Source: Burkholderiales bacterium (GTDB lineage Bacteria; Pseudomonadota; Gammaproteobacteria; Burkholderiales; SG8-41). From it: DNA of 64,000 nucleotides. Where the stretch lies: assembly GCA_035574195.1 (NCBI GenBank), contig DATLZE010000066.1, positions 19,066 through 83,065 on the forward strand. Direction: 5' to 3'. The stretch's first letter is position 1. Each line of letters begins with the position of its first letter. Below are positions 1 to 64,000 of this stretch, one piece after another. The position numbers and the translations under genes were made by a program. The notes under the pieces were generated by a model. That model searched no databases and was not told the DNA's origin. It saw only the letters and a program-made list of their open reading frames with translations.

Positions 1-999
1 CCTCCTCCATCGAGACCTTGCCGGACTGGATGAGCTGGTAGAGCGCCTGCTCGAAGGACTGCGATCCGGGCGCGAGGCTCTGCTCGAGGGCTTCCTTGAT
101 CTGGCCGATCTCGCCGTTCTTGATGAGCTCCTGGATGTGCTTGGTGTTGAGCAGCACTTCCACGGCCGGGATGCGCTTGCCGTCCACCGTCCGCACCAGG
201 CGCTGGGAGATCACCGCGCGCAGCGCGATCGAGAGATCGGCGAGCAACGCCTCGCGCGCTTCGCGCGGGAAGAAGTTGATGATGCGGTTCAACGCGTTGT
301 AGCTGTTGTTGGCGTGCAGCGTGGACAGGCACAGATGCCCGGTCTGGGCGAAGAGCAGCGCTGTCTCGAGCGTCTTGCGGTCGCGAATCTCGCCGATCAT
401 CAGGAGATCGGGCGCCTCCCGCATCGCGCTCACCAGTGCGTTCTCGTAGCTGTGCGTGTCCACGCGCACCTCGCGCTGGTTGACGATGGACTTCTTGTGC
501 TTGAAGGTGAACTCGATCGGGTCTTCCACCGTGAGGATGTGGCCGGTCTTGGTGCTGTTGCGGTAGTCGATCATCGCGGCCATCGTGGTGGACTTGCCGG
601 AGCCGGTCGCGCCGACCACCAGGATCAGACCGAGCTTCTCCATGATGATTTCCTTGAGCACCGGCGGCAGTCCCAGCGTATCGAAGGCCGGCACCTCGGG
701 CTTGACGAAGCGAATCACCATGGCCACCGTGTTGCGCTGGCGAAAGATATTGATGCGAAAGTTGCCGATCTCGCCCGCGCTCTGGGCGAAGTTCATCTCG
801 TGCGTGGTCTCGAATTCCTTGATCTGCGCCTCGGTCATGAGCTCGTAGCAGATCTTGCGGACCTGTTCGGGGTCGAGCGGCTGGTTGTTGATCGGCATCA
901 CTACGCCGTTGATCTTGATCTGGATCGGCGCGCCGGCCGTGAAGAACAGGTCGGAGGCCTGCTTGTCGGCCATCAGCTTGAAGAGCGGAGTGACGAACA
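1..999 (-). CDS. pilU: Type IV pilus twitching-motility ATPase, PilU-like (PilT family); C-terminal end runs off the window
   Basis: My own minus-strand translation from ATG (997-999) reads MFVTPLFKLMADKQASDLFFTAGAPIQIKING... It has Walker A GATGSGKST and LLMIGEIRD...TGHLCLSTLHANN boxes. SD GGGAGGG lies at 1003-1009. It is absent from the ORF track because no stop falls inside the window. Confidence 0.85.
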
Positions 1000-1194
1000 T
1001 GATCCCTCCCGTATCCGAGGCTTTTATATTACCCAGTTTTTCGGCCGGGGGACCGAAAAAAACGAAGCGAGACACCGCGAGCGCGCATCGGGAGAAAAGG
1101 CCGTAATGCGATTGCGGCTTCCCTGGCCGGCGGCCCGCACCGGGCCGGCAGCGGGTGCTCTGCGGTGCGCTGGAAGCCGTGCGAGTGTTTCGGG

Positions 1195-1220
1195 ACTCGT
1201 CGGTTCGAGGCCCGATGAGT
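1195..1220 (-). terminator. Hairpin immediately after the dapD stop (9-bp stem with one mismatch, no U-tract)
   Basis: Plus-strand actcgtcgg (1195-1203) pairs with ccgatgagt (1212-1220). The dapD stop is at 1223-1225. Confidence 0.3.
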
Positions 1221-1222
1221 TC

Positions 1223-2044
1223 CTATTCTCCGCGCAGCAGCTCGTTGATGCTGGTCTTCTCTCGAGTCCTGGCGTCCACGCGCTTGACGATGACCGCGCA
1301 GTAGAGGCCGCAACGTCCGTCGGAGGAGGGCAGACTTCCGGGCACCACGACCGAACCCGCCGGCACGCGCCCGTAGAGGATCTCGCCGCTCTCGCGGTGG
1401 TAGATGCGAGTGCTCGCGCCGATGAACACGCCCATCGAGATCACCGAGCCTTCCTCCACGATCACGCCCTCGACGATTTCCGAGCGCGCGCCGATGAAGC
1501 AGCCGTCCTCGATGATGGTGGGGTTGGCTTGCAGCGGCTCGAGCACCCCCCCGATGCCGACCCCGCCCGAAAGATGCACGTTGCGGCCGATCTGCGCGCA
1601 GGAGCCGACCGTAGCCCAGGTGTCCACCATCGTGCCCTCGCCCACATAGGCGCCGATGTTGACGAAGGAGGGCATCAGGACGACGTTCGCTCCGATGTAC
1701 GCGCCGCGGCGTACCGTGGCCGGCGGCACTACACGGAATCCGCCTTCCCGGAATTCCCGCGGGGTGTAATCGGCGAACTTGGCGGGGACCTTGTCGTAGT
1801 AACGGGTATAGCCGTCGCTCATCACGAAGTTGTCCTGCAGCCGGAACGAGAGCAGCACCGCTTTCTTCACCCACTGATGGGTGACCCAGGCGCCGCCGAG
1901 CTTCTCCGCGACGCGCAGCTCCCCCCGGTCGAGGCGGGCGATGACTTCCTCGACAGCGCGCTTGACTTGCGCCGGGGCATCTTGCGGCGTGAGGCTGGCG
2001 CGGTGCTCCCACGCTTGTTCGATGACAGTCTGGACGTCCTTCAT
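1223..2044 (-). CDS. dapD: 2,3,4,5-tetrahydropyridine-2,6-dicarboxylate N-succinyltransferase
   Basis: ORF 1223..2101 trimmed to the ATG at 2042-2044 ([13 protein letters not shown]...), giving 273 aa. Hexapeptide-repeat body [36 protein letters not shown]. Its start overlaps the dapC stop (ATGA). Confidence 0.93.
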
Positions 2045-3246
2045 GCGCGTGATTGTATCTTCTCGACGAAGGTGCGGATGCGCCATGCGGCCTGCACGCA
2101 CTCGGCGGTGGGCGCGACGAGCGCGATGCGCACCCGGTTCGCGCCGGGATTGATCCCGCGCGCCTCGCGCGCGAGGTAGCTTCCCGGCAGCACGGTGACG
2201 GCCTGTTCCCGGTAGAGCCGGCGAGCGAATTCGGTGTCAGGCAGCGGCGTGCGCGGCCAGAGATAGAAGGCGGCGTCCGGCATCCCGACCTCCAGCACCG
2301 GGGCGAGGATCTCGAGCACGGCGGCGAACTTCTCGCGGTAGAGGCGGCGGTTCTCGGCGACGTGAGCCTCGTCCTTCCAGGCCGCGGCGCTCGCCGCCTG
2401 CACCGGCGGGCTCATGGCGCAGCCATGGTAGGTACGGTAGAGCAGGAATCGCTCCAGGATGGCGGCGTCTCCCGCGACGAATCCGGAGCGCATGCCGGGC
2501 ACGTTGGAGCGCTTCGACAGGCTCGAGAACATCACGAGCCCGCGGTATCCCTCGCGGCCGAGCCGCCGGGATGCCTCGAGCGCGCCAAGGGGTGGATGCG
2601 CCTCGTCGAAGTAGATCTCGGAGTAGCACTCGTCGGAGGCGATCACGAACCCGTGGCGTTCCGCCAGCGCGAATAGCCGCTCCCACTCCGCCATCCCCAT
2701 CACGTGCCCGGTGGGGTTGCCGGGCGAGCAGACGTAGACGAGCTGGACGCGGCGCCAGGTATCCTCGGGCAGCTCGTCGAAGTCGAACGCGTAGCCGTTT
2801 TCCGGCAGGTTGTTGAGGTAGAGCGGAGTCGCCCTGGCGAGCAGCGCGGCGCCTTCGTAGATCTGGTAGAAGGGATTGGGACAGACCACGATCGGGTCGG
2901 GGCGCGTCGCATCCACGACCGCCTGGGCGAAGGCGAACAGCGCCTCGCGGCTGCCGTTGACCGGAATCACCTCGGTCGCGGGATCCACGCGCTCCAGACC
3001 GTAGCGCCGCTCGAGCCACTGTGCGATCGCCGCCCTCAGCGCCTCACCGCCGCGAGTCGCAGGATAATCCGCCAGTCCGTCGAGGCGATCCGCGAGCGCC
3101 TGCCGGATGAAGGCCGGCGTCTCGTGCTTGGGCTCGCCGATGTGCAGGGCGATCGTCTTCAGCCCGGGAGGGGGTGAGACGCCTTCGAGCAACGCGGCGA
3201 GTCTCTGGAAGGGATAGCTCTGCAGCCGTTCGAGGTCGGGATTCAC
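2041..3246 (-). CDS. dapC: Succinyldiaminopimelate transaminase (class I/II aminotransferase)
   Basis: PLP-lysine motif [16 protein letters not shown], and the gene is coupled to dapD. The longest ORF reaches 3309 (GTG), but codons 3247-3309 are AT3-rich (tta caa ttc gcg att ttt gaa). GTG at 3244-3246 gives [16 protein letters not shown], the usual DapC N-terminus. Confidence 0.85.
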
Positions 3247-3327
3247 TGGGAGGCGCGGGCGGGGCGGTTCAAAAATCGCGAATTGTAACGGGCTTTCCCG
3301 CGACGGCACCCGGGAAGCGGGCGCGCT

Positions 3328-3747
3328 TCACCCGCGCGTGCTCGGCTGCTCGGGCAGCGCCGAGAGATCCAGGCTCGCGCGCGGTCGCCAGCCCGGCTTG
3401 ACGTGCTCCGCCACCACCGTGGTGAAGATCCCCCCGCGCACGTGGAAGCGGGCGGTGAGCCGCATGAAGCGCGGGCGAGCAGCTCGCACCAGGTCGTCGA
3501 GGATGCGGTTGGTGACCGCCTCGTGGAACGCGCCCTCGTTGCGGTAGGCACCGATATAGAGCTTGAGGCTCTTCAGCTCGACGCAGAGGCGGTCGGGCAC
3601 GTAGTCCACGACCAGGGTCGCGAAGTCGGGCTGCCCGGTGCGCGGGCACAGGCAGGTAAACTCCGGTATTTCCATGTGAATCCGGTAGTCCCGCGCTGGC
3701 TTGGGGTTGGCGAAGGTCTCGAGCCCGGGTTTCGGTCTGTACGGCAT
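3328..3747 (-). CDS. queF: NADPH-dependent 7-cyano-7-deazaguanine (preQ0) reductase, unimodular type
   Basis: 139 aa. Catalytic-Cys motif [11 protein letters not shown] and QueF motif ELKSLKLY are present. Confidence 0.9.
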
Positions 3748-3825
3748 TATCGCGGCGGCCCAAATCCGTTAAAATGGCGCACCAAATCGGCCTGCGGATT
3801 ATAACCTCCACGGTACGCGACGAAA

Positions 3826-6800
3826 TTGCGACTCAAGCAGATCAATCTCGCAGGCTTCAAGTCGTTCGTAGACCCCACTCACATCCCCGTCCCCGGACAA
3901 CTCGTCGGCATCGTCGGCCCCAACGGCTGCGGCAAATCGAACGTGATTGACGCCGTGCGCTGGGTGCTCGGCGAGACCTCGGCCCGGCACCTGCGCGGGG
4001 AGACCATGCAGGACGTGCTGTTCAACGGCTCCGGCCAGCGCCAGCCGGTCAACCGGGCGAGCGTCGAGCTGATCTTCGACAACAGCCTCGGGCGGGCCGC
4101 CGGCCAGTGGTCGAGCTACGCCGAAATCTCGGTGAAGCGCGTGCTCGAGCGCGACAGCGAGTCCACCGCCTACTATATCAACAACATTCAGGTGCGGCGG
4201 CGCGACGTCGCCGACATCTTCCTCGGCACCGGCCTCGGCAGCCGCGCCTACGCGATCATCGAGCAGGGGATGATCACCCGGGTGATCGAGGCGAAGCCGG
4301 AGGAGCTGCGCGTCTTCCTGGAGGAGGCGGCCGGGGTCTCGAAATACCGCGAGCGGCGCCGCGAGACGGAGCTGCGGCTCGAGGACACGCGCGAGAACCT
4401 GCTGCGCGTGGAGGACATTCGCCAGGAGCTCGACAAGCAGATCGAGCACCTTGCGGCACAGGCCGAGGTCGCGAGCCGCTACCATGGGCTGCAGGCGCAA
4501 CTGCGCACCACCCAGAACCTGCTGTGGTTCCTGCGCAGGCAGGAGGCGGGGGCGGGCCGCGCGCGCCACGCCCGGGAGATCGAGCGGCTCACGCTCGAGC
4601 TGGAAGCCGAGACCGCCCGGCTGCGCGAGACGGAAAAGCACCTCGAGCAGCTGCGGGCGCAGCACCACCAGGCGAGCGACGCGCTGCACGCAGCGCAGGG
4701 TGGCTACTACGAGGCGAGCGCGGAGACCGCCCGGCTCGAGCAGGAGATCGCGCACCTGCGCGAGAGCCGGGCCCGGGTCGGGCGGGAAATCGCGGAGCTC
4801 GAGGCGCAGCTCGCCCGCGATCGCGAGCAGCTCGCCGCGGCGCAGGCGGGCTCCACGCAATGGCGCGAAGAGCTCGCGCGCGCGGCCGAACGGCTGTCGC
4901 GATGCGAGGCGTCCGTCGCCGCCGAGAGCGAAAAGCTGCCGGTGGCCGAGGAGGCGTTTCGCGCCACCCGCGCCCGCTACGAGGAGCTGCAGCGCGCGCT
5001 CGCCCAGGCCGAGCAGAGCCTGGAGGTGGAGCAGACCAAGCTCGTGCATGCGGCGCAGTTGCTCGAGCAGCTGGCACAGCGTGGCGAGCGGCTGCGCGAG
5101 GAGCGCGCCTCGTTGCAGCCGCCCGACGGGGAGCGCCTGCTCCGGTTGCGCGAGGCGATCGTGCACGAGGCGCAGTCGCTCGACCGCGCGCGCGACGAGC
5201 TTGCGCAGGCCGAACGAGACTTGCCGCTCGCGGAGGAGGTGCAGCGCGAGCGCGACGCCGCGCTCGAATCCGCCAGCCAGCGCGTTGCGGGACTGGAGGC
5301 GCGGCTGCATACGCTCAACCAGCTGCAGCAGCGGCTTGCCCGCAGCTCGGGCACCGAGGAGTGGATCGAGCGGCACGGGCTCGCCCGGGCGCGCCGCCTG
5401 TGGCAGGGGATCCGCATCGAGGATGGCTGGGAGGACGCGCTGGAGGCGGTGCTGCGCGAGCGCCTGGATGCGATCGCGCTGGAGGAGATCGGGCAGGCCG
5501 GCCGCTGGCTCGCCGACCCGCCGCCGGGCAAGCTCACGCTGTATGCGCCTGGGGATCGTGCTCCGGAACCGGATGCGACACCGGGACTCGAGCCGCTGCT
5601 CGGCCACGTCCACTGCGAGGACCGGGCGCTCGAGGCGGCCGTCACCGAATGGCTGCACGCGGTTTACGTGGCTCCGGACGCTCGAGCGGCGCTCGCCCTG
5701 CGAGAACGCTTGCCGCCAGGAGCGCTGCTCGTCACGCGCGAGGGCCACCTTTTCACGCGCCACAGCCTGGGCTTCCACGCACCGGAGAGCGAGCTGCACG
5801 GAGTGCTGGCGCGGCAGCGCGAGATCGAGGAGCTCGAGCGCACGCTCGAGGCCGAGCGCGCGGGGCTCGCTGCACTGCGCGATGCGGCCGGAGCGGCCGG
5901 CCGCGAGGTCGAGCAGCGGCGCGCGCGGCTCGACAGCCTGCGCGCGGCGATCGGCGACCTGCAACAGCGCCATCACGCGCTGCAGATGGAAGAGCTGCAG
6001 CTCGCCGAGCTCGACGAGCGGGTCAAGCAACGCGCGCGCAGAATCGTCGAGGAGCTGGCCGAGGTCGAGGCCCAGCAGGCGGCGAGCGCGGCGAGCCACG
6101 AAGCGGCGCAGGCGCGCATCGCGGAGCTGCGATCGCAGGCGCAAGGGTTGCGCGAACAGCTCGCCCTCGCTGCCGATCTGTACCGCCGTGCCGAGGCGGT
6201 TCTCGAACGGCAGCGCCAAGCCCTGCAGCGTGCCCGCGAGGAGGCACAACAGGCGCAGTTTCAGAAGACGCTCTGTGCCAGCAAGCTCGACGAGATAGAA
6301 AACACGATTAAAGCGATTTCCGAGAACAGCGAGCGGCTCGCCGCGACGCTCGAGAAACGGCGCAGCGAGCTCGCCGGCTACGACGAGGCGACGCTCGGCG
6401 AACAGCTGCAGAAGGCGCTGTCGAGGCGGGCGGAGCGCGAGCAGGCGCTCGCTCGCGCCCGCGACGCCTTGGAAGGCATGGAAGGCCAGCTCAGGGCGAC
6501 CGACGAAGCGCGCCAGTCGTGCGAGCAAAAACTCGAGCCGTTGCGGGAGAAAATCAGCGAAGCGCGGCTCAAGGAACAAGAAGCGCGGTTGAACGAGGAG
6601 CAGTATGCGCGCAGCCTGGCGGAGGCGGGCGCGCGCGAGGAGGAGCTCGCGGCGCTCGCCGAACGGGGCACCCGCGCGAGCTCGCTCCAGGGCGAGATCG
6701 CCCGCCTGACCGAAGAGATCCAGGCGCTCGGCGCCGTCAATCTGGCCGCTGTCGAAGAGCTGGAGGCCGCGCGCGCCCGCAAGGACTATCTCGACGCCCA

Positions 6801-7347
6801 ATCGCGCGATCTCACCGAGGCGATGGCGACACTCGAGGACGCGATCCGGCGGATCGACCGCGAGACGCGCGAGAAGCTGCAGCACACCTTCGACGAGGTC
6901 AACCGCCACTTCGGTACGCTGTTTCCCGCGCTCTTCGGCGGGGGACATGCACGCCTCACGCTGACCGGCGAGGAGATCCTCGATGCGGGCGTGCAGGTGA
7001 TCGCGCAGCCCCCGGGCAAGAAGACCACCACCATCCATTTGCTCTCGGGAGGCGAGAAGGCGCTCGCTGCGCTCGCGCTCGTGTTCGCGCTCTTCCAGCT
7101 CAATCCCGCGCCTTTCTGTATGCTCGACGAGGTGGACGCTCCCCTCGACGATCACAATACCGAGCGCTTCTGCGAGCTGGTGAAGAAAATGTCGCAGCAC
7201 TCGCAGTTCCTGTTCATCAGCCACAACAAGATCACCATGGAGATCGCCGAGCAACTGCTCGGCATCACGATGCAGGAGCCCGGCGTCTCGCGCGTGGTGG
7301 CGGTAGACATCGAGGAGGCGATGAAGCTGAGGGAAGCCGCTGCGTAG
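3826..7347 (+). CDS. smc: Chromosome segregation protein SMC
   Basis: 1173 aa with a TTG start (MRLKQINLAGFKSFVDPT). Walker A GPNGCGKSN, long coiled-coil arms, signature LSGGEKALAALALVFA and Walker B FCMLDEVDAPLD. Confidence 0.96.
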   Translation: MRLKQINLAGFKSFVDPTHIPVPGQLVGIVGPNGCGKSNVIDAVRWVLGETSARHLRGETMQDVLFNGSGQRQPVNRASVELIFDNSLGRAAGQWSSYAEISVKRVLERDSESTAYYINNIQVRRRDVADIFLGTGLGSRAYAIIEQGMITRVIEAKPEELRVFLEEAAGVSKYRERRRETELRLEDTRENLLRVEDIRQELDKQIEHLAAQAEVASRYHGLQAQLRTTQNLLWFLRRQEAGAGRARHAREIERLTLELEAETARLRETEKHLEQLRAQHHQASDALHAAQGGYYEASAETARLEQEIAHLRESRARVGREIAELEAQLARDREQLAAAQAGSTQWREELARAAERLSRCEASVAAESEKLPVAEEAFRATRARYEELQRALAQAEQSLEVEQTKLVHAAQLLEQLAQRGERLREERASLQPPDGERLLRLREAIVHEAQSLDRARDELAQAERDLPLAEEVQRERDAALESASQRVAGLEARLHTLNQLQQRLARSSGTEEWIERHGLARARRLWQGIRIEDGWEDALEAVLRERLDAIALEEIGQAGRWLADPPPGKLTLYAPGDRAPEPDATPGLEPLLGHVHCEDRALEAAVTEWLHAVYVAPDARAALALRERLPPGALLVTREGHLFTRHSLGFHAPESELHGVLARQREIEELERTLEAERAGLAALRDAAGAAGREVEQRRARLDSLRAAIGDLQQRHHALQMEELQLAELDERVKQRARRIVEELAEVEAQQAASAASHEAAQARIAELRSQAQGLREQLALAADLYRRAEAVLERQRQALQRAREEAQQAQFQKTLCASKLDEIENTIKAISENSERLAATLEKRRSELAGYDEATLGEQLQKALSRRAEREQALARARDALEGMEGQLRATDEARQSCEQKLEPLREKISEARLKEQEARLNEEQYARSLAEAGAREEELAALAERGTRASSLQGEIARLTEEIQALGAVNLAAVEELEAARARKDYLDAQSRDLTEAMATLEDAIRRIDRETREKLQHTFDEVNRHFGTLFPALFGGGHARLTLTGEEILDAGVQVIAQPPGKKTTTIHLLSGGEKALAALALVFALFQLNPAPFCMLDEVDAPLDDHNTERFCELVKKMSQHSQFLFISHNKITMEIAEQLLGITMQEPGVSRVVAVDIEEAMKLREAAA

Positions 7348-7379
7348 GAGTTTGTTCGGCCTGCGGCCTCCAAACTCCT
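7346..7379 (+). terminator. Hairpin directly after the smc stop (9-bp outer stem plus GGCC/GGCC inner stem, no U-tract)
   Basis: aggagtttg (7346-7354) pairs with caaactcct (7371-7379). The smc TAG is at 7345-7347. Confidence 0.4.
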
Positions 7380-7419
7380 GTATGGAACGCTGTTCGCGAA
7401 TTCAGGTCGAGTCCGTTCG

Positions 7420-7445
7420 GGAATCCGCCGGATGCGGCGGATTCC
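7420..7445 (+). promoter_or_regulatory. Perfect 10-11 bp GC-rich hairpin about 20 nt upstream of the zipA start
   Basis: ggaatccgcc (7420-7429) pairs with ggcggattcc (7436-7445). Confidence 0.3.
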
Positions 7446-7464
7446 TGGCGCCACTGGGTGTCCA

Positions 7465-10595
<3,131 letters not shown>

Positions 10596-10596
10596 G

Positions 10597-11499
10597 GTGG
10601 AACGCACGATCCGCAAAGCTGTTTTTCCGGTGGCCGGGCTCGGCACGCGGTTCCTGCCGGCGACCAAGGCGAGTCCGAAGGAAATGCTGCCAGTCGTGGA
10701 CAAGCCGCTGATCCAGTACGCGGTGGAGGAGGCGGTGGCGGCCGGCATGACCGAAATGATCTTCGTCACCGGGCGCGGCAAGCGCGCGATCGAGGATCAC
10801 TTCGACACCGCCTACGAGCTCGAAACCGAGTTGCAGAAGCGCGGCCATCCGGAGCTTTTGAAAGCGGTGCGGAAAATTCTTCCGCCCCGCATCAGCTGCA
10901 CCTATGTGCGGCAGCCGCAACCGCTGGGGCTGGGGCACGCGATCCTGTGCGCGCAGCACGTCGTGGGCGAGGAACCCTTCGCGGTGGTGCTCGCAGACGA
11001 TCTCCTGGATGCCGCGCCGCCGGTCCTGGCACAGATGGCGGATCTCTTCGAGCGCCGTGCGTGCCCGGTCGTCGCTGTGCACCGGATCCGGCGCGAGCAG
11101 GCGCGGCGCTACGGCATCGTCGCACTGCGGCGCGGCGAGCGCCCGCCCTGCGCCATCACGGGCATCGTGGAAAAGCCGTCTCCACGCTCCGCTCCGTCCA
11201 CCTTCTCCGTGGTCGGCCGCTACTTGCTCACGCCCCGCATCTTCCATCACCTGCGCCGCCTGAGACCCGGTTCCGGCGGCGAGCTCCAGCTCACCGATGC
11301 GATCGCCGCCCTGCTCGCGGAGCAGGAGGTGCTCGCGCTCGAGTTCGAGGGCGCACGCTACGACTGCGGCAGCAAGCTCGGTTATTTGCAGGCCAACCTG
11401 CACTACGCCCTGCGCCATCCCGAGGTGGGCACGCAATTCCGCCGCTATTTACGCAGCCTGGCGCTGTCCCGGGCGCCGGGCGGCCGGCACACGCTATAA
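10597..11499 (+). CDS. galU: UTP--glucose-1-phosphate uridylyltransferase
   Basis: GTG start 1 nt after the ligA stop. N-terminus [36 protein letters not shown]. Confidence 0.93.
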
Positions 11500-11503
11500 T
11501 ATT

Positions 11504-11557
11504 GCCGTGCCCGGCAGGCTTGCCGGGCACGGCAGGCCCGCTTCCGCGCGGAGCGGG
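11504..11557 (+). terminator. Two tandem GC-rich hairpins after galU (13-bp perfect stem, then 8-bp stem); no U-tract
   Basis: gccgtgcccggca (11504-11516) pairs with tgccgggcacggc (11521-11533). The second hairpin is cccgcttc...gaagcggg-like at 11537-11557. Confidence 0.5.
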
Positions 11558-11576
11558 CTGCGCAAAGGAGCGCGTC

Positions 11577-11945
11577 GTGGCAAACAAGCTGATGATCGTG
11601 ATGGTCAACACCGATCCCCGGAACGCCGCGGAGCTGGGGGCGCCGTTCTTCCAGGCGACCGTGGCGGCAGCCATGGACTACGAGGTGGAGGTGATCCTGA
11701 CCGCACGCGCCGGAGAGCTCGCGAAGAAGGGTGTGGCCGAGAAGCTCTACGTCAAGGAGGGCTCGGGGAAGAGCGTCTACGACTTCATCAAGGACGCCCA
11801 CGAGGCCGGCGTGCACTTCAAGGTGTGCACGCCCACCCTCGACCTGTGGGGCAACGACCTGATACCCGAGATCGAGGAGACGGTGGGCGGCGCCTACGTG
11901 ATCCAGCAGGCGATGGACGACCAGGTGGTCACCTTCACGTACTGA
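11577..11945 (+). CDS. DsrE/DsrF-like family protein (small sulfur-carrier-like fold, conserved Cys)
   Basis: Only the last 122 codons of ORF 10947..11945 look real. GTG start with AAGGAG 6 nt upstream. Sequence ANKLMIVMVNTDPRNAAELGAPFFQATVAAAMDYEVEVILTARAG...HFKVCTPTLDLWG; the Cys codon is at 11826-11828. Confidence 0.7.
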   Translation: MANKLMIVMVNTDPRNAAELGAPFFQATVAAAMDYEVEVILTARAGELAKKGVAEKLYVKEGSGKSVYDFIKDAHEAGVHFKVCTPTLDLWGNDLIPEIEETVGGAYVIQQAMDDQVVTFTY

Positions 11946-12503
11946 GTGCCGCTCTCCCCCGCACAAGCTCGGCGCGTACTGGAGGAGGCGGAGCTGCTCT
12001 GTTCCGCCGCCGTCGTTGCCGAGGCGATTGCGCGACTTGCGCGCGAAATCTCCGGAGCGCTCGCGGAGAGCTTCCCCGTGGTGCTGTGCGTGATGCGCGG
12101 GAGCGTCATCTTCGCTGGGCAACTGCTGCCGCGGCTGCGCTTCCCCCTCGAGTTCGACTATCTCGATGTGACGCGCTACGGGGACGCGACCCGGGGCGGC
12201 GAGCTTTCCTGGAAAGTGACGCCGGGCACCGCAGTCGCGGGGCGCGTGGTGCTGGTGCTCGACGACGTGCTCGACGAAGGACAGACGCTCGCCGCGATCC
12301 GCGACGCGCTCGTCGCGGCCGGCGCCGAGCGCGTCTATTGCGCGGTGCTGGCGGACAAGCACAAGGACCGCCCGAAGCCGGTGCAGGCAGATTTCGTGGG
12401 AGTGAAGCTGCCCGACCGCTACGTGTTCGGCTGCGGCATGGACGTGAGCGGCGCATGGCGCAACCTCCCGGAAATCTACGCGCTGAAGGGCAGCAAGACG
12501 TAA
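11946..12503 (+). CDS. hpt: Hypoxanthine-guanine phosphoribosyltransferase (6-oxopurine PRTase)
   Basis: 185 aa. GTG start abuts the stop of the preceding gene. PRPP loop VVLVLDDVLDEGQTL; C-terminal FGCGMDVSGAWRNLPEIY. Confidence 0.8.
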   Translation: MPLSPAQARRVLEEAELLCSAAVVAEAIARLAREISGALAESFPVVLCVMRGSVIFAGQLLPRLRFPLEFDYLDVTRYGDATRGGELSWKVTPGTAVAGRVVLVLDDVLDEGQTLAAIRDALVAAGAERVYCAVLADKHKDRPKPVQADFVGVKLPDRYVFGCGMDVSGAWRNLPEIYALKGSKT

Positions 12504-12519
12504 GGGAGCTCGCCTCATC

Positions 12520-13266
12520 ATGCTGGGTATCATCGGCGGCAGCGGCCTGTCGCGGCTCGCCAATCTGGAGGTGACGCGGCGCCTGGCGGTGCGCACCCCC
12601 TACGGCGAGCCTTCCGGGGCTCTCGTCTTCGGCCGCATCCGCGGCCGCGAGGTGGTGTTCCTGGCGCGCCACGGCTACGGTCACACCATCCCGCCGCACG
12701 AGGTGAACTACCGCGCCAATATCTGGGCGCTGCACGCCCAGAAGGTGACCGACGTGGTCTCGATCGCCTCGGTGGGCGGGATCCGCAGCGATCTCGCACC
12801 GGGCACGCTCGCGGTGCCCGACCAGATCATTGACTACACGCACGGGCGGGCGGCGACCTTCTTCGGGCGAGGCGAGCGCGGCGTGACTCACGTGGATTTC
12901 ACCCGCCCTTACTGCGAGTCCATGCGCCAGCGCCTGCTCGAGGCGGCGAAACGGGCGGGCGAGGCGATCGTCGCGGGCGGAACGTACGCCGCCACGCAGG
13001 GGCCGCGGCTGGAGACCGCAGCAGAGATCAATCGCCTGGAGCGGGACGGCGCCGACATGGTCGGCATGACCGGGATGCCGGAGGCGGTGCTCGCGCGCGA
13101 GATCGGCCTGTGTTACGCCGCCATCGCGGTGGTAGTCAACCACGCCGCAGGGCGCGGCACGAGCGCCGAGGCGGTGCGCCTGGAGGAGATCGCCGCGGTA
13201 TCGCAGCGCGCCGCAGAGCGGGTGCGCAACATCCTCGATCAACTGGTGACTCTCGATGGCGGTTAG
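12520..13266 (+). CDS. mtnP: S-methyl-5'-thioadenosine / 5'-methylthioinosine phosphorylase
   Basis: 248 aa. [10 protein letters not shown]...[25 protein letters not shown]...[18 protein letters not shown], a PNP/MTAP family signature. Confidence 0.88.
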
Positions 13267-13789
13267 AACGGTGCTGCGCATGGGCGACCCGCGCCTGCTC
13301 GAGCCTGCCCGGCCGGTCGAGCGCTTCGACACGCCCGAACTCCATGCCTTGATCGCGGACATGGACGACACTATGAGGGCGCTCGACGGCGCGGGGCTCG
13401 CCGCGCCGCAAATCGGGGTCGGGCTGCAAGTTGCGATTTTCGGGGTGGAAGCGAACCCGCGTTACCCGCACGCCGAGCCCGTGCCGTACACGGTGCTCAT
13501 CAATCCGGTGCTGACCGCTCTCGGCGAGGAAATGGAAGAGGGGTGGGAAGGCTGCCTCAGCATCCCCGGAATGAGGGGGCTGGTGCCGCGCTACAAGCGC
13601 CTGCGCTATCGGGGGCGCGACCAGTACGGGCGCGAATTCGAGCGCACGGCAAGCGGCTTCCACGCGCGCGTGGTCCAGCACGAGTGCGACCATCTCGCGG
13701 GAATCCTCTATCCGATGCGCATCCGCGACCTGCGCAATTTCGGGTTCACCGAAGTGCTGTTCCCCGGGCAGGACTTGCAGGACGAGTGA
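13256..13789 (+). CDS. def: Peptide deformylase
   Basis: 177 aa. Motifs [16 protein letters not shown] and QHECDHLAG. It overlaps mtnP by 11 nt. Confidence 0.93.
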
Positions 13790-13845
13790 CGACCGGTGTC
13801 AGGGCTCCCAGCTCGAGCTCGGGGAACCGGTGAACCTCGGACTCG

Positions 13846-16443
13846 CTAGGTGGTGCGGAGCTGCTCGACGAGGTCGGCTTCCAGCCGCACCACGGCCTTC
13901 GGATCCCTGAGCGCCGCGCCCGTGACCAGAAAGACGTCCTCGGCGCGCGCGCCGAGCGTGTTGATTTTGGCGATGTGCAGGTTGATGTCGTAGGCGGTCA
14001 GCACGCGCGCGATGCGGTAGAGCAGCCCCGGGCGGTCGCCGGCGATCACCGAGAGCACCCAGTAGGTGCCTTTTTCGTCGGGCTGGAGGTTGACCTCGGG
14101 GGTGATCGGGAAATGCCGCAGCTGCCGGGAGAGCCGCGGCTTGCCGGGAGGCGGTAGCGGCGTTCTGTTCCTGAGCCGCGCGGCGAGATCGTGTTCGATC
14201 AGGCTGATGACGCTGCGATAGTCGGCGCGGCGGCCGTCGGGCTCGTGGACCTGGAAGCTGTCGAGCGCGTAGCCGTGGCGTGTGGTGTAGACCTTGGCCT
14301 CGAAGATGTCGTAGTGGATGTGCTCGAAGAAGCTGCAAATGCGCGCGAACAGTTCCTTCTGGTCCGGCACGTAGATCATCACCTGCAGTCCCTCCCCGGC
14401 CGGCGAGGGGCGCGCCTTGACCACTGGCTCCGGAGCCTCGACGCGGTAGTAGAGCAGCCGCGTGTGCCACGCGATTTCCTGCGGCTCGTGACGCAGGAAA
14501 TAGGCCTCGTCGAGCTGCGCCCAGAGCTTCTCGTGGGCGTTTTCCGGAACGGCGTAGAGCCGCAACCTCGCCTGCGCTTCCTCCTGGCGCGCTCGCAGGC
14601 TGCTCGCCGCCGTGACGCGGTCGCCGGCGAGCAGGCGCCGCGTGCTCCAGAACAGATCCTCCAGCAGCTTCCCCTTCCACGCGTTCCAGACCCGGGGGCT
14701 GGTGCCGCGGATGTCGGCGACCGTGAGCAGGTAGAGCGCGACTAGGTGACGCTCGTCGCCGACGCGCTGCGCGAACGCGCGCACCACTTCGGGATCGGCG
14801 ATATCCTGCTTTTGCGCGGTGAGCGACATCGCGAGGTGGTTCTCGACCAGCCACGCGACGAGCTCCGCGTCCTCGGGCAGGAGCCCATGCTCGCGGCAGA
14901 AGCGGCGCGCGTCGAGCGCTCCGAGCTGCGAGTGGTCTCCACCGCGGCCCTTGGCGATGTCGTGGAACAGCGCCGCGAGATAGAGTAGCTCGGGCCGGTC
15001 GAATTCGCTCATCAGCCGGCTGCACAGCGGGAACTCGTGCGCGAGCTCCGGTATCGAGAAGCGGCGCAGGTTGCGGATCACCCGCAGGATGTGCTCGTCC
15101 ACCGTGTAGACGTGGTAGAGGTCGTGCTGCATCTGGCCGACGATGCGGCCGAAGGCCGGCAGGTAGCGGCCGAGCACGCCATTCTCGTTCATCCGCCTCA
15201 AGGCTCGCTCGACGTAGGTGGGGCTGCGCAGCAAAGCGATGAAGCGCTCGCGGTTGCGCGGATCGCGCCGGAACGCCGGATTGATCAGACGCCGTGCGCG
15301 CCACAAGGCGCGCAGCGTCGTCGCCCCCATGCCTTTCAGCTCGTGATGCTGCTGCAGCAACGCGAAGCTCTCCAGGATCGCCGCCGGCTCGCGCTGGAAC
15401 AGCCGCTCGTCGCACGCCTCGAGCCGCTCGTCGCGCACGCCGAAGCGCGCGTTGATCGGGCGGTACGACTTGTCGCGCGGGGGAGCGATGCGCGCCTCCA
15501 GGTTCTGCAGCACGATGGCGGTGAGCTGCGACACCGCTTTGGCGGTCCGGTAGTAGCGCTGCATCAGACGCTCGCTCGCGAGCCGGTGCGGGCGGTCGCG
15601 CAGGCCGATTTCACGCGCGAGCGCCGTCTGGTAGTCGAACAGCAAGCGGTCTTCGCGCCGCCCTGCGTGGTAGTGCAGCCGGATGCGCAGCGCCTCCAGG
15701 AACTGCTCGTGGGCTGCGATCTCGCGCGCCTCGCCCGCAGCGAGCACACCGCGCCGCGCGAGCGCCCGCCAGCCGGCGCCGATGCCGGCTGCGCGCGCGA
15801 TCCAGAGCACCATGTGCAGGTCGCGCAGCCCGCCGGCGCTTTCCTTGATGTTGGGCTCCAGGTTGGTTTCCCCGTAGCGGGCGTGGCGCTGCTGCTGCTC
15901 GAGCAGCTTGGCCTGGAGGAACGCCTCGGGGTCGAGCGCTTCGTGCATGCGCCGCGCGAACCGCGCGAACAGCTCTCGCCGGCCGGCGAGCAGGCGCGCC
16001 TCGAGCAGCGTGGTCTGAACGGTGACGTCGGAGGCGGCGAGCGAGGCGCATTCCTCGATCGTGCGCACGCTGTGGCCGACCTCGAGCCCTATGTCCCACA
16101 AGGTCCCGATCAAGGTCTCGATCTTGCGGCCGAGCTGGGCGTCGGCCGGGGACGGGAGCAGAATCAGGATGTCCACGTCCGAGCAGGGAAAGAGCTCGCC
16201 CCGGCCGTAGCCGCCGACCGCGGCGAGCGCAACCTCGCGCGGCATGGCGTGCTCAGCCCACAGCTCCCGCAGCCTGCGATCGATTACCGCCGCGTGGCGC
16301 CGCAACAATTCTGCCGGCGACTGGCGGGCAGCGAAGGACTCGCGCAGCGCCGCGCGCTGGGCGGCGAGTTCCTGCTTCAAGCGGGCGACACGCGCACCGA
16401 GCGGAGCGGCAACAGAGATGGAGGAGACAGCGACCCCAGCCAT
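13846..16443 (-). CDS. glnD: Bifunctional [protein-PII] uridylyltransferase / uridylyl-removing enzyme
   Basis: ORF 13846..16848 trimmed to ATG 16441-16443 (MAGVAVSSISVAAPLG...), giving 865 aa. Nucleotidyltransferase GGYGRGELFPCSDVDI, HD domain LFHDIAKGRGGDHS, and two C-terminal ACT-like repeats. The start lies 8 nt after the map stop. Confidence 0.93.
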   Translation of the reverse strand: MAGVAVSSISVAAPLGARVARLKQELAAQRAALRESFAARQSPAELLRRHAAVIDRRLRELWAEHAMPREVALAAVGGYGRGELFPCSDVDILILLPSPADAQLGRKIETLIGTLWDIGLEVGHSVRTIEECASLAASDVTVQTTLLEARLLAGRRELFARFARRMHEALDPEAFLQAKLLEQQQRHARYGETNLEPNIKESAGGLRDLHMVLWIARAAGIGAGWRALARRGVLAAGEAREIAAHEQFLEALRIRLHYHAGRREDRLLFDYQTALAREIGLRDRPHRLASERLMQRYYRTAKAVSQLTAIVLQNLEARIAPPRDKSYRPINARFGVRDERLEACDERLFQREPAAILESFALLQQHHELKGMGATTLRALWRARRLINPAFRRDPRNRERFIALLRSPTYVERALRRMNENGVLGRYLPAFGRIVGQMQHDLYHVYTVDEHILRVIRNLRRFSIPELAHEFPLCSRLMSEFDRPELLYLAALFHDIAKGRGGDHSQLGALDARRFCREHGLLPEDAELVAWLVENHLAMSLTAQKQDIADPEVVRAFAQRVGDERHLVALYLLTVADIRGTSPRVWNAWKGKLLEDLFWSTRRLLAGDRVTAASSLRARQEEAQARLRLYAVPENAHEKLWAQLDEAYFLRHEPQEIAWHTRLLYYRVEAPEPVVKARPSPAGEGLQVMIYVPDQKELFARICSFFEHIHYDIFEAKVYTTRHGYALDSFQVHEPDGRRADYRSVISLIEHDLAARLRNRTPLPPPGKPRLSRQLRHFPITPEVNLQPDEKGTYWVLSVIAGDRPGLLYRIARVLTAYDINLHIAKINTLGARAEDVFLVTGAALRDPKAVVRLEADLVEQLRTT

Positions 16444-16451
16444 GTATCGGG

Positions 16452-17255
16452 TCAGGTATCGAGCGGCGGGCGCTGCGGGGCGCCTGCCGAGAGCGTGAGC
16501 ACCTCGTAGCCGGTCTCGGTCACGAGCACCGTGTGCTCCCATTGCGCCGACAGGCTGTGGTCCTTGGTCACCACCGTCCAGCCGTCGGCGAGCTGCCGCA
16601 CCTCGGGACGGCCTGCGTTGATCATGGGTTCGATGGTGAAGGTCATGCCGGGCTCGAGCCGCAGCCCCGTGCCGGGCCGGCCGTAGTGCAGGACTTGCGG
16701 TTCCTCGTGGAATTTCCGGCCGATGCCGTGCCCGCAGAACTCGCGCACCACGCTGTAGCCGTGCCGCTCGGCGTGGCTCTGGATCGCGTGCCCGATGTCG
16801 CCCAGGTGCGCGCCCGGGCGCACCGCCTCGATGCCGCGCCACAGGCATTCATGGGTCACTTCGCACAGGCGCCGCGCCTGGATGGAAGGCTCGCCTACGT
16901 AGAACATGCGGCTGGTGTCGCCGTGGTAGCCGTCCTTGATGACCGTGACGTCGATGTTGATGATGTCGCCCGCACGCAGCCTCTTCGCTCCAGGCACGCC
17001 GTGGCACACCACGTGGTTGACCGAGGTGCAGATCGACTTGGGGAAAGGCCGGTAGCCGGGCGGCGCGTAGTTGAGCGGAGCAGGGGTCGCCTGCTGCACT
17101 TCGCAGATATAGTCGTGGCACAGCCGGTCGAGCTCGTCGGTCGTGACCCCAGGACGCACGTGCGGCGCGATGAAATCGAGCACCTCGGCGGCGAGCCGGC
17201 CGGCGATTCGCATCTTCTCGACTTCCTGCGGAGATTTGAGGTTGGGAAAGGCCAT
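16452..17255 (-). CDS. map: Type I methionine aminopeptidase
   Basis: ORF 16452..17381 trimmed to MAFPNLKSPQEVEKMRIAGRLAAEVLDFI (267 aa), the usual MetAP N-terminus. Metal ligands lie in DIINIDVTV...DTSRMF...HGIG...FTIEP...EHTV. An in-frame upstream ATG at 17381 is also possible (see findings). Confidence 0.9.
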   Translation of the reverse strand: MAFPNLKSPQEVEKMRIAGRLAAEVLDFIAPHVRPGVTTDELDRLCHDYICEVQQATPAPLNYAPPGYRPFPKSICTSVNHVVCHGVPGAKRLRAGDIINIDVTVIKDGYHGDTSRMFYVGEPSIQARRLCEVTHECLWRGIEAVRPGAHLGDIGHAIQSHAERHGYSVVREFCGHGIGRKFHEEPQVLHYGRPGTGLRLEPGMTFTIEPMINAGRPEVRQLADGWTVVTKDHSLSAQWEHTVLVTETGYEVLTLSAGAPQRPPLDT

Positions 17256-17367
17256 GAGCCGGAGCCGGAGTGGCACGCATGGCTCCGGCGCGATTGCATC
17301 CGTCTGGTTTTCGAAAGACAGCGGATTGTAGTCCACATCGGCGCTCCAGGCATCGGCGCGGATGTTG

Positions 17368-17397
17368 TTGAGGCAGGCCATTTTATCGTGCTAAAAT
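17368..17397 (+). promoter_or_regulatory. Putative sigma70 promoter of rpsB-tsf (TTGAGG, 18-nt spacer, extended -10 TGcTAAAAT)
   Basis: -35 at 17368-17373, TG at 17389-17390, TAAAAT at 17392-17397. The complementary strand carries a second TAAAAT (plus coordinates 17380-17385) facing map. Confidence 0.45.
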
Positions 17398-17530
17398 AGC
17401 AAGTTAGCTTTTCGATCGGCGAGCTTCGCCGGTGGAGGAGCAAATTCGCACATCCGCCATCGTAAGGGTGGCCGCGCGGGCGGCCCTGCGGCGGATGGAG
17501 GCTTAACCCTTGCACAGGAGATCGAATCGC
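17398..17530 (+). promoter_or_regulatory. Structured rpsB 5' leader (candidate S2 autoregulatory leader)
   Basis: Nested stems: catccgcc (17451-17458) pairs with ggcggatg (17490-17497), enclosing ggccgc (17470-17475) paired with gcggcc (17480-17485). SD AGGAG at 17516-17520. Confidence 0.3.
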
Positions 17531-18265
17531 ATGTCCGTCACGATGCGCGAGATGCTCGAAGCCGGCGTCCACTTCGGGCACCAGACTCGCTACTGGAACC
17601 CGAAGATGGCGCCGTACATCTTCGGCCACCGCAACAAGATCCACATCATCAATCTCGAGAAGACGCTCGCCCTGTATCAAGAGGCGCTCAAATTCGTGCG
17701 CCAGCTCTCCGCCAATAAAGGCACCCTGTTGTTCGTCGGGACCAAGCGCCAGGCCCGCGAGATCATCCGCGAGGAGGCGATCCGCTGCGGCTCGCCCTAC
17801 GTGGACCATCGCTGGCTCGGCGGAATGCTCACCAATTACAAGACGGTCAAGCAGTCCATCAAGCGCTTGAAGGAAATGGAGGCGATGGTGCAGGATGGAA
17901 CGCTCGATCGGCTGCCCAAAAAGGAGGCCCTGCACTACCAGCGCGAGATCGCCAAGCTCGATCGCAGCCTCGGCGGCATCAAGGACATGAACGGGCTGCC
18001 CGACGCGATGTTCGTGGTGGACGTGGGCTATCACAAAGGAGCGGTCGCGGAAGCGATCAAGCTCGGCATCCCGGTGATCGGCGTGGTGGACACCAATCAC
18101 TCGCCCGACGGCGTGGCTTACGTGATCCCGGGCAACGACGACTCGAGCCGTGCGATCCGCCTCTACGCGCGCGGCATCGCCGACGCGGTGCTCGAGGGGC
18201 GGCTCGACAGCGTCAAGGAAATCGTGAGCGGAGACGAGGAGTTCGTCGAGGTCGAGGACGCTTGA
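17531..18265 (+). CDS. rpsB: 30S ribosomal protein S2
   Basis: [32 protein letters not shown]...; the ORF is trimmed to the ATG with an AGGAG SD. Confidence 0.97.
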
Positions 18266-18286
18266 GCGCGCGCATCGAGCGAGCAC

Positions 18287-18311
18287 GGGGGGCGCGAGGC
18301 CCCCTTTTTTT
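18287..18311 (+). terminator. Rho-independent terminator/attenuator between rpsB and tsf
   Basis: GGGGGC stem (18288-18293) pairs with GCCCCC (18299-18304), with a 5-nt loop followed by T7 (18305-18311). Confidence 0.8.
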
Positions 18312-18329
18312 AGCTGGAGAAGACGGAAA

Positions 18330-19214
18330 ATGGCAGAGATCACCGCAGGCATGGTCAAGGAGCTGCGCGAGCGTACCGATGCGCCGATGATGGAGTGCAA
18401 GAAGGCCCTGGCGGAGGCCGGCGGCGACCTGGAAAAGGCGGAAGGGATACTGCGCGTGAGGCTCGGCAACAGGGCGAGCAAGGCGGCTTCCCGCGTGACC
18501 GCCGAGGGCGCTGTGGCGGCATGGATCGCCCCCGACGGCGGCAGCGGCGCGCTGATCGAGGTCAACTGCGAAACCGATTTCGTGGCCAAGAACGGAGAGT
18601 TCCTGGCGTTCGCCGGGGCGCTGGCGGAGCTCGTTGCCCGGCAGGCGCCTGCCGACCTCGCCGCGCTCTCGCGCCTGGCCTACGGCGCAGCGACGGTAGA
18701 GGAGGCGCGCAAGGCGCTCGTCGGCCGTATCGGCGAGAACATCGCTATCCGCCGCTTCGCGCGCCTCGCCGCCCGCGGCCGGCTCGCCGCCTACATCCAC
18801 GGCGGCGCCCGGGTCGGCGTGCTGGTGGACGTCATCGGCGGGGACGAGGCGCTCGCCAAGGACCTCGCGATGCATATCGCCGCGGCCAAACCGCTGGCGA
18901 TCGCGGCGGAGGGGGTGCCGGCCGCGGCGATCGAGCGCGAGCGCGAGATCGCAGCGGCGAAAGCCGCGCAATCCGGCAAGCCTGCCGCCATCGCGCAGAA
19001 GATGGTGCAAGGCGCAGTGCAGAAGTTCCTGCAGGAGGTCACCCTGCTCGGCCAGCCGTTCGTGAAGAACGACAAGCAGAGCGTCGGCGAGCTGCTCGAG
19101 TCGCGGGGCGCGCAGGTCGCGGGATTCGCGCTCTACGTGGTGGGCGAGGGGATCGAGAAAAAGAAAGACGACTTCGTCGCGGAGGTCATGGCACAGGTCG
19201 GGCGCACGGCCTGA
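18330..19214 (+). CDS. tsf: Translation elongation factor Ts
   Basis: 294 aa. [37 protein letters not shown] (UBA-like N-terminus typical of EF-Ts). Confidence 0.97.
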
Positions 19215-19243
19215 ACGCCGGCCACGCAACAGGACACGCTCCA

Positions 19244-19963
19244 ATGCCCCAGACGCCCGCCTACAAGCGCATCCTGCTCAAGCTGAGCGGCGAGGCATTG
19301 ATGGGCGATGACAGTTACGGCATCAACCGCGAGACCGTAGAGCGCATCGTGGGCGAGATCGCCGAGGTCGTGAATCTCGGCGTGGAGGTGGCGGTGGTGA
19401 TCGGCGGCGGCAACATCTTCCGCGGCATCGCGCCCGCCTCCGCTCACATGGATCGCGCCACCGCCGACTATATGGGCATGCTCGCCACCGTCATGAACGC
19501 GCTCGCGCTTCAAGATACGATGCGGCGCGTGGGGCTGGTGAGCCGGGTGCAATCCGCGCTCAACATCGAGCAAGTAGTCGAGCCTTACATTCGCGGCAAG
19601 GCGATGCGCTACCTGGAGGAAGGCAAGGTGGTGATCTTCGCCGCCGGCACCGGCAACCCCTTCTTCACCACCGACACTGCAGCGGCACTGCGCGGCATGG
19701 AGATGAACGTTGACCTCGTGCTCAAAGCCACCAAGGTGGACGGGGTCTACACCGACGATCCCAAGACTCACCCCGAGGCAATGCGCTACCAGCGCCTGAC
19801 CTTTGACGAGGCGATCATCAAGAACCTGCGGGTCATGGACGCGACGGCGCTGACGCTGTGCCGCGACCAGAAGCTGCCGATCAACGTGTTCAGCATCTTG
19901 AAGCCCTCGGCGCTGAAGCGCGTCGTGCTGGGCGAGGACGAGGGGACTTTCCTGCATAATTGA
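19244..19963 (+). CDS. pyrH: UMP kinase
   Basis: Real start [21 protein letters not shown] lies inside ORF 18395..19963, giving 239 aa. Confidence 0.96.
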
Positions 19964-19995
19964 GGCGGAGAGACGAGCCGAGCGGAGGGCGAACC

Positions 19996-20553
19996 ATGAT
20001 TGCCGAGGTCAAGAAAACCGCCGAGCAAAAGATGAAGAAGACCGTGGAGACGCTCAAGAGCGATCTCGCCAAGATCCGAACCGGGCGCGCCCATACCGGG
20101 CTGCTCGATCACATCGTAGTGGATTATTATGGAGCGCCGACCCCGATCCCGCGGGTGGCGAACGTGACCCTGCTCGACGCGCGCACCATCGCGGTGACCC
20201 CGTGGGACAAGAAGATGGCCTCCGCGATCGAGAAGGCGATACGCGACTCCGACCTCGGGCTCAACCCGGCGACCACCGGCGACACGGTGCGGGTGCCGAT
20301 GCCGCCGCTCACCGAGGAGCGGCGCAAGGAATTGATCAAGGTGGTGCGCCAGGAGGGCGAGACTGCACGGGTGGCGGTGCGCAACGTGCGGCGCGACGCG
20401 ATCCATCACCTGAAGGAGCTGCTCAAACAGAAGAAAGTGGCCGAGGACGAGGAGCGCCGGGCGCAGGACGAGATCCAAAAGCTCACCGACCGCCACATCG
20501 CGGAGATCGACAAGCTGCTGCAGCAGAAAGAAGCCGACCTGATGGCGATATGA
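19996..20553 (+). CDS. frr: Ribosome recycling factor
   Basis: [32 protein letters not shown]..., 185 aa. Confidence 0.96.
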
Positions 20554-21350
20554 CGACCGAGTTCACGAGCTCGACCCTCGCAGTGCCCGAAGCGCGCCGC
20601 ATTCCGCGCCATGTGGCGATCATCATGGACGGCAACGGGCGCTGGGCCCGCCAGCGCTACCTGCCGCGCGCGGCCGGTCACCGGCGCGGGATCGAGGCGG
20701 TGCGCAACGTGGTGCGCGCCTGCGCCGAGCGCGGAATCGAGTATCTCACCCTGTTCGCGTTCTCGAGCGAGAACTGGCGGCGCCCCGCCGAGGAGGTCAC
20801 GCTGCTGATGCAGCTCTTCATGAGGGCGCTCGAGCAGGAGGTCGGGAAGCTCCACGAGAACGGGATCCGCTTCCGGGTGATCGGGGACCTCGCCCGCTTC
20901 GAGCCAAGGCTTGTGCGCTTGATCCGCGAAGCCGAAGCCCTCACCGCGGACAATCGGCGGCTCACGCTCACCATCGCAGCGAACTACGGCGGGCGCTGGG
21001 ACGTGCTGCAGGCAGTGAACCGCATGCTGCGCGAGCGGCCGGAGCTCGCCGGAGGATTCGGAGAGCACGATCTCGCGCCGTACCTCGCCTTGAGCTATGC
21101 GCCGGAGCCCGACCTCTTCATCCGCACCGGTGGCGAGCAGCGCATCAGCAACTTCGTGCTGTGGCAGCTCGCCTATACCGAGCTCTACTTCACGGACGTG
21201 CTGTGGCCGGACTTCGATGCGGCCGCGCTCGACCGCGCCATCGTCTCCTACCAGCAGCGCGAGCGACGCTTCGGGCGCACGAGCGAACAGCTGCCGGCCG
21301 ACGCCGGGCTCGCAACTTACCGCGCGCAATCGGCGAGCGACGCCGCCTGA
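20550..21350 (+). CDS. uppS: Ditrans,polycis-undecaprenyl-diphosphate synthase
   Basis: The start overlaps the frr stop (ATGA). Motifs [13 protein letters not shown] and [11 protein letters not shown]. Confidence 0.95.
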
Positions 21351-21370
21351 GGGCCGCGCCCGCCGCCCCC

Positions 21371-22168
21371 ATGCTCGCTACGCGGCTCGCCACAGCGGTC
21401 GCGCTGCTCGCGGCTTTTGTCGCAGCGCTGTTCTGGTTGCCCAATCGCTGGTGGACTGCGGTCTTGCTCGTGCCGTTGTTCCTGGCGGGGTGGGAATGGG
21501 CGGCGCTCGCGGGATGGGGGAGGGCGGCGCGCTGGGCGTATTGCGGCGCCCTGAGCGCCAGCGCGCTCCTGTTGTGGCTCGCCGCTTCCCCGGCCGCGCC
21601 GCTGACAGCCGTCGAAACCGTGATCTACGGTGCCGGATGCGCGTTCTGGCTGCTGGTCGCGCCCGTGTGGATCGGGCGACTCTGGCGCATCCGCTCGGCT
21701 GCCGTCCTGGCCCCCACTGGCTTCGTCGTGCTGCTGCCGGCCTGGCTCGCGCTCGCGCGGCTGCAAGCCGAGCCCGGGCACTTGCTCGCCGTGCTCGCCG
21801 TCGTATGGCTGGCGGACAGCGCGGCTTATCTCGTCGGCAGCCGCTGGGGCCGGCACAGGCTCGCACCCGCCGTGAGCCCCGGCAAGAGCTGGGAGGGCGT
21901 GGCGGGCGCAGCGGCGGCAGCCGCGGTGTATTATGCTGTGCTGTCCGGTGTGGGCGCGCCTTGGACGGGATCGAGAGGAGCGGTGCTGGTCGCGGCCGTA
22001 GCGGTGGCGAGCGTGGTCGGGGACTTGTTCGAGTCATGGCTCAAGCGCCAAGCTGGCGTCAAGGACAGCGGCGCGCTGCTGCCCGGGCACGGGGGCGTGC
22101 TCGACCGCACCGACAGCCTGCTGTCGAGCCTGCCGTTCGCAGCTCTCATCCTGGCGTATCCGGACTGA
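21371..22168 (+). CDS. cdsA: Phosphatidate cytidylyltransferase
   Basis: [24 protein letters not shown]..., multi-TM. C-terminal signature [28 protein letters not shown]. Confidence 0.93.
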
Positions 22169-22178
22169 ACGCCGTTCG

Positions 22179-23402
22179 ATGAAGGTCAGACAGCGCCTCG
22201 CCATACTCGGCTCCACGGGCAGCGTCGGGGTCAACACGCTCGACGTGGTGGCGCGCCACCGCGAGCGGTTCGAGGTCGTGGCGCTCGCCGCGCGCCGCCG
22301 CGCGGACGTGCTGTTCGAGCAGTGCATGAGGTTCCGGCCCAAGCTCGCCGTGATGCTCGAGCCCGGCGCGGCGCGCGAGTTGCGCGGCCGGTTGCGGGGG
22401 GCCGGTCTCGCCTGCGAGGTGCGAAGCGGGCTGGATGCGCTCGAGGAGGCAGCGGGCGCGCCCGGCGTGGACACGGTGGTGGCGGGGATCGTCGGTATCG
22501 CGGGCCTGCGCCCGACGCTCGCTGCCGTGCGCGCGGGCAAGAAGGTGCTGCTCGCCAACAAGGAATCGTTGGTGACGGCCGGACCGATCTTGATGGAGGC
22601 CGCGCGCGCGCGTGGCGCCCGGCTGCTGCCGATAGACAGCGAGCACAACGCGATTTTCCAGTCCTTGCCGCGCGACTACCCTGGCAGTCCCGAGGCGGCC
22701 GGCGTGCGCCGGATCATGCTCACCGCCTCTGGAGGGCCGTTTCGCCGCGTGCCGCTGCCCGAGCTCGATGCCGTCACGCCCGAGCAGGCGTGCGCGCATC
22801 CCAACTGGGTGATGGGACGCAAGATTTCGGTGGACTCCGCGACCATGATGAACAAGGGCCTCGAAGTGATCGAGGCGCACTGGCTGTTCAACGTGGAGGC
22901 GGACAGAATCGAAGTCGTGATCCACCCCGAGAGCGTGATCCACTCTCTGGTCGAGTACATCGACGGCTCAGTAATCGCCCAGCTCGCCAACCCCGACATG
23001 CGCACGCCGATCGCCCACGCGCTCGCGTTTCCCCAGCGCATCGCCGCAGGCGTCGAGTTCCTCGACCTCGCCCGGCTAGGGGCGCTGCACTTCGAGCGCC
23101 CCGACACACAGCGCTTCCCCTGCCTGCGCCTCGCCTACGAAGCGCTCGCCGCCGGAGGCACGACGCCAGCAGTGCTCAATGCCGCCAACGAGGCCGCCGT
23201 GGCGAGCTTTCTCTCGGGCACGCTCCGGTTCAGCCGGATTCCGGCGCTGATCGAGGCGGTGCTCGCGGCGGTACCCCGCGCGCCGGTGAACGGCCTCGAG
23301 GACGTGCTCGAGGCCGATCGCGCCGCACGCGAACGCGCGGCGCGCTGGCTGCGCAGCACGCCGGCCACGGCCGTTCAACCGCGCCGTGCAGCGCGCTCTT
23401 GA
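22179..23402 (+). CDS. dxr: 1-deoxy-D-xylulose 5-phosphate reductoisomerase
   Basis: 407 aa. [16 protein letters not shown] fold, LANKESLV, and DSEHNAIFQ. Confidence 0.96.
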
Positions 23403-23432
23403 TTCCATCACGCTCAGGAGGCGTTCACTCGC

Positions 23433-24800
23433 ATGTCGCTGATCGTCACCCTGGCCGCCTTCCTGGCCGCGCTCGGCTGCTTGATCGTGGTCCACGAATT
23501 CGGCCATTACCTCGCCGCACGCGCGTACGGCGTGAAAGTGCTGCGCTTCTCGGTCGGATTCGGCAGGCCGCTCGTGACCTGGCGCCTGGGCCGGGACGCC
23601 ACGGAGTGGGTGATCGCCGCTTTTCCGCTCGGCGGCTATGTCAAGATGCTGGACGAGCGCGAAGGCCGCGTCGCTCCCGAGGAGCTGGCACGCGCCTTCA
23701 ACCGCCAGTCAGTGTGGCGCCGGCTCGTGATCGTGGCGGCGGGGCCGGCCGCGAATTTCTTGCTGGCGATCGCGCTCTACTGGTTCCTGTTCGTCTACGG
23801 CATGCCGGGGATGAGGCCGGTGATCGGCGAGCCGCCCGGGGGCACGCCTGCGCGCCTGGCCGGTTTCACGGCCGGCGAAACGCTGGTGAAAATCGGCGAC
23901 GAGCCGGTCACGACCTGGCAGGACGCACGCTGGGTGCTGCTGCAGCGCGCGGTGCAGAAGGCTACGGTGACGATCGAGGTGCGCGGCGTGCGCGGAGAGC
24001 CCGCGTGGCGCAAGCTCGATCTCTCGGCGTTGGGCCCGGAGGAGCTCGACAGCGATTTTCTGCGCGCGCTGGGATTCGTCCGCTATCAGCCGCCGCTCAG
24101 GCCCGTAATCGGGGAAATCGTGAGCGGCGGGGCAGCCGAACGGGGCGGACTCAGGCCGGGCGACGAGATCGTCGCAATCAACAACCGGAGGACCGGAGCG
24201 TGGAGCGAGGTGGTCGAGATCGTGCGTGCAAGCCCTGGTGCCGCGCTCACCTTCGAGGTGCGGCGCGCCGGCTCGATCCTGCCGGCGTTCGTCGTGACGC
24301 CCGAGGCGGTGACCGAGGGCGGGCGCAGCGTCGGACGCATCGGCGCCGCGCCGCGAGTAGATCGCGCGGCGTTCGGCGAGCTGTTCGTAGAAGTGCGCTA
24401 TGGACCGCTCGAAGCCCTGTCGCGCGCGCTCGCCAGGACCTGGGACACCACGGTCTTCAGCCTGAAGATGCTCGCCAAGATGGTGGTGGGAGAGGTTTCG
24501 CTCAGGAATCTGTCGGGGCCGATTACGATCGCCGATTACGCAGGGCAGTCGGCGCAGAGCGGCACCGCCTCGTACTTGATGTTCCTCGCGCTGATCAGCA
24601 TCAGTCTCGGCGTGCTCAACCTGCTGCCCATTCCCTTATTGGATGGGGGGCATTTGATGTATTATATTCTCGAGATTCTCAAAGGCAGTCCGGTATCGGA
24701 CCGGGCCATCGAGATCGGGCAGCACGTCGGCATGGCGCTGCTATTTACGCTGATGGCCTTCGCCCTGTATAACGATATAACCCGCCTGATAAGCGGCTGA
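23433..24800 (+). CDS. rseP: Site-2 (RIP) zinc metalloprotease RseP
   Basis: 455 aa. HEFGHY zinc motif near the N-terminus, PDZ region, and C-terminal NLLPIPLLDGGH. Confidence 0.94.
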   Translation: MSLIVTLAAFLAALGCLIVVHEFGHYLAARAYGVKVLRFSVGFGRPLVTWRLGRDATEWVIAAFPLGGYVKMLDEREGRVAPEELARAFNRQSVWRRLVIVAAGPAANFLLAIALYWFLFVYGMPGMRPVIGEPPGGTPARLAGFTAGETLVKIGDEPVTTWQDARWVLLQRAVQKATVTIEVRGVRGEPAWRKLDLSALGPEELDSDFLRALGFVRYQPPLRPVIGEIVSGGAAERGGLRPGDEIVAINNRRTGAWSEVVEIVRASPGAALTFEVRRAGSILPAFVVTPEAVTEGGRSVGRIGAAPRVDRAAFGELFVEVRYGPLEALSRALARTWDTTVFSLKMLAKMVVGEVSLRNLSGPITIADYAGQSAQSGTASYLMFLALISISLGVLNLLPIPLLDGGHLMYYILEILKGSPVSDRAIEIGQHVGMALLFTLMAFALYNDITRLISG

Positions 24801-24804
24801 ATTC

Positions 24805-27072
24805 ATGCGTCGGATCCGTGCTGTCTTGCTCGTGCTCGCGCTCAACGCAGCCACGGCATCCGCCTTCGAGCCCTTCGTCATCCGAGACATCCGCGTCGAG
24901 GGCATCCAGCGCACCGAGGCGGGCACGGTCTTCGGCTATCTCCCGGTCAAGGTCGGCGACACCATGAACGAGGAGAAAGCCTCGCAGGCGATCCGCGCGC
25001 TCTACGCGACCGGCTTTTTCCGCGACGTGAGCCTCGAGCGCGAGGGCGACGTGCTGGTCGTGGTGGTGCAGGAGCGGCCCTCGATCGCGCTCGTGGATTT
25101 CACCGGCGTGCGCGAGTTCAACAAGGAACAGCTCACGGCCGGCATGCGCCAGATCGGGCTCGCGGAGGGCCGGATCTTCGATCGCGGCCTGCTCGAGCGC
25201 GCGGAGCAGGAGCTCAAGCGCCAGTATCTCGCGCGCGGATACTACGCCGTTTCCGTGAGCACCACCGTCACGCCCCTCGAGCGCAATCGCGTATCGATTA
25301 GCTTCAACGTCGAGGAGGGCGGCATCGCCAAGATCCGCCAGATCAGCATCATCGGCGCCAAGGCCTTCAGCGAGAAGGAGCTGCTCGGCCAGTTCGTGCT
25401 GCGCACCCCGGGGCTGATGACCTGGTTCAGCAAGCACGACCAGTACTCGCGCCAGAAGCTCGCGGCCGATCTCGAGTCCCTGCGCTCGTTCTATCTCGAC
25501 CGCGGCTATCTCGAATTCAGCATCGACTCGACGCAGGTCTCGATCACACCGGACAAGCGGGACATCTACATCACGGTGAGCATCACCGAGGGCCCCAGGT
25601 ACACCGTGACGGACATCAAGATCGCGGGCGAGAAGCTGGTGCCCGAGGAGGAGATCCGCAAGCTGATCCAGATCAAGCCTGGGGAGGTTTTCTCGCGCGC
25701 GCGGCTCACCGAGTCCACCAAGCTCATCACCGAGCGCCTCGGCAACGACGGATACGCGTTCGCCAACGTCAACGCCGTGCCCGAGCTCAACCGGGAGAAG
25801 CAGCAGGTGGCGTTCACCTTTTTCATCGACCCTGGCCGCCGCGTCTACGTGCGCCGGATCAACATCGCCGGCAACACGCGCACGCGCGACGAGGTGATCC
25901 GCCGCGAGCTGCGCCAGCTCGAAGGGGCGTGGTACTCGACGGAAAAGATCGCGCTTTCGCGCCAGCGCGTGGACCGGCTCGGCTACTTCACGGACGTCGG
26001 AGTCGAGACGCCGGCGGTGCCGGGCACGACCGACCAGGTGGACATGAACGTCACGGTGACCGAGAAGCCGACCGGGTTGCTGCTCTTCGGAGCCGGCTTC
26101 GGCAGCGGCGAGGGAGTGCTGCTGTCGGGATCGGTTTCGCAAAACAACATTTTCGGTTCCGGGCGGCACGTCTCGGCGCAGATCAACAGCAGCAAGATCA
26201 ACACCACCTATTCGCTTTCGTACACCAATCCTTACTACACGATTGACGGCGTGAGCCGCGGATTCGATGTGTATTACCGCGAGATCGATCCCTCGGACAA
26301 CGGCCTGGGACGCTACCAAACCAAGAGCGTGGGCGGGCAGTTGCGGCTCGGCGTCCCGATCACCGAGAACGACACCATCCAGTACGGCCTCGGCTACGAG
26401 GCGACCGATATCACGACGTTCACGGACAGCCCGCTGTTCTACAAGGACTACGTTGCCGTGTTCGGACCGAGCAATTCCAATCTGTTCGCCTCCGCGGGCT
26501 GGGCGCGCGACGAGCGCGACAGCCTGATCTACCCCACGCGCGGCACCTTCCAGAAGGCCGGAGCCGAGCTCGGCCTGCCGGCAGGCGATCTGAAGTACTA
26601 CAAGGTCTCCTACCAGTATCAGCGCTATTTTCCGCTGACGCGCAATCTCACCTTCATGGTGAACGGGGAGGCCGGCTATGGCGACGGCTACGGGGGCAGG
26701 CCGCTGCCTTTCTTCAAGAACTTCTTCGCGGGGGGGATCGGGTCGGTGCGCGGCTTCCGGTCTTATACTATCGGTCCCAAGGACAGCAACAACGACCCGC
26801 GGGGGGGCAGCCGCAAGCTCCTCGGCAACACCGAGCTGCTGTTCCCCTTCCCGGGGCTGGAGAACGACCGGTCGGTGAGGATGAGCGTGTTCGTGGACGC
26901 GGCGATCGTCGGGGACACTTACGGCACCGACGAGCTGAGATATTCGACGGGCATGGGCTTGTCCTGGGTCTCCCCGCTCGGGCCGCTCAAGCTCAGCGTG
27001 GCGAAGCCGCTGCGCGAGCGCCCGGGGGACAGGAAGCAGGTCTTCCAGTTCACGTTCGGGGGGGTATTTTGA
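24805..27072 (+). CDS. bamA: Outer membrane protein assembly factor BamA
   Basis: 755 aa. Signal peptide, POTRA repeats (IRDIRVEGIQRT...), and C-terminal beta-signal ...VFQFTFGGVF. Confidence 0.96.
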   Translation: MRRIRAVLLVLALNAATASAFEPFVIRDIRVEGIQRTEAGTVFGYLPVKVGDTMNEEKASQAIRALYATGFFRDVSLEREGDVLVVVVQERPSIALVDFTGVREFNKEQLTAGMRQIGLAEGRIFDRGLLERAEQELKRQYLARGYYAVSVSTTVTPLERNRVSISFNVEEGGIAKIRQISIIGAKAFSEKELLGQFVLRTPGLMTWFSKHDQYSRQKLAADLESLRSFYLDRGYLEFSIDSTQVSITPDKRDIYITVSITEGPRYTVTDIKIAGEKLVPEEEIRKLIQIKPGEVFSRARLTESTKLITERLGNDGYAFANVNAVPELNREKQQVAFTFFIDPGRRVYVRRINIAGNTRTRDEVIRRELRQLEGAWYSTEKIALSRQRVDRLGYFTDVGVETPAVPGTTDQVDMNVTVTEKPTGLLLFGAGFGSGEGVLLSGSVSQNNIFGSGRHVSAQINSSKINTTYSLSYTNPYYTIDGVSRGFDVYYREIDPSDNGLGRYQTKSVGGQLRLGVPITENDTIQYGLGYEATDITTFTDSPLFYKDYVAVFGPSNSNLFASAGWARDERDSLIYPTRGTFQKAGAELGLPAGDLKYYKVSYQYQRYFPLTRNLTFMVNGEAGYGDGYGGRPLPFFKNFFAGGIGSVRGFRSYTIGPKDSNNDPRGGSRKLLGNTELLFPFPGLENDRSVRMSVFVDAAIVGDTYGTDELRYSTGMGLSWVSPLGPLKLSVAKPLRERPGDRKQVFQFTFGGVF

Positions 27073-27122
27073 TCCGGCGCCGCTCGGCAGGAAAGCGGCG
27101 GGCGCCGCTGGAAGGAGATCAC

Positions 27123-27626
27123 GTGAGACGCATGCATTCGATCGTGGCGGCCCTGGCGCTGTGCCTGGCCGCGACTGCGGCGCAGGCCGCCGATTTCAAG
27201 ATCGGCTTCGTGGATGCCGAGCGCATCAACCGCGAGTCGGCACCGGCCGAGCGTGCCGCCCGGCAGCTGGAGAAGGAGTTCGGCCCGCGCCAGCAGGAAT
27301 TGCAGCGGCGCGAAGCCCAGATCAAGGCGCTGCAGTCCCAGCTCGAGAAGGAAGCGGTCACCATGAGCGAGAGCGAGCGCCGCGCCAAGGAGCAGGAACT
27401 CGCGCGCATGAGCATCGAGTTCCAGCGGCTGCAGCGGGAGTTCCGCGAGGACCTCAACATTCGCCGCAACCAGGAGATCTCGGCGCTGCTCGAGCGCGCC
27501 AATCGCGTGATCCGGCAGATCGCGGAAGCGGAGAAATTCGACTTGATCGTCCAGGACGCGGTCTACCGCAGCCCGCGTATCGACATCACCGACCGGGTGC
27601 TCAAGGCGCTCGCCGAAGGCAAGTAG
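27123..27626 (+). CDS. skp: Periplasmic chaperone Skp (OmpH family)
   Basis: GTG start 5 nt after AAGGAG. Signal peptide [21 protein letters not shown], then [11 protein letters not shown] and a coiled Glu/Gln/Arg-rich body. Alternative starts are 27069 and 27132. Confidence 0.85.
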
Positions 27627-27694
27627 TCCGCGGTCTGCGCCGCGGCGGCACGACCGCACTCCGGCGGCGCGGGATGGGTGGCGATCGTGCGCTC

Positions 27695-28747
27695 ATGACA
27701 GGCAGCGAGAACAGAACCTACAGCCTGCGCGAGATCGTCGAACGCTTCGGCGGCGAGATCGCCGGCGATCCGCGGGTGCAGGTGCGCCGCGTCGCCACTC
27801 TCGAGAACGCCACCCCCGACGCCATCACCTTTCTGGCGAACGAGCGCTATCTTCCGCAGCTCGGAAGCACGCGCGCGGGCGCGGTGATCGTGGGCGAGGC
27901 TGCGCGGGAGGCGACCGCGCTGCCGCGAATCGTGTGCGCCAATCCGTACGCCTATTTCGCGCGCGTCTCGGCGCTGTTCAACCCGCCCCGCGCGGTACGG
28001 CCAGGCGTGCACCCGAGCGCCGTCGTGGCCGCGACGGCATCGGTCGCAAGGGACGTGGAAATCGGCCCCTGCGCCGTGATCGGCGAGCGCGCCGTGATCG
28101 GAGCCGGCTGCGTGATCGGAGCCGGCTGCTCGATCGGGGAAGGGGTTGCGATCGGCTCCGATACCCGGCTCCACGCGAACGTCACGATCTACGACGGCTG
28201 CGTGATCGGCAGCCGCGTGATCCTGCATTCCGGGGTGGTGATCGGTGCCGACGGTTTCGGGTTCGCGATGGACGGCGAGCGCTGGCTCAAGGTGCCGCAG
28301 GCGGGGCGCGTAGTGATCGGCGACGACGTCGAGATCGGCGCCAACACGACCGTGGACCGCGGTGCGCTCGACGACACCGTGATCGAGGATGGGGTCAAGC
28401 TCGACAACCTGATTCAGATCGCGCACAACGTGCGCGTCGGGGCGCATACGGTGATCGCGGCATGCGCCGGAATCGCAGGCAGCGCCCGTATCGGGCGCTA
28501 TTGCAGGATCGGAGGCGCCTCCTGCATCGTGGGCCACGTCACCATCGCCGACCGGGTGGAAATTTCGCCGCTGACGCTGGTCATGAAACCCATCGAACGG
28601 CCCGGACTGTATACCGGCATCTACGCCGCGGAGCCGCACCAGTCCTGGCGCAGGAACGCTGCGCAGCTGCGCCACCTCGCGGAGTTGGTGGAGCGAATCC
28701 GCGAGCTGGAAAGGAAGCTCACCCAGCCGAAAAGGAGCAAGCCTTGA
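27695..28747 (+). CDS. lpxD: UDP-3-O-(3-hydroxyacyl)glucosamine N-acyltransferase
   Basis: 350 aa. The N-terminal LpxD domain ([16 protein letters not shown]...ITFLANERY) is followed by hexapeptide repeats. Confidence 0.95.
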
Positions 28748-28752
28748 GCAGC

Positions 28753-29211
28753 ATGGACATCCACGAGGTCCTCGAGTACCTGCCCCACCGCTATCCCTTC
28801 CTGCTGATCGACCGCGTGCTCGCGTGCGAGCCGGGCAAGAGCATCCAGGCGGTCAAGAACGTGACCATCAACGAGCCGTTTTTCGGCGGTCATTTTCCCC
28901 ACCATCCGGTGATGCCCGGGGTGCTCATCCTCGAGGCGCTCGCCCAGGCCGCCGCGATCCTGTCGTTTCGCACCGGCAACCACAAGGCCGACCGCAACTC
29001 GGTCTACTACTTCGTCGGCATAGACCATGCGCGGTTCAAGCGACCGGTCCGGCCGGGCGACGTGTTGGCGCTGGATGTCACGCTCAAGCGCCACGCGCGC
29101 GGCATGTGGATCTTCGACGCCGTCGCCAGGGTGGACGGGGCGGTGGTCACCGAGGCCGAGCTGATGTGCACCATCCGTACCCGCGGCGAGGCCAGGGACG
29201 GCTCCTCGTGA
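28753..29211 (+). CDS. fabZ: 3-hydroxyacyl-ACP dehydratase FabZ
   Basis: [22 protein letters not shown]...[26 protein letters not shown]. An alternative TTG start is at 28744. Confidence 0.95.
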
Positions 29212-29246
29212 GCGGCGCGGCCGATGGCGCGCGGCGGATGGCTGGG

Positions 29247-30017
29247 ATGATCCACCCCACCGCCATCGTTCACCCCGGGGCGAAGCTCGCCCCCGACATC
29301 GAGATCGGGCCCTATGCCGTAATCGGGCCTCACGTCGAGATCGGCCCGGGGTGCCGGATCGGCCCGCACGCCGTGATCACCGGACACACTCGCATCGGCG
29401 CGAACAACCGCATCTACCAGTTCGTCTCGCTCGGGGAAGCGCCGCAGGACAAGAAGTACGGAGGCGAGCCGACGCGGCTCGAGATCGGGAACAACAACAC
29501 GATCCGCGAATTCTGCACTTTCAACTGCGGCACGGTACAGGACGCGGGTGTCACGCGGCTGGGTGACGATAACTGGATCATGGCCTACGTCCACCTTGCC
29601 CACGACTGCCAGATCGGCAGCCACACCGTGTTCGCCAATAATGCCCAGCTCGCAGGGCACGTTCAGGTAGGCGATTACGCGATCCTCGGAGGATTCACCG
29701 TGGTGCACCAGCACTGCCGCATCGGGGCGCACAGCATCACCGGGCTCGGCACGATCGTGCTGCAGGACGTGCCGCCGTACGTCACCGCCTCGGGCAACTC
29801 CGCCCGTCCCTACGGCATCAACGTCGAGGGCCTGAAGCGGCGCGGATTCGCCCCGGACACGATCACGCGGCTCAAGCGCGCCTACCGCACGCTCTACAAG
29901 GCCGGGCTCACTCTCGAGCAGGCGCGCCGAGAGCTCGCGCAGCAGGCGAAGGACTGCCCGGAAATCCAAGTGCTCGTGGATTTCCTGGCGCACTCCACTC
30001 GCAGCATCATCCGCTAG
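29247..30017 (+). CDS. lpxA: Acyl-ACP--UDP-N-acetylglucosamine O-acyltransferase
   Basis: 256 aa. [33 protein letters not shown] hexapeptide helix and LpxA C-terminal helical domain. Confidence 0.95.
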
Positions 30018-30128
30018 GAATCCGTCCAGCGCTCCGGACAGATTCCCGACATGAACCCGGATCGAGTCCCAGGCCGTCGGTGCTGCGGCAACCAGGCTCG
30101 GCGGCCCGTGGATTCGCACTGACCGTCC

Positions 30129-31289
30129 ATGGAACCGAATGCGGCAGGCTCGCCCTTGATCGGCGTGGTCGCGGGCGAGGCCTCTGGCGATCTTCTCGGC
30201 AGCTATCTGGTGCAGGCGCTGCGAGCACGCCTGCCACACGCGCGCTTCGTCGGTATCGGGGGGCCGCGCATGCAGTCCGCGGGCGTGGAGTCGTTCTATC
30301 CGATGGAGAAGCTCGCGGTGCGCGGCTACGTGGAAGTGGCGCGCCACTACCTCGAGATCGTCGCGATCCGGAGGCGGCTGGCGGCTCGCCTGATCGAGGA
30401 GCGCCCGGCGCTGTTCGTGGGCGTGGACGCGCCGGATTTCAACCTCGCCCTCGAGGAGCGGCTGCGCTCGGCCGGCATACCGACGGCGCATTTCGTGGCC
30501 CCGGCGATCTGGGCCTGGCGCAGGGAGCGCCTGGGACAGATCCGCCGCGCGGTATCGCGCATGCTGGTGGTGTTCCCATTCGAGCGCGCGCTCTTCGAGC
30601 AGGCGGGCGTGCCGGTCGCCTACGTGGGGCACCCGCTCGCAGAGGCGCTCGCCCGGCTGCCTGCTCGCGACGCGGTGCGCGAGCAGCTGCGCCTGCCGGT
30701 GTCGGCCCGCGTCATCGCGCTTCTGCCGGGCAGCCGGACGAGCGAGATCGCTCAGCTGGCCGGCCTCTTCCTCGATGCGGCCGCGAGAATCGCGGCGGGC
30801 GTCGGGGGGGCGCATTTTCTGGTGCCGCTCGCGAGCCGCGAGACGCGCGAGCTATTCGAATCCGTGCTCTACCGCCGCGCAGAAGACGGGCTCAACGTGA
30901 CAGTGCTCTTCGGGCACGCCCACGAAGCCATGGCTGCGGCCGACGTGGTGCTGGCAGCTTCCGGCACAGCTACGCTGGAAGCCGCCCTGATCGGGCGGCC
31001 GGTGGTGATCGCCTACCGCATGCCGTACTTGTCCTGGTGGCTCACGCGGCTGCGCCGCTACCAGCCTTACATCGGACTGCCCAACATCCTGGCCGGGGAG
31101 TTCATCGTTCCGGAATTCGTGCAGGAAGAGGCCACCGCGGAGAACCTCTCGCAGGCGGTGACCAACCTCCTGTTCGACGGAACGGTCCGCGCGCGGCTCG
31201 AGCGCCGCTTCGCCGCGATCGCGCGCGAGCTCAGGCAGGACAGCGCCGAGCGCATCGCCGCAGCGCTCCTGCCCTTGATCGAGCCCTGA
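30129..31289 (+). CDS. lpxB: Lipid-A-disaccharide synthase
   Basis: 386 aa. [15 protein letters not shown]-terminal motif; lies in the lpx operon context. Confidence 0.94.
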
Positions 31290-31296
31290 GCTGCGC

Positions 31297-31884
31297 ATGG
31301 GTGCAATCCTGGTATGCGGCGTGGACGAAGCGGGGCGCGGGCCACTCGCCGGGCCGGTCACCGCCGCCGCCGTGATTCTCGAGCGGTCGCGACCGATCGC
31401 GGGGATCGCCGACTCCAAGACGCTCGCGCCCGCGAGGCGCGAGGCGCTGGCGCGGGAAATTCGCGCCCGGGCGCTCGCCTGCTCGGTGGCGAGCGCGAGC
31501 GTGGAGGAGATCGACTCGCTCAACATCCTGCAGGCGACTCTGCTCGCCATGCGCCGCGCCGTGGAGGGGCTGGGTATCAGGCCAGAGGAAGTGCTGGTGG
31601 ACGGAACGCATCTGCCCCGGCTCGACGTGCCCGCGCGCGCGGTCCCGCGCGGGGACGCCACGGTCTCCGCGATCGCAGCCGCCTCCATTCTGGCCAAGGT
31701 CGCGCGCGACGCCATGATGCTGGAGCTGCATCGGGTGCATCCCGAGTACGGCTTCGACCGGCACAAGGGCTATCCTACCGCGGAGCACCTCGCGGCACTG
31801 AAGAGATACGGGGTCTCGGCCGCGCACCGGCGCAGCTTCGCGCCGGTGCGCGCGCTGCTCGAGATTCGCTCTCGCGAGCCCTGA
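31297..31884 (+). CDS. rnhB: Ribonuclease HII
   Basis: 195 aa. [15 protein letters not shown] catalytic motif. Confidence 0.95.
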
Positions 31885-31986
31885 ATTGGGGACCGAGAAT
31901 CGAGAAAAACATGCTGCCCGCGCACCGCTCGCTGTCTCTTGCGCGATATGCAATTCGCTGAAAATGCGCGGAGCACCTTGGCGGCA

Positions 31987-32020
31987 GACCGCCGTTTACT
32001 GTTTGCCGACCACCGTTTAC
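31987..32020 (+). repeat. Two 13-nt direct repeats GACCnCCGTTTAC phased 21 bp apart, abutting the start codon of the next gene
   Basis: Copy 1 is at 31987-31999 (gaccgccgtttac) and copy 2 at 32008-32020 (gaccaccgtttac). Confidence 0.6.
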
Positions 32021-32021
32021 C

Positions 32022-32477
32022 ATGCGGGTCATGAAAATCGCTTTGATGTTCCATCTGCTCGGTGCAGTGGTCTGGATCGGGGGCATGTTTTTCGCTTATC
32101 TCGTGTTGCGGCCGGCGGCCTCCCGCTTCGAGCCTGCCCACAGGCTTGCGCTGTGGGCCGCGGTCCTGGAGCGCTTTTTCCGCTGGGTGTGGGCGGCAGT
32201 GGCGTCGATCCTCGCGAGCGGGTTCTACATGTTAGCGGCGATCGCCGATGCGGGCCGGGTTCCGCTCTATGTCCATCTGATGCTCTATGCCGGAGTGCTG
32301 ATGATGCTGATCTTCGCCTACGCGTTTTTCTCGCCGTATCCGGCACTGCGGCGCGCCGTGGCCGCGCAGGACTGGACGGCGGCGGCAGCAGCGCTCGACC
32401 AGATCCGCCTCGCCGTCGCCGTGAACCTCGCGCTCGGGCTGATCAATCTCGTCATCGCGACCGCGGGCGCCATATAG
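32022..32477 (+). CDS. Small integral membrane protein, CopD-like (4 predicted TM helices)
   Basis: 151 aa. MKIALMFHLLGAVVWIGGMFFAYLVLRP... resembles short CopD-family proteins; the family assignment is from memory only. The start may instead be 32031. Confidence 0.55.
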   Translation: MRVMKIALMFHLLGAVVWIGGMFFAYLVLRPAASRFEPAHRLALWAAVLERFFRWVWAAVASILASGFYMLAAIADAGRVPLYVHLMLYAGVLMMLIFAYAFFSPYPALRRAVAAQDWTAAAAALDQIRLAVAVNLALGLINLVIATAGAI

Positions 32478-32513
32478 CCTCGGTCTCCAAGGCAGGAGGC
32501 GGTCCCGCGGCCG

Positions 32514-33458
32514 TCAACGCAGCTCGGCGAGGAGCCGCCCCAGGCTCTCGCGCTCGCGCCGGACGGTCACCAGCCGTCTGCGCTCCCGGCACTGCTGCCG
32601 CAGCAGCCAGTGGAAGCGGGGATCGCTCTCCACACGCCACATCAGGCGTGCGAGCGCGCGCGCGTCCTCCAGGGGAAAATAGCCGCGGTAGCGGGCGCCG
32701 AGCATGCCGACGTTGCCCGGAATGCGCGAGGCGAGCACCGGAGTTCCGGCTGCGAGCGCCTCGGACACGACGTTGGCGCCGCCTTCCATGCGCGAACTGA
32801 TCACCATCGCGCGGGCGCGAGCGAGCAGCCGCAGCGCCTTTCCGTGTGCAACCTCTCCCAGCCAGCGGTAGCGCGGCTCGCGCTCGCTCCAGGCACGCGC
32901 GGCCTGGGCCATTTCCGGGCTCATTGCCGCGCCGATGTGCGTGATGCGGATGCGGCTTTCTGCAGGCAGGTGGGCGAGCGCCTGCGCGGCACGGAAAGGA
33001 TCCTTTTCCTCGCGCAGGTGCCCGCTCACCACGATCTCGAAGCAGCGCTTGAGCGGAGGGCAGGCGGCGGCGCGCGCCGACTGGTAGATCACGCGCGTCT
33101 TGCGGCGCAGATCGGGGGCGAGCTCGTCGAGCCCGCGCTCCTGCAACACCACCATGCGGGTGGCGAGCCGCATGGATTCGCGGGCGTTCGCGTCGAACCG
33201 GATGTCGCGGTAGAGATCGGTGCCGGTCAGCGCCAGCACGATCGGGCGCTCTGGCCAGGTCTCGGCGAAGCGCCGGATGGAGTCATGGCTGCGGCGCGCG
33301 TGCAACGCGATCAGGACGTCCGCCGCGGCGCCATCCCATTCGACTTGCACGCGCACCCGGTGGCCCATCGCGCGCAGCAGCGCCGCCCAACGGTCCGCGG
33401 TGGTGCGGTTGCCGTGGCGCGTGCCGGCCGCGGCGGGTGTGGCGATCGCGATTTTCAC
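32514..33458 (-). CDS. senB: SenB-like glycosyltransferase (selenosugar synthase family, TIGR04348-type)
   Basis: 314 aa, GTG start. N-terminus MKIAIATPAAAGTRHGNRTTADRWAALLRAMGHRV, and C-terminal GT-B half ...ISSRMEGGANVVSEALAAGTPVLASRIPGNVGML. It is divergently paired with an EgtB-like gene. The family call is from remembered sequence features and was not searched. Confidence 0.65.
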   Translation of the reverse strand: MKIAIATPAAAGTRHGNRTTADRWAALLRAMGHRVRVQVEWDGAAADVLIALHARRSHDSIRRFAETWPERPIVLALTGTDLYRDIRFDANARESMRLATRMVVLQERGLDELAPDLRRKTRVIYQSARAAACPPLKRCFEIVVSGHLREEKDPFRAAQALAHLPAESRIRITHIGAAMSPEMAQAARAWSEREPRYRWLGEVAHGKALRLLARARAMVISSRMEGGANVVSEALAAGTPVLASRIPGNVGMLGARYRGYFPLEDARALARLMWRVESDPRFHWLLRQQCRERRRLVTVRRERESLGRLLAELR

Positions 33459-33505
33459 CGGAGCGCGTTGCCGCTACACTTTGGCTCATTTTCACACAGC
33501 CGGCC

Positions 33506-34810
33506 ATGAGCGAGCCAGCATCCACGTTCGGTGTCGCCGGGCTGCGGCGCCTGCTGCTCGAGGCGCGCGCCCGCACCCTCGCCCATGCGCACGATCTGCA
33601 CGGCGCACAGCTGCTGGGGCCGCGCCTCGCGATCGTCAACCCGCCGCTGTGGGAAATCGGCCACGTCGGCTGGTTCCAGGAATACTGGTGCCTGCGCCAC
33701 CGGCCGCGGCGAACGCCGCTGGCACCGCTGCTTCCGGGCGCCGATGCGCTCTACGATTCCGCGATCGTTCCCCATGCCGCGCGCTGGGACCTGCCCCTGC
33801 CCGGGCTCGAGGCGACGCTGCGCTATCTCGAACGGGTCCTGCAGCGCGTGCTCGAGCGCCTCGAGCGGGAGGGCGCCACGCCGCACTTGCGCTACTTCGT
33901 CCAGCTCGCCGCGTATCACGAGGAAATGCACTGCGAGGCGTTCACCTACACGCGCCAGACGCTCGGCTATGCCGCCCCCCCTGACGGTCCCGTGAAGGCC
34001 GGGCTGGGCGCCGGGCCCTGTCCGGGCGATGTCGAGATCCCGGGCGGTGAATTTCTCCTGGGCGCCTCGCCGCAGGACGCATCCTTCGTCTTCGACAATG
34101 AAAAATGGGCGCATCGCGTGCGGGTCGCGCCGTTCGCGATCGCGCGCGCCCCGGTCACCAACGCCGAATTCGCCGCCTTCGTCGCCGACGGCGGCTACTG
34201 CCGGCGCGAGCTGTGGAGCAGGGCGGGCTGGCGCTGGCGGGAACAGGCCCGGGTCAATGGCCCTCTGTACTGGGAGAAGAACGGCGGAGACTGGATGCGC
34301 CGCCTCTACGACAGGATGATCGAGCTTTCGCCTCATGCGCCCGTGATCCATGTCAGCTGGTACGAGGCGGACGCTTATTGCCGCTGGGCGGGGCGGCGGC
34401 TGCCGACGGAGGCCGAATGGGAATTCGCTGCCGCTGCGGTGCCCGCTGTGGCCGGCGAGAAGCGCAAGTATCCGTGGGGCGATGCGGACGGGCAAGCGCA
34501 ACGGGCCAACTTGTATGGAACGCTCGGCACCTGCGCCGACGTCGCGGCGTTTCCGGAAGGCGACAGCGCATGGGGCTGCCGCCAGATGCTGGGCAACGTC
34601 TGGGAATGGGTCGCCGACTGGTTCGGTCCCTACCCGGGTTATATCCGCGACCCCTACAAGGAGTACTCGGAGCCTTGGTTCGGCGACCACAAGGTGCTGC
34701 GCGGCGGCAGCTTCGCGACGCGCGCGGCGCTGCTGCGCAATACCTGGCGCAATTTCTACACGCCGGACCGGCGCGACGTCTTCGCCGGATTCCGCACCTG
34801 CGCGGCGTGA
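33506..34810 (+). CDS. senA: EgtB-family non-heme-iron C-S/C-Se bond-forming synthase, SenA-like (selenoneine synthase candidate)
   Basis: 434 aa. DinB_2-type 3-His site (WEIGHVGWFQEYW ... AAYHEEMHCEAF) plus an FGE-sulfatase domain (...NVWEWVADWF...VLRGGSFATR...FAGFRTCA). It is adjacent to the SenB-like GT. Confidence 0.7.
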   Translation: MSEPASTFGVAGLRRLLLEARARTLAHAHDLHGAQLLGPRLAIVNPPLWEIGHVGWFQEYWCLRHRPRRTPLAPLLPGADALYDSAIVPHAARWDLPLPGLEATLRYLERVLQRVLERLEREGATPHLRYFVQLAAYHEEMHCEAFTYTRQTLGYAAPPDGPVKAGLGAGPCPGDVEIPGGEFLLGASPQDASFVFDNEKWAHRVRVAPFAIARAPVTNAEFAAFVADGGYCRRELWSRAGWRWREQARVNGPLYWEKNGGDWMRRLYDRMIELSPHAPVIHVSWYEADAYCRWAGRRLPTEAEWEFAAAAVPAVAGEKRKYPWGDADGQAQRANLYGTLGTCADVAAFPEGDSAWGCRQMLGNVWEWVADWFGPYPGYIRDPYKEYSEPWFGDHKVLRGGSFATRAALLRNTWRNFYTPDRRDVFAGFRTCAA

Positions 34811-35628
34811 AGCGAATCAGCTCAGCAGACAATCCGCATTACAAGGCGCTGCGGCGCCTCGTTCAATCCTCCCAGGAGCGGAAGAAAACAGGGCTGTCGG
34901 TGCTCGATGGCGCACGCCTCGTCGCGGCCTATCGCGAGCAGGGCGGCACGCCCGAGGAAATCGTCATCAGCAACTCGGCAGGCGCCGATCCGCAGGTGCA
35001 GGCCCTGCTGCAGGATATGCCAGGATCGCAGCTCCTCGTGCTGAGCGACGCGCTGTTCGCGGGGCTGTCCTCGGTCGCGACACCGACCGGGATCCTCGCC
35101 GTGGTGAGGACCCCGCGCCCGCAGCCGCTACCGCAGGAAATGGACGCCTGCGTGATGCTGGAGGGGCTCCAGGATCCTGGCAACCTCGGCTCGATCCTGC
35201 GCACCTGCGCCGGGGCGGGGGTGCGCCACGTGCTGCTGTCGAGGGACGCGGTGCACGCCTGGTCACCGCGCGTGCTGCGCGCCGCGATGGGAGCGCATTT
35301 CGCGCTCCAGATCCACGAGCACGTTGACTTGGCGCAGGCAGCGGCCGCGTTTCCCGGAAAACGGATCGCGACTGATCGGCACGCCGTGCGCTCTCTCTAC
35401 GACGTGGATCTCACGGGCCGGGTCGCGCTGCTCTTCGGGCGCGAGGGCAGCGGCCTCACGCTCCGGCTCAAGCAGGCGGCCGACGAGGTGGTGGCGATTC
35501 CGATGCCGGGGGGGATCGAGTCGCTCAACGTCGCGGCAGCGGCGGCCGTGTGCCTGTTCGAGCGGGTGAGGCAGCTTTCAGCGCTCGGCGACCGATCATC
35601 GACTGCCTCCGGCAAGGGAGGAAGCTGA
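34807..35628 (+). CDS. SpoU/TrmH-family RNA 2'-O-methyltransferase
   Basis: GTG start overlaps the senA stop (GTGA), giving 273 aa. Motifs LEGLQDPGNLGSILRTCAGAG, LLFGREGSGL and IPMPGGIESLNVAAAAAVCLFE. Confidence 0.88.
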   Translation: MKRISSADNPHYKALRRLVQSSQERKKTGLSVLDGARLVAAYREQGGTPEEIVISNSAGADPQVQALLQDMPGSQLLVLSDALFAGLSSVATPTGILAVVRTPRPQPLPQEMDACVMLEGLQDPGNLGSILRTCAGAGVRHVLLSRDAVHAWSPRVLRAAMGAHFALQIHEHVDLAQAAAAFPGKRIATDRHAVRSLYDVDLTGRVALLFGREGSGLTLRLKQAADEVVAIPMPGGIESLNVAAAAAVCLFERVRQLSALGDRSSTASGKGGS

Positions 35629-35683
35629 ATATTGCGCTTCCTATGCCGCTTGGAGCTGATCGCTGCAAGCCGATAACTGGCGG

Positions 35684-36508
35684 CTAATAGATCCTCCGCA
35701 CCAGCTTCGCCTCGTGCAGGATGGTCGTCGCCAGCTCCTCGACCGACTTGCTGGTCGCGTCGAGGTAGGGAATGCCTTCCTGGCGCATCAGCGCCTCTGC
35801 GGCGCGCACCTCGTACTCGCAGTTGGCGAGCGTGGCGTAGCGGCTGCCCGGCCGGCGCTCGTTGCGGATCTGTTGCAGCCGCTCCGGCTGGATGGTGAGC
35901 CCATAGAGCCGGCGCTTGAGCGGCCGCAGCTGCGCCGGCAGCTGCCGGTGCTCGAAGTCCTCGGGGATCAGCGGATAGTTGGCAGCGCGCACGCCGTACT
36001 GCATCGCGAGGTAGAGGCAGGTCGGGGTCTTGCCGCAGCGCGATACCCCGACCAGGATCACGTCGGCGTCGGCGAGGTTGCGCGTGGCGTGGCCGTCGTC
36101 GTGCGCGAGCGCGTAGTTCACCGACTCGATGCGGTGATGGTAATTCACGAAGTCGGTGACGCTGTGCGAGCGACCGACCGCGTGCGAGGCCTTCACGCCG
36201 AGCTCGCGCTCGAGCGGCGAGATGAAGATCTCGAAGCAGTCGAGAAACAGGGCGTTTGCCTGTCCGACGACTTGCGCGATCTCGGTGCGAGCGAGCGTGC
36301 TGATCACGATCGGGCGCACGCCGTCTGCTGTGCCCTGGCGGTTGATCCGTTCCACGGCCTCGCGCGCCTTCTCCGGCGTGTCCACGAAGGGCAGCGTCAC
36401 TTCCTCGAACTGCACCCCGTCGAACTGAGTGAGCAGGCTGTGCCCGAGCATCTCCGCGGTAATGCCGGTACGGTCGGAAACGAAGAATGCCGTGCGCTTG
36501 TGCGCCAT
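35684..36508 (-). CDS. ppsR: PEP synthase regulatory protein (pyruvate, water dikinase kinase/phosphotransferase)
   Basis: ORF trimmed to [19 protein letters not shown], giving 274 aa. P-loop [10 protein letters not shown]. It is divergent from ppsA. Confidence 0.93.
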
Positions 36509-36581
36509 CGGTGCTGCCCGCGGCGGATTTTGCCGGTAAAATAACGCGTTTTCCCGCGAACCACAATCGGTTGTTCCGCTC

Positions 36582-40782
<4,201 letters not shown>

Positions 40783-40786
40783 GCGG

Positions 40787-40927
40787 ATGGCTGAGCGGAT
40801 GGATCTCTGCGGCTTCAAGGCGGGACTCGATCAGCCGCTCTTTTTGATGGCGGGGCGAGGCGGACTCGGCGGGCGCGCAGCGCCGGGGGCGGGCAGCCGA
40901 GCGGGGCCCGCGGGTGGGAGCCGATGA
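40787..40927 (+). other. 46-codon mini-ORF made from a duplicated kdsA 5' end plus Gly/Ala/Arg-rich filler; its stop overlaps the kdsA ATG
   Basis: My own translation: [46 protein letters not shown]. The ATG lies 4 nt after the pyrG stop, and the TGA (40925-40927) overlaps ATG 40924-40926. Confidence 0.35.
40799..40854 (+). repeat. Direct repeat copy 1 (56 nt, 54/56 identical to 40933-40988)
   Basis: atggatctctgcggcttcaaggcgggactcgatcagccgctctttttgatggcggg. Confidence 0.9.
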
Positions 40928-41769
40928 GCGCAATGGATCTCTGCGGCTTCAAGGCGGGACTCGATCAGCCGCTTTTTTTGATAGCGGGCCCCTGCGTCAT
41001 CGAGTCCCGGCAGCTCGCGCTCGACACCGCCGGGCAGTTGAAGGAAATCTGCACCGAGCTCGGCATCCCCTTGATCTACAAATCGTCCTATGACAAGGCG
41101 AACAGGACCTCGATTAAATCCTTCCGTGGCTTGGGGATAGAAAAGGGTCTTCAGATTCTTGATGAAGTCCGGAACCAGCTTCGCGTTCCGGTCCTGACCG
41201 ACGTGCACGAGAGCGACGAGATCGAGGCGGCGGCGGCCGTGGCGGACGTGCTGCAGACGCCGGCTTTTCTCTGCCGGCAGACCGATTTCATCTGCGCCGT
41301 GGCCGCCACCGGCAAGCCGGTCAACATCAAGAAAGGCCAGTTCCTCGCCCCGCACGACATGAAGCACGTGGTGGAGAAGGCGAAATCGGCGAGCCGCCGC
41401 GACAACATTCTGGTATGCGAGCGCGGCGCTAGCTTCGGCTATCACAACCTGGTTTCCGACATGCGCTCGCTCGTGATCATGCGCGAGACAGGCTGCCCGG
41501 TGGTATTCGACGCCACCCATTCGGTGCAGCTGCCGGGAGCCAGCGGGGCGGCGAGCGGCGGCCAGCGCGAATTCGTGCCGGTGCTTGCGCGCGCGGCGGT
41601 GGCGAGCGGCATCGCAGGGCTGTTTATGGAGACCCATCCCGATCCGGACAAGGCGCTCTCCGACGGGCCCAACGCCTGGCCGCTGCACCTGATGAAACCG
41701 CTGCTCGAGACGCTGATGGAACTCGACGCCGTGGTCAAGCGCCGCGGGTTCGCGGAAGACCGGCTGTAG
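40924..41769 (+). CDS. kdsA: 3-deoxy-8-phosphooctulonate (KDO-8-P) synthase
   Basis: 281 aa. ...[25 protein letters not shown]...[11 protein letters not shown]. From my recollection of KdsA N-termini, ATG 40933 (MDLCGF) is the likelier true start. Confidence 0.94.
40933..40988 (+). repeat. Direct repeat copy 2, the genuine kdsA 5' coding end
   Basis: atggatctctgcggcttcaaggcgggactcgatcagccgctttttttgatagcggg. Confidence 0.9.
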
Positions 41770-41887
41770 CGCGGCGAGTCCAGAGGCGGCCTCAGCCTCC
41801 CAGATGCAACCGATGAATGCCGATATTTCTCGACGATTCGGGCAGCGAGGAATTTCTCTGTGTTTACCGGTGTTCATCCGCAGCTGA

Positions 41888-43231
<1,344 letters not shown>

Positions 43232-43237
43232 GCCGGC

Positions 43238-43540
43238 GTGAGAGTGCTGGCCCTGTCCCTGATCGCGTTGATCGTGCTGATCCAGTATCCGCTGTGGCTG
43301 GGCAAGGGCGGCTGGTTCCGGGTCTGGGAAGTGGAGCGGCAGGTCCGCGACCAGCGCGAGGTGAACCGCCGCCTGCAGGAGCGCAATCGCGCGCTCGAAG
43401 CCGAGGTGCGCGATCTCAAGGAGGGACTGGAGGCGGTCGAGGAGCGGGCGCGCAGCGAGCTCGGCATGATCCGGCAGGATGAAATCTTTTTCCAGCTCCT
43501 GGAGGGCGCGCCGCGCGCGGGCGGGGGCCCCGTGAAATGA
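43238..43540 (+). CDS. ftsB: Cell division protein FtsB
   Basis: 100 aa. N-terminal TM followed by a leucine-zipper coiled coil; the position after eno is conserved. Confidence 0.88.
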   Translation: MRVLALSLIALIVLIQYPLWLGKGGWFRVWEVERQVRDQREVNRRLQERNRALEAEVRDLKEGLEAVEERARSELGMIRQDEIFFQLLEGAPRAGGGPVK

Positions 43541-44406
43541 AGGTCCCGGAGGCGGTGGTGCTCGACGGAGCGGCTGCCGCCCGCGAAGTCTATTCGCGGT
43601 TGAAAGAGCGCACTGCGGCGCTCGCCCGGCTCGGGGTGCGCCCGGGGCTCGCCGCGGTGCTCGTGGGCGAGAACCCGGCCTCCCGCATCTACCTGCGCAA
43701 CAAGGCGCGCGCCTGCGAGGAAATCGGCGTGCGCTCCGAGCTCCACTCGCTCGAGGCCGGCTGCGCGCAGGAGGCGCTGCGCGCGAAGCTCGAGGCGCTC
43801 AACCGCGATCCCCACGTGCACGGCATCCTGCTCCAGCTCCCGCTGCCGCCGCATCTGGACGCGGCGGCAGCGATGCAGGCGGTGGCACCGGAGAAGGATG
43901 TGGACGGCTTCACCTGGGCGAACCTGGGGGCGCTCGTCGCGGGGCGCCCGCTCTACGAGCCGTGTACGCCCAAAGGCGTGCTCGCGCTGCTCGAGCGCGC
44001 GGGAATTGCGGTCGAAGGCCGCCAGGCGGTCGTGATCGGGCGCAGCACCATCGTCGGCAAGCCGATGGCACTGATGCTGATCGCGCGCGGCGCGACCGTC
44101 ACCGTGTGCCACAGCCGCACGCCCGATCTCGCGGCGCACACGCGGCGCGCCGACATCCTGGTGGTCGCGGCTGGCCGGCCGCGGCTCGTTACCGCCGACA
44201 TGGTCAAGCCAGGTGCGGCGGTGATGGACGTCGGCATCAACCGCATCGAGGGCGGGGGGATCGTCGGCGACGTGGATTTCGCGGGCGTGCGCGGCGTGGC
44301 CGGATGGATCACGCCGGTGCCGGGGGGCGTCGGGCCGATGACGGTCGCGATGGTGGTCGCGAATACGGTGCAGGCCGCGGAACGCGCCGCCCGCGCTCAG
44401 CAGTAG
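43537..44406 (+). CDS. folD: Bifunctional methylenetetrahydrofolate dehydrogenase / methenyl-THF cyclohydrolase
   Basis: 289 aa. VGENPASRIYLRNKARACEEIG, GILLQLPLP, and VIGRSTIVGKPMALML. Confidence 0.95.
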   Translation: MKVPEAVVLDGAAAAREVYSRLKERTAALARLGVRPGLAAVLVGENPASRIYLRNKARACEEIGVRSELHSLEAGCAQEALRAKLEALNRDPHVHGILLQLPLPPHLDAAAAMQAVAPEKDVDGFTWANLGALVAGRPLYEPCTPKGVLALLERAGIAVEGRQAVVIGRSTIVGKPMALMLIARGATVTVCHSRTPDLAAHTRRADILVVAAGRPRLVTADMVKPGAAVMDVGINRIEGGGIVGDVDFAGVRGVAGWITPVPGGVGPMTVAMVVANTVQAAERAARAQQ

Positions 44407-44537
44407 AAGGCGTTCGCGAAGTTGAGCAGCAATTCCGGGCCAAGATAGCTGCGCAGCCCGGCGTAGCTCACCAGCGCGGCGAGCGCAATCAGCATCAGCC
44501 ACATCAGGATGCGCAGCCTCTGGGTCATGCCGCTCAT
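44397..44537 (-). CDS. Hypothetical small membrane protein (46 aa)
   Basis: My own translation: MSGMTQRLRILMWLMLIALAALVSYAGLRSYLGPELLLNFANAFYC*. GC3-rich codons and one TM helix. Its 3' end overlaps the folD 3' end by 10 nt. It is below the ORF-track size cut-off. Confidence 0.35.
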   Translation of the reverse strand: MSGMTQRLRILMWLMLIALAALVSYAGLRSYLGPELLLNFANAFYC

Positions 44538-44613
44538 CGCGCCAGCACTCGCCGGCCACCATTATGGCACATGAATAGAACAGATGGTTATGAGGCCGGC
44601 GCTGAATCCTGGA

Positions 44614-44619
44614 TATAAT
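44614..44619 (+). promoter_or_regulatory. Perfect TATAAT hexamer in an AT-rich patch 29 nt upstream of the large oxidoreductase ORF
   Basis: ggaTATAATtcaacattttactg; there is no good -35. Confidence 0.3.
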
Positions 44620-44647
44620 TCAACATTTTACTGCACCGGAACCCGAT

Positions 44648-47600
44648 TTGACCGCGTTCCCGATCCCCGTCCCGGAATCCGGCCTTGAGTTCGGCGATCT
44701 TTACCAGCGCGAAGGGCTGCTGCGGCTCGACAGGCTGTTCCTCGAGCGACTGAAGCGCGAGGATCCCGCGCTTCACGATCGGCTCGAGCGCGGCCGTGCC
44801 GACCCCGCAGCGCTCGCCCCTCTGCAGGAGTCCGAACTGCTGCTCGAGCTCGCTCCTCGCCTCGAGCGCTTCATCGCGTGGCTCTTCGGCATCGAGGCCG
44901 AAGCGGCTGCGCTCTCCGCCCGCCACCGGGAGCTCGCGCCGCTCTACAGCGTCAGGCGCCAGTTTGTCCAGCGCAAAGCGATGCACCGCTTCACGCCGGC
45001 ACAGGCCGAGAAGCTCGACGGCCCGGCGCTCGCGGCGCGGCTCGAACAATGGATCGGGGAACCGCTCACCGAGCTCGCGTTCGCACGCCACGTCGCCGCC
45101 TGGGAAAAAGACCCTGCGGCGAACGCGGACCAGCTCGAGGCCGCGCTGCAATACGCTGCGTGGGCGGCGCTCACCGAAGCCGGGCGCGCCAGGCATCGCG
45201 CGGGCGTACTGTTCAAGGCGCCGCACAAGCTCGACCCGCAACGCCTCGTTCCCGCGGTCGAAGACCGGAGCCGGGGGTACACCGAGTACCGCTTCGGCCC
45301 GGAGCGGCTGCGCCGGCGCGAAGGTTTTCGCCTGACCGACGCCGGCACCGATCTCGCCGGCGCGCTCGGCGAGGCGCATTACTGCATCTGGTGCCACGAA
45401 CAGGGCAAGGACTCGTGTTCCAAGGGGCTGCTCGAAAAGGGGGCGAAGGGCCGGGGCGCGGCTTCCTTCAAGAAAAGCCCGCTCGGCGTGACGCTCGCGG
45501 GCTGCCCGCTCGAGGAGAAGATCTCCGAGTTCCACAAGGCGAAGGCCGAGGGTCACGCCATCGGCGCGCTCGCCATCATCGTCGTGGACAATCCGATGGT
45601 GGCCGCCACCGGGCACCGCATCTGCAACGACTGCATGAAATCGTGCATCTATCAAAAGCAGGAGCCGGTGAACATCCCGCAGGCCGAGACGAGGACGCTC
45701 AAGGACGTGCTGGAGCTCCCGTGGGGCTTCGAGATCTATTCGCTCCTCACGCGCTGGAACCCCCTCAACCTGCGCGCCCCATATCCCAAGCCTCCGAGCG
45801 GCCGGAGGGTGCTGGTAGCGGGCATGGGTCCGGCTGGCGTCGCGCTCGCGCACTACCTGATGAACGACGGCCATACGGTGGTGGGCGTGGACGGGCTGAA
45901 AATCGAGCCGCTCGCGCCGGAGCTCTCCGGCGTGAACGAGCGGGGCGCGCGCGTGCCGTTTCGCCCCGTGCGCGAGCTGAAGGAGCTCTACGAGGATCTC
46001 GACCGCCGCGTGATGGCGGGTTTCGGCGGAGTCGCCGAATACGGCATCACGGTGCGCTGGGACAAGAACTTCCTCAAGGTGTTGCGGCTGCTGCTCGAGC
46101 GCCGGCGCGAGTTCGCTCTCTTCGGCGGCGTGCGCTTCGGAAGCACGCTCGGCGTCGAGGACGCGTTCGCGCTGGGATTCGACCACGTCGCGCTCGCGAT
46201 CGGAGCCGGCCGCCCGACGGTGCTCGACCTTCCCAACGGGCTCGCCCGCGGCGTGCGCGCCGCTTCGGATTTTCTGATGGCGCTGCAGCTCACCGGCGCG
46301 GCGAGGACGGATTCGGTCGCCAACATGCAGCTGCGGCTGCCGGTAGTGGTGGTGGGCGGCGGGCTCACCGCGATCGATACCGCGACCGAGGCGCTCGCCT
46401 ATTATCCGGTGCAGGTCGAAAAATTCCTGCAGCGCTACGAGCGGCTCTCGCGCAGCCACGGCGAGGCCGCGGCGCGCGTCGCCTGGGACGAGGAGGAGCG
46501 AGAAATCGCCGACGAGTTCCTCGCGCACGCGCGGGCGATCCGCGAGGAGCGCGCCGCCGCCCGCGCCGAAGGGCGCGAGCCGCGGTTGCTCGAGCTGCTG
46601 CAGTCGTGGGGCGGCGTCACCATCGCCTACCGCAAGCGCCTGATTGACAGTCCCTCGTACACGCTCAACCACGAGGAAGTGCACAAGGCGCTGGAGGAGG
46701 GCGTGCGCTTCGCCGAGGGGCTCACGCCCCTCGCGGTCGAGGTGGACGAGCACGGACACGCGCGCGCGCTCAGGGTCTCGGTCCAGCGGCGCGAACCGGA
46801 CGGCAGCTGGGTCGAGACCGCGCGCACGGAGCTGCCGGCACGCACCATCCTGATCGCCGCCGGCACCCAGCCCAATACGGTGCTCGCGCGCGAGAACCCG
46901 TCGCGCTTCAGGCTCGACGGGCGCCACTTTCAGGCCTGCGACGAGGAGGGCAATCCGCTTCCGGTCGAAATGAACGCCGCCAAGCCCGAGGCGGTGCGGG
47001 TGCTGCTGTCGAAGAGCCCCGACGGGCGCTTCCTGAGTTTTTTCGGCGACGTCCATCCCTCCTACTTCGGTAACGTGGTGAAGGCGATCGGCAGCGCGCG
47101 TCAGGGCTATCCCGTCGTGAGCCGTGTGCTCGCGCGCCGGCCGCCGGCTTTCGCGGGAAGCGACGAGGCGTTTTTCTCGCGGCTGAACGAGGAGCTGCGC
47201 GCCACGGTGCACGGCGTGGAGCGCCTCACCCCGCTGATCGTCGAGGTGGTGGTGCGCGCTCCCGCCGCGGCGCGGCGCTTCCGCCCCGGGCAGTTCTATC
47301 GCCTGCAGAACTACGAGGCCCACGCCGCCGGTGCCGAAGGCACGCGCCTCGCCATGGAAGGCATCGCGCTCACCGGCGCCTGGGTAGACCGCGAGCGGGG
47401 GCTCGTCTCCGCCATCGTGCTCGAGATGGGCGGCTCCTCCGACCTCTGCGCGCTGCTCAAGCCGGGCGAGCCGGTAGTGCTGATGGGGCCGACGGGCTCG
47501 CCCACCGAAATTCCCTCGGGCGAGACGGTGGTGCTCGCCGGCGGCGGGCTCGGCAACGCGGTGTTGTTCTCGATCGGGCAGGCGTTGCGCCGCGCCGGCA

Positions 47601-48181
47601 GCCGCGTGCTCTACTTCGCCGGCTACAAGCACATGGCCGACCGCTACAAGGTGCACGAGATCGAGGCGGCGGCCGACGCGGTGGTGTGGTGCTGCGACGA
47701 GGAGCCAGGCTTCATCCCGGGGCGCCCCCAGGACCGGAGCTTCGTCGGCAACATCGTGCAGGGCATGCTCGCCTACGCGAGCGGGGCGCTCGGCGCGCAG
47801 CCGATCCCGTTCGGTGCGGCCGACCGCATCATCGCGATCGGCTCCGACCGCATGATGGCAGCGGTCGCGCGCGCACGGCACGACGTGCTCGCGCCCTATC
47901 TCAAGCCTCACCATTTCGGCATCGGCTCGATCAACTCGCCGATGCAGTGCATGATGAAGGAGATCTGCGCGCAGTGCCTGCAGCCGCACGTGGACCGCGC
48001 GACCGGGAAGGTGAGCTACGTCTTCTCCTGCTTCAACCAGGATCAGCCGCTCGACCAGGTGGACTGGGACGCGCTCGCGGCGCGGCTGCGCCAGAACTCG
48101 GTGCAGGAAAAGCTCACCGCGGAGTGGATAGACCATTGCCTGGTCGCGCTCGGCGCGCGCGCCATGCCACGCAGTATCTAG
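44648..48181 (+). CDS. Large fused Fe-S flavoprotein: unknown N-terminal domain + NfnB/GltD-like module + PyrK/NfnA (FNR-like, [2Fe-2S]) module
   Basis: 1177 aa, TTG start. Cys clusters CIWCHEQGKDSC and CNDCMKSC. Dinucleotide folds VLVAGMGPAGVALA, VVVVGGGLTAIDTA and VVLAGGGLGNAVL. FNR strand RPGQFYRL. C-terminal motif C-x5-C-x2-C-x17-C. Confidence 0.85.
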   Translation: MTAFPIPVPESGLEFGDLYQREGLLRLDRLFLERLKREDPALHDRLERGRADPAALAPLQESELLLELAPRLERFIAWLFGIEAEAAALSARHRELAPLYSVRRQFVQRKAMHRFTPAQAEKLDGPALAARLEQWIGEPLTELAFARHVAAWEKDPAANADQLEAALQYAAWAALTEAGRARHRAGVLFKAPHKLDPQRLVPAVEDRSRGYTEYRFGPERLRRREGFRLTDAGTDLAGALGEAHYCIWCHEQGKDSCSKGLLEKGAKGRGAASFKKSPLGVTLAGCPLEEKISEFHKAKAEGHAIGALAIIVVDNPMVAATGHRICNDCMKSCIYQKQEPVNIPQAETRTLKDVLELPWGFEIYSLLTRWNPLNLRAPYPKPPSGRRVLVAGMGPAGVALAHYLMNDGHTVVGVDGLKIEPLAPELSGVNERGARVPFRPVRELKELYEDLDRRVMAGFGGVAEYGITVRWDKNFLKVLRLLLERRREFALFGGVRFGSTLGVEDAFALGFDHVALAIGAGRPTVLDLPNGLARGVRAASDFLMALQLTGAARTDSVANMQLRLPVVVVGGGLTAIDTATEALAYYPVQVEKFLQRYERLSRSHGEAAARVAWDEEEREIADEFLAHARAIREERAAARAEGREPRLLELLQSWGGVTIAYRKRLIDSPSYTLNHEEVHKALEEGVRFAEGLTPLAVEVDEHGHARALRVSVQRREPDGSWVETARTELPARTILIAAGTQPNTVLARENPSRFRLDGRHFQACDEEGNPLPVEMNAAKPEAVRVLLSKSPDGRFLSFFGDVHPSYFGNVVKAIGSARQGYPVVSRVLARRPPAFAGSDEAFFSRLNEELRATVHGVERLTPLIVEVVVRAPAAARRFRPGQFYRLQNYEAHAAGAEGTRLAMEGIALTGAWVDRERGLVSAIVLEMGGSSDLCALLKPGEPVVLMGPTGSPTEIPSGETVVLAGGGLGNAVLFSIGQALRRAGSRVLYFAGYKHMADRYKVHEIEAAADAVVWCCDEEPGFIPGRPQDRSFVGNIVQGMLAYASGALGAQPIPFGAADRIIAIGSDRMMAAVARARHDVLAPYLKPHHFGIGSINSPMQCMMKEICAQCLQPHVDRATGKVSYVFSCFNQDQPLDQVDWDALAARLRQNSVQEKLTAEWIDHCLVALGARAMPRSI

Positions 48182-48533
48182 CCGCTCGGCAAGGTTGCGG
48201 GGCGCTGTCTGGAGGCGCGGAGGCGGTGCTCCATCGCCTGCCGGCCAGGGTGAACTGGCGCGATCTCTCGATCAGCATGCGGGAGATCCGCTCTCGGGGC
48301 GTGCCCGCGCTGACGAACTCCAGGGCGTCCAGCTCGTGCGCGATGATGACGTGAGGATGCGCGTCGAGGAGCGAGCCGCTCGGGCCGTGCTCGCTGCGCG
48401 GCTAGCCGGCGAACACGCAAGAGACGGCGTTACCTGGCAGCGACTCCGGCGTGAGGAGGGGATCGCCTGCGTGCGTGGACGATCGGACCAGGGCGGGCGT
48501 GCACATGGCGTCGGGAAAAGCCGGAGGCCGCGG

Positions 48534-49862
48534 CTACTCCGCCGCGATCTCCCGCAGCACCGTGGCGAGCGTGCCGGTGAGCTCCTCGATCTCGGCCTCG
48601 CTGATGATGAGCGGCGGCGAGAGCGCAATGATATCTCCCACCACCCGCACGAGGATGCCCCGCTCGAAGGCGCGGGTGAGCGCCCGGTAACCGCGCGCGC
48701 CGGGCCGTCCGGGGGCCGGCGCGAGCTCGACGGCGGCCATCATTCCGAGGTTACGGATATCCGTGACATGCGGCGCCTCGCGCAGAGCGTGCACCGCCTC
48801 CTCGAATCGTTTCTCGAGCGAGCGGGCGCGCTCGAACAGCCGTTCCTCCTCGTAGAGTTCGAGGGTGGCGAGCGCCGCGGCGCACGCGAGCGGATGCCCT
48901 GAATAGGTGTAGCCGTGGAAGAGCTCGATCGAATCCTGCGGTGCGGAGCCGACGATCGTCTCGTAGATCCGCCGGTGCACCGCGACCGCGCCCATCGGCA
49001 CCGCGGCGTTGGTGATGCCCTTCGCCATCGTCACCATGTCGGGGACGATGCCGAAGCGGCTGCAGGCGAAGGGTGCACCCAGCCGCCCGAATCCGGTGAT
49101 GACCTCGTCGAAGATGAGAAGAATGCCGTGCCGATCGCAGATCGCGCGCAGCCGCTCAAGATAGCCCTTGGGCGGCACCAGCACTCCCGTGGAGCCCGCG
49201 ACCGGCTCCACGATCACCGCCGCGATGTTGGCGGCGTCGTGCAGCGCGATGATGCGCGTCTCCAGCTCGTCGGCGAGGTGCGCGCCCCATTCCGGTTGTC
49301 CGCGCGAGAACGAGTTGCGCTCGGGATCGTGCGTATGGGACAGGTGATCCACGTACGGCAGCAGGTTGCCGAACGCCCGGCGATTCGGCTGCATGCCGCC
49401 GACCGAGGTTCCGCCGAAGCCCACGCCGTGGTAGCCGCGCTCGCGCCCGATCAGCCAGCGCCGGTGCCCCTCGCCGCGCGCGCGGTGGTAGGCGAGCGCG
49501 ATCTTCAGCGCGGTATCCACCGACTCCGAGCCCGAGTTGGTGAAGAACACGTGATCGAGCTCGGCAGGCAGCAGCTGTTTGAGCCGCTCGGCGACCTTGA
49601 ACGGGCCCGGGTGCCCCATCTGGAAGATCGGGCCGTAATCGAGCACCTGCGCAGCGGCGCGGATCGCTTCCGTGATCTTCGGGCGGCAGTGCCCTGCGTT
49701 CACGCACCACAGCCCCGCGGTGCCATCGAGGATCCTGCGCCCGTCTTCCGCGACGTAATGCATGTCGCGCGCGGAGACCAGGATGCGCGGCGCGGCCTTG
49801 AACTGGCGGTTGGCGGTGAACGGCATCCAGAACGGCTCGAGGGAATAATCGCGGGGAGGCAT
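48534..49862 (-). CDS. Omega-amino acid--pyruvate aminotransferase (class III, beta-alanine/taurine-pyruvate type)
   Basis: ORF trimmed to MPPRDYSLEPFWMPFTANRQFKAAPR..., giving 442 aa. LWCVNAGH, DEVITGFGRLG, and PLP-Lys MAKG. Confidence 0.88.
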   Translation of the reverse strand: MPPRDYSLEPFWMPFTANRQFKAAPRILVSARDMHYVAEDGRRILDGTAGLWCVNAGHCRPKITEAIRAAAQVLDYGPIFQMGHPGPFKVAERLKQLLPAELDHVFFTNSGSESVDTALKIALAYHRARGEGHRRWLIGRERGYHGVGFGGTSVGGMQPNRRAFGNLLPYVDHLSHTHDPERNSFSRGQPEWGAHLADELETRIIALHDAANIAAVIVEPVAGSTGVLVPPKGYLERLRAICDRHGILLIFDEVITGFGRLGAPFACSRFGIVPDMVTMAKGITNAAVPMGAVAVHRRIYETIVGSAPQDSIELFHGYTYSGHPLACAAALATLELYEEERLFERARSLEKRFEEAVHALREAPHVTDIRNLGMMAAVELAPAPGRPGARGYRALTRAFERGILVRVVGDIIALSPPLIISEAEIEELTGTLATVLREIAAE

Positions 49863-49963
49863 GGCGGCGACCTGTGATCTGCGGCTATTTTGCCAGCGGC
49901 CGCGCGGATCGGCCATACTGCGTCCGGAACAGGCAAGGAGCCGCAAGACCTCGCAACCGGAGC

Positions 49964-50731
49964 ATGCCGCAGACGCCCATCCCCGCATCGAGCCCTCCGG
50001 TGGTGCTCGATAACGTCGCCAAGACCTACGACGGCCAGGTCGCGGTCCGCCCGACCACCCTGAGCGTGGAGGCGCACCGCATCTGCGTGCTGATCGGGCC
50101 GAGCGGCTGCGGCAAGTCCACGTTGCTGCGCATGATCCTGGGGCTGGTGCGCCCGGACCAGGGGCGGGTGTTGATCGCGGGCGAGGAGCTCGATGCGGAA
50201 AACGCGGTGCGGCTGCGCCGCGCGATCGGCTACGTAGTCCAAGACGGGGGTCTTTTTCCGCATCTCACCGCCGGCGACAACGTCACGCTGCTCGCGCGCT
50301 ACCTCGGGCGCGATCCGGCGTGGATCGCCGCGCGGCTCTCCGAGCTCGCCGCGCTGGTACGCCTTCCGGCCGCGGCACTCGCGCGCTATCCGCTGCAACT
50401 CTCGGGGGGGCAGCGCCAGCGCGTGGGCATCATGCGCGCGCTCATGCTCGATCCGCCCCTGCTGCTGCTCGACGAGCCGCTCGGAGCGCTCGATCCGGTG
50501 ACGCGTTTCGAGCTGCAGGAGGAGCTCAAGCAGCTCTTTCTCGAGCTGCGCAAGACGGTGGTGCTGGTCACGCACGACATGAACGAGGCAGCGCACTTCG
50601 GCGATCACATCGTTCTGCTGCGCGCAGGCGCCATCGTGCAGCAGGGGTCGCTGGAGGAGCTGCTCGCGCGGCCGGCCGAGCCCTACGTGCGCGATTTCAT
50701 CCGCGCGCAGCGCTCGACTCTGCCGCAGTAG
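49964..50731 (+). CDS. ABC transporter ATP-binding protein (osmoprotectant/quaternary-amine uptake family)
   Basis: 255 aa. Walker A GPSGCGKST, signature LSGGQRQRV, Walker B LLLLDEP. No CBS tail. Confidence 0.88.
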   Translation: MPQTPIPASSPPVVLDNVAKTYDGQVAVRPTTLSVEAHRICVLIGPSGCGKSTLLRMILGLVRPDQGRVLIAGEELDAENAVRLRRAIGYVVQDGGLFPHLTAGDNVTLLARYLGRDPAWIAARLSELAALVRLPAAALARYPLQLSGGQRQRVGIMRALMLDPPLLLLDEPLGALDPVTRFELQEELKQLFLELRKTVVLVTHDMNEAAHFGDHIVLLRAGAIVQQGSLEELLARPAEPYVRDFIRAQRSTLPQ

Positions 50732-50747
50732 CGGCGACGGGGACGAG

Positions 50748-52298
50748 ATGAACGCGCGATTTCCCTGGGTGCTCGGCGCGCTGCTCACCGGACTGTTCGC
50801 GCCGCCCGCTCCGGCGCAGGACACGATTCGAATCGGCTCCAAGCGCTTCACGGAGTCCTACATCCTGGGCGAGATCGTCACCCGCACGGTGGAGCGGGCG
50901 GGGGAGGCGCGCGCGTCGCACCAGCGCGGGCTCGGCAATACCGCGATCCTCTTCGCCGCCCTCAAAAGCGGCGCCGTGCACATGTATCCGGAATACACCG
51001 GAACCATCGCATTCGAGTTGCTGGGGCTGAAGCGCGCGCCGGAGGACATCGAGGCGCTCAACCGCGAGCTCTCGCCCCACGGCCTGGCCGTCGGCGTGCC
51101 GCTCGGTTTCAACAACACTTATGCGCTCGCCATGGCCGAGACGCGCGCGGCGGCGCTCGGCATACGCCGCATCTCGGATCTCGCGCAGCACGCCGGCCTG
51201 CGGTTCGGGCTGTCCCAGGAATTCATCAACCGCAAGGACGGCTGGCAGGCGCTGCGAGCCGCCTACGGATTCGCGGATACGCAGGTGCAAGGACTCGACC
51301 ACGGGCTCGCCTACGAGGCGCTCGCAGCCGGCCGGGTGGACGTCATCGACGCCTACACTACCGACGCCAAGATCGCCCGCTACCGGCTGCGCGTGCTGGA
51401 GGACGATCGCCGCTTTTTTCCCGCGTACGAGGCCGTGCTCCTCTACCGGGCCGATCTGCCGCAGCGCTATCCGCGGACCTGGCGCGCGCTGCAGTCGCTC
51501 GAACGGCGCATCACCGCCAGCCAGATGATCTCGATGAACGCCGCGGCCGAGCTCGGTGCGGTGCCCTTTTCGAGGATCGCCGATGATTTTCTCTCGGGAC
51601 GGATCGCCGCGGCGGGCCCCGGGGAATCCGGCAGGCGCTCCTTCCTCGAAACCCTGTTCGCCGGGGACTTCTGGCGGCTGACGGGCGAACACCTTCTGCT
51701 GGTGTTCAGCTCGCTCGCGTTGAGCGTCGTCGTCGGCGTCCCGCTCGGCATCCTCGCCGCGCGCGCGCCGCGCGCGCGGCACTTCATCCTGGGCGCGGCA
51801 GGCGTCCTGCAGACCATCCCATCGCTCGCGTTGCTCGCGTTCCTCATCGCGGCGCTCGGCCGCATCGGAACGGCACCTGCCGTGATTGCGCTTTTCCTCT
51901 ACGCGCTGCTGCCGATCGTGCGCAACACCTGCAGCGGGCTCGCCGACATCCCAGCACCGCTGCGCGAGTCCGCCGAGGCGCTGGGTCTGCCCGCTGGCGC
52001 GCGCCTGCGCCTGATCGAACTGCCGCTCGCCGCGCGCTCGATCCTCTCCGGGATCAAAACCTCCGGCGTGATCAACGTCGGCACCGCCACCATCGCCGCC
52101 TTCGTCGGCGCCGGTGGCTACGGCGAGCGCATCGTCGCCGGGCTGGCGGTGAACGACCATGCGCTGCTGCTCGCCGGGGCGCTGCCCGCGGCGGCGATGG
52201 CGCTCGCGATCGAAGGAGCCTTCGGCGCCCTCGACCGCGTCCTGATCTCCCCGGGCCTGCGCGAGCCCGGGGTGACATCCCGAGAGGAGGGGGCATAA
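50748..52298 (+). CDS. Fused ABC substrate-binding (N-terminal, glycine-betaine/choline-type) and permease protein
   Basis: 516 aa. Signal peptide; SBP part IRIGSKRFTESYILGEI...YPEYTGT. The C-terminal approx 210 aa form a multi-TM BPD permease (ALGLPAGARLRLIELPLA EAA-loop). Confidence 0.82.
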   Translation: MNARFPWVLGALLTGLFAPPAPAQDTIRIGSKRFTESYILGEIVTRTVERAGEARASHQRGLGNTAILFAALKSGAVHMYPEYTGTIAFELLGLKRAPEDIEALNRELSPHGLAVGVPLGFNNTYALAMAETRAAALGIRRISDLAQHAGLRFGLSQEFINRKDGWQALRAAYGFADTQVQGLDHGLAYEALAAGRVDVIDAYTTDAKIARYRLRVLEDDRRFFPAYEAVLLYRADLPQRYPRTWRALQSLERRITASQMISMNAAAELGAVPFSRIADDFLSGRIAAAGPGESGRRSFLETLFAGDFWRLTGEHLLLVFSSLALSVVVGVPLGILAARAPRARHFILGAAGVLQTIPSLALLAFLIAALGRIGTAPAVIALFLYALLPIVRNTCSGLADIPAPLRESAEALGLPAGARLRLIELPLAARSILSGIKTSGVINVGTATIAAFVGAGGYGERIVAGLAVNDHALLLAGALPAAAMALAIEGAFGALDRVLISPGLREPGVTSREEGA

Positions 52299-52542
52299 CA
52301 TATCCGCCGCTGCTGACACGGCCATCGCGACGGGGCGGGCGCCGGTTTCGGGGTTGCGCGAGCGCGTGCGTGGTCGGGGGCGCTCCAGGCCGCGGGCGAG
52401 GACTCGCGCCGATCCTGGCCCGCGGGGATGCGCTGGTGGCCGCGGCCGACTCCCTCCCCACAGTGCCCGTGGCGGGACCCCGCCGAGCGGAGCGGACCGT
52501 GCGGCGCGGTTCGGAAGAGGGGGAATAACCTTACCCCGGAGT

Positions 52543-52569
52543 GAACCATTTTTCCCCCGCCCTGTCAGT
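52543..52569 (+). promoter_or_regulatory. Candidate sigmaE/AlgU-type promoter (GAACCA, 16-nt spacer, TCAGT) about 120 nt upstream of rpoE
   Basis: Compare the AlgU/RpoE consensus GAACTT-N16/17-TCtgA; autoregulated rpoE promoters are well known. Confidence 0.3.
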
Positions 52570-52688
52570 GCAGTAACGACCGAGCTTCGCGTATCGGGGC
52601 GCCGGGCGGGCGTAATATACTGTGCGCTTTGTCCGGACGGCCAAGCCGCTCGACTTGGATAACAATTACAAAGTCAGGGACGGGCTCG

Positions 52689-53288
52689 ATGAGCGATCGC
52701 GAAGTCGATCAGCAGTTGGTCGAGCGCGCGCAGCGCGGCGACAAACAGGCGTTCGAGCTGCTGGTCGGCAAGTACCAGCGCAAGCTCGCCCGTCTGCTGT
52801 CGCGCTTCATCCGGGACGCGACCGAGGTCGAGGACGTGACGCAGGAGGCCTTCATCAAGGCCTACCGCGCGCTGCCCACGTTCCGCGGCGACAGCGCGTT
52901 TTACACGTGGCTGTACCGGATCGGCATCAACACCGCCAAGAATTACTTGGTGGCGATGGGGCGGCGCGCGCCGACCACGACCGATATTGACAGTGAAGAG
53001 GCGGAGAGCTTCGAGAATGGCGAGCAGTTGCGCGACCTCAACACGCCGGAGAGCGAGCTGGCGAGCCGGCAGATCGCGGAGACCGTGAACCAAACTCTCG
53101 AAGAGCTGCCAGAGGAGCTGAGGACTGCGATCACATTGCGCGAGATCGAGGGGCTGAGCTACGAGGAAATCGCCAACATCATGAATTGCCCGATCGGCAC
53201 CGTCCGGTCGCGCATATTCAGGGCGCGCGAAGCGATCGCTGCGAAGCTGCGGCCTCTGCTCGGGACCCGCAAGGACAGGAGATGGTGA
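52689..53288 (+). CDS. rpoE: ECF RNA polymerase sigma factor RpoE/AlgU
   Basis: 199 aa. MSDREVDQQLVERAQRGDKQAFELLVGKYQRKL...FYTWLYRIGINTAKN...LREIEGLSYEEIANIMNCPIGTVRSRIFRAREAI. Confidence 0.95.
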   Translation: MSDREVDQQLVERAQRGDKQAFELLVGKYQRKLARLLSRFIRDATEVEDVTQEAFIKAYRALPTFRGDSAFYTWLYRIGINTAKNYLVAMGRRAPTTTDIDSEEAESFENGEQLRDLNTPESELASRQIAETVNQTLEELPEELRTAITLREIEGLSYEEIANIMNCPIGTVRSRIFRAREAIAAKLRPLLGTRKDRRW

Positions 53289-53289
53289 G

Positions 53290-53850
53290 ATGGACAGGAT
53301 TTCGGCGCTGATGGACGGCGAGCTGGACGAACATCAGGCGCGGCGAGAGATCGCCCGTCTGGGACAGGACGAGGAACTCGTCCGGTGCTGGCACATCTTT
53401 CATCTGATCGGCGACGCGATGCGCGGGGAGCCAGTGCTGCTGTCGCAGCACTTCTCTCAGCGGCTGTCCGCACGGCTCGCTGCGGAGCCGACGGTGCTCG
53501 CGCCGCGCCGCCGACCGAGCGCGCGCCTTCTCGCCTATGCGCTATCGGCCGCCGCCTCGCTCTCGGCGGTAGCGCTGGTGGGCTGGGTCGCTCTCTCCGG
53601 CGTCGGGCCCGCTCCCCGCACCGAAGTGGCCAAAGCTTCCGCCCCCGCTCCCACTCCCACCCCTGTTGCAGCGCCCCAGATTCCTGCTCCGCCCGACACC
53701 CACCCGATCCAGCCATCCGGTCTTTCCAGCGAAGGGAAGATGAACGAATACCTGATCGCTCACCAGGAATTCTCGCCCAGCACCGCGATCCAGGGGCTCG
53801 CCCCCTATATCCGCAGCGTGTCGAGCGCGCAGCCGGCGAGGGGGCGTTAG
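53290..53850 (+). CDS. Anti-sigma-E factor, RseA/MucA family
   Basis: 186 aa. N-terminus MDRISALMDGELDE...WHIFHLIGDAMRGE, one central TM, Pro-rich linker, and C-terminal NEYLIAHQEFS motif. Confidence 0.85.
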   Translation: MDRISALMDGELDEHQARREIARLGQDEELVRCWHIFHLIGDAMRGEPVLLSQHFSQRLSARLAAEPTVLAPRRRPSARLLAYALSAAASLSAVALVGWVALSGVGPAPRTEVAKASAPAPTPTPVAAPQIPAPPDTHPIQPSGLSSEGKMNEYLIAHQEFSPSTAIQGLAPYIRSVSSAQPARGR

Positions 53851-53851
53851 C

Positions 53852-54826
53852 GTGAGGGCGTTCTGGCCCCTCCTCCTGCTAGGGGCGGCGGCGCCCGCTC
53901 TCGCCGTCGAGCCGGCGCGGCCCGAAGACGGGCTCGCCTGGCTCAAGAAGATGGCCTCCGCGTCGCGCCGGCTCAACTATTCCGGCGTCTTCGTCTACCA
54001 GCATGCCAACCGCACCGAAACTTCCCGCATCGTCCACTACGTGAACCCGGCAGGCGGCGAGTTCGAAAGGCTGGAAACGCTGGACGGCCCGGCGCGCGAG
54101 GTGATCCGCACCAACGACCAGGTCACTTGCTACCTGCCCGATGCGAAGACGGTGATCATCGAGAAGCGCAATCCGCGCCGCTTCCCCGCGCTGCTGCCCG
54201 AGCAGTTGAATGACGTGTCCGAGAATTATTCCATCCGCCTGGGCTCGCTCGATCGCGTCGCGGGCCACGAGTGCCAGGTGATCGCGCTCGAGCCCAGGGA
54301 CCGGATGCGCTACGGCCACCAATTCTGCGCCGAGGTGATCTCGGGCTTGCCGCTTCGGGCGCGCACCCTCGACGAGAGGCGGATGCCGCTCGAATCCTTC
54401 GCCTTCACCGAGGTGAGGATCGGCGGCAGTTTCAACCGCGACAAGGTCAAATCGCGCTACGCATCGCGCAGCCAGAGCTGGAAGATAGACCGCTCGGAGC
54501 CCGCGGCGTTCGAGGCGCAGCCCGACACCGCCTGGGTGTTGATGCAGCAGCCGCCGGGCTTCAAAAAGCTCATGGAGCTCAAGCGCACCATGACCGGGCG
54601 CGCCGCCGTCGTGAAGCAGATCATCTATTCCGACGGACTCGCCGCGGTCTCGGTGTTCATCGAGCCGCTGCCCGGCGCGCGCCCGGTCCTGGGGCTATCG
54701 CACCAGGGCGCGGTCAATATCTACGCCCGGCCGGTCGCGGATTACATGGTGACGGTGCTCGGAGAGGCGCCTGCCGCGACCGTGAAACAGATCGCTGACT
54801 CCCTGGAATTCAGAGGCACACGGTAG
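53852..54826 (+). CDS. rseB: Sigma-E regulatory protein RseB/MucB
   Basis: 324 aa, GTG start. Signal peptide, then ...LAWLKKMASASRRLNYSGVFVYQH. Confidence 0.88.
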   Translation: MRAFWPLLLLGAAAPALAVEPARPEDGLAWLKKMASASRRLNYSGVFVYQHANRTETSRIVHYVNPAGGEFERLETLDGPAREVIRTNDQVTCYLPDAKTVIIEKRNPRRFPALLPEQLNDVSENYSIRLGSLDRVAGHECQVIALEPRDRMRYGHQFCAEVISGLPLRARTLDERRMPLESFAFTEVRIGGSFNRDKVKSRYASRSQSWKIDRSEPAAFEAQPDTAWVLMQQPPGFKKLMELKRTMTGRAAVVKQIIYSDGLAAVSVFIEPLPGARPVLGLSHQGAVNIYARPVADYMVTVLGEAPAATVKQIADSLEFRGTR

Positions 54827-54893
54827 CGCTCGCACCGCTTGCCGCGCATTTTCCGCACTCGAACGACATCCCCGCTGCACACGAGGTTTCTAC

Positions 54894-56276
54894 ATGCTGA
54901 AGCGACTGGCTTTCGCGCTGTTCCTGTTGCCGCCGCTCGCGGCGCCGGCCCAGCTTCCGGACTTCACCGAGCTGGTGGAGAAACAAGGGCCGGCTGTCGT
55001 CAACATCAGCACCACGCAGTCGGTGCGCAACCCCCTCTTTCCGCAAATCCCCAACTTGCAGGAGGACGATCCCTTCTACGAGTTCTTCCGGCGCTTCATG
55101 CCCAATCCGGGGCCGCGCGAGTTCCAGTCGCACTCCCTGGGCTCGGGCTTCATCATCAGCGCGGACGGCTATATCCTCACCAACGCCCACGTGGTGGACG
55201 CTGCCGACGAGATCACGGTCAAATTGAACGACAAGCGCGAGTTCAAGGCCAAGGTGATCGGCGCCGACCGCCGCACCGACATCGCGCTGCTCAAGATCGA
55301 CGCGACCGGCCTCCCCGCGGTGAGATTCGGCGATCCCAACAAGCTCAAAGTCGGAGAGTGGGTTGTCGCGATCGGCTCGCCGTTCGGCTTCGAGAACACC
55401 GTAACCGCCGGCATCGTCAGCGCCAAGGGCCGCTCGCTGCCGCAGGAGAACTACGTCCCCTTCATCCAGACCGACGTCGCCGTCAACCCTGGCAATTCCG
55501 GCGGGCCGCTGTTCAACTTGAAAGGCGAGGTGGTCGGCATCAATTCGCAGATCTACAGCCGCACCGGCGGCTTCATGGGGCTTTCGTTTGCGATTCCGAT
55601 TGATGTCGCGAACGACATCGCGCAGCAGCTGCGCACTACCGGCAAGGTCACGCGCGGGCGCATCGGCGTGGTGATCCAGCCGGTCACCAAGGAGCTCGCC
55701 GACGGCTTCGGGCTGGCGCGCCCGCAGGGCGCCCTCGTCAACTCGGTGGAGAAGGGCGGACCGGCGGACAAGGCGGGCATCGAGCCGGGCGACGTCATCC
55801 TGCGCTTCGACGGCAAACCGGTGAATTCCTCCGAAGACTTGCCCCGCATCGTCGCGGCCACCAAGCCCGGCAGCCGTGTCGCGATCCAACTCTGGCGCAA
55901 CAAGGCTGCGCGCGAGGTGCAGGTGACGGTCGCCGAGATGCCCGACGACCGGGCGGCGCGCCAGGCGCGCCGCGGCGGCAAGCCGCCCGCCGCGGCCGCG
56001 AGCCAGTACGGGCTGACGCTCTCCGACCTCAGCGAGGCGCAGAAAAACGAGCTCAAGATCCAGGGCGGGGTGCTGGTCGAGAACGCCCAGGGAGCCGCGG
56101 CGCGCGCCGGGGTGCGGCGCGGCGACGTGATCCTGGCGATCAACAACCAGGACGTGAAGTCGGTCGAGCAGTTCAACCAGATGATGGCGCAGTTCGAAAA
56201 GGGGCGGATCGTGGCGCTGCTGATCCGGCGCGGATCGAACTCGCTCTACGTGCCGTTCCGCGTCGAGGCCGGCTGA
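54894..56276 (+). CDS. degP: Periplasmic serine endoprotease DegP/DegQ (MucD-like), two PDZ domains
   Basis: 460 aa. Catalytic triad context TNAHVV...DIALLKI...GNSGGPL. Confidence 0.92.
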
Positions 56277-56287
56277 CGCGGGCCGCG

Positions 56288-56314
56288 CCCGCGCGCTCTA
56301 CAGCCGCGCGCGGG
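56288..56314 (+). terminator. 9-bp GC hairpin after degP (no U-tract)
   Basis: cccgcgcgc (56288-56296) pairs with gcgcgcggg (56306-56314). TAGAAT at 56322-56327 may be the lepA -10. Confidence 0.35.
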
Positions 56315-56388
56315 ATTCCGCTAGAATACGCGGCTTTGAAGAAGGGAAGGGCGCGCGGCCCCTGCGAAGGTGGCGGCGCCCTTTTCCG

Positions 56389-58182
56389 ATGCAGCACATC
56401 CGCAATTTCTCGATCATCGCGCACGTAGACCACGGCAAATCCACGCTCGCCGACCGCTTCATCGAGCTGTGCGGCGGCCTCGCCGAGCGCGAGATGGAGG
56501 ACCAGGTGCTCGACTCGATGGAGCTCGAGCGCGAGCGCGGCATCACTATCAAGGCGCAGACCGCCGCGCTCGAGTACCGCGCGCGCGACGGCGGCCACTA
56601 TCTCCTCAATCTCATAGACACCCCGGGTCACGTGGATTTCTCGTACGAGGTGTCGCGCTCGCTGGCGGCGTGCGAGGGGGCGTTGCTGGTAGTGGACGCC
56701 TCCCAAGGCGTGGAGGCCCAGACGGTGGCCAACTGCTACACCGCGGTCGAGCAGGGCGTCGAGGTCGTCCCGGTGCTGAACAAGATGGACCTGCCACAGG
56801 CCGATCCCGCGCGCGTGATCGGAGAGATCGAGGACATCGTCGGCATATCGGCCCGCGACGCGCTGCGCGTAAGCGCCAAGACCGGAGAAGGCGTGCAAGA
56901 TGTCCTGGAGGCGGTGATCCGGCGGATTCCGCCGCCGCGGGGCGACCGGGGCGCCCCGCTCAAGGCGTTGATCATAGATTCGTGGTTCGACAACTACGTC
57001 GGCGTGGTCATGCTGGTGCGCGTGGTGGACGGGACGCTCGGGCCCGGAGACCGCATCCTGCTCATGTCCACCGGTGCCGTCTATCCCTGCGAGCGGGTGG
57101 GCGTGTTCACGCCCAAGGCGCGCGACCGGGACATGCTCTCCGCGGGCGAGGTGGGCTACGTCGTCGCCGGCATCAAAGAGCTGAAGGCCGCCCGCGTCGG
57201 TGACACCGTGACCGCCGCCGCGCGCCCCGCAGCGCAACCGCTGCCCGGCTTCAAGGAAATCAAGCCGCAGGTGTTCGCCGGGCTCTACCCGGTGGACCCG
57301 AACGAATACGGGGCGCTGCGCGACGCGCTGCAAAAGCTCCAGCTGAACGACGCCGCGCTGCGCTTCGAGCCGGAATCCTCGCAGGCGCTCGGCTTCGGCT
57401 TCCGCTGCGGCTTTCTCGGGCTGCTACACCTCGACATCGTACAGGAGCGGCTCGAGCGCGAATACGGCATGAACCTCATCACGACCGCACCGACTGTCGT
57501 CTACCAGGTACTGTTGCGCGACGGCTCGGTGCTCGAGATCGAAAACCCCTCGCGCCTGCCCGATCCCGGAAAGATCGCGGAGATCCGGGAGCCCGTCATC
57601 CGCGCCTCCATCCTGGTGCCGCACGACTACGTCGGCCCGGTGATCACGCTCGCCAACCAGAAGCGCGGCATCCAGCGCAACCTCCAGTACATGGGCCGGC
57701 AGGCGGTGCTCACCTACGAGCTGCCGCTCAGCGAGGTGGTGATGGACTTCTTCGACCGGCTGAAGTCGGTCTCGCGCGGCTACGCCTCGCTCGACTACGA
57801 TTTCCTCGAATACCGCGCGGGCGACCTGGTGCGGCTCGACATCCTGATCAACGGCGAGCGGGTTGACGCGCTGTCCCTGATCGTGCACCGCACGAGCGCG
57901 CAGAGCCGCGGGCGCGAGCTCGCGGCCCGCATGCGCGAGCTCATCCCGCGCCAGATGTTCGACGTCGCGGTACAGGCCGCGATCGGCTCGCAAATCATCG
58001 CACGCGAGACGGTGCGGGCACTGCGCAAGAACGTGCTCGCCAAGTGCTACGGGGGCGACGTCACGCGCAAGAAGAAACTGCTCGAGAGGCAGAAAGCCGG
58101 CAAGAAGCGCATGAAACAGGTGGGCAGCGTCGAGATCCCCCAGGAGGCGTTTCTCGCCATCCTCAAGGTGGAGCGCCAGTGA
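56389..58182 (+). CDS. lepA: Translation elongation factor 4 (LepA)
   Basis: 597 aa. [31 protein letters not shown], and the LepA C-terminal domain. Confidence 0.97.
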
Positions 58183-58982
58183 ATTTCGCGCTGATCCTGT
58201 TTTTGCTGCTCGTCGCGACCGGCACGATCTGGGCGCTCGACCGCCTGTGGCTCGCGAAGCGGCGCCCGCCCGCAAGCGCCGAGCCCTGGTGGGTGGAATA
58301 TCCGAAGAGCTTCTTCCCGGTGATCCTGGTGGTGTTCTTGCTGCGCTCGTTCCTGGTCGAGCCGTTCAAGATCCCCTCGGGCTCGATGCTACCGACGCTG
58401 CTGGTAGGTGACTTCATCCTGGTGAACAAGTTCACGTACGGCATCCGGCTGCCGATCGTCAACGTCAAGGTGCTCGACGTGAACCAGCCCAGGCGCGGAG
58501 AGATCATGGTCTTCCGCTACCCCGAGAACCCCGGCCTCGACTACATCAAGCGCGTGATCGGGCTGCCGGGCGACCGCATCACCTACCGCGACAAGCGGCT
58601 GTGGATCAACGGAGAGGAGGTCCGAGTACGGCCGAACGGTGAGTATAATTATCTCGAGGGCGGCTTGAACTTCGTCACGGCGCAGATGCTGATCGAGGAG
58701 CTGGACGGGCGGCCTCACGCGATCCTCATTCAGCCGGAAGTGCCCAGCGTGCACCTGTCGGGGGTGCGGCTGTTTCCCTTCCGCGACAATTGCGCCTACA
58801 ATGAATCGGGATTCAGCTGCACCGTGCCGCCAGGGCATTATTTTCTGATGGGCGACAACCGCGACAGCAGCAGCGACAGCCGCTACTGGGGCTTCGTCCC
58901 GGAGGCGAACATCGTGGGCAAGGCGTTCATGATCTGGTGGAACTTCGATGAATTGAAGAGGATCGGGCGGATCATCAACTGA
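58179..58982 (+). CDS. lepB: Signal peptidase I
   Basis: GTG start overlaps the lepA stop (GTGA), giving 267 aa. Catalytic [17 protein letters not shown], and [16 protein letters not shown]. Confidence 0.94.
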
Positions 58983-58993
58983 AAGGATGGATC

Positions 58994-59350
58994 ATGCGCA
59001 GGCAGAGAGGGATAACCCTGTCCGGGTTCATACTGTGGGCGATCGTGCTGGTGGTGCTCGCGCTGCTCGGCTTCCGTATCGGCCCCCCGTACTTCGAGTA
59101 CATCACGATCCAGAATCAGCTCAGGGCGATCGCCAAGGATCCCGAGGCGCGCAGCGGCCTGCGGCGTGACGTCGAGAACGCCTTTTCCCGGCGCGCGTCC
59201 ATCGAGAACATCAAGTCGGTCTCGGCCAAGGACATCCAGATCTCCAAGCAAGGCGAGCAACTGGTCCTGAGCGTGGATTACTCGGTTTGCGTGCCGGTCG
59301 TCGCCAACATCAGAGCGTGCATGGACTACAGCGCGAGCTCCGCGAAATAG
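58994..59350 (+). CDS. DUF4845-like small membrane-anchored protein (conserved between lepB and rnc)
   Basis: 118 aa. N-terminal MRRQRGITLSGFILWAIVLVVLALLGF anchor. The family name is from memory. Confidence 0.6.
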   Translation: MRRQRGITLSGFILWAIVLVVLALLGFRIGPPYFEYITIQNQLRAIAKDPEARSGLRRDVENAFSRRASIENIKSVSAKDIQISKQGEQLVLSVDYSVCVPVVANIRACMDYSASSAK

Positions 59351-59374
59351 GGACGAGCGGTTCCCATCCGGTGC

Positions 59375-60046
59375 ATGGACCTCGCGGGATTCGGACGCAG
59401 CATCGGCCACGGCTTCTCCGACCCTGAGCTGTTGCGCCGCGCGCTCACGCACCGCAGCCACAGCGCGGCGCACAACGAGCGCCTGGAATTCCTGGGCGAC
59501 AGCGTCCTCAACTGCGCGGTCGCGCTCGAGCTCTACCACAAGTTTCCTCGGCTGACCGAGGGCGAGCTCTCGCGCCTGCGCGCGAACCTCGTGAACCAGC
59601 AGTCGCTCGCCGCCGCCGCGCATCGCTTCTCTTTCGGCGAGCACCTGCGGCTGGGGGAGGGCGAGATGAAGAGCGGTGGCGCGCGCCGCCCTTCCATCCT
59701 CGCCAACGCGGTGGAGGCAGTGGTCGGTGCCGCTTTCCTCGACGGCGGCTTCGAGAGCGCACGCCGCGTGGTGCGCACTTTGCTCGGCGAATCGCTCGAT
59801 ACCATAGATCCCGCCACCACAGGCAAAGACCCGAAGACGCTGCTCCAGGAATACCTCCAGGCGCGCCGCATCGCGCTACCTCAGTACTCCGTGATCGCGA
59901 CGCGCGGCGAGGCGCACGAGCAGCAGTTCCAGGTCGAATGCCTGATCCCGGAGCTCAATATCCGCTCGGTCGGCGAGGGCACCAGCCGGCGCAGCGCGGA
60001 GCAGGAAGCCGCGCGCCAGGCCTATGAGCTCGCGCAGCGCGCCTGA
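59375..60046 (+). CDS. rnc: Ribonuclease III
   Basis: 223 aa. Signature [12 protein letters not shown] and a C-terminal dsRBD. Confidence 0.96.
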
Positions 60047-60935
60047 GGCGCCCCCCGAACATCGCGCCGGTCACGTCGCGATCGTCGGCCGCCCGAACGT
60101 CGGCAAGTCCTCGCTGCTCAACCGGCTGGTCGGCGCCAAGATCAGCATCACCTCGCGCAAGCCCCAGACCACGCGCCGGCGCGTGACCGGAATTGTCACG
60201 CTCCCGCACGCCCAGATCGCGTTCGTGGACACGCCCGGCTACCAGACAGAGCACCTGTCGGCGCTCAATCGCGCGATGAACCGCGACGTCACCGCGAGCC
60301 TCGGCGAGGTGGACGCCGTGCTCTGGGTAGTGGAGGCCCTGCGCTACGACGCGCGCGACGAGGAATTGGCGAAGCTGCTGCCGCCGGGTGCGCCGGTCGT
60401 GCTCGCGATCAACAAAACCGACCTCGTGAAGGACAAGAGGGAGCTTCTGCCCTTCATCGCGCGACTCTCCGCGCAGCGCGAGTTCGCGGCAGTGGTTCCG
60501 GTTTCAGCGACACGCGGTATCCAGCTCGACGAGCTTCTCGAGGCACTGGTGCCGCTGCTGCCGCAGGGGCCACGACTCTACGAGGAGGACGAAATCACCA
60601 CTGCCAGCGAGCGTTTTCTCGCGGCAGAGCTGTTGCGCGAAAAGCTGTTCCGGTTGCTGGGCGAGGAGCTGCCGTACGCGACCGCCGTCGAGATCGAGCA
60701 GTTCCGGGAGGAAGGCGCGCTGCGCCGCATCCACGCCGTGATCCTGGTAGACAAGGAAAGCCAGAAGCCGATCGTGATCGGGAAGGGAGGCGAGAAGCTC
60801 AAGGCGATCGCCGCCCAGGCGCGCGAGGACATGGAGCGGCTGTTCGGCGGTAAAGTGTTCCTGCAAGTGTGGGTCAAGGTGCGGCGCGGCTGGGCCGAGA
60901 ACGAAGCCGTGCTCAGGCGCATGGGTTACGGATGA
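60024..60935 (+). CDS. era: GTPase Era
   Basis: 303 aa. G1 [20 protein letters not shown], and a KH domain. It overlaps rnc by 23 nt. Confidence 0.96.
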
Positions 60936-61681
60936 GCGGGCGGGAAACAGGTGTGGCGGCTCCGGGAACGCACCGCGCGCACGCACAGCCGGCCTACGTG
61001 CTGCACAGCTACCCGTACCGCGAGAGCAGCCTGGTGGTGGAGGCGTTCACCCGCGATTGCGGGCGGATCGCGCTCGTGGCGCGCGGTGCGCGTCGGCAGA
61101 AATCGGCGCTGCGCGGCGTGCTGCTTGCGTTCCAGCCGCTGCTGCTGTCGTGGTCCGGGCGGGGCGAGCTGCGCACCCTCACCGGAGCGGAATGGGACGG
61201 CCCCTACGCGCCGCTCAAAGGCCGGGCCCTGGTCTGCGGTTTTTATTTGAACGAGTTGCTGCTGAAATTCCTCGCACGCGACGATCCTCACGAGCGGCTG
61301 TACGCGACCTATGCGGGCACGCTGGCGGAGCTCGCGCGAGAGGAGCAGCAGGCGGCGACCCTGCGGCGTTTCGAAGTGAGCCTGCTGCGCGAGCTGGGGT
61401 ACGCGGTGACGCTCGACCGCGACGTCGAGAGCGGCGAGCCGATCCAGGGGGCGCGGCGCTATCGCTACCTCCCCGAGCGAGGGCCGGTCGCTGCCGGTGC
61501 GGCCGCGGCGGAGGGGGTAGAATTGGCGGGGCAGACGCTGCTCGACATGCAGGCCGGCGATTACACGAGCGCTGTCACGCTGCAACAGAGCAGAACACTG
61601 ATGCGCGCGCTCATCAACCATCATCTCGGAGGCCAGGTGCTGCACACGCGCCGGTTGCTGCGCGACCTGCAGGAGCTGTGA
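60932..61681 (+). CDS. recO: DNA repair protein RecO
   Basis: 249 aa. ...[36 protein letters not shown]. The start overlaps the era stop (ATGA). Confidence 0.9.
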
Positions 61682-62400
61682 TGCTGCTCGGTGTCAACAT
61701 TGACCACGTCGCGACCCTGCGCCAGGCCCGCCGCACCCGTTATCCCAGCCCGGTCGAGGCGGCGCTCGCGGCCGAGGAGGCGGGTGCCGACTACATCACG
61801 CTGCACCTGCGCGAGGACCGCCGCCACATCCAGGACGAGGATGTGATGGCCATTCGCGGCCTGTTGCGCACGCACCTGAACCTCGAGGCCGCGGTCACGC
61901 CGGAGATGATCGCATTCGCCCGACGAGTGAGGCCCCGCGACGTTTGCCTGGTTCCAGAGCGGCGCGAGGAGCTCACCACCGAGGGCGGGCTCGATGTCGC
62001 GCACCATTTCGAGCGGATCGCGGCGGCCTGCCGCGAGCTGCGGGATTCAGGCATCCGGGTGTCGCTGTTCATCGATCCCGATCCCGTCCAGATCGACGCT
62101 GCGGCACGGACCGGAGCGCCGGTCGTCGAGCTGCACACGGGGCGCTACGCCGAGGCGCCCGACGCGGCAGGACAGGAGCGCGAGCTCGCGACGATCCGGC
62201 AAGCCGCCGCGTACGCGGCGGAGCGGGGGCTGCAGGTGAACGCGGGACACGGCCTGAATTACGACAACGTCCGGCCCGTGGCAGCCGTTCCCCAGATACG
62301 CGAACTCAATATCGGTCACGCCATCGTCGCCCGCGCGGTTTTCGTCGGCATCGCGCAGGCGGTGCGCGAAATGAAAGCCCTGATGCGCTCGGCGCGATGA
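61681..62400 (+). CDS. pdxJ: Pyridoxine 5'-phosphate synthase
   Basis: 239 aa. [24 protein letters not shown]...HLREDRRHI. Confidence 0.96.
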
Positions 62401-62777
62401 TCTACGGCATCGGCATTGACGTGGTGGAACCGCGGCGAGTCGAGCGGCTGGTCGCGCGCTACGGCGAGCGCTTCGCCCGCCGGTTGCTCACGCCGCAGGA
62501 ATGGCCGGCCTACCTCAGAACCGCGCGGCCGGTGCTGTTTCTCGCCAACCGCTTCGCGGCCAAAGAAGCCTTCTCCAAGGCGATGGGGACGGGTTTTCGC
62601 TACCCGGTCACGCTCCAGTGCATCAGCGTGGTGCAGAATGCGGCGGGCAAGCCCAGCCTTGCGTTCCACCCCAACCTCGAGCGGCTGGTCAGGGAGCGCG
62701 GCATCACCGGGCACCATCTCACGATCAGCGACGAGAGCTCGCTCGCCTGCGCCTGCGTGGTGCTCGAGAGCGGATGA
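62397..62777 (+). CDS. acpS: Holo-ACP synthase
   Basis: 126 aa. [11 protein letters not shown]...[10 protein letters not shown]. Confidence 0.94.
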
Positions 62778-63838
62778 GCGCGAGGCGGCTTCCGCTCGGG
62801 CCAGTGATGCTGGATGTCGCGGGTCCCGAGCTCGACGCGGCGGACTGGCGGCGGCTCACGCACCCGCTGGTGGGCGGCGTCATCCTGTTCTCGCGCAACT
62901 ACACCGGTCCGGAGCAGCTCGCGCGCCTCACGGCGGAAATCCATTCGCTGCGCACCCCGCCGCTGATCATCGCGGTGGACCATGAAGGCGGCCGGGTGCA
63001 GCGATTTCGCGAGGGGTTCACCGCCATCCCCCCGATGCGCGAGCTGGGGCGGCTATGGGACGCCGGAGCGCAGCACGCACTGCACCTCGCTCGCGAAATC
63101 GGCTTCGTGCTAGCGGCCGAGCTGCGCGCTCACGGGGTGGACGTGAGCTTCGCGCCCGTGCTCGACGTGGACCATGGAGCGAGCAGCGTGATCGGCGACC
63201 GGGCGCTGCATTCCGATCCGGAGGTGGTGGCGGAGCTCGCGCGCGCACTGCTGCAAGGGCTGCGCCAGGGCGGCATGAGCGGGGTCGGCAAGCATTTTCC
63301 CGGGCACGGCTACGTGCGCGCCGACTCGCACGCCGAGCTGCCGGTGGACGAGCGCGACTACCAGGACATCGAGGTGGCCGATCTCGTGCCGTTCCGGCGC
63401 GCAATCGGCGCCGGGCTCGGCAGCATCATGCCCGCCCACGTGCTCTATCCCCGAGTGGACGGGCGCCCGGCCGGCTTTTCTCCGGTGTGGATCAAGCAGA
63501 TCCTGCGCGGGCGCCTCGGCTTCGACGGGGTGGTGTTCAGCGACGACCTCGGCATGGAGGCGGCGGGAGCGGCGGGCGGCGTCGTCGAGCGCGCACGCGC
63601 GGCGCTTGCGGCGGGCTGCGACATGGTGCTCATCTGCAACGATCCGGAGGGCGCCGAGGAGCTGCTGAAAGGGCTCGATTACGCGATGCCGGCAGTGGGA
63701 CTCGCCCGGCTCGCGCGCCTGCACGCGCGGCCGCATTTCGAGAGCATGGCGCGGCTGCGCGAGGACGCGCGCTACGCCCGCGCGCTGCAGGCGATCGCCA
63801 GCGCCGGGCGGCGCGAGGGCGAGCTTCCTCTCGGCTGA
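62774..63838 (+). CDS. nagZ: Beta-N-acetylhexosaminidase (peptidoglycan recycling)
   Basis: 354 aa. VGGVILFSRN, IAVDHEGGRVQRF, KHFPGHG, and VFSDDLGM. Confidence 0.93.
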   Translation: MSARRLPLGPVMLDVAGPELDAADWRRLTHPLVGGVILFSRNYTGPEQLARLTAEIHSLRTPPLIIAVDHEGGRVQRFREGFTAIPPMRELGRLWDAGAQHALHLAREIGFVLAAELRAHGVDVSFAPVLDVDHGASSVIGDRALHSDPEVVAELARALLQGLRQGGMSGVGKHFPGHGYVRADSHAELPVDERDYQDIEVADLVPFRRAIGAGLGSIMPAHVLYPRVDGRPAGFSPVWIKQILRGRLGFDGVVFSDDLGMEAAGAAGGVVERARAALAAGCDMVLICNDPEGAEELLKGLDYAMPAVGLARLARLHARPHFESMARLREDARYARALQAIASAGRREGELPLG

Positions 63839-63943
63839 GGGACTCGGCAGGGAGGACAAATGGTCAACGGAGAATGGCTCGTCGGCCATTTATCCGAGAC
63901 CCGGTCTCCTTGATGACGGCGCACGGACTCGAGCCATGCGCTC

Positions 63944-64000
63944 TCATGCGCGCTCGATATACTCGCCGGAATCGGTGCTGACCTTGATGCGCTCGCCTTC
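63944..64000 (-). CDS. 3' end of a minus-strand gene; the C-terminus resembles elongation factor P family
   Basis: My own translation of the last 18 codons: EGERIKVSTDSGEYIERA*. Compare the EF-P C-terminal ...IKVDTRSGEYVSRV. Only 57 nt are visible. Confidence 0.4.
   Translation of the reverse strand, partial: EGERIKVSTDSGEYIERA

Follow-up and report, generated by a model that had tools for sequence, protein, structure and literature searches.

A divergently transcribed pair of genes, senB and senA, found in the 64-kb window of a metagenome-derived genome analyzed in this study, is best interpreted as a two-gene selenoneine module that draws on unlinked SelD and EgtD. We give this reading, in which the chemistry is assigned by homology and the distal selD and egtD genes are predicted, a probability of roughly 0.7. 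Judged from its sequence, the pair represents a known antioxidant pathway and is unremarkable apart from being split, in the sense that the suppliers of selenophosphate and hercynine are not encoded nearby. The ORF coordinates and the 47-bp divergent gap given in the original prediction were exact, and the features of the locus are as follows.

32514-33458, minus strand: senB, selenosugar synthase (Se-glycosyltransferase, TIGR04348 family), 314 aa, GTG start.
33459-33505, 47 bp: divergent control region of senB and senA, with two overlapping putative promoters on opposite strands.
33452-33457, plus strand: -35-like TTTTCA of the putative senA promoter, overlapping the senB start codon, with a 17-nt spacer to TACACT.
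33475-33480, plus strand: TACACT, putative -10 of the senA promoter, conserved in the clade.
33496-33488, minus strand: TGTGAAAAT, putative extended -10 of the senB promoter, at a conserved position.
33506-34810, plus strand: senA, non-heme-iron selenoxide (selenoneine) synthase of the "long form", 434 aa, ATG start.
34807-35628, plus strand: gene of a SpoU/TrmH-family RNA 2'-O-methyltransferase (Pfam SpoU_methylase and an MRM3-like substrate-binding domain).

In the proposed pathway, SenB would convert selenophosphate and a UDP-sugar into a 1-seleno-sugar. SenA, which depends on Fe(II) and O2, would couple this selenosugar to hercynine at C2, and selenoneine would arise from the selenoxide so formed by spontaneous elimination. 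Selenophosphate (from SenC/SelD) and hercynine (from EgtD) would be supplied by unlinked genes, whereas the canonical cluster sometimes supplies both in cis.

The assignment of the 314-aa protein to SenB is borne out by both a curated equivalog model and the catalytic residues. The protein matches the NCBIfam family TIGR04348 over its full length (E=5e-126, 419.8 bits with a cut-off of 300; residues 3-311 cover positions 1-309 of the 310 in the model), the Pfam domain Glycos_transf_1 occupies residues 141-293 in its C-terminal half, and the highest PDB scores (~228 bits) come from the SenB structures 8K5U, 8JJN, and 8FBX. The N-terminus starts with MKIAIATPAAAGTRHGNRTTADRWAALLRAMGHRV, and the signature that had been quoted there as ending in LGHRV actually ends in MGHRV. 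In the characterized enzyme, the catalytic Lys158 cleaves the Se-P bond, N20, T83, and T85 form a hydrophilic selenophosphate pocket, and N20, T23, and E231 bind the sugar (PMC10891094). The window SenB has equivalents of N20, T23, H58, T83, T85, D86, Q131, R155, K158, E231, and E239. Six of these positions, N17, T20, T78, T80, K152, and E225, which align to N20, T23, T83, T85, K158, and E231, respectively, are invariant in 77-80 of the 80 related sequences. Two sugar-contacting positions are changed: the equivalent of V157 is Glu151, and that of H235, which contacts C-4' of the sugar within the conserved sugar-donor motif EGGAHV (PMC10891094), is Asn229. The motif thus reads EGGANV, with E231 kept and Asn present in 80/80 related sequences, and on this alignment it is a variant of a SenB subfamily. 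Because of these two substitutions, the sugar donor may differ from that of the characterized enzymes.

The 434-aa protein, previously proposed to be SenA, passes the NCBIfam model NF041186 (E=5e-154, 513.4 bits with a cut-off of 420) and falls below the cut-off of the EgtB model TIGR03440 (343.3 bits against 360). By comparison, an N-terminally truncated OvsA scored 409.7 bits with the SenA model, under the cut-off. The protein consists of the domains DinB_2 (PF12867, residues 17-144) and FGE-sulfatase (PF03781, residues 172-431). Mapped through alignments to 4X8B, 8U41, and 8RYZ, its composite motif is N45 E50 H53 / H90 R93 / H138 M141 H142 / Y384 Y387 / N416 F417 Y418 / R422, in full agreement with the 17-position active-site rule for SenA, xNEH--HRHxHYYN(F/Y)(F/Y)R, given in the Methods of PMC11030361. 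A position inside the sulfur-specific EgtB clade had been named as evidence against the SenA assignment; in a small neighbor-joining tree with three reference sequences, the protein falls within the SenA/OvsA group. By model score and composite motif, it is classified as a SenA-type selenoxide synthase. The ATG start is common to its close relatives, and the motif residues of both proteins are invariant or nearly so among the 80 SenB and 71 SenA proteins encoded in the related loci.

The reference system is the sen operon of Variovorax paradoxus DSM 30034 (senA-senB-senC; Kayrouz et al. 2022; 8FBX, 8JJN, 8K5I, 8RYZ). Shared with it are both families as defined by curated models, the SenA composite motif, the SenB catalytic Lys and selenophosphate pocket, and the adjacency of the genes. 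Unlike the V. paradoxus genes, which form an operon overlapping selD, the window genes are divergent, lie in a housekeeping block, and have no senC within 64 kb. At the protein level, the window SenA is ~45% identical to V. paradoxus SenA and contains a 46-aa segment (residues 317-362) that is also found in OvsA and EgtB-I and is missing from the V. paradoxus enzyme, while SenB differs by EGGANV in place of EGGAHV and by Glu in place of V157.

Closer counterparts in protein type occur in other lineages. A MAG of Rubrobacteraceae (L061) has senA and senB divergent as in the window, but with selD overlapping senB, and the loci from Gemmatimonadetes (L075) and Latescibacterota (L078) contain selD-senA-senB sets with egtD within ~6.5 kb, whereas the window has neither selD nor egtD. 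All three encode a long-form SenA (53-59% identity) and an EGGANV-type SenB; in all three selD overlaps or adjoins the pair, unlike in the window and the 59 loci syntenic with it. Thus, in other lineages this protein type is tied to SelD (all three loci) and to EgtD (the latter two).

The ovoselenol (ovs) system (OvsA, SenB, SenC, OvsM; Kayrouz et al. 2024; 8U41, 8U42, 8UX5) contains a further long-form enzyme, OvsA, which of all PDB entries scores highest against the 434-aa protein, with 315 bits for the OvsA-YNF mutant and 305.3 bits for the wild type (range 305-315 bits). An OvsA-like function, suggested by this top match, was rejected on the basis of the motif. OvsA has Met401/Gln430/Ala431 (composite ...YMQAYR) and acts at C5 of histidine, and three mutations at these positions were reported to switch it to hercynine; the window protein has Tyr387/Asn416/Phe417, that is, the hercynine, C2 type. 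Further, the window contains no OvsM-type methyltransferase, the neighboring methyltransferase being a SPOUT-class RNA enzyme.

The gene order in the window is lpxB-rnhB-(copD-like)-senB<>senA-spoU-ppsR-ppsA, and this backbone layout is repeated in 59 related betaproteobacterial MAG loci. Median identities to the window proteins are 65% for SenB and 62% for SenA, similar to those for RnhB (67%), LpxB (59%), and SpoU (55%), so the pair evolves like its core-gene neighbors. Constraint was gauged by this comparison in place of dN/dS, since synonymous sites are saturated at ~65% protein identity. The GC3 of senB and senA is in line with that of the neighboring genes, family scans of the remaining ORFs in the window returned only housekeeping functions, and no tRNA genes, including tRNA-Sec, were found in the 64 kb. 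Taken together, the comparison points to a senB-senA pair that is vertically inherited in an uncultured lineage of Burkholderiales/Betaproteobacteria, between rnhB and spoU in a block of core housekeeping genes.

Of 81 loci (the window and 80 related ones), 71 pair senA with senB. In Sulfuricella loci senB persists although senA is lacking, and in a Thiobacillus locus senB-selD likewise occurs in the absence of senA, so SenB may also act independently of SenA. The spoU gene adjoins senA in 51 related loci and adjoins senB directly in the Sulfuricella loci lacking senA; its product scores under the cut-offs of RlmB-type models, and the gene belongs to the chromosomal backbone, outside the pathway. 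Direct reading of the sequence confirmed the noted overlap of senA with this housekeeping gene as a 4-nt GTGA stop/start junction, the methyltransferase gene being in frame with the long ORF at this site. Through this overlap the two genes are probably co-transcribed, with senA transcription continuing into the gene of the methyltransferase.

Being fixed in the whole clade, the arrangement is more commonplace than the original prediction implied, and split sen and ovs gene sets are already in the literature. The three-gene sen cluster was defined as an egtB homolog, a TIGR04348 gene, and selD within 5 kb, and hercynine was expected from an unlinked egt pathway (Kayrouz et al.). The window has the adjacent senA and senB (47 bp apart, divergent) and has no selD within 5 kb. 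Only 827 of 2,353 TIGR04348 genes are in the three-gene cluster (Kayrouz et al.), which implies split arrangements, and ovs gene sets are "separated chromosomally in some cases" (Kayrouz et al. 2024).

The 48 spacers of 40-75 bp (47 related loci and the window), which make up most of the 65 divergent pairs, share only two conserved blocks, TAnACT and CTATA(A/G)CA. These coincide with the two -10 elements proposed earlier, and all the proposed hexamers lie at the predicted positions. TA(C/A)ACT keeps a constant spacing to the senB start across the clade and is missing in the Sulfuricella loci without senA, whereas the senB -10 motif, in most relatives TG(T/C)TATAG(T) (CTATA(A/G)CA on the plus strand), is retained there with senB. 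A consensus sigma-70 scan of positions 31800-35800 found no promoter at a threshold of 9 of 12; the putative senA promoter matches at 8/12 and was therefore missed. The assignment thus rests on comparative conservation, from which a promoter function of both -10 motifs is inferred. The two genes would be divergently transcribed from overlapping promoters in the 47-bp spacer, and RNA polymerase is probably unable to occupy both simultaneously, since the -10 elements are 7 bp apart on opposite strands.

The absence of selD/senC and egtD from the window, as originally reported, was upheld by six-frame tblastn with probes validated against NCBIfam (SelD, 619 bits with a cut-off of 299; EgtD, 381.8 bits with a cut-off of 290.9). 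In the 64 kb, the SelD probe had no match at E<=10, and the EgtD probe had only a chance-level match (E=1.2). Neither gene was found near any of the 59 syntenic loci, with flanks of ~830 kb in total; hence selD and egtD may be absent clade-wide. The source was traced to metagenome X1, which contains 99% of the sampled words, and to the hot-spring metagenomes X2-X5. In X1 and X2, we observed many short selD-like fragments at depth 3-29 with at least 80% likeness to Thiobacillus selD, none of them assignable to this organism; in X1 its own contigs, which occur alongside those of many related strains, show a word depth of ~16-23. An Opu-type ABC importer (49874-52298) was considered as a hercynine importer replacing EgtD. 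This idea was dropped as unsupported, since the binding domain of the importer shows no preference for the ergothioneine-binding EgtUC (135 bits) over archaeal ProX (134.6 bits), and authentic EgtU binds hercynine ~10,000-fold more weakly than ergothioneine.

The lack of selD and egtD in the window and in the 59 syntenic loci also fits an active pair with a different product, in which SenB, working in a genome with no dedicated SenC or EgtD, would form a thiosugar or a different chalcogen sugar with some other donor in place of selenophosphate and SenA would use another imidazole or betaine acceptor. The substitutions at the two sugar-contacting positions of SenB point the same way, as do the senB genes without senA in Sulfuricella and, next to selD, in Thiobacillus. 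We consider this alternative unlikely, though the least so of those weighed here: SenB has an intact selenophosphate pocket and retains the Lys that cleaves Se-P, and SenA carries Y/N/F, the acceptor triad for hercynine, where a histidine-type enzyme has M/Q/A. Moreover, thioglucose is a very poor substrate of SenA and its product stalls as the sulfoxide, and SenC/SelD makes no thiophosphate (Kayrouz et al.).

It is very improbable that the pair is a stranded remnant, persisting without substrate in a lineage that has lost senC/selD. The single point in favor of such a loss is that selD is missing from the sampled flanks, whereas both ORFs are intact, the promoter motifs are conserved, and the catalytic residues are invariant among species whose SenB is 54-77% identical to that in the window. 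Relics would decay over such a distance, yet SenB and SenA are as conserved as RnhB and LpxB.

The 434-aa enzyme shares with EgtB-I of Mycobacterium thermoresistibile (4X8B) the DinB and FGE fold, the 3-His iron site, the catalytic Tyr, and the hercynine-binding Asn at ~41% identity, but differs from the EgtB-I composite xSDH--RRHQHYYNWDR by N/E for S/D, Met for Gln137, and Phe for Trp415; His/Tyr stand in place of the γ-Glu-Cys-binding residues Arg87/Asp416, and the gene is partnered by senB, not by egtA, egtC, egtD, or egtE. A sulfur-type EgtB making ergothioneine beside an unrelated glycosyltransferase is therefore hardly credible, being already contradicted by these motif differences, by the EgtB and SenA model scores, and by the pairing with senB in most loci, and the higher phmmer score of M. 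thermoresistibile EgtB (276.9 bits, compared to 263.7 bits for V. paradoxus SenA) is explained by the lack of the 46-aa segment in the latter.

As a two-gene selenoneine module relying on unlinked SelD and EgtD, the pair leaves the known chemistry unchanged. It would extend the selenoneine pathway to a large group of uncultured Betaproteobacteria from groundwater, soil, freshwater, and hot springs, in which senB and senA behave as core genes and not as a mobile three-gene cluster. Genome mining that demands selD within 5 kb would miss all loci of this group, and counts of selenoneine-capable organisms obtained in this way would be underestimates. Both the long-form SenA and the SenB of the EGGANV type represent uncharacterized sequence variants of structurally known enzymes, and the conserved 47-bp putative bidirectional promoter offers a compact target for regulation of the pathway. 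Finally, if the genomes truly have no selD or egtD, for which we see a slim chance, the pair would be a core chromosomal module entirely detached from selenophosphate synthetase and egtD, with another chalcogen donor or with an imported or alternative betaine acceptor. In that case the V157E and H235N substitutions of SenB could mark a different sugar or donor chemistry, and a seleno- or thio-imidazole would be made by a new route.

The divergent pair in the window encodes members of the SenB and SenA families, as the original prediction had proposed with exact ORF positions:

32514-33458, minus strand: senB, 314 aa
33506-34810, plus strand: senA, 434 aa, ATG start

The 314-aa protein matches the NCBIfam SenB model TIGR04348 end to end (419.8 bits, cut-off 300); the runner-up NCBIfam family reaches 113 bits (cut-off 400). 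Pfam places a GT1 domain in its C-terminal half, and the closest solved structures are those of three SenB enzymes (8K5U, 8JJN/8JJQ, and 8FBX; ~228 bits). Mutagenesis and structures of SenB assigned K158 to Se-P cleavage, N20, T83, and T85 to the selenophosphate pocket, N20, T23, and E231 to sugar binding, and E239 to ribose binding (PMC10891094). Equivalents of all these residues are present in the window SenB, and they are invariant or nearly so across 80 related sequences. Two sugar-contacting residues of the window SenB are unlike those of the characterized enzymes: V157 is replaced by Glu, as in 65 of the 80 sequences, and H235 by Asn, as in all 80, so that EGGAHV becomes EGGANV.

The 434-aa protein, composed of DinB_2 and FGE-sulfatase domains (Pfam), passes the NCBIfam SenA model NF041186 (513.4 bits, cut-off 420) and falls under the cut-off of the EgtB model TIGR03440 (343.3 bits, cut-off 360). 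Explicit 17-position composite motifs have been published for this enzyme family (PMC11030361): xNEH--HRHxHYYN(F/Y)(F/Y)R for SenA, ...YMQAYR for the ovoselenol selenoxide synthase OvsA, and xSDH--RRHQHYYNWDR for the ergothioneine-type EgtB-I. Mapped via alignments to M. thermoresistibile EgtB, OvsA, and V. paradoxus SenA, and via a separate alignment, the window residues (N45 E50 H53 / H90 R93 / H138 M141 H142 / Y384 Y387 / N416 F417 Y418 / R422) satisfy the SenA rule at all positions. Where EgtB binds the thiol through Arg87 and Asp416, the protein has His and Tyr, and its hercynine-binding triad is Tyr/Asn/Phe, whereas that of wild-type OvsA is Met/Gln/Ala. Mutation of this triad is known to render OvsA hercynine-using and C2-selective; in agreement with its Tyr/Asn/Phe triad, the window SenA has a better score with the OvsA-YNF mutant (315 bits) than with the wild-type enzyme (305.3 bits).

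Pairwise scores place the window SenA nearer to OvsA and EgtB-I than to V. paradoxus SenA, because the latter lacks a 46-residue segment corresponding to window residues 317-362 (YPWGD...CRQML) that the other three proteins keep. Over aligned positions, V. paradoxus SenA is 45% identical to the window protein, OvsA 42%, and EgtB 41%. In a small neighbor-joining tree rooted on EgtB and, with three reference sequences, indicative only, V. paradoxus SenA is basal, and the window clade (related betaproteobacterial loci with the same gene backbone) falls together with other long-form SenAs and OvsA. The published recent divergence of OvsA from within SenA fits this grouping. The same FGE-domain segment occurs in complete SenAs (415-460 aa) of related loci, and the NCBIfam SenA model, with 382 positions, seems to represent the short form. 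The long-form SenA and the EGGANV SenB are uncharacterized sequence variants.

An alternative GTG at 33437, upstream of the senA ATG, would extend senA into senB. The ATG and the downstream residues are common to close relatives (ATGAGCGAGCC in the related locus L016), and similarity is absent upstream; hence we kept 33506 as the start. GC3 of both genes (0.84-0.87) is as in the adjoining genes.

A SenB scan with one genome per species yielded 80 loci; the best SenB relative, 77% identical, is from a groundwater betaproteobacterial MAG. The window backbone, lpxB-rnhB-(copD-like)-senB<>senA-spoU-ppsR-ppsA, is common to 59 of the 80 loci, and the spacer, 47 bp in the window, measures 40-75 bp in 48 of 65 divergent pairs (window counted). 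Median identities to the window are 65% for SenB and 62% for SenA, between those of RnhB (67%) and LpxB (59%) and above those of SpoU (55%) and PpsR (47%). The pair is therefore an old feature of this clade, inherited vertically and under purifying selection; conservation equal to that of the RnhB and LpxB neighbors argues against both recent acquisition and decay.

Neither selD/senC nor egtD had been seen in the window. The SelD probe was first validated on NCBIfam model NF002098 (619 bits, cut-off 299) and the EgtD probe on TIGR03438 (381.8 bits, cut-off 290.9). In six-frame tblastn of the 64-kb window, the SelD probe had no match at E<=10, and the EgtD probe matched at chance level only (E=1.2); the ORFs put through family scans gave only housekeeping functions. 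Likewise, none of the 59 backbone-sharing loci contains selD or egtD across ~830 kb of flanks in total, 28 loci having at least 5 kb on both sides (window included in both counts). The split layout is clade-wide. selD-like fragments occur in the source metagenome communities and are not assignable to the window organism.

By homology, SenB would form a selenosugar from selenophosphate and UDP-sugar, and SenA would couple it to hercynine, elimination of the selenoxide yielding selenoneine. A sulfur route instead is unlikely, since published work found that SelD does not produce thiophosphate and that SenA uses thioglucose very poorly, with the product stalling as the sulfoxide. For selenoneine synthesis, both selenophosphate and hercynine would come from unlinked genes, a plausible supply; ovs genes are sometimes chromosomally separated (published).

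In lineages other than this clade, such proteins do adjoin the genes missing here. In a Rubrobacteraceae MAG (L061), with the same divergent senA<>senB, selD overlaps the end of senB. In Gemmatimonadetes (L075) and Latescibacterota (L078), the order is selD-senA-senB, and egtD lies no more than ~6.5 kb away. The glycine-rich loop near the N-terminus of the L078 SelD (gene at 7422-8441, minus strand) is interrupted by a single in-frame TGA (...TCG*AAK...), at the position of the catalytic Cys or Sec in other SelD proteins; this SelD therefore probably contains selenocysteine. Two further arrangements are without senA:

L039:9015-10942, L040:9191-10936, L043:9165-10936, L048:2325-4070: senB beside spoU, Sulfuricella
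L066:10001-11985: senB followed directly by selD (522.7 bits on NF002098), Thiobacillus MAG

In the four Sulfuricella loci, which include the isolate Sulfuricella sp. T08, a bona fide senB (L040, 444.5 bits on TIGR04348) directly adjoins the backbone spoU, and neither senA nor selD occurs in flanks of 3-10 kb per side, suggesting clean senA loss or a stand-alone role as selenosugar synthase. The Thiobacillus locus, with no senA within 10 kb, is a predicted selenosugar cassette without the selenoxide synthase.

The alignment of 48 spacers contains only two conserved blocks, and these are the two promoters originally proposed. The first, TA(C/A)ACT, is TACACT in the window (33475-33480), 17 nt after TTTTCA, a hexamer on which the senB Met-Lys-Ile codons impose a constraint of their own. 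The second, CTATA(A/G)CA, reads on the opposite strand as an extended -10, TG(T/C)TATAG (TGTGAAAAT at 33496-33488 in the window). The Sulfuricella loci keep the second block, and with it the senB promoter motif, and lack the first, as expected if the two serve as putative -10 elements of senB and senA, respectively. A plain consensus promoter scan found none at a threshold of 9 of 12 matches. The putative -10 hexamers lie 7 bp apart on opposite strands, and the predicted start sites (~33487, plus; ~33481, minus) each fall beside the -10 of the other promoter, so that simultaneous occupancy by RNA polymerase would be unlikely. The octamer ATTTTCAC occurs twice in this region, over the senB start codon (33451-33458) and over the senB -10 (33488-33495); L016 has a similar pair, absent from the subclade with CTATAGCA.

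The overlap of senA with a SpoU-family gene was also borne out: the senA end runs into its start (GTGA), and many relatives likewise have the two genes abutting or overlapping, making co-transcription likely. This SPOUT-class RNA methyltransferase belongs to the backbone and adjoins senB even without senA, which places it outside the pathway.

Elsewhere in the window, family scans identified only housekeeping genes: dapD, dapC, queF, smc, zipA, ligA, galU, glnD, map, rpsB, folD, rpoE, rseB, degP, lepA, lepB, rnc, era, recO, an aminotransferase, and the GltD-like fusion protein and Opu-type importer listed below. No tRNA genes were found. The stretches at ~18.3-31.9 kb and 35.7-43.5 kb and small ORFs at ~53.3-53.8 kb, outside these scans, were assigned only via tblastn homology to relatives (LpxB, RnhB, PpsR, PpsA) or by expected place in the gene order. 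Three further features are:

32022-32477: CopD-domain membrane protein, 151 aa (PF05425, 49 bits), between rnhB and senB
44648-48181: GltD-like fusion protein, 1177 aa ('glutamate synthase beta subunit/2-polyprenylphenol hydroxylase' models, 790.9 bits, under the cut-off of 1072)
49874-52298: Opu-type ABC importer, ProV-like ATPase and fused binding-domain/permease protein (516 aa)

The CopD-domain gene, convergent with senB across a 36-nt gap, turned up in no more than about a dozen of the related loci, among them four that lack senA. The fusion protein has a weak partial match to YgfK, a putative selenate reductase subunit (65 bits, far under the cut-off), probably just a shared flavoprotein domain. 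The importer, 15 kb from senA, adjoins a divergent AptA-type aminotransferase gene; its binding domain scores 135 bits against ergothioneine-specific EgtUC structures and 134.6 bits against archaeal ProX.

The original observation is thus confirmed and its interpretation supported. The pair represents two genes of a known pathway in a split layout that extends across the clade.

Follow-up and report, generated by a model that had tools for sequence, protein, structure and literature searches.

Which enzyme is encoded by the 1177-residue reading frame that lies in the 64,000-nt stretch of Burkholderiales DNA analysed here (the window), and what would it do? The initial annotation, made from the sequence alone, read the frame as one gene joining a region without recognised motifs to an NfnB/GltD-like and an NfnA/PyrK-like redox module, and its suggestion that the enzyme bifurcates electrons or passes them from NAD(P)H to an acceptor is reasonable, although several canonical Nfn signatures are lacking. 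Our analysis showed that the ORF encodes a single redox enzyme in which both Nfn-type halves are joined behind a family-specific helical domain. The function that we favour, at a probability of roughly 0.5, is that of an Nfn-type oxidoreductase on a single chain, which would work in the cytoplasm and link NADPH to ferredoxin and NAD(H).

The gene and its reading frame

The features of the locus are collected in Table 1. As had been claimed, the frame is uninterrupted, with no internal stop over its whole length, its codons are GC3-rich throughout (GC3 of 0.84-0.93 in all three protein parts, while the GC of the window is 0.68), and it lies between folD and an aminotransferase gene. The perfect TATAAT of the AT-rich upstream patch was found as well, inside 241 nt of intergenic DNA with a GC content of 57.7%, and a consensus scan called neither a full sigma-70-like promoter nor a terminator. 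It is plausible that the gene is monocistronic, since the gene downstream is convergent.

Table 1. Features of the oxidoreductase gene and its surroundings (window positions)
Feature	Position	Strand	Remarks
folD	43537-44406	+	neighbour of the 1177-aa gene
TATAAT hexamer, candidate -10 element	44614..44619	+	read from sequence; 29 nt 5' of the TTG start
Complete coding sequence	44648..48181	+	starts with TTG; 1177 aa; coordinates include the stop codon
RP005_N helical domain, residues 1-185	44648..45202	+	AF2 pLDDT mostly >90; precomputed PF27156 match
Conserved extended linker, residues 186-235	45203..45352	+	joins helical domain to Fe-S domain
Helical domain for two [4Fe-4S] clusters (predicted), residues 236-375	45353..45772	+	Pfam Fer4_20 at 284-347
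FAD + NADPH Rossmann domains, residues 376-840	45773..47167	+	Pfam Pyr_redox_2 at 387-615; PDB alignments; Foldseek
Family-specific insertion, ~66 residues, 580-645	46385..46582	+	in NADPH domain; pLDDT ~90
NfnA/SudB/PyrK-like module, residues 845-1177	47180..48178	+	NCBIfam, PDB sequence, Foldseek
[2Fe-2S] binding motif (predicted), P-M-Q-C1101-x5-C1107-x2-C1110-x17-C1128	47939..48037	+	four Cys invariant
Class-III aminotransferase, convergent	48537-49988	-	neighbour of the 1177-aa gene

A frameshift or an assembly join could have fused two or three adjacent genes artificially. The fused frame is kept, with a length of about 1176 aa and full-length coverage, in all homologues among the matches listed (n=120), and the gene forms one uninterrupted match in each of the 80 genome loci retrieved (599 confirmed stretches in all, several phyla), which confirms that it is real and not an assembly artefact. 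NCBI also has an entry with the very same sequence: P0001, named 'FAD-dependent oxidoreductase' and derived from a Burkholderiales bacterium MAG, matches the window protein with 100% identity and 100% coverage.

The tripartite anatomy was borne out by Pfam, NCBIfam and PDB sequence matches, by Foldseek and by an AlphaFold2 model of the full protein (pLDDT 88, pTM 0.89), with the domain searches and the model placing the parts at residues 1-235, 236-840 and 845-1177, and every motif listed before is found in the translation. Conservation was assessed in 17 diverse homologues (43-88% identity), in which all Fe-S ligands are invariant. The protein is predicted to be soluble and cytoplasmic, because inspection of the translation revealed no hydrophobic or signal-peptide-like stretch at the N-terminus.

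The N-terminal domain and its linker

The first 240 residues or so had been described as unrecognised, and this holds for their structure only. The predicted domain is all-alpha, residues 15 to 182 forming 11 helices, and the model of residues 1-240 matches no PDB fold, globin included (best E = 4, TM < 0.2); the domain also gave no viral fold match and no PDB profile match. In the family databases, on the other hand, the region equals Pfam PF27156 (RP005_N) and is covered by PRK06567 as well. PF27156 is recorded as a precomputed match on P0001 and on homologues, and a local Pfam search of the window protein returned no match for RP005_N. A search with the N-domain retrieved 1255 representatives; RP005_N stands at the N-terminus in 16 of the 16 near-complete matches identified (1014-1195 aa), the remaining matches looking like fragments. 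Its invariant residues (F31, F80, F106 and W172) are aromatic or hydrophobic, with no invariant polar or metal-binding residue that would suggest a catalytic site. The linker is mostly non-helical in the model, with two short strands, and L188, F189, P192, R224, G226 and F227 are invariant in it, D196 nearly so.

For ECH_0778, APH_0545 and NSE_0661, orthologues from Anaplasmataceae, a flavohemoglobin-like role has been proposed (PMC1366493), which would make the protein an NO/peroxide detoxifying enzyme with a heme site. The all-alpha N-domain, with eventually an FNR-like FAD/NAD C-terminus, would agree with this, and the invariant C246-x2-C249-H250 is formally a heme-c CXXCH motif. Yet the CXXCH at 246-250 falls inside the first GltD/NfnB-type Fe-S motif, residues 1-240 hold no invariant His among the 17 homologues, and the N-domain model resembles no globin. 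Moreover, covalent heme-c attachment is periplasmic and the protein has no signal peptide, so that we consider such a role highly improbable.

The two redox modules

The middle part is GltD/NfnB/SudA-like as proposed. Apart from its Pfam matches, it aligns in sequence with 5jca_L (NfnI-L), 5vj7_A (Xfn) and 4ylf_B (T. maritima NfnB), and Foldseek matches it to 5jfc_L (TM 0.79), 5vj7_A (TM 0.80) and 4ylf_B (TM 0.76), as well as to the N-terminal half of dihydropyrimidine dehydrogenase (DPD). Its scores, 96 bits for TIGR01316 (NfnB/SudA type) versus 42 bits for TIGR01317 (true GltD), place it nearer to the NfnB/SudA type. Legacy annotation of PRK06567/COG0493+COG0543 uses the names glutamate synthase small subunit (GltD) and '2-polyprenylphenol hydroxylase', as was done in PMC4251998. 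Against the first name, TIGR01317 falls far below its cut-off of 447.7 and TIGR01318 gives 50.7 against 482.95, gltB is found neither beside the gene in the window nor among the neighbouring genes scanned (36582-56276), and Ehrlichia has an orthologue where GOGAT is missing (PMC4251998). As to the second, nothing in the protein resembles a ubiquinone hydroxylase. These names, like an artefactual fusion, are already contradicted by the data and have next to no probability.

Both Cys clusters noted before (C246/C249/C257 and C326/C329/C333) are present, and Cys286, in a G-C-P motif, has to be added to them. The complete motifs read Y-C246-x2-C249-H-x6-C257, a 28-residue insertion, C286-P, and C326-x2-C329-x3-C333-x13-E347; all seven Cys are invariant in the 17 homologues, together with H250, K254, D255 and E347, the last aligned to the Glu in the 'ER' motif of NfnB. 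The canonical NfnB motifs are RCx2Cx4Cx3CPV and GRVCPQExQCx3Cx13Gx2ER (PMC6405883), whereas the window protein has YCx2Cx7Cx28CPL and GHRICx2Cx3Cx13ETR; no ligand position is missing or varies, but the motifs are spaced differently, with spacers of x7 and x28 instead of x4 and x3 in the first motif. The FAD motif G392-M-G-P-A-G397 belongs to VLVAGMGPAGVALA (residues 388-401) and the NADPH motif G570-G-G-L-T-A-I-D577 to VVVVGGGLTAIDTA (residues 566-579), with the 2'-phosphate motif Y661-R-K-R and the 'GD' motif G800-D801 further on; the FAD GxGxxG, NADPH GxGxxAxD, YR and GD motifs are conserved family-wide. The charged insert, estimated before at about 70 residues, has about 66, its charged part beginning with EKFLQRYERL at residue 591, and forms two long helices in the model (572-604 and 615-641). 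It is absent from the NfnB alignments, in which the query jumps from 583 to 656, and is present but variable across the RP005 family.

The C-terminal third, read before as PyrK/NfnA/FNR-like, consists of a beta-barrel that binds FAD, an NAD(P)-binding domain carrying G966-G-G-L-G-N-A, a [2Fe-2S] lobe and a long helix (1151-1167 in the model); RPGQFYRL lies at residues 879-886 and VVLAGGGLGNAVL at 961-973. It is matched by NF004862 (NfnA/SudB, 65 bits) and the A-parts of PRK12778/12779, by the PDB sequence of 4ylf_A (T. maritima NfnA, E = 5e-13), and in Foldseek by 5jca_S (NfnI-S, TM 0.89) and 4ylf_A (TM 0.82). The PyrK model NF000799 reaches 29.5 bits against a cut-off of 314, and by score this module is nearer to NfnA/SudB than to PyrK. 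The terminal C-x5-C-x2-C-x17-C is present as claimed, its four Cys are invariant in the 17 homologues, and the last of them falls, in the alignment, in the cluster region of T. maritima NfnA. The NAD glycine motif GGGLGNA is intact in the window protein and its clade and degenerate in 7 of the 17 diverse members, all of which keep the [2Fe-2S] Cys; judging from this loss, NAD(H) binding at the A-module cannot be a family-wide core function.

Family, proposed function and gene neighbourhood

The best NCBIfam match is PRK06567 (NF005128) with 790.9 bits, N-terminal region included, residues 14-724 aligning to profile positions 8-693. The score falls short of the 1072-bit equivalog cut-off, and the protein is homologous over its length. 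The initial annotation knew of no characterised enzyme with this architecture, and indeed no experimental characterisation of any orthologue was found in our literature and database search. Databases already contain this architecture: the RP005/PRK06567-like family, of which the protein is a member, is widespread and has been catalogued (PRK06567, PF27156). It is retained in reduced Rickettsiales genomes and described there as a 'chimeric GltD-UbiB' signature (PMC3641634), and fused B-then-A Nfn homologues were listed as the uncharacterised 'Pattern C' in a 2019 review (Liang et al., PMC6405883). The overall architecture of the PRK06567/RP005 family is the same, N-terminal domain included; compared with the PRK06567 model (1031 positions) the window protein is in a longer subfamily of about 1176 aa, which keeps an intact A-module NAD motif where shorter relatives have a degenerate one. 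Pattern C, probably NCBIfam PRK12779 (944 aa), likewise has a-FAD, NAD and [2Fe-2S] sites at its C-terminal side and a proteobacterial and actinobacterial distribution. The window A-module aligns to PRK12779 positions 653-936, and the whole protein, compared with Pattern C by description only, is about 230 residues longer, matching the size of RP005_N.

With Nfn the window protein shares the folds of both modules (Foldseek TM 0.76-0.89), the Glu of the second NfnB motif (E347) and a cofactor set predicted from motifs: two [4Fe-4S], one [2Fe-2S], an NADPH site with YR(K/R) and a glycine-rich NAD site. It differs in being one polypeptide of B-then-A order, in the added RP005_N domain and linker (~235 residues), in the 28-residue insertion within the first cluster motif and the 66-residue helical insertion in the NADPH domain, and in the aerobic lineages of its family. 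In NfnA, the [2Fe-2S] motif DGTGMCGxCRx10CV provides Asp(Cys)3 ligands, the Asp giving an unusually high cluster potential, and the a-FAD strand is ERxPxT (PMC6405883). In the window protein, by contrast, the Asp position is an invariant Cys, giving a Cys4 site, and the strand is E904-G-I-A-L-T909, with Glu and Thr kept but Arg and Pro lost, also in the family consensus. Canonical Nfn signatures are only partly present, and with the Cys4 site, the altered a-FAD strand and an A-module NAD site that is degenerate in 7 of 17 relatives, bifurcation is a possible property at most.

By homology, NADPH would bind to the B-module in its second Rossmann domain (GGGLTAID, YRKR) and exchange hydride with the FAD of that module. 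One branch would then lead from this flavin through the two [4Fe-4S] clusters, with putative ligand sets C246/C249/C257/C333 and C286/C326/C329/E347, to an external one-electron carrier, most likely ferredoxin; the other would pass through the Cys4 [2Fe-2S] and reach the flavin/NAD(H) site in the C-terminal module. From these two branches the enzyme would interconvert the reducing power of NADPH, NAD(H) and ferredoxin in an aerobic proteobacterium. RP005_N and the linker, fused onto the first cluster motif, may shape or gate the partner-docking site at which the [4Fe-4S] branch ends. The flavin may truly bifurcate, or the protein may simply act as an NADPH:ferredoxin/NAD reductase. The retention in reduced Rickettsiales genomes and the occurrence in at least 599 GTDB species fit a housekeeping redox role.

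Perhaps the enzyme is instead a non-bifurcating NADPH-dependent reductase, a possible though less probable explanation, in which the invariant core from NADPH through FAD to the two [4Fe-4S] passes electrons to a specific substrate or partner protein held by RP005_N. The C-terminal module would then do no more than relay electrons internally by its [2Fe-2S] and flavin, or let them in or out at a second point, like PyrK in class 1B DHOD. The PyrK-like Cys4 site would suit this, as would the invariance of the B-module motifs beside an A-module NAD motif degenerate in 7 of 17 members, the variable neighbours and the aerobic hosts, in which Nfn-type bifurcation is rare (PMC6405883). In addition, the invariant non-ligands H250, K254, D255, R224, G226 and F227 lie together where the N-domain meets the first cluster motif, which would fit a dedicated site. 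However, GGGLGNA is intact in the window protein and its clade, RP005_N lacks invariant residues suggestive of catalysis, and no partner gene is conserved.

The neighbourhood has no conserved gene, the most frequent neighbour occurring in 11 of 79 loci; Mo-hydroxylase genes, cysI-H-D-N and pyrD are among the variable ones. In four loci the gene immediately upstream, in the same orientation, is a DHO_dh (pyrD) gene, which is adjacent in a fifth as well, and pyrG lies 4 kb upstream of the gene in the window. Together with the Foldseek match to DPD, whose N-terminal half likewise has a GltD-like module with two [4Fe-4S], FAD and NADPH, and with the FNR-like fold and C-terminal Cys4 [2Fe-2S] site in common with PyrK, this could suggest a pyrimidine-linked role, the protein being a DPD/PreT-like or PyrK-like partner that transfers electrons between NAD(P)H and dihydroorotate or dihydropyrimidine dehydrogenase. 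We regard it as improbable: the polypeptide has no PyrD/PreA-like TIM barrel or other PyrD-like catalytic domain, being fused to an NfnB-like module instead, the DPD match concerns the generic GltD-like half, and the pyrD adjacency is confined to 5 of 79 loci, all of related Betaproteobacteria. Furthermore, the adjacent pyrD, of about 340 aa, is taken by us from its length alone as quinone-linked class 2, which needs no PyrK.

For the Nfn-type oxidoreductase that we favour, no ferredoxin gene is adjacent in the window. In four other Burkholderiales loci, a gene for a 107-aa 7Fe ferredoxin (Fer4 + DUF3470) lies directly upstream on the same strand, ending about 17-58 nt 5' of the family gene, and the next gene downstream is oppositely oriented. 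Similarly, pntAA-pntAB-pntB, encoding the proton-translocating NAD(P) transhydrogenase, follow directly downstream on the same strand in four Nitrosomonadaceae/Nitrotoga loci and one gene further in a fifth. Both links are lineage-limited, to one lineage each, and serve as hints.

Domain anatomy and the RP005_N region

Nfn, the NAD(P)H/ferredoxin oxidoreductase formed by the subunits NfnA and NfnB, is the best-understood bifurcating enzyme, and the 1177-aa window protein is made of both of its halves. The initial annotation had divided the translation into an N-terminal region, an NfnB-like and an NfnA-like module, and this anatomical reading proved right in domain searches and in an AlphaFold2 model (mean pLDDT 88, pTM 0.89) for which 17 diverse homologues served as input. 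In the B-module (residues 236–840), Pfam matches were obtained to Fer4_20 (residues 284–347) and Pyr_redox_2 (residues 387–615). The C-terminal third, or A-module (residues 845–1177), is of the NfnA type, as had been proposed, and matches NF004862 (NfnA/SudB type) and the A-parts of PRK12778, PRK12779 and PRK12775. Sequence matches in PDB comprised T. maritima NfnA and NfnB, P. furiosus NfnI-S and NfnI-L, and Xfn. In Foldseek comparisons with PDB, the B-module was matched with NfnI-L (TM 0.79), Xfn (0.80) and T. maritima NfnB (0.76) and the A-module with NfnI-S (TM 0.89) and T. maritima NfnA (0.82), the next match after these Nfn/Xfn structures being dihydropyrimidine dehydrogenase (DPD).

Residues 1 to about 240 had been presented as an unknown domain; in fact they are already catalogued, a precomputed Pfam hit assigning them to RP005_N (PF27156), named for Rickettsia prowazekii RP005. 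Moreover, residues 14–724 align to positions 8–693 of the PRK06567 profile, so the N-terminal region belongs to that family; the score of 790.9 bits lies below the 1072-bit cut-off of this profile, and the protein also falls below the curated cut-offs for GltD and PyrK. Eleven helices with pLDDT >90 make up residues 15–182 of the model, followed by a conserved, extended linker at residues 186–235. Structure prediction and a Foldseek search of this region, proposed in the initial annotation, yielded no solved structural relative: residues 1–240 modelled alone had no fold match in PDB (best E = 4, TM < 0.2), nothing significant was found for the N-domain in BFVD, and its profile had no significant match among PDB sequences. 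A flavohemoglobin or globin was ruled out, as the N-domain lacks a significant fold match in PDB or BFVD and a significant profile match among PDB sequences. The charge of RP005_N is mildly acidic and unremarkable. After alignment cleaning, 17 full-length proteins (43–88% identical) shared the following invariant residues in the N-domain and linker: F31, F80, F106, W172, L188, F189, P192, R224, G226 and F227. No His, Cys or acidic residue was invariant within residues 1–240, and this speaks against metal or heme being bound in that region.

Using the N-domain as query (E < 1e-3), 1255 representatives of 50%-identity clusters were retrieved. The domain is located at the N-terminus in all 16 near-complete matches (1014–1195 aa), and the shorter matches look like fragments. 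One relative of 1079 aa (P0216) carries in-frame insertions within RP005_N, of which one stretch resembles a DUF559/Vsr-type endonuclease (KKLWYYLRGRKLGGFRFRRQSPIGSYIADFVCPEAKLVIELDGEQHG...) in addition to Gly/Glu/Pro-rich repeats, and is devoid of the C-terminal module; these inserts may represent a mobile-element insertion or an assembly artefact.

This architecture is already on record in NCBIfam and Pfam and in three papers; the family is very common, and the window protein has its own NCBI entry. Fused Nfn homologues in B-then-A order were recorded in 2019 as the uncharacterised “Pattern C” (PMC6405883); the window protein exceeds these by about 230 residues, a difference that corresponds to the size of RP005_N. 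Like the initial annotation, our literature search encountered no characterised enzyme of this architecture: mentions of family members were at annotation level only. The family goes under nothing but legacy names, among them “glutamate synthase beta/2-polyprenylphenol hydroxylase” and “FAD-dependent oxidoreductase”; these are misleading and unfit for metabolic reconstruction, an example being PMC4251998, in which the orthologue of Ehrlichia is said to turn glutamine into glutamate. A glutamate synthase subunit was ruled out, as gltB is not nearby and Ehrlichia possesses a family orthologue without GOGAT (PMC4251998).

Cofactor sites and relation to Nfn

Each motif quoted in the initial annotation was found at or beside its given position, the sole addition being a seventh cysteine, C286, in a G-C-P motif. 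The expected conservation of the Cys motifs was observed: C246, C249, C257, C286, C326, C329 and C333, together with E347 of the B-module, are invariant in the 17 homologues, and so are the [2Fe-2S] ligands C1101, C1107, C1110 and C1128, the FAD motif GxGPxG, and Y245, H250, K254 and D255 beside the first cluster motif. The NADPH motif GxGLxAxD and the Y661-R and G800-D801 motifs are mostly invariant, a few positions varying in one or two members. Analogy with DPD and NfnB makes C246/C249/C257/C333 and C286/C326/C329/E347 the likely [4Fe-4S] ligand sets. In the alignment with NfnB, E347 falls on the Glu of the “ER” motif listed in PMC6405883. It is worth noting that residues 246–250 read C-I-W-C-H, formally a heme-c CXXCH motif, which probably accounts for the old comment “heme binding site / putative flavohemoglobin” on ECH_0778 (PMC1366493).

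The window protein and the members of its own clade have an intact GGGLGNA, the NAD motif of the A-module. In 7 of the 17 members, mostly shorter ones (1014–1135 aa), the GxGxGNA motif at the corresponding columns of the family alignment (window residues 960–974) has degenerated or been deleted, and the [2Fe-2S] cysteines are kept in all members. This agrees with PMC1366493, according to which the orthologues in Wolbachia are without the NAD domain. Judging from the alignment, the family seems to consist of two subfamilies, a long one able to bind NAD and a shorter one whose site is degenerate.

When compared with the Nfn signature motifs (PMC6405883), the window protein shares both module folds, yet it departs from Nfn at specific points. 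The ligand positions of the second NfnB motif are present, but with C-x2-C replacing C-x5-C, and the four cysteines of the first NfnB motif are kept, but with spacers x7 and x28. In place of the Asp(Cys)3 motif of NfnA there is a Cys4 site, as in the [2Fe-2S] site of PyrK, and the a-FAD strand ERxPxT reads EGIALT, a hint that the A-module flavin may have been lost. Such a sequence suggests a protein acting as an Nfn-type scaffold, yet one that should not be classed as a canonical bifurcating Nfn.

Distribution, gene neighbourhood and proposed role

Scanning GTDB with one genome for each species gave at least 599 confirmed stretches encoding a family protein. Members were found, among others, in Betaproteobacteria (Nitrosomonas, Nitrosovibrio, Nitrotoga, Gallionella, Burkholderiales and Casimicrobiaceae), Alphaproteobacteria (Stellaceae, Reyranella and Xanthobacteraceae), Acidobacteriota, Planctomycetota (Paludisphaera soli), Binatia and Nevskia, as well as in Oceanibacterium and the amoeba symbiont Paracaedimonas. 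The family is also present in nearly all Rickettsiales (PMC3641634). It is a large family (1255 cluster representatives with the N-domain, at least 599 GTDB species), conserved even in the reduced genomes of Rickettsiales.

The gene-neighbourhood survey proposed in the initial annotation, in which ORFs were called in 79 loci with 8-kb flanks and then clustered, gave lineage-limited links but no general partner gene, the commonest neighbour being common to just 11 of the 79 loci; it thus behaves like a housekeeping gene that stands alone. Of the neighbours in the window, folD and the class-III aminotransferase gene adjoin it only in the window's own clade (6–7 loci) and are thus uninformative on function. 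In 4 Burkholderiales loci, a 7Fe ferredoxin (Fer4 + DUF3470) lies directly upstream on the same strand, and, with gaps of about 17–58 nt and a downstream gene on the opposite strand, the two genes resemble a two-gene unit. In the window itself, tblastn with an FdxA-type query found no ferredoxin, a weak negative as the query is partly approximate (first 70 residues from the orthologue locus L026, tail approximated). The pntAA-pntAB-pntB genes are found downstream on the same strand in four Nitrosomonadaceae loci (L017, L020, L022 and L075) and one of Nitrotoga (L039), directly adjacent in four of the five and one gene further in L020. Upstream in L017 (Nitrosovibrio) are cysI, cysH, cysD and cysN-like genes, identified by sequence alone. 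In these nitrifiers, assimilatory sulfite reduction might receive electrons or NADPH from the enzyme. Further links are pyrD, adjacent in 5 loci (in 4 of these upstream on the same strand), and Mo-hydroxylase (xanthine-dehydrogenase-family) genes, beside or near the orthologue in 5 loci.

From the two folds and the conserved cofactor-binding motifs, a route for electrons can be proposed. NADPH would bind the B-module and exchange a hydride with its FAD, and the YRKR motif would contact the 2'-phosphate of NADPH, as in NfnB (PMC6405883). Single electrons would then take two branches: by way of the two [4Fe-4S] clusters they would reach an external carrier, and by way of the [2Fe-2S] cluster the flavin/NAD site of the A-module. 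The ferredoxin and pntAB adjacencies, each from a single lineage, point to a ferredoxin/pyridine-nucleotide balance. Where the [4Fe-4S] branch ends, RP005_N would shape a docking site. This step, the weakest of the mechanism, is proposed because the domain with its linker is joined immediately to the first cluster motif (Y245-C246), with conserved residues at the junction.

The family is found in aerobes, where Nfn-type chemistry is unexpected. Perhaps, with a probability we would place near one in five, it constitutes an unrecognised single-polypeptide class of flavin-based bifurcating or confurcating enzymes working in aerobes (such as Rickettsiales, nitrifiers, soil Burkholderiales, Acidobacteriota and Planctomycetota), in which RP005_N is a new fold building or gating a low-potential ferredoxin site, and which provides the main route from NADPH to reduced ferredoxin, or the NADH/NADPH/ferredoxin balance, for Fe-S biogenesis and other ferredoxin-dependent reactions. 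If Nfn activity is real, flavin-based bifurcation would reach aerobic bacteria and ferredoxin reduction in some of these organisms would be explained; if it is not, the Cys4 [2Fe-2S] site, the altered a-FAD strand and the dispensable NAD site would reveal how the same scaffold is retuned. The specific departures from Nfn make this a clear experimental question.

The gene and its surroundings in the window

The window protein is encoded, as annotated, by one uninterrupted ORF starting with TTG, upstream of which no in-frame start codon exists. A Burkholderiales MAG protein in NCBI (P0001) matches it with 100% identity along 100% of its length, hence the deposited annotation has the same start. 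The reported GC3-rich codon usage was recovered in all three parts (GC3 of 0.84, 0.90 and 0.93 in order, versus a window GC of 0.68), so that the entire frame appears coding.

Coordinates of the target gene, its surroundings and Mo-hydroxylase genes near orthologues
Feature	Sequence	Position	Strand	Remark
folD	window	43537–44406	+	upstream neighbour
Small ORF, 43–46 aa	window	~44405–44545	-	between folD and target
TATAAT	window	44614–44619		in AT-rich patch
Target gene	window	44648–48181	+	1177 aa
CXXCH motif	window	45383–45397		residues 246–250
Class-III aminotransferase	window	48537–49988	-	convergent with target
Glycine-betaine-type ABC transporter	window	49874–52298		upstream of envelope-stress cluster
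Envelope-stress cluster	window	52629–56276		rpoE-like ECF sigma factor, MucB/RseB homologue, DegP-like protease
Mo-hydroxylase	L084 (Oceanibacterium hippocampi)	8500–12107		FAD_binding_5 subunit and fused Fer2/MoCoBD subunit
Mo-hydroxylase cluster 36	L016, L027, L035, L077

A neighbour scan confirmed the location of the gene between folD and the aminotransferase, and ppsA, pyrG, kdsA, eno and folD precede it on the plus strand. It must be the last gene in any plus-strand transcript. The TATAAT noticed earlier does lie within the 241-nt upstream spacer of 57.7% GC; a consensus scan around the gene called no full promoter or terminator, and transcription of its own is plausible. The hydrophobic small ORF between folD and the target (MSGMTQRLRILMWLMLIALAALVSYAGLRSYLGPELLLNFANAFYC*), the end of which reaches into the stop codon of folD, may encode a small membrane protein or have arisen by chance in GC-rich DNA. 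Further along the window, the envelope-stress cluster is typical in composition; it is ordinary and has no relation to the target finding.
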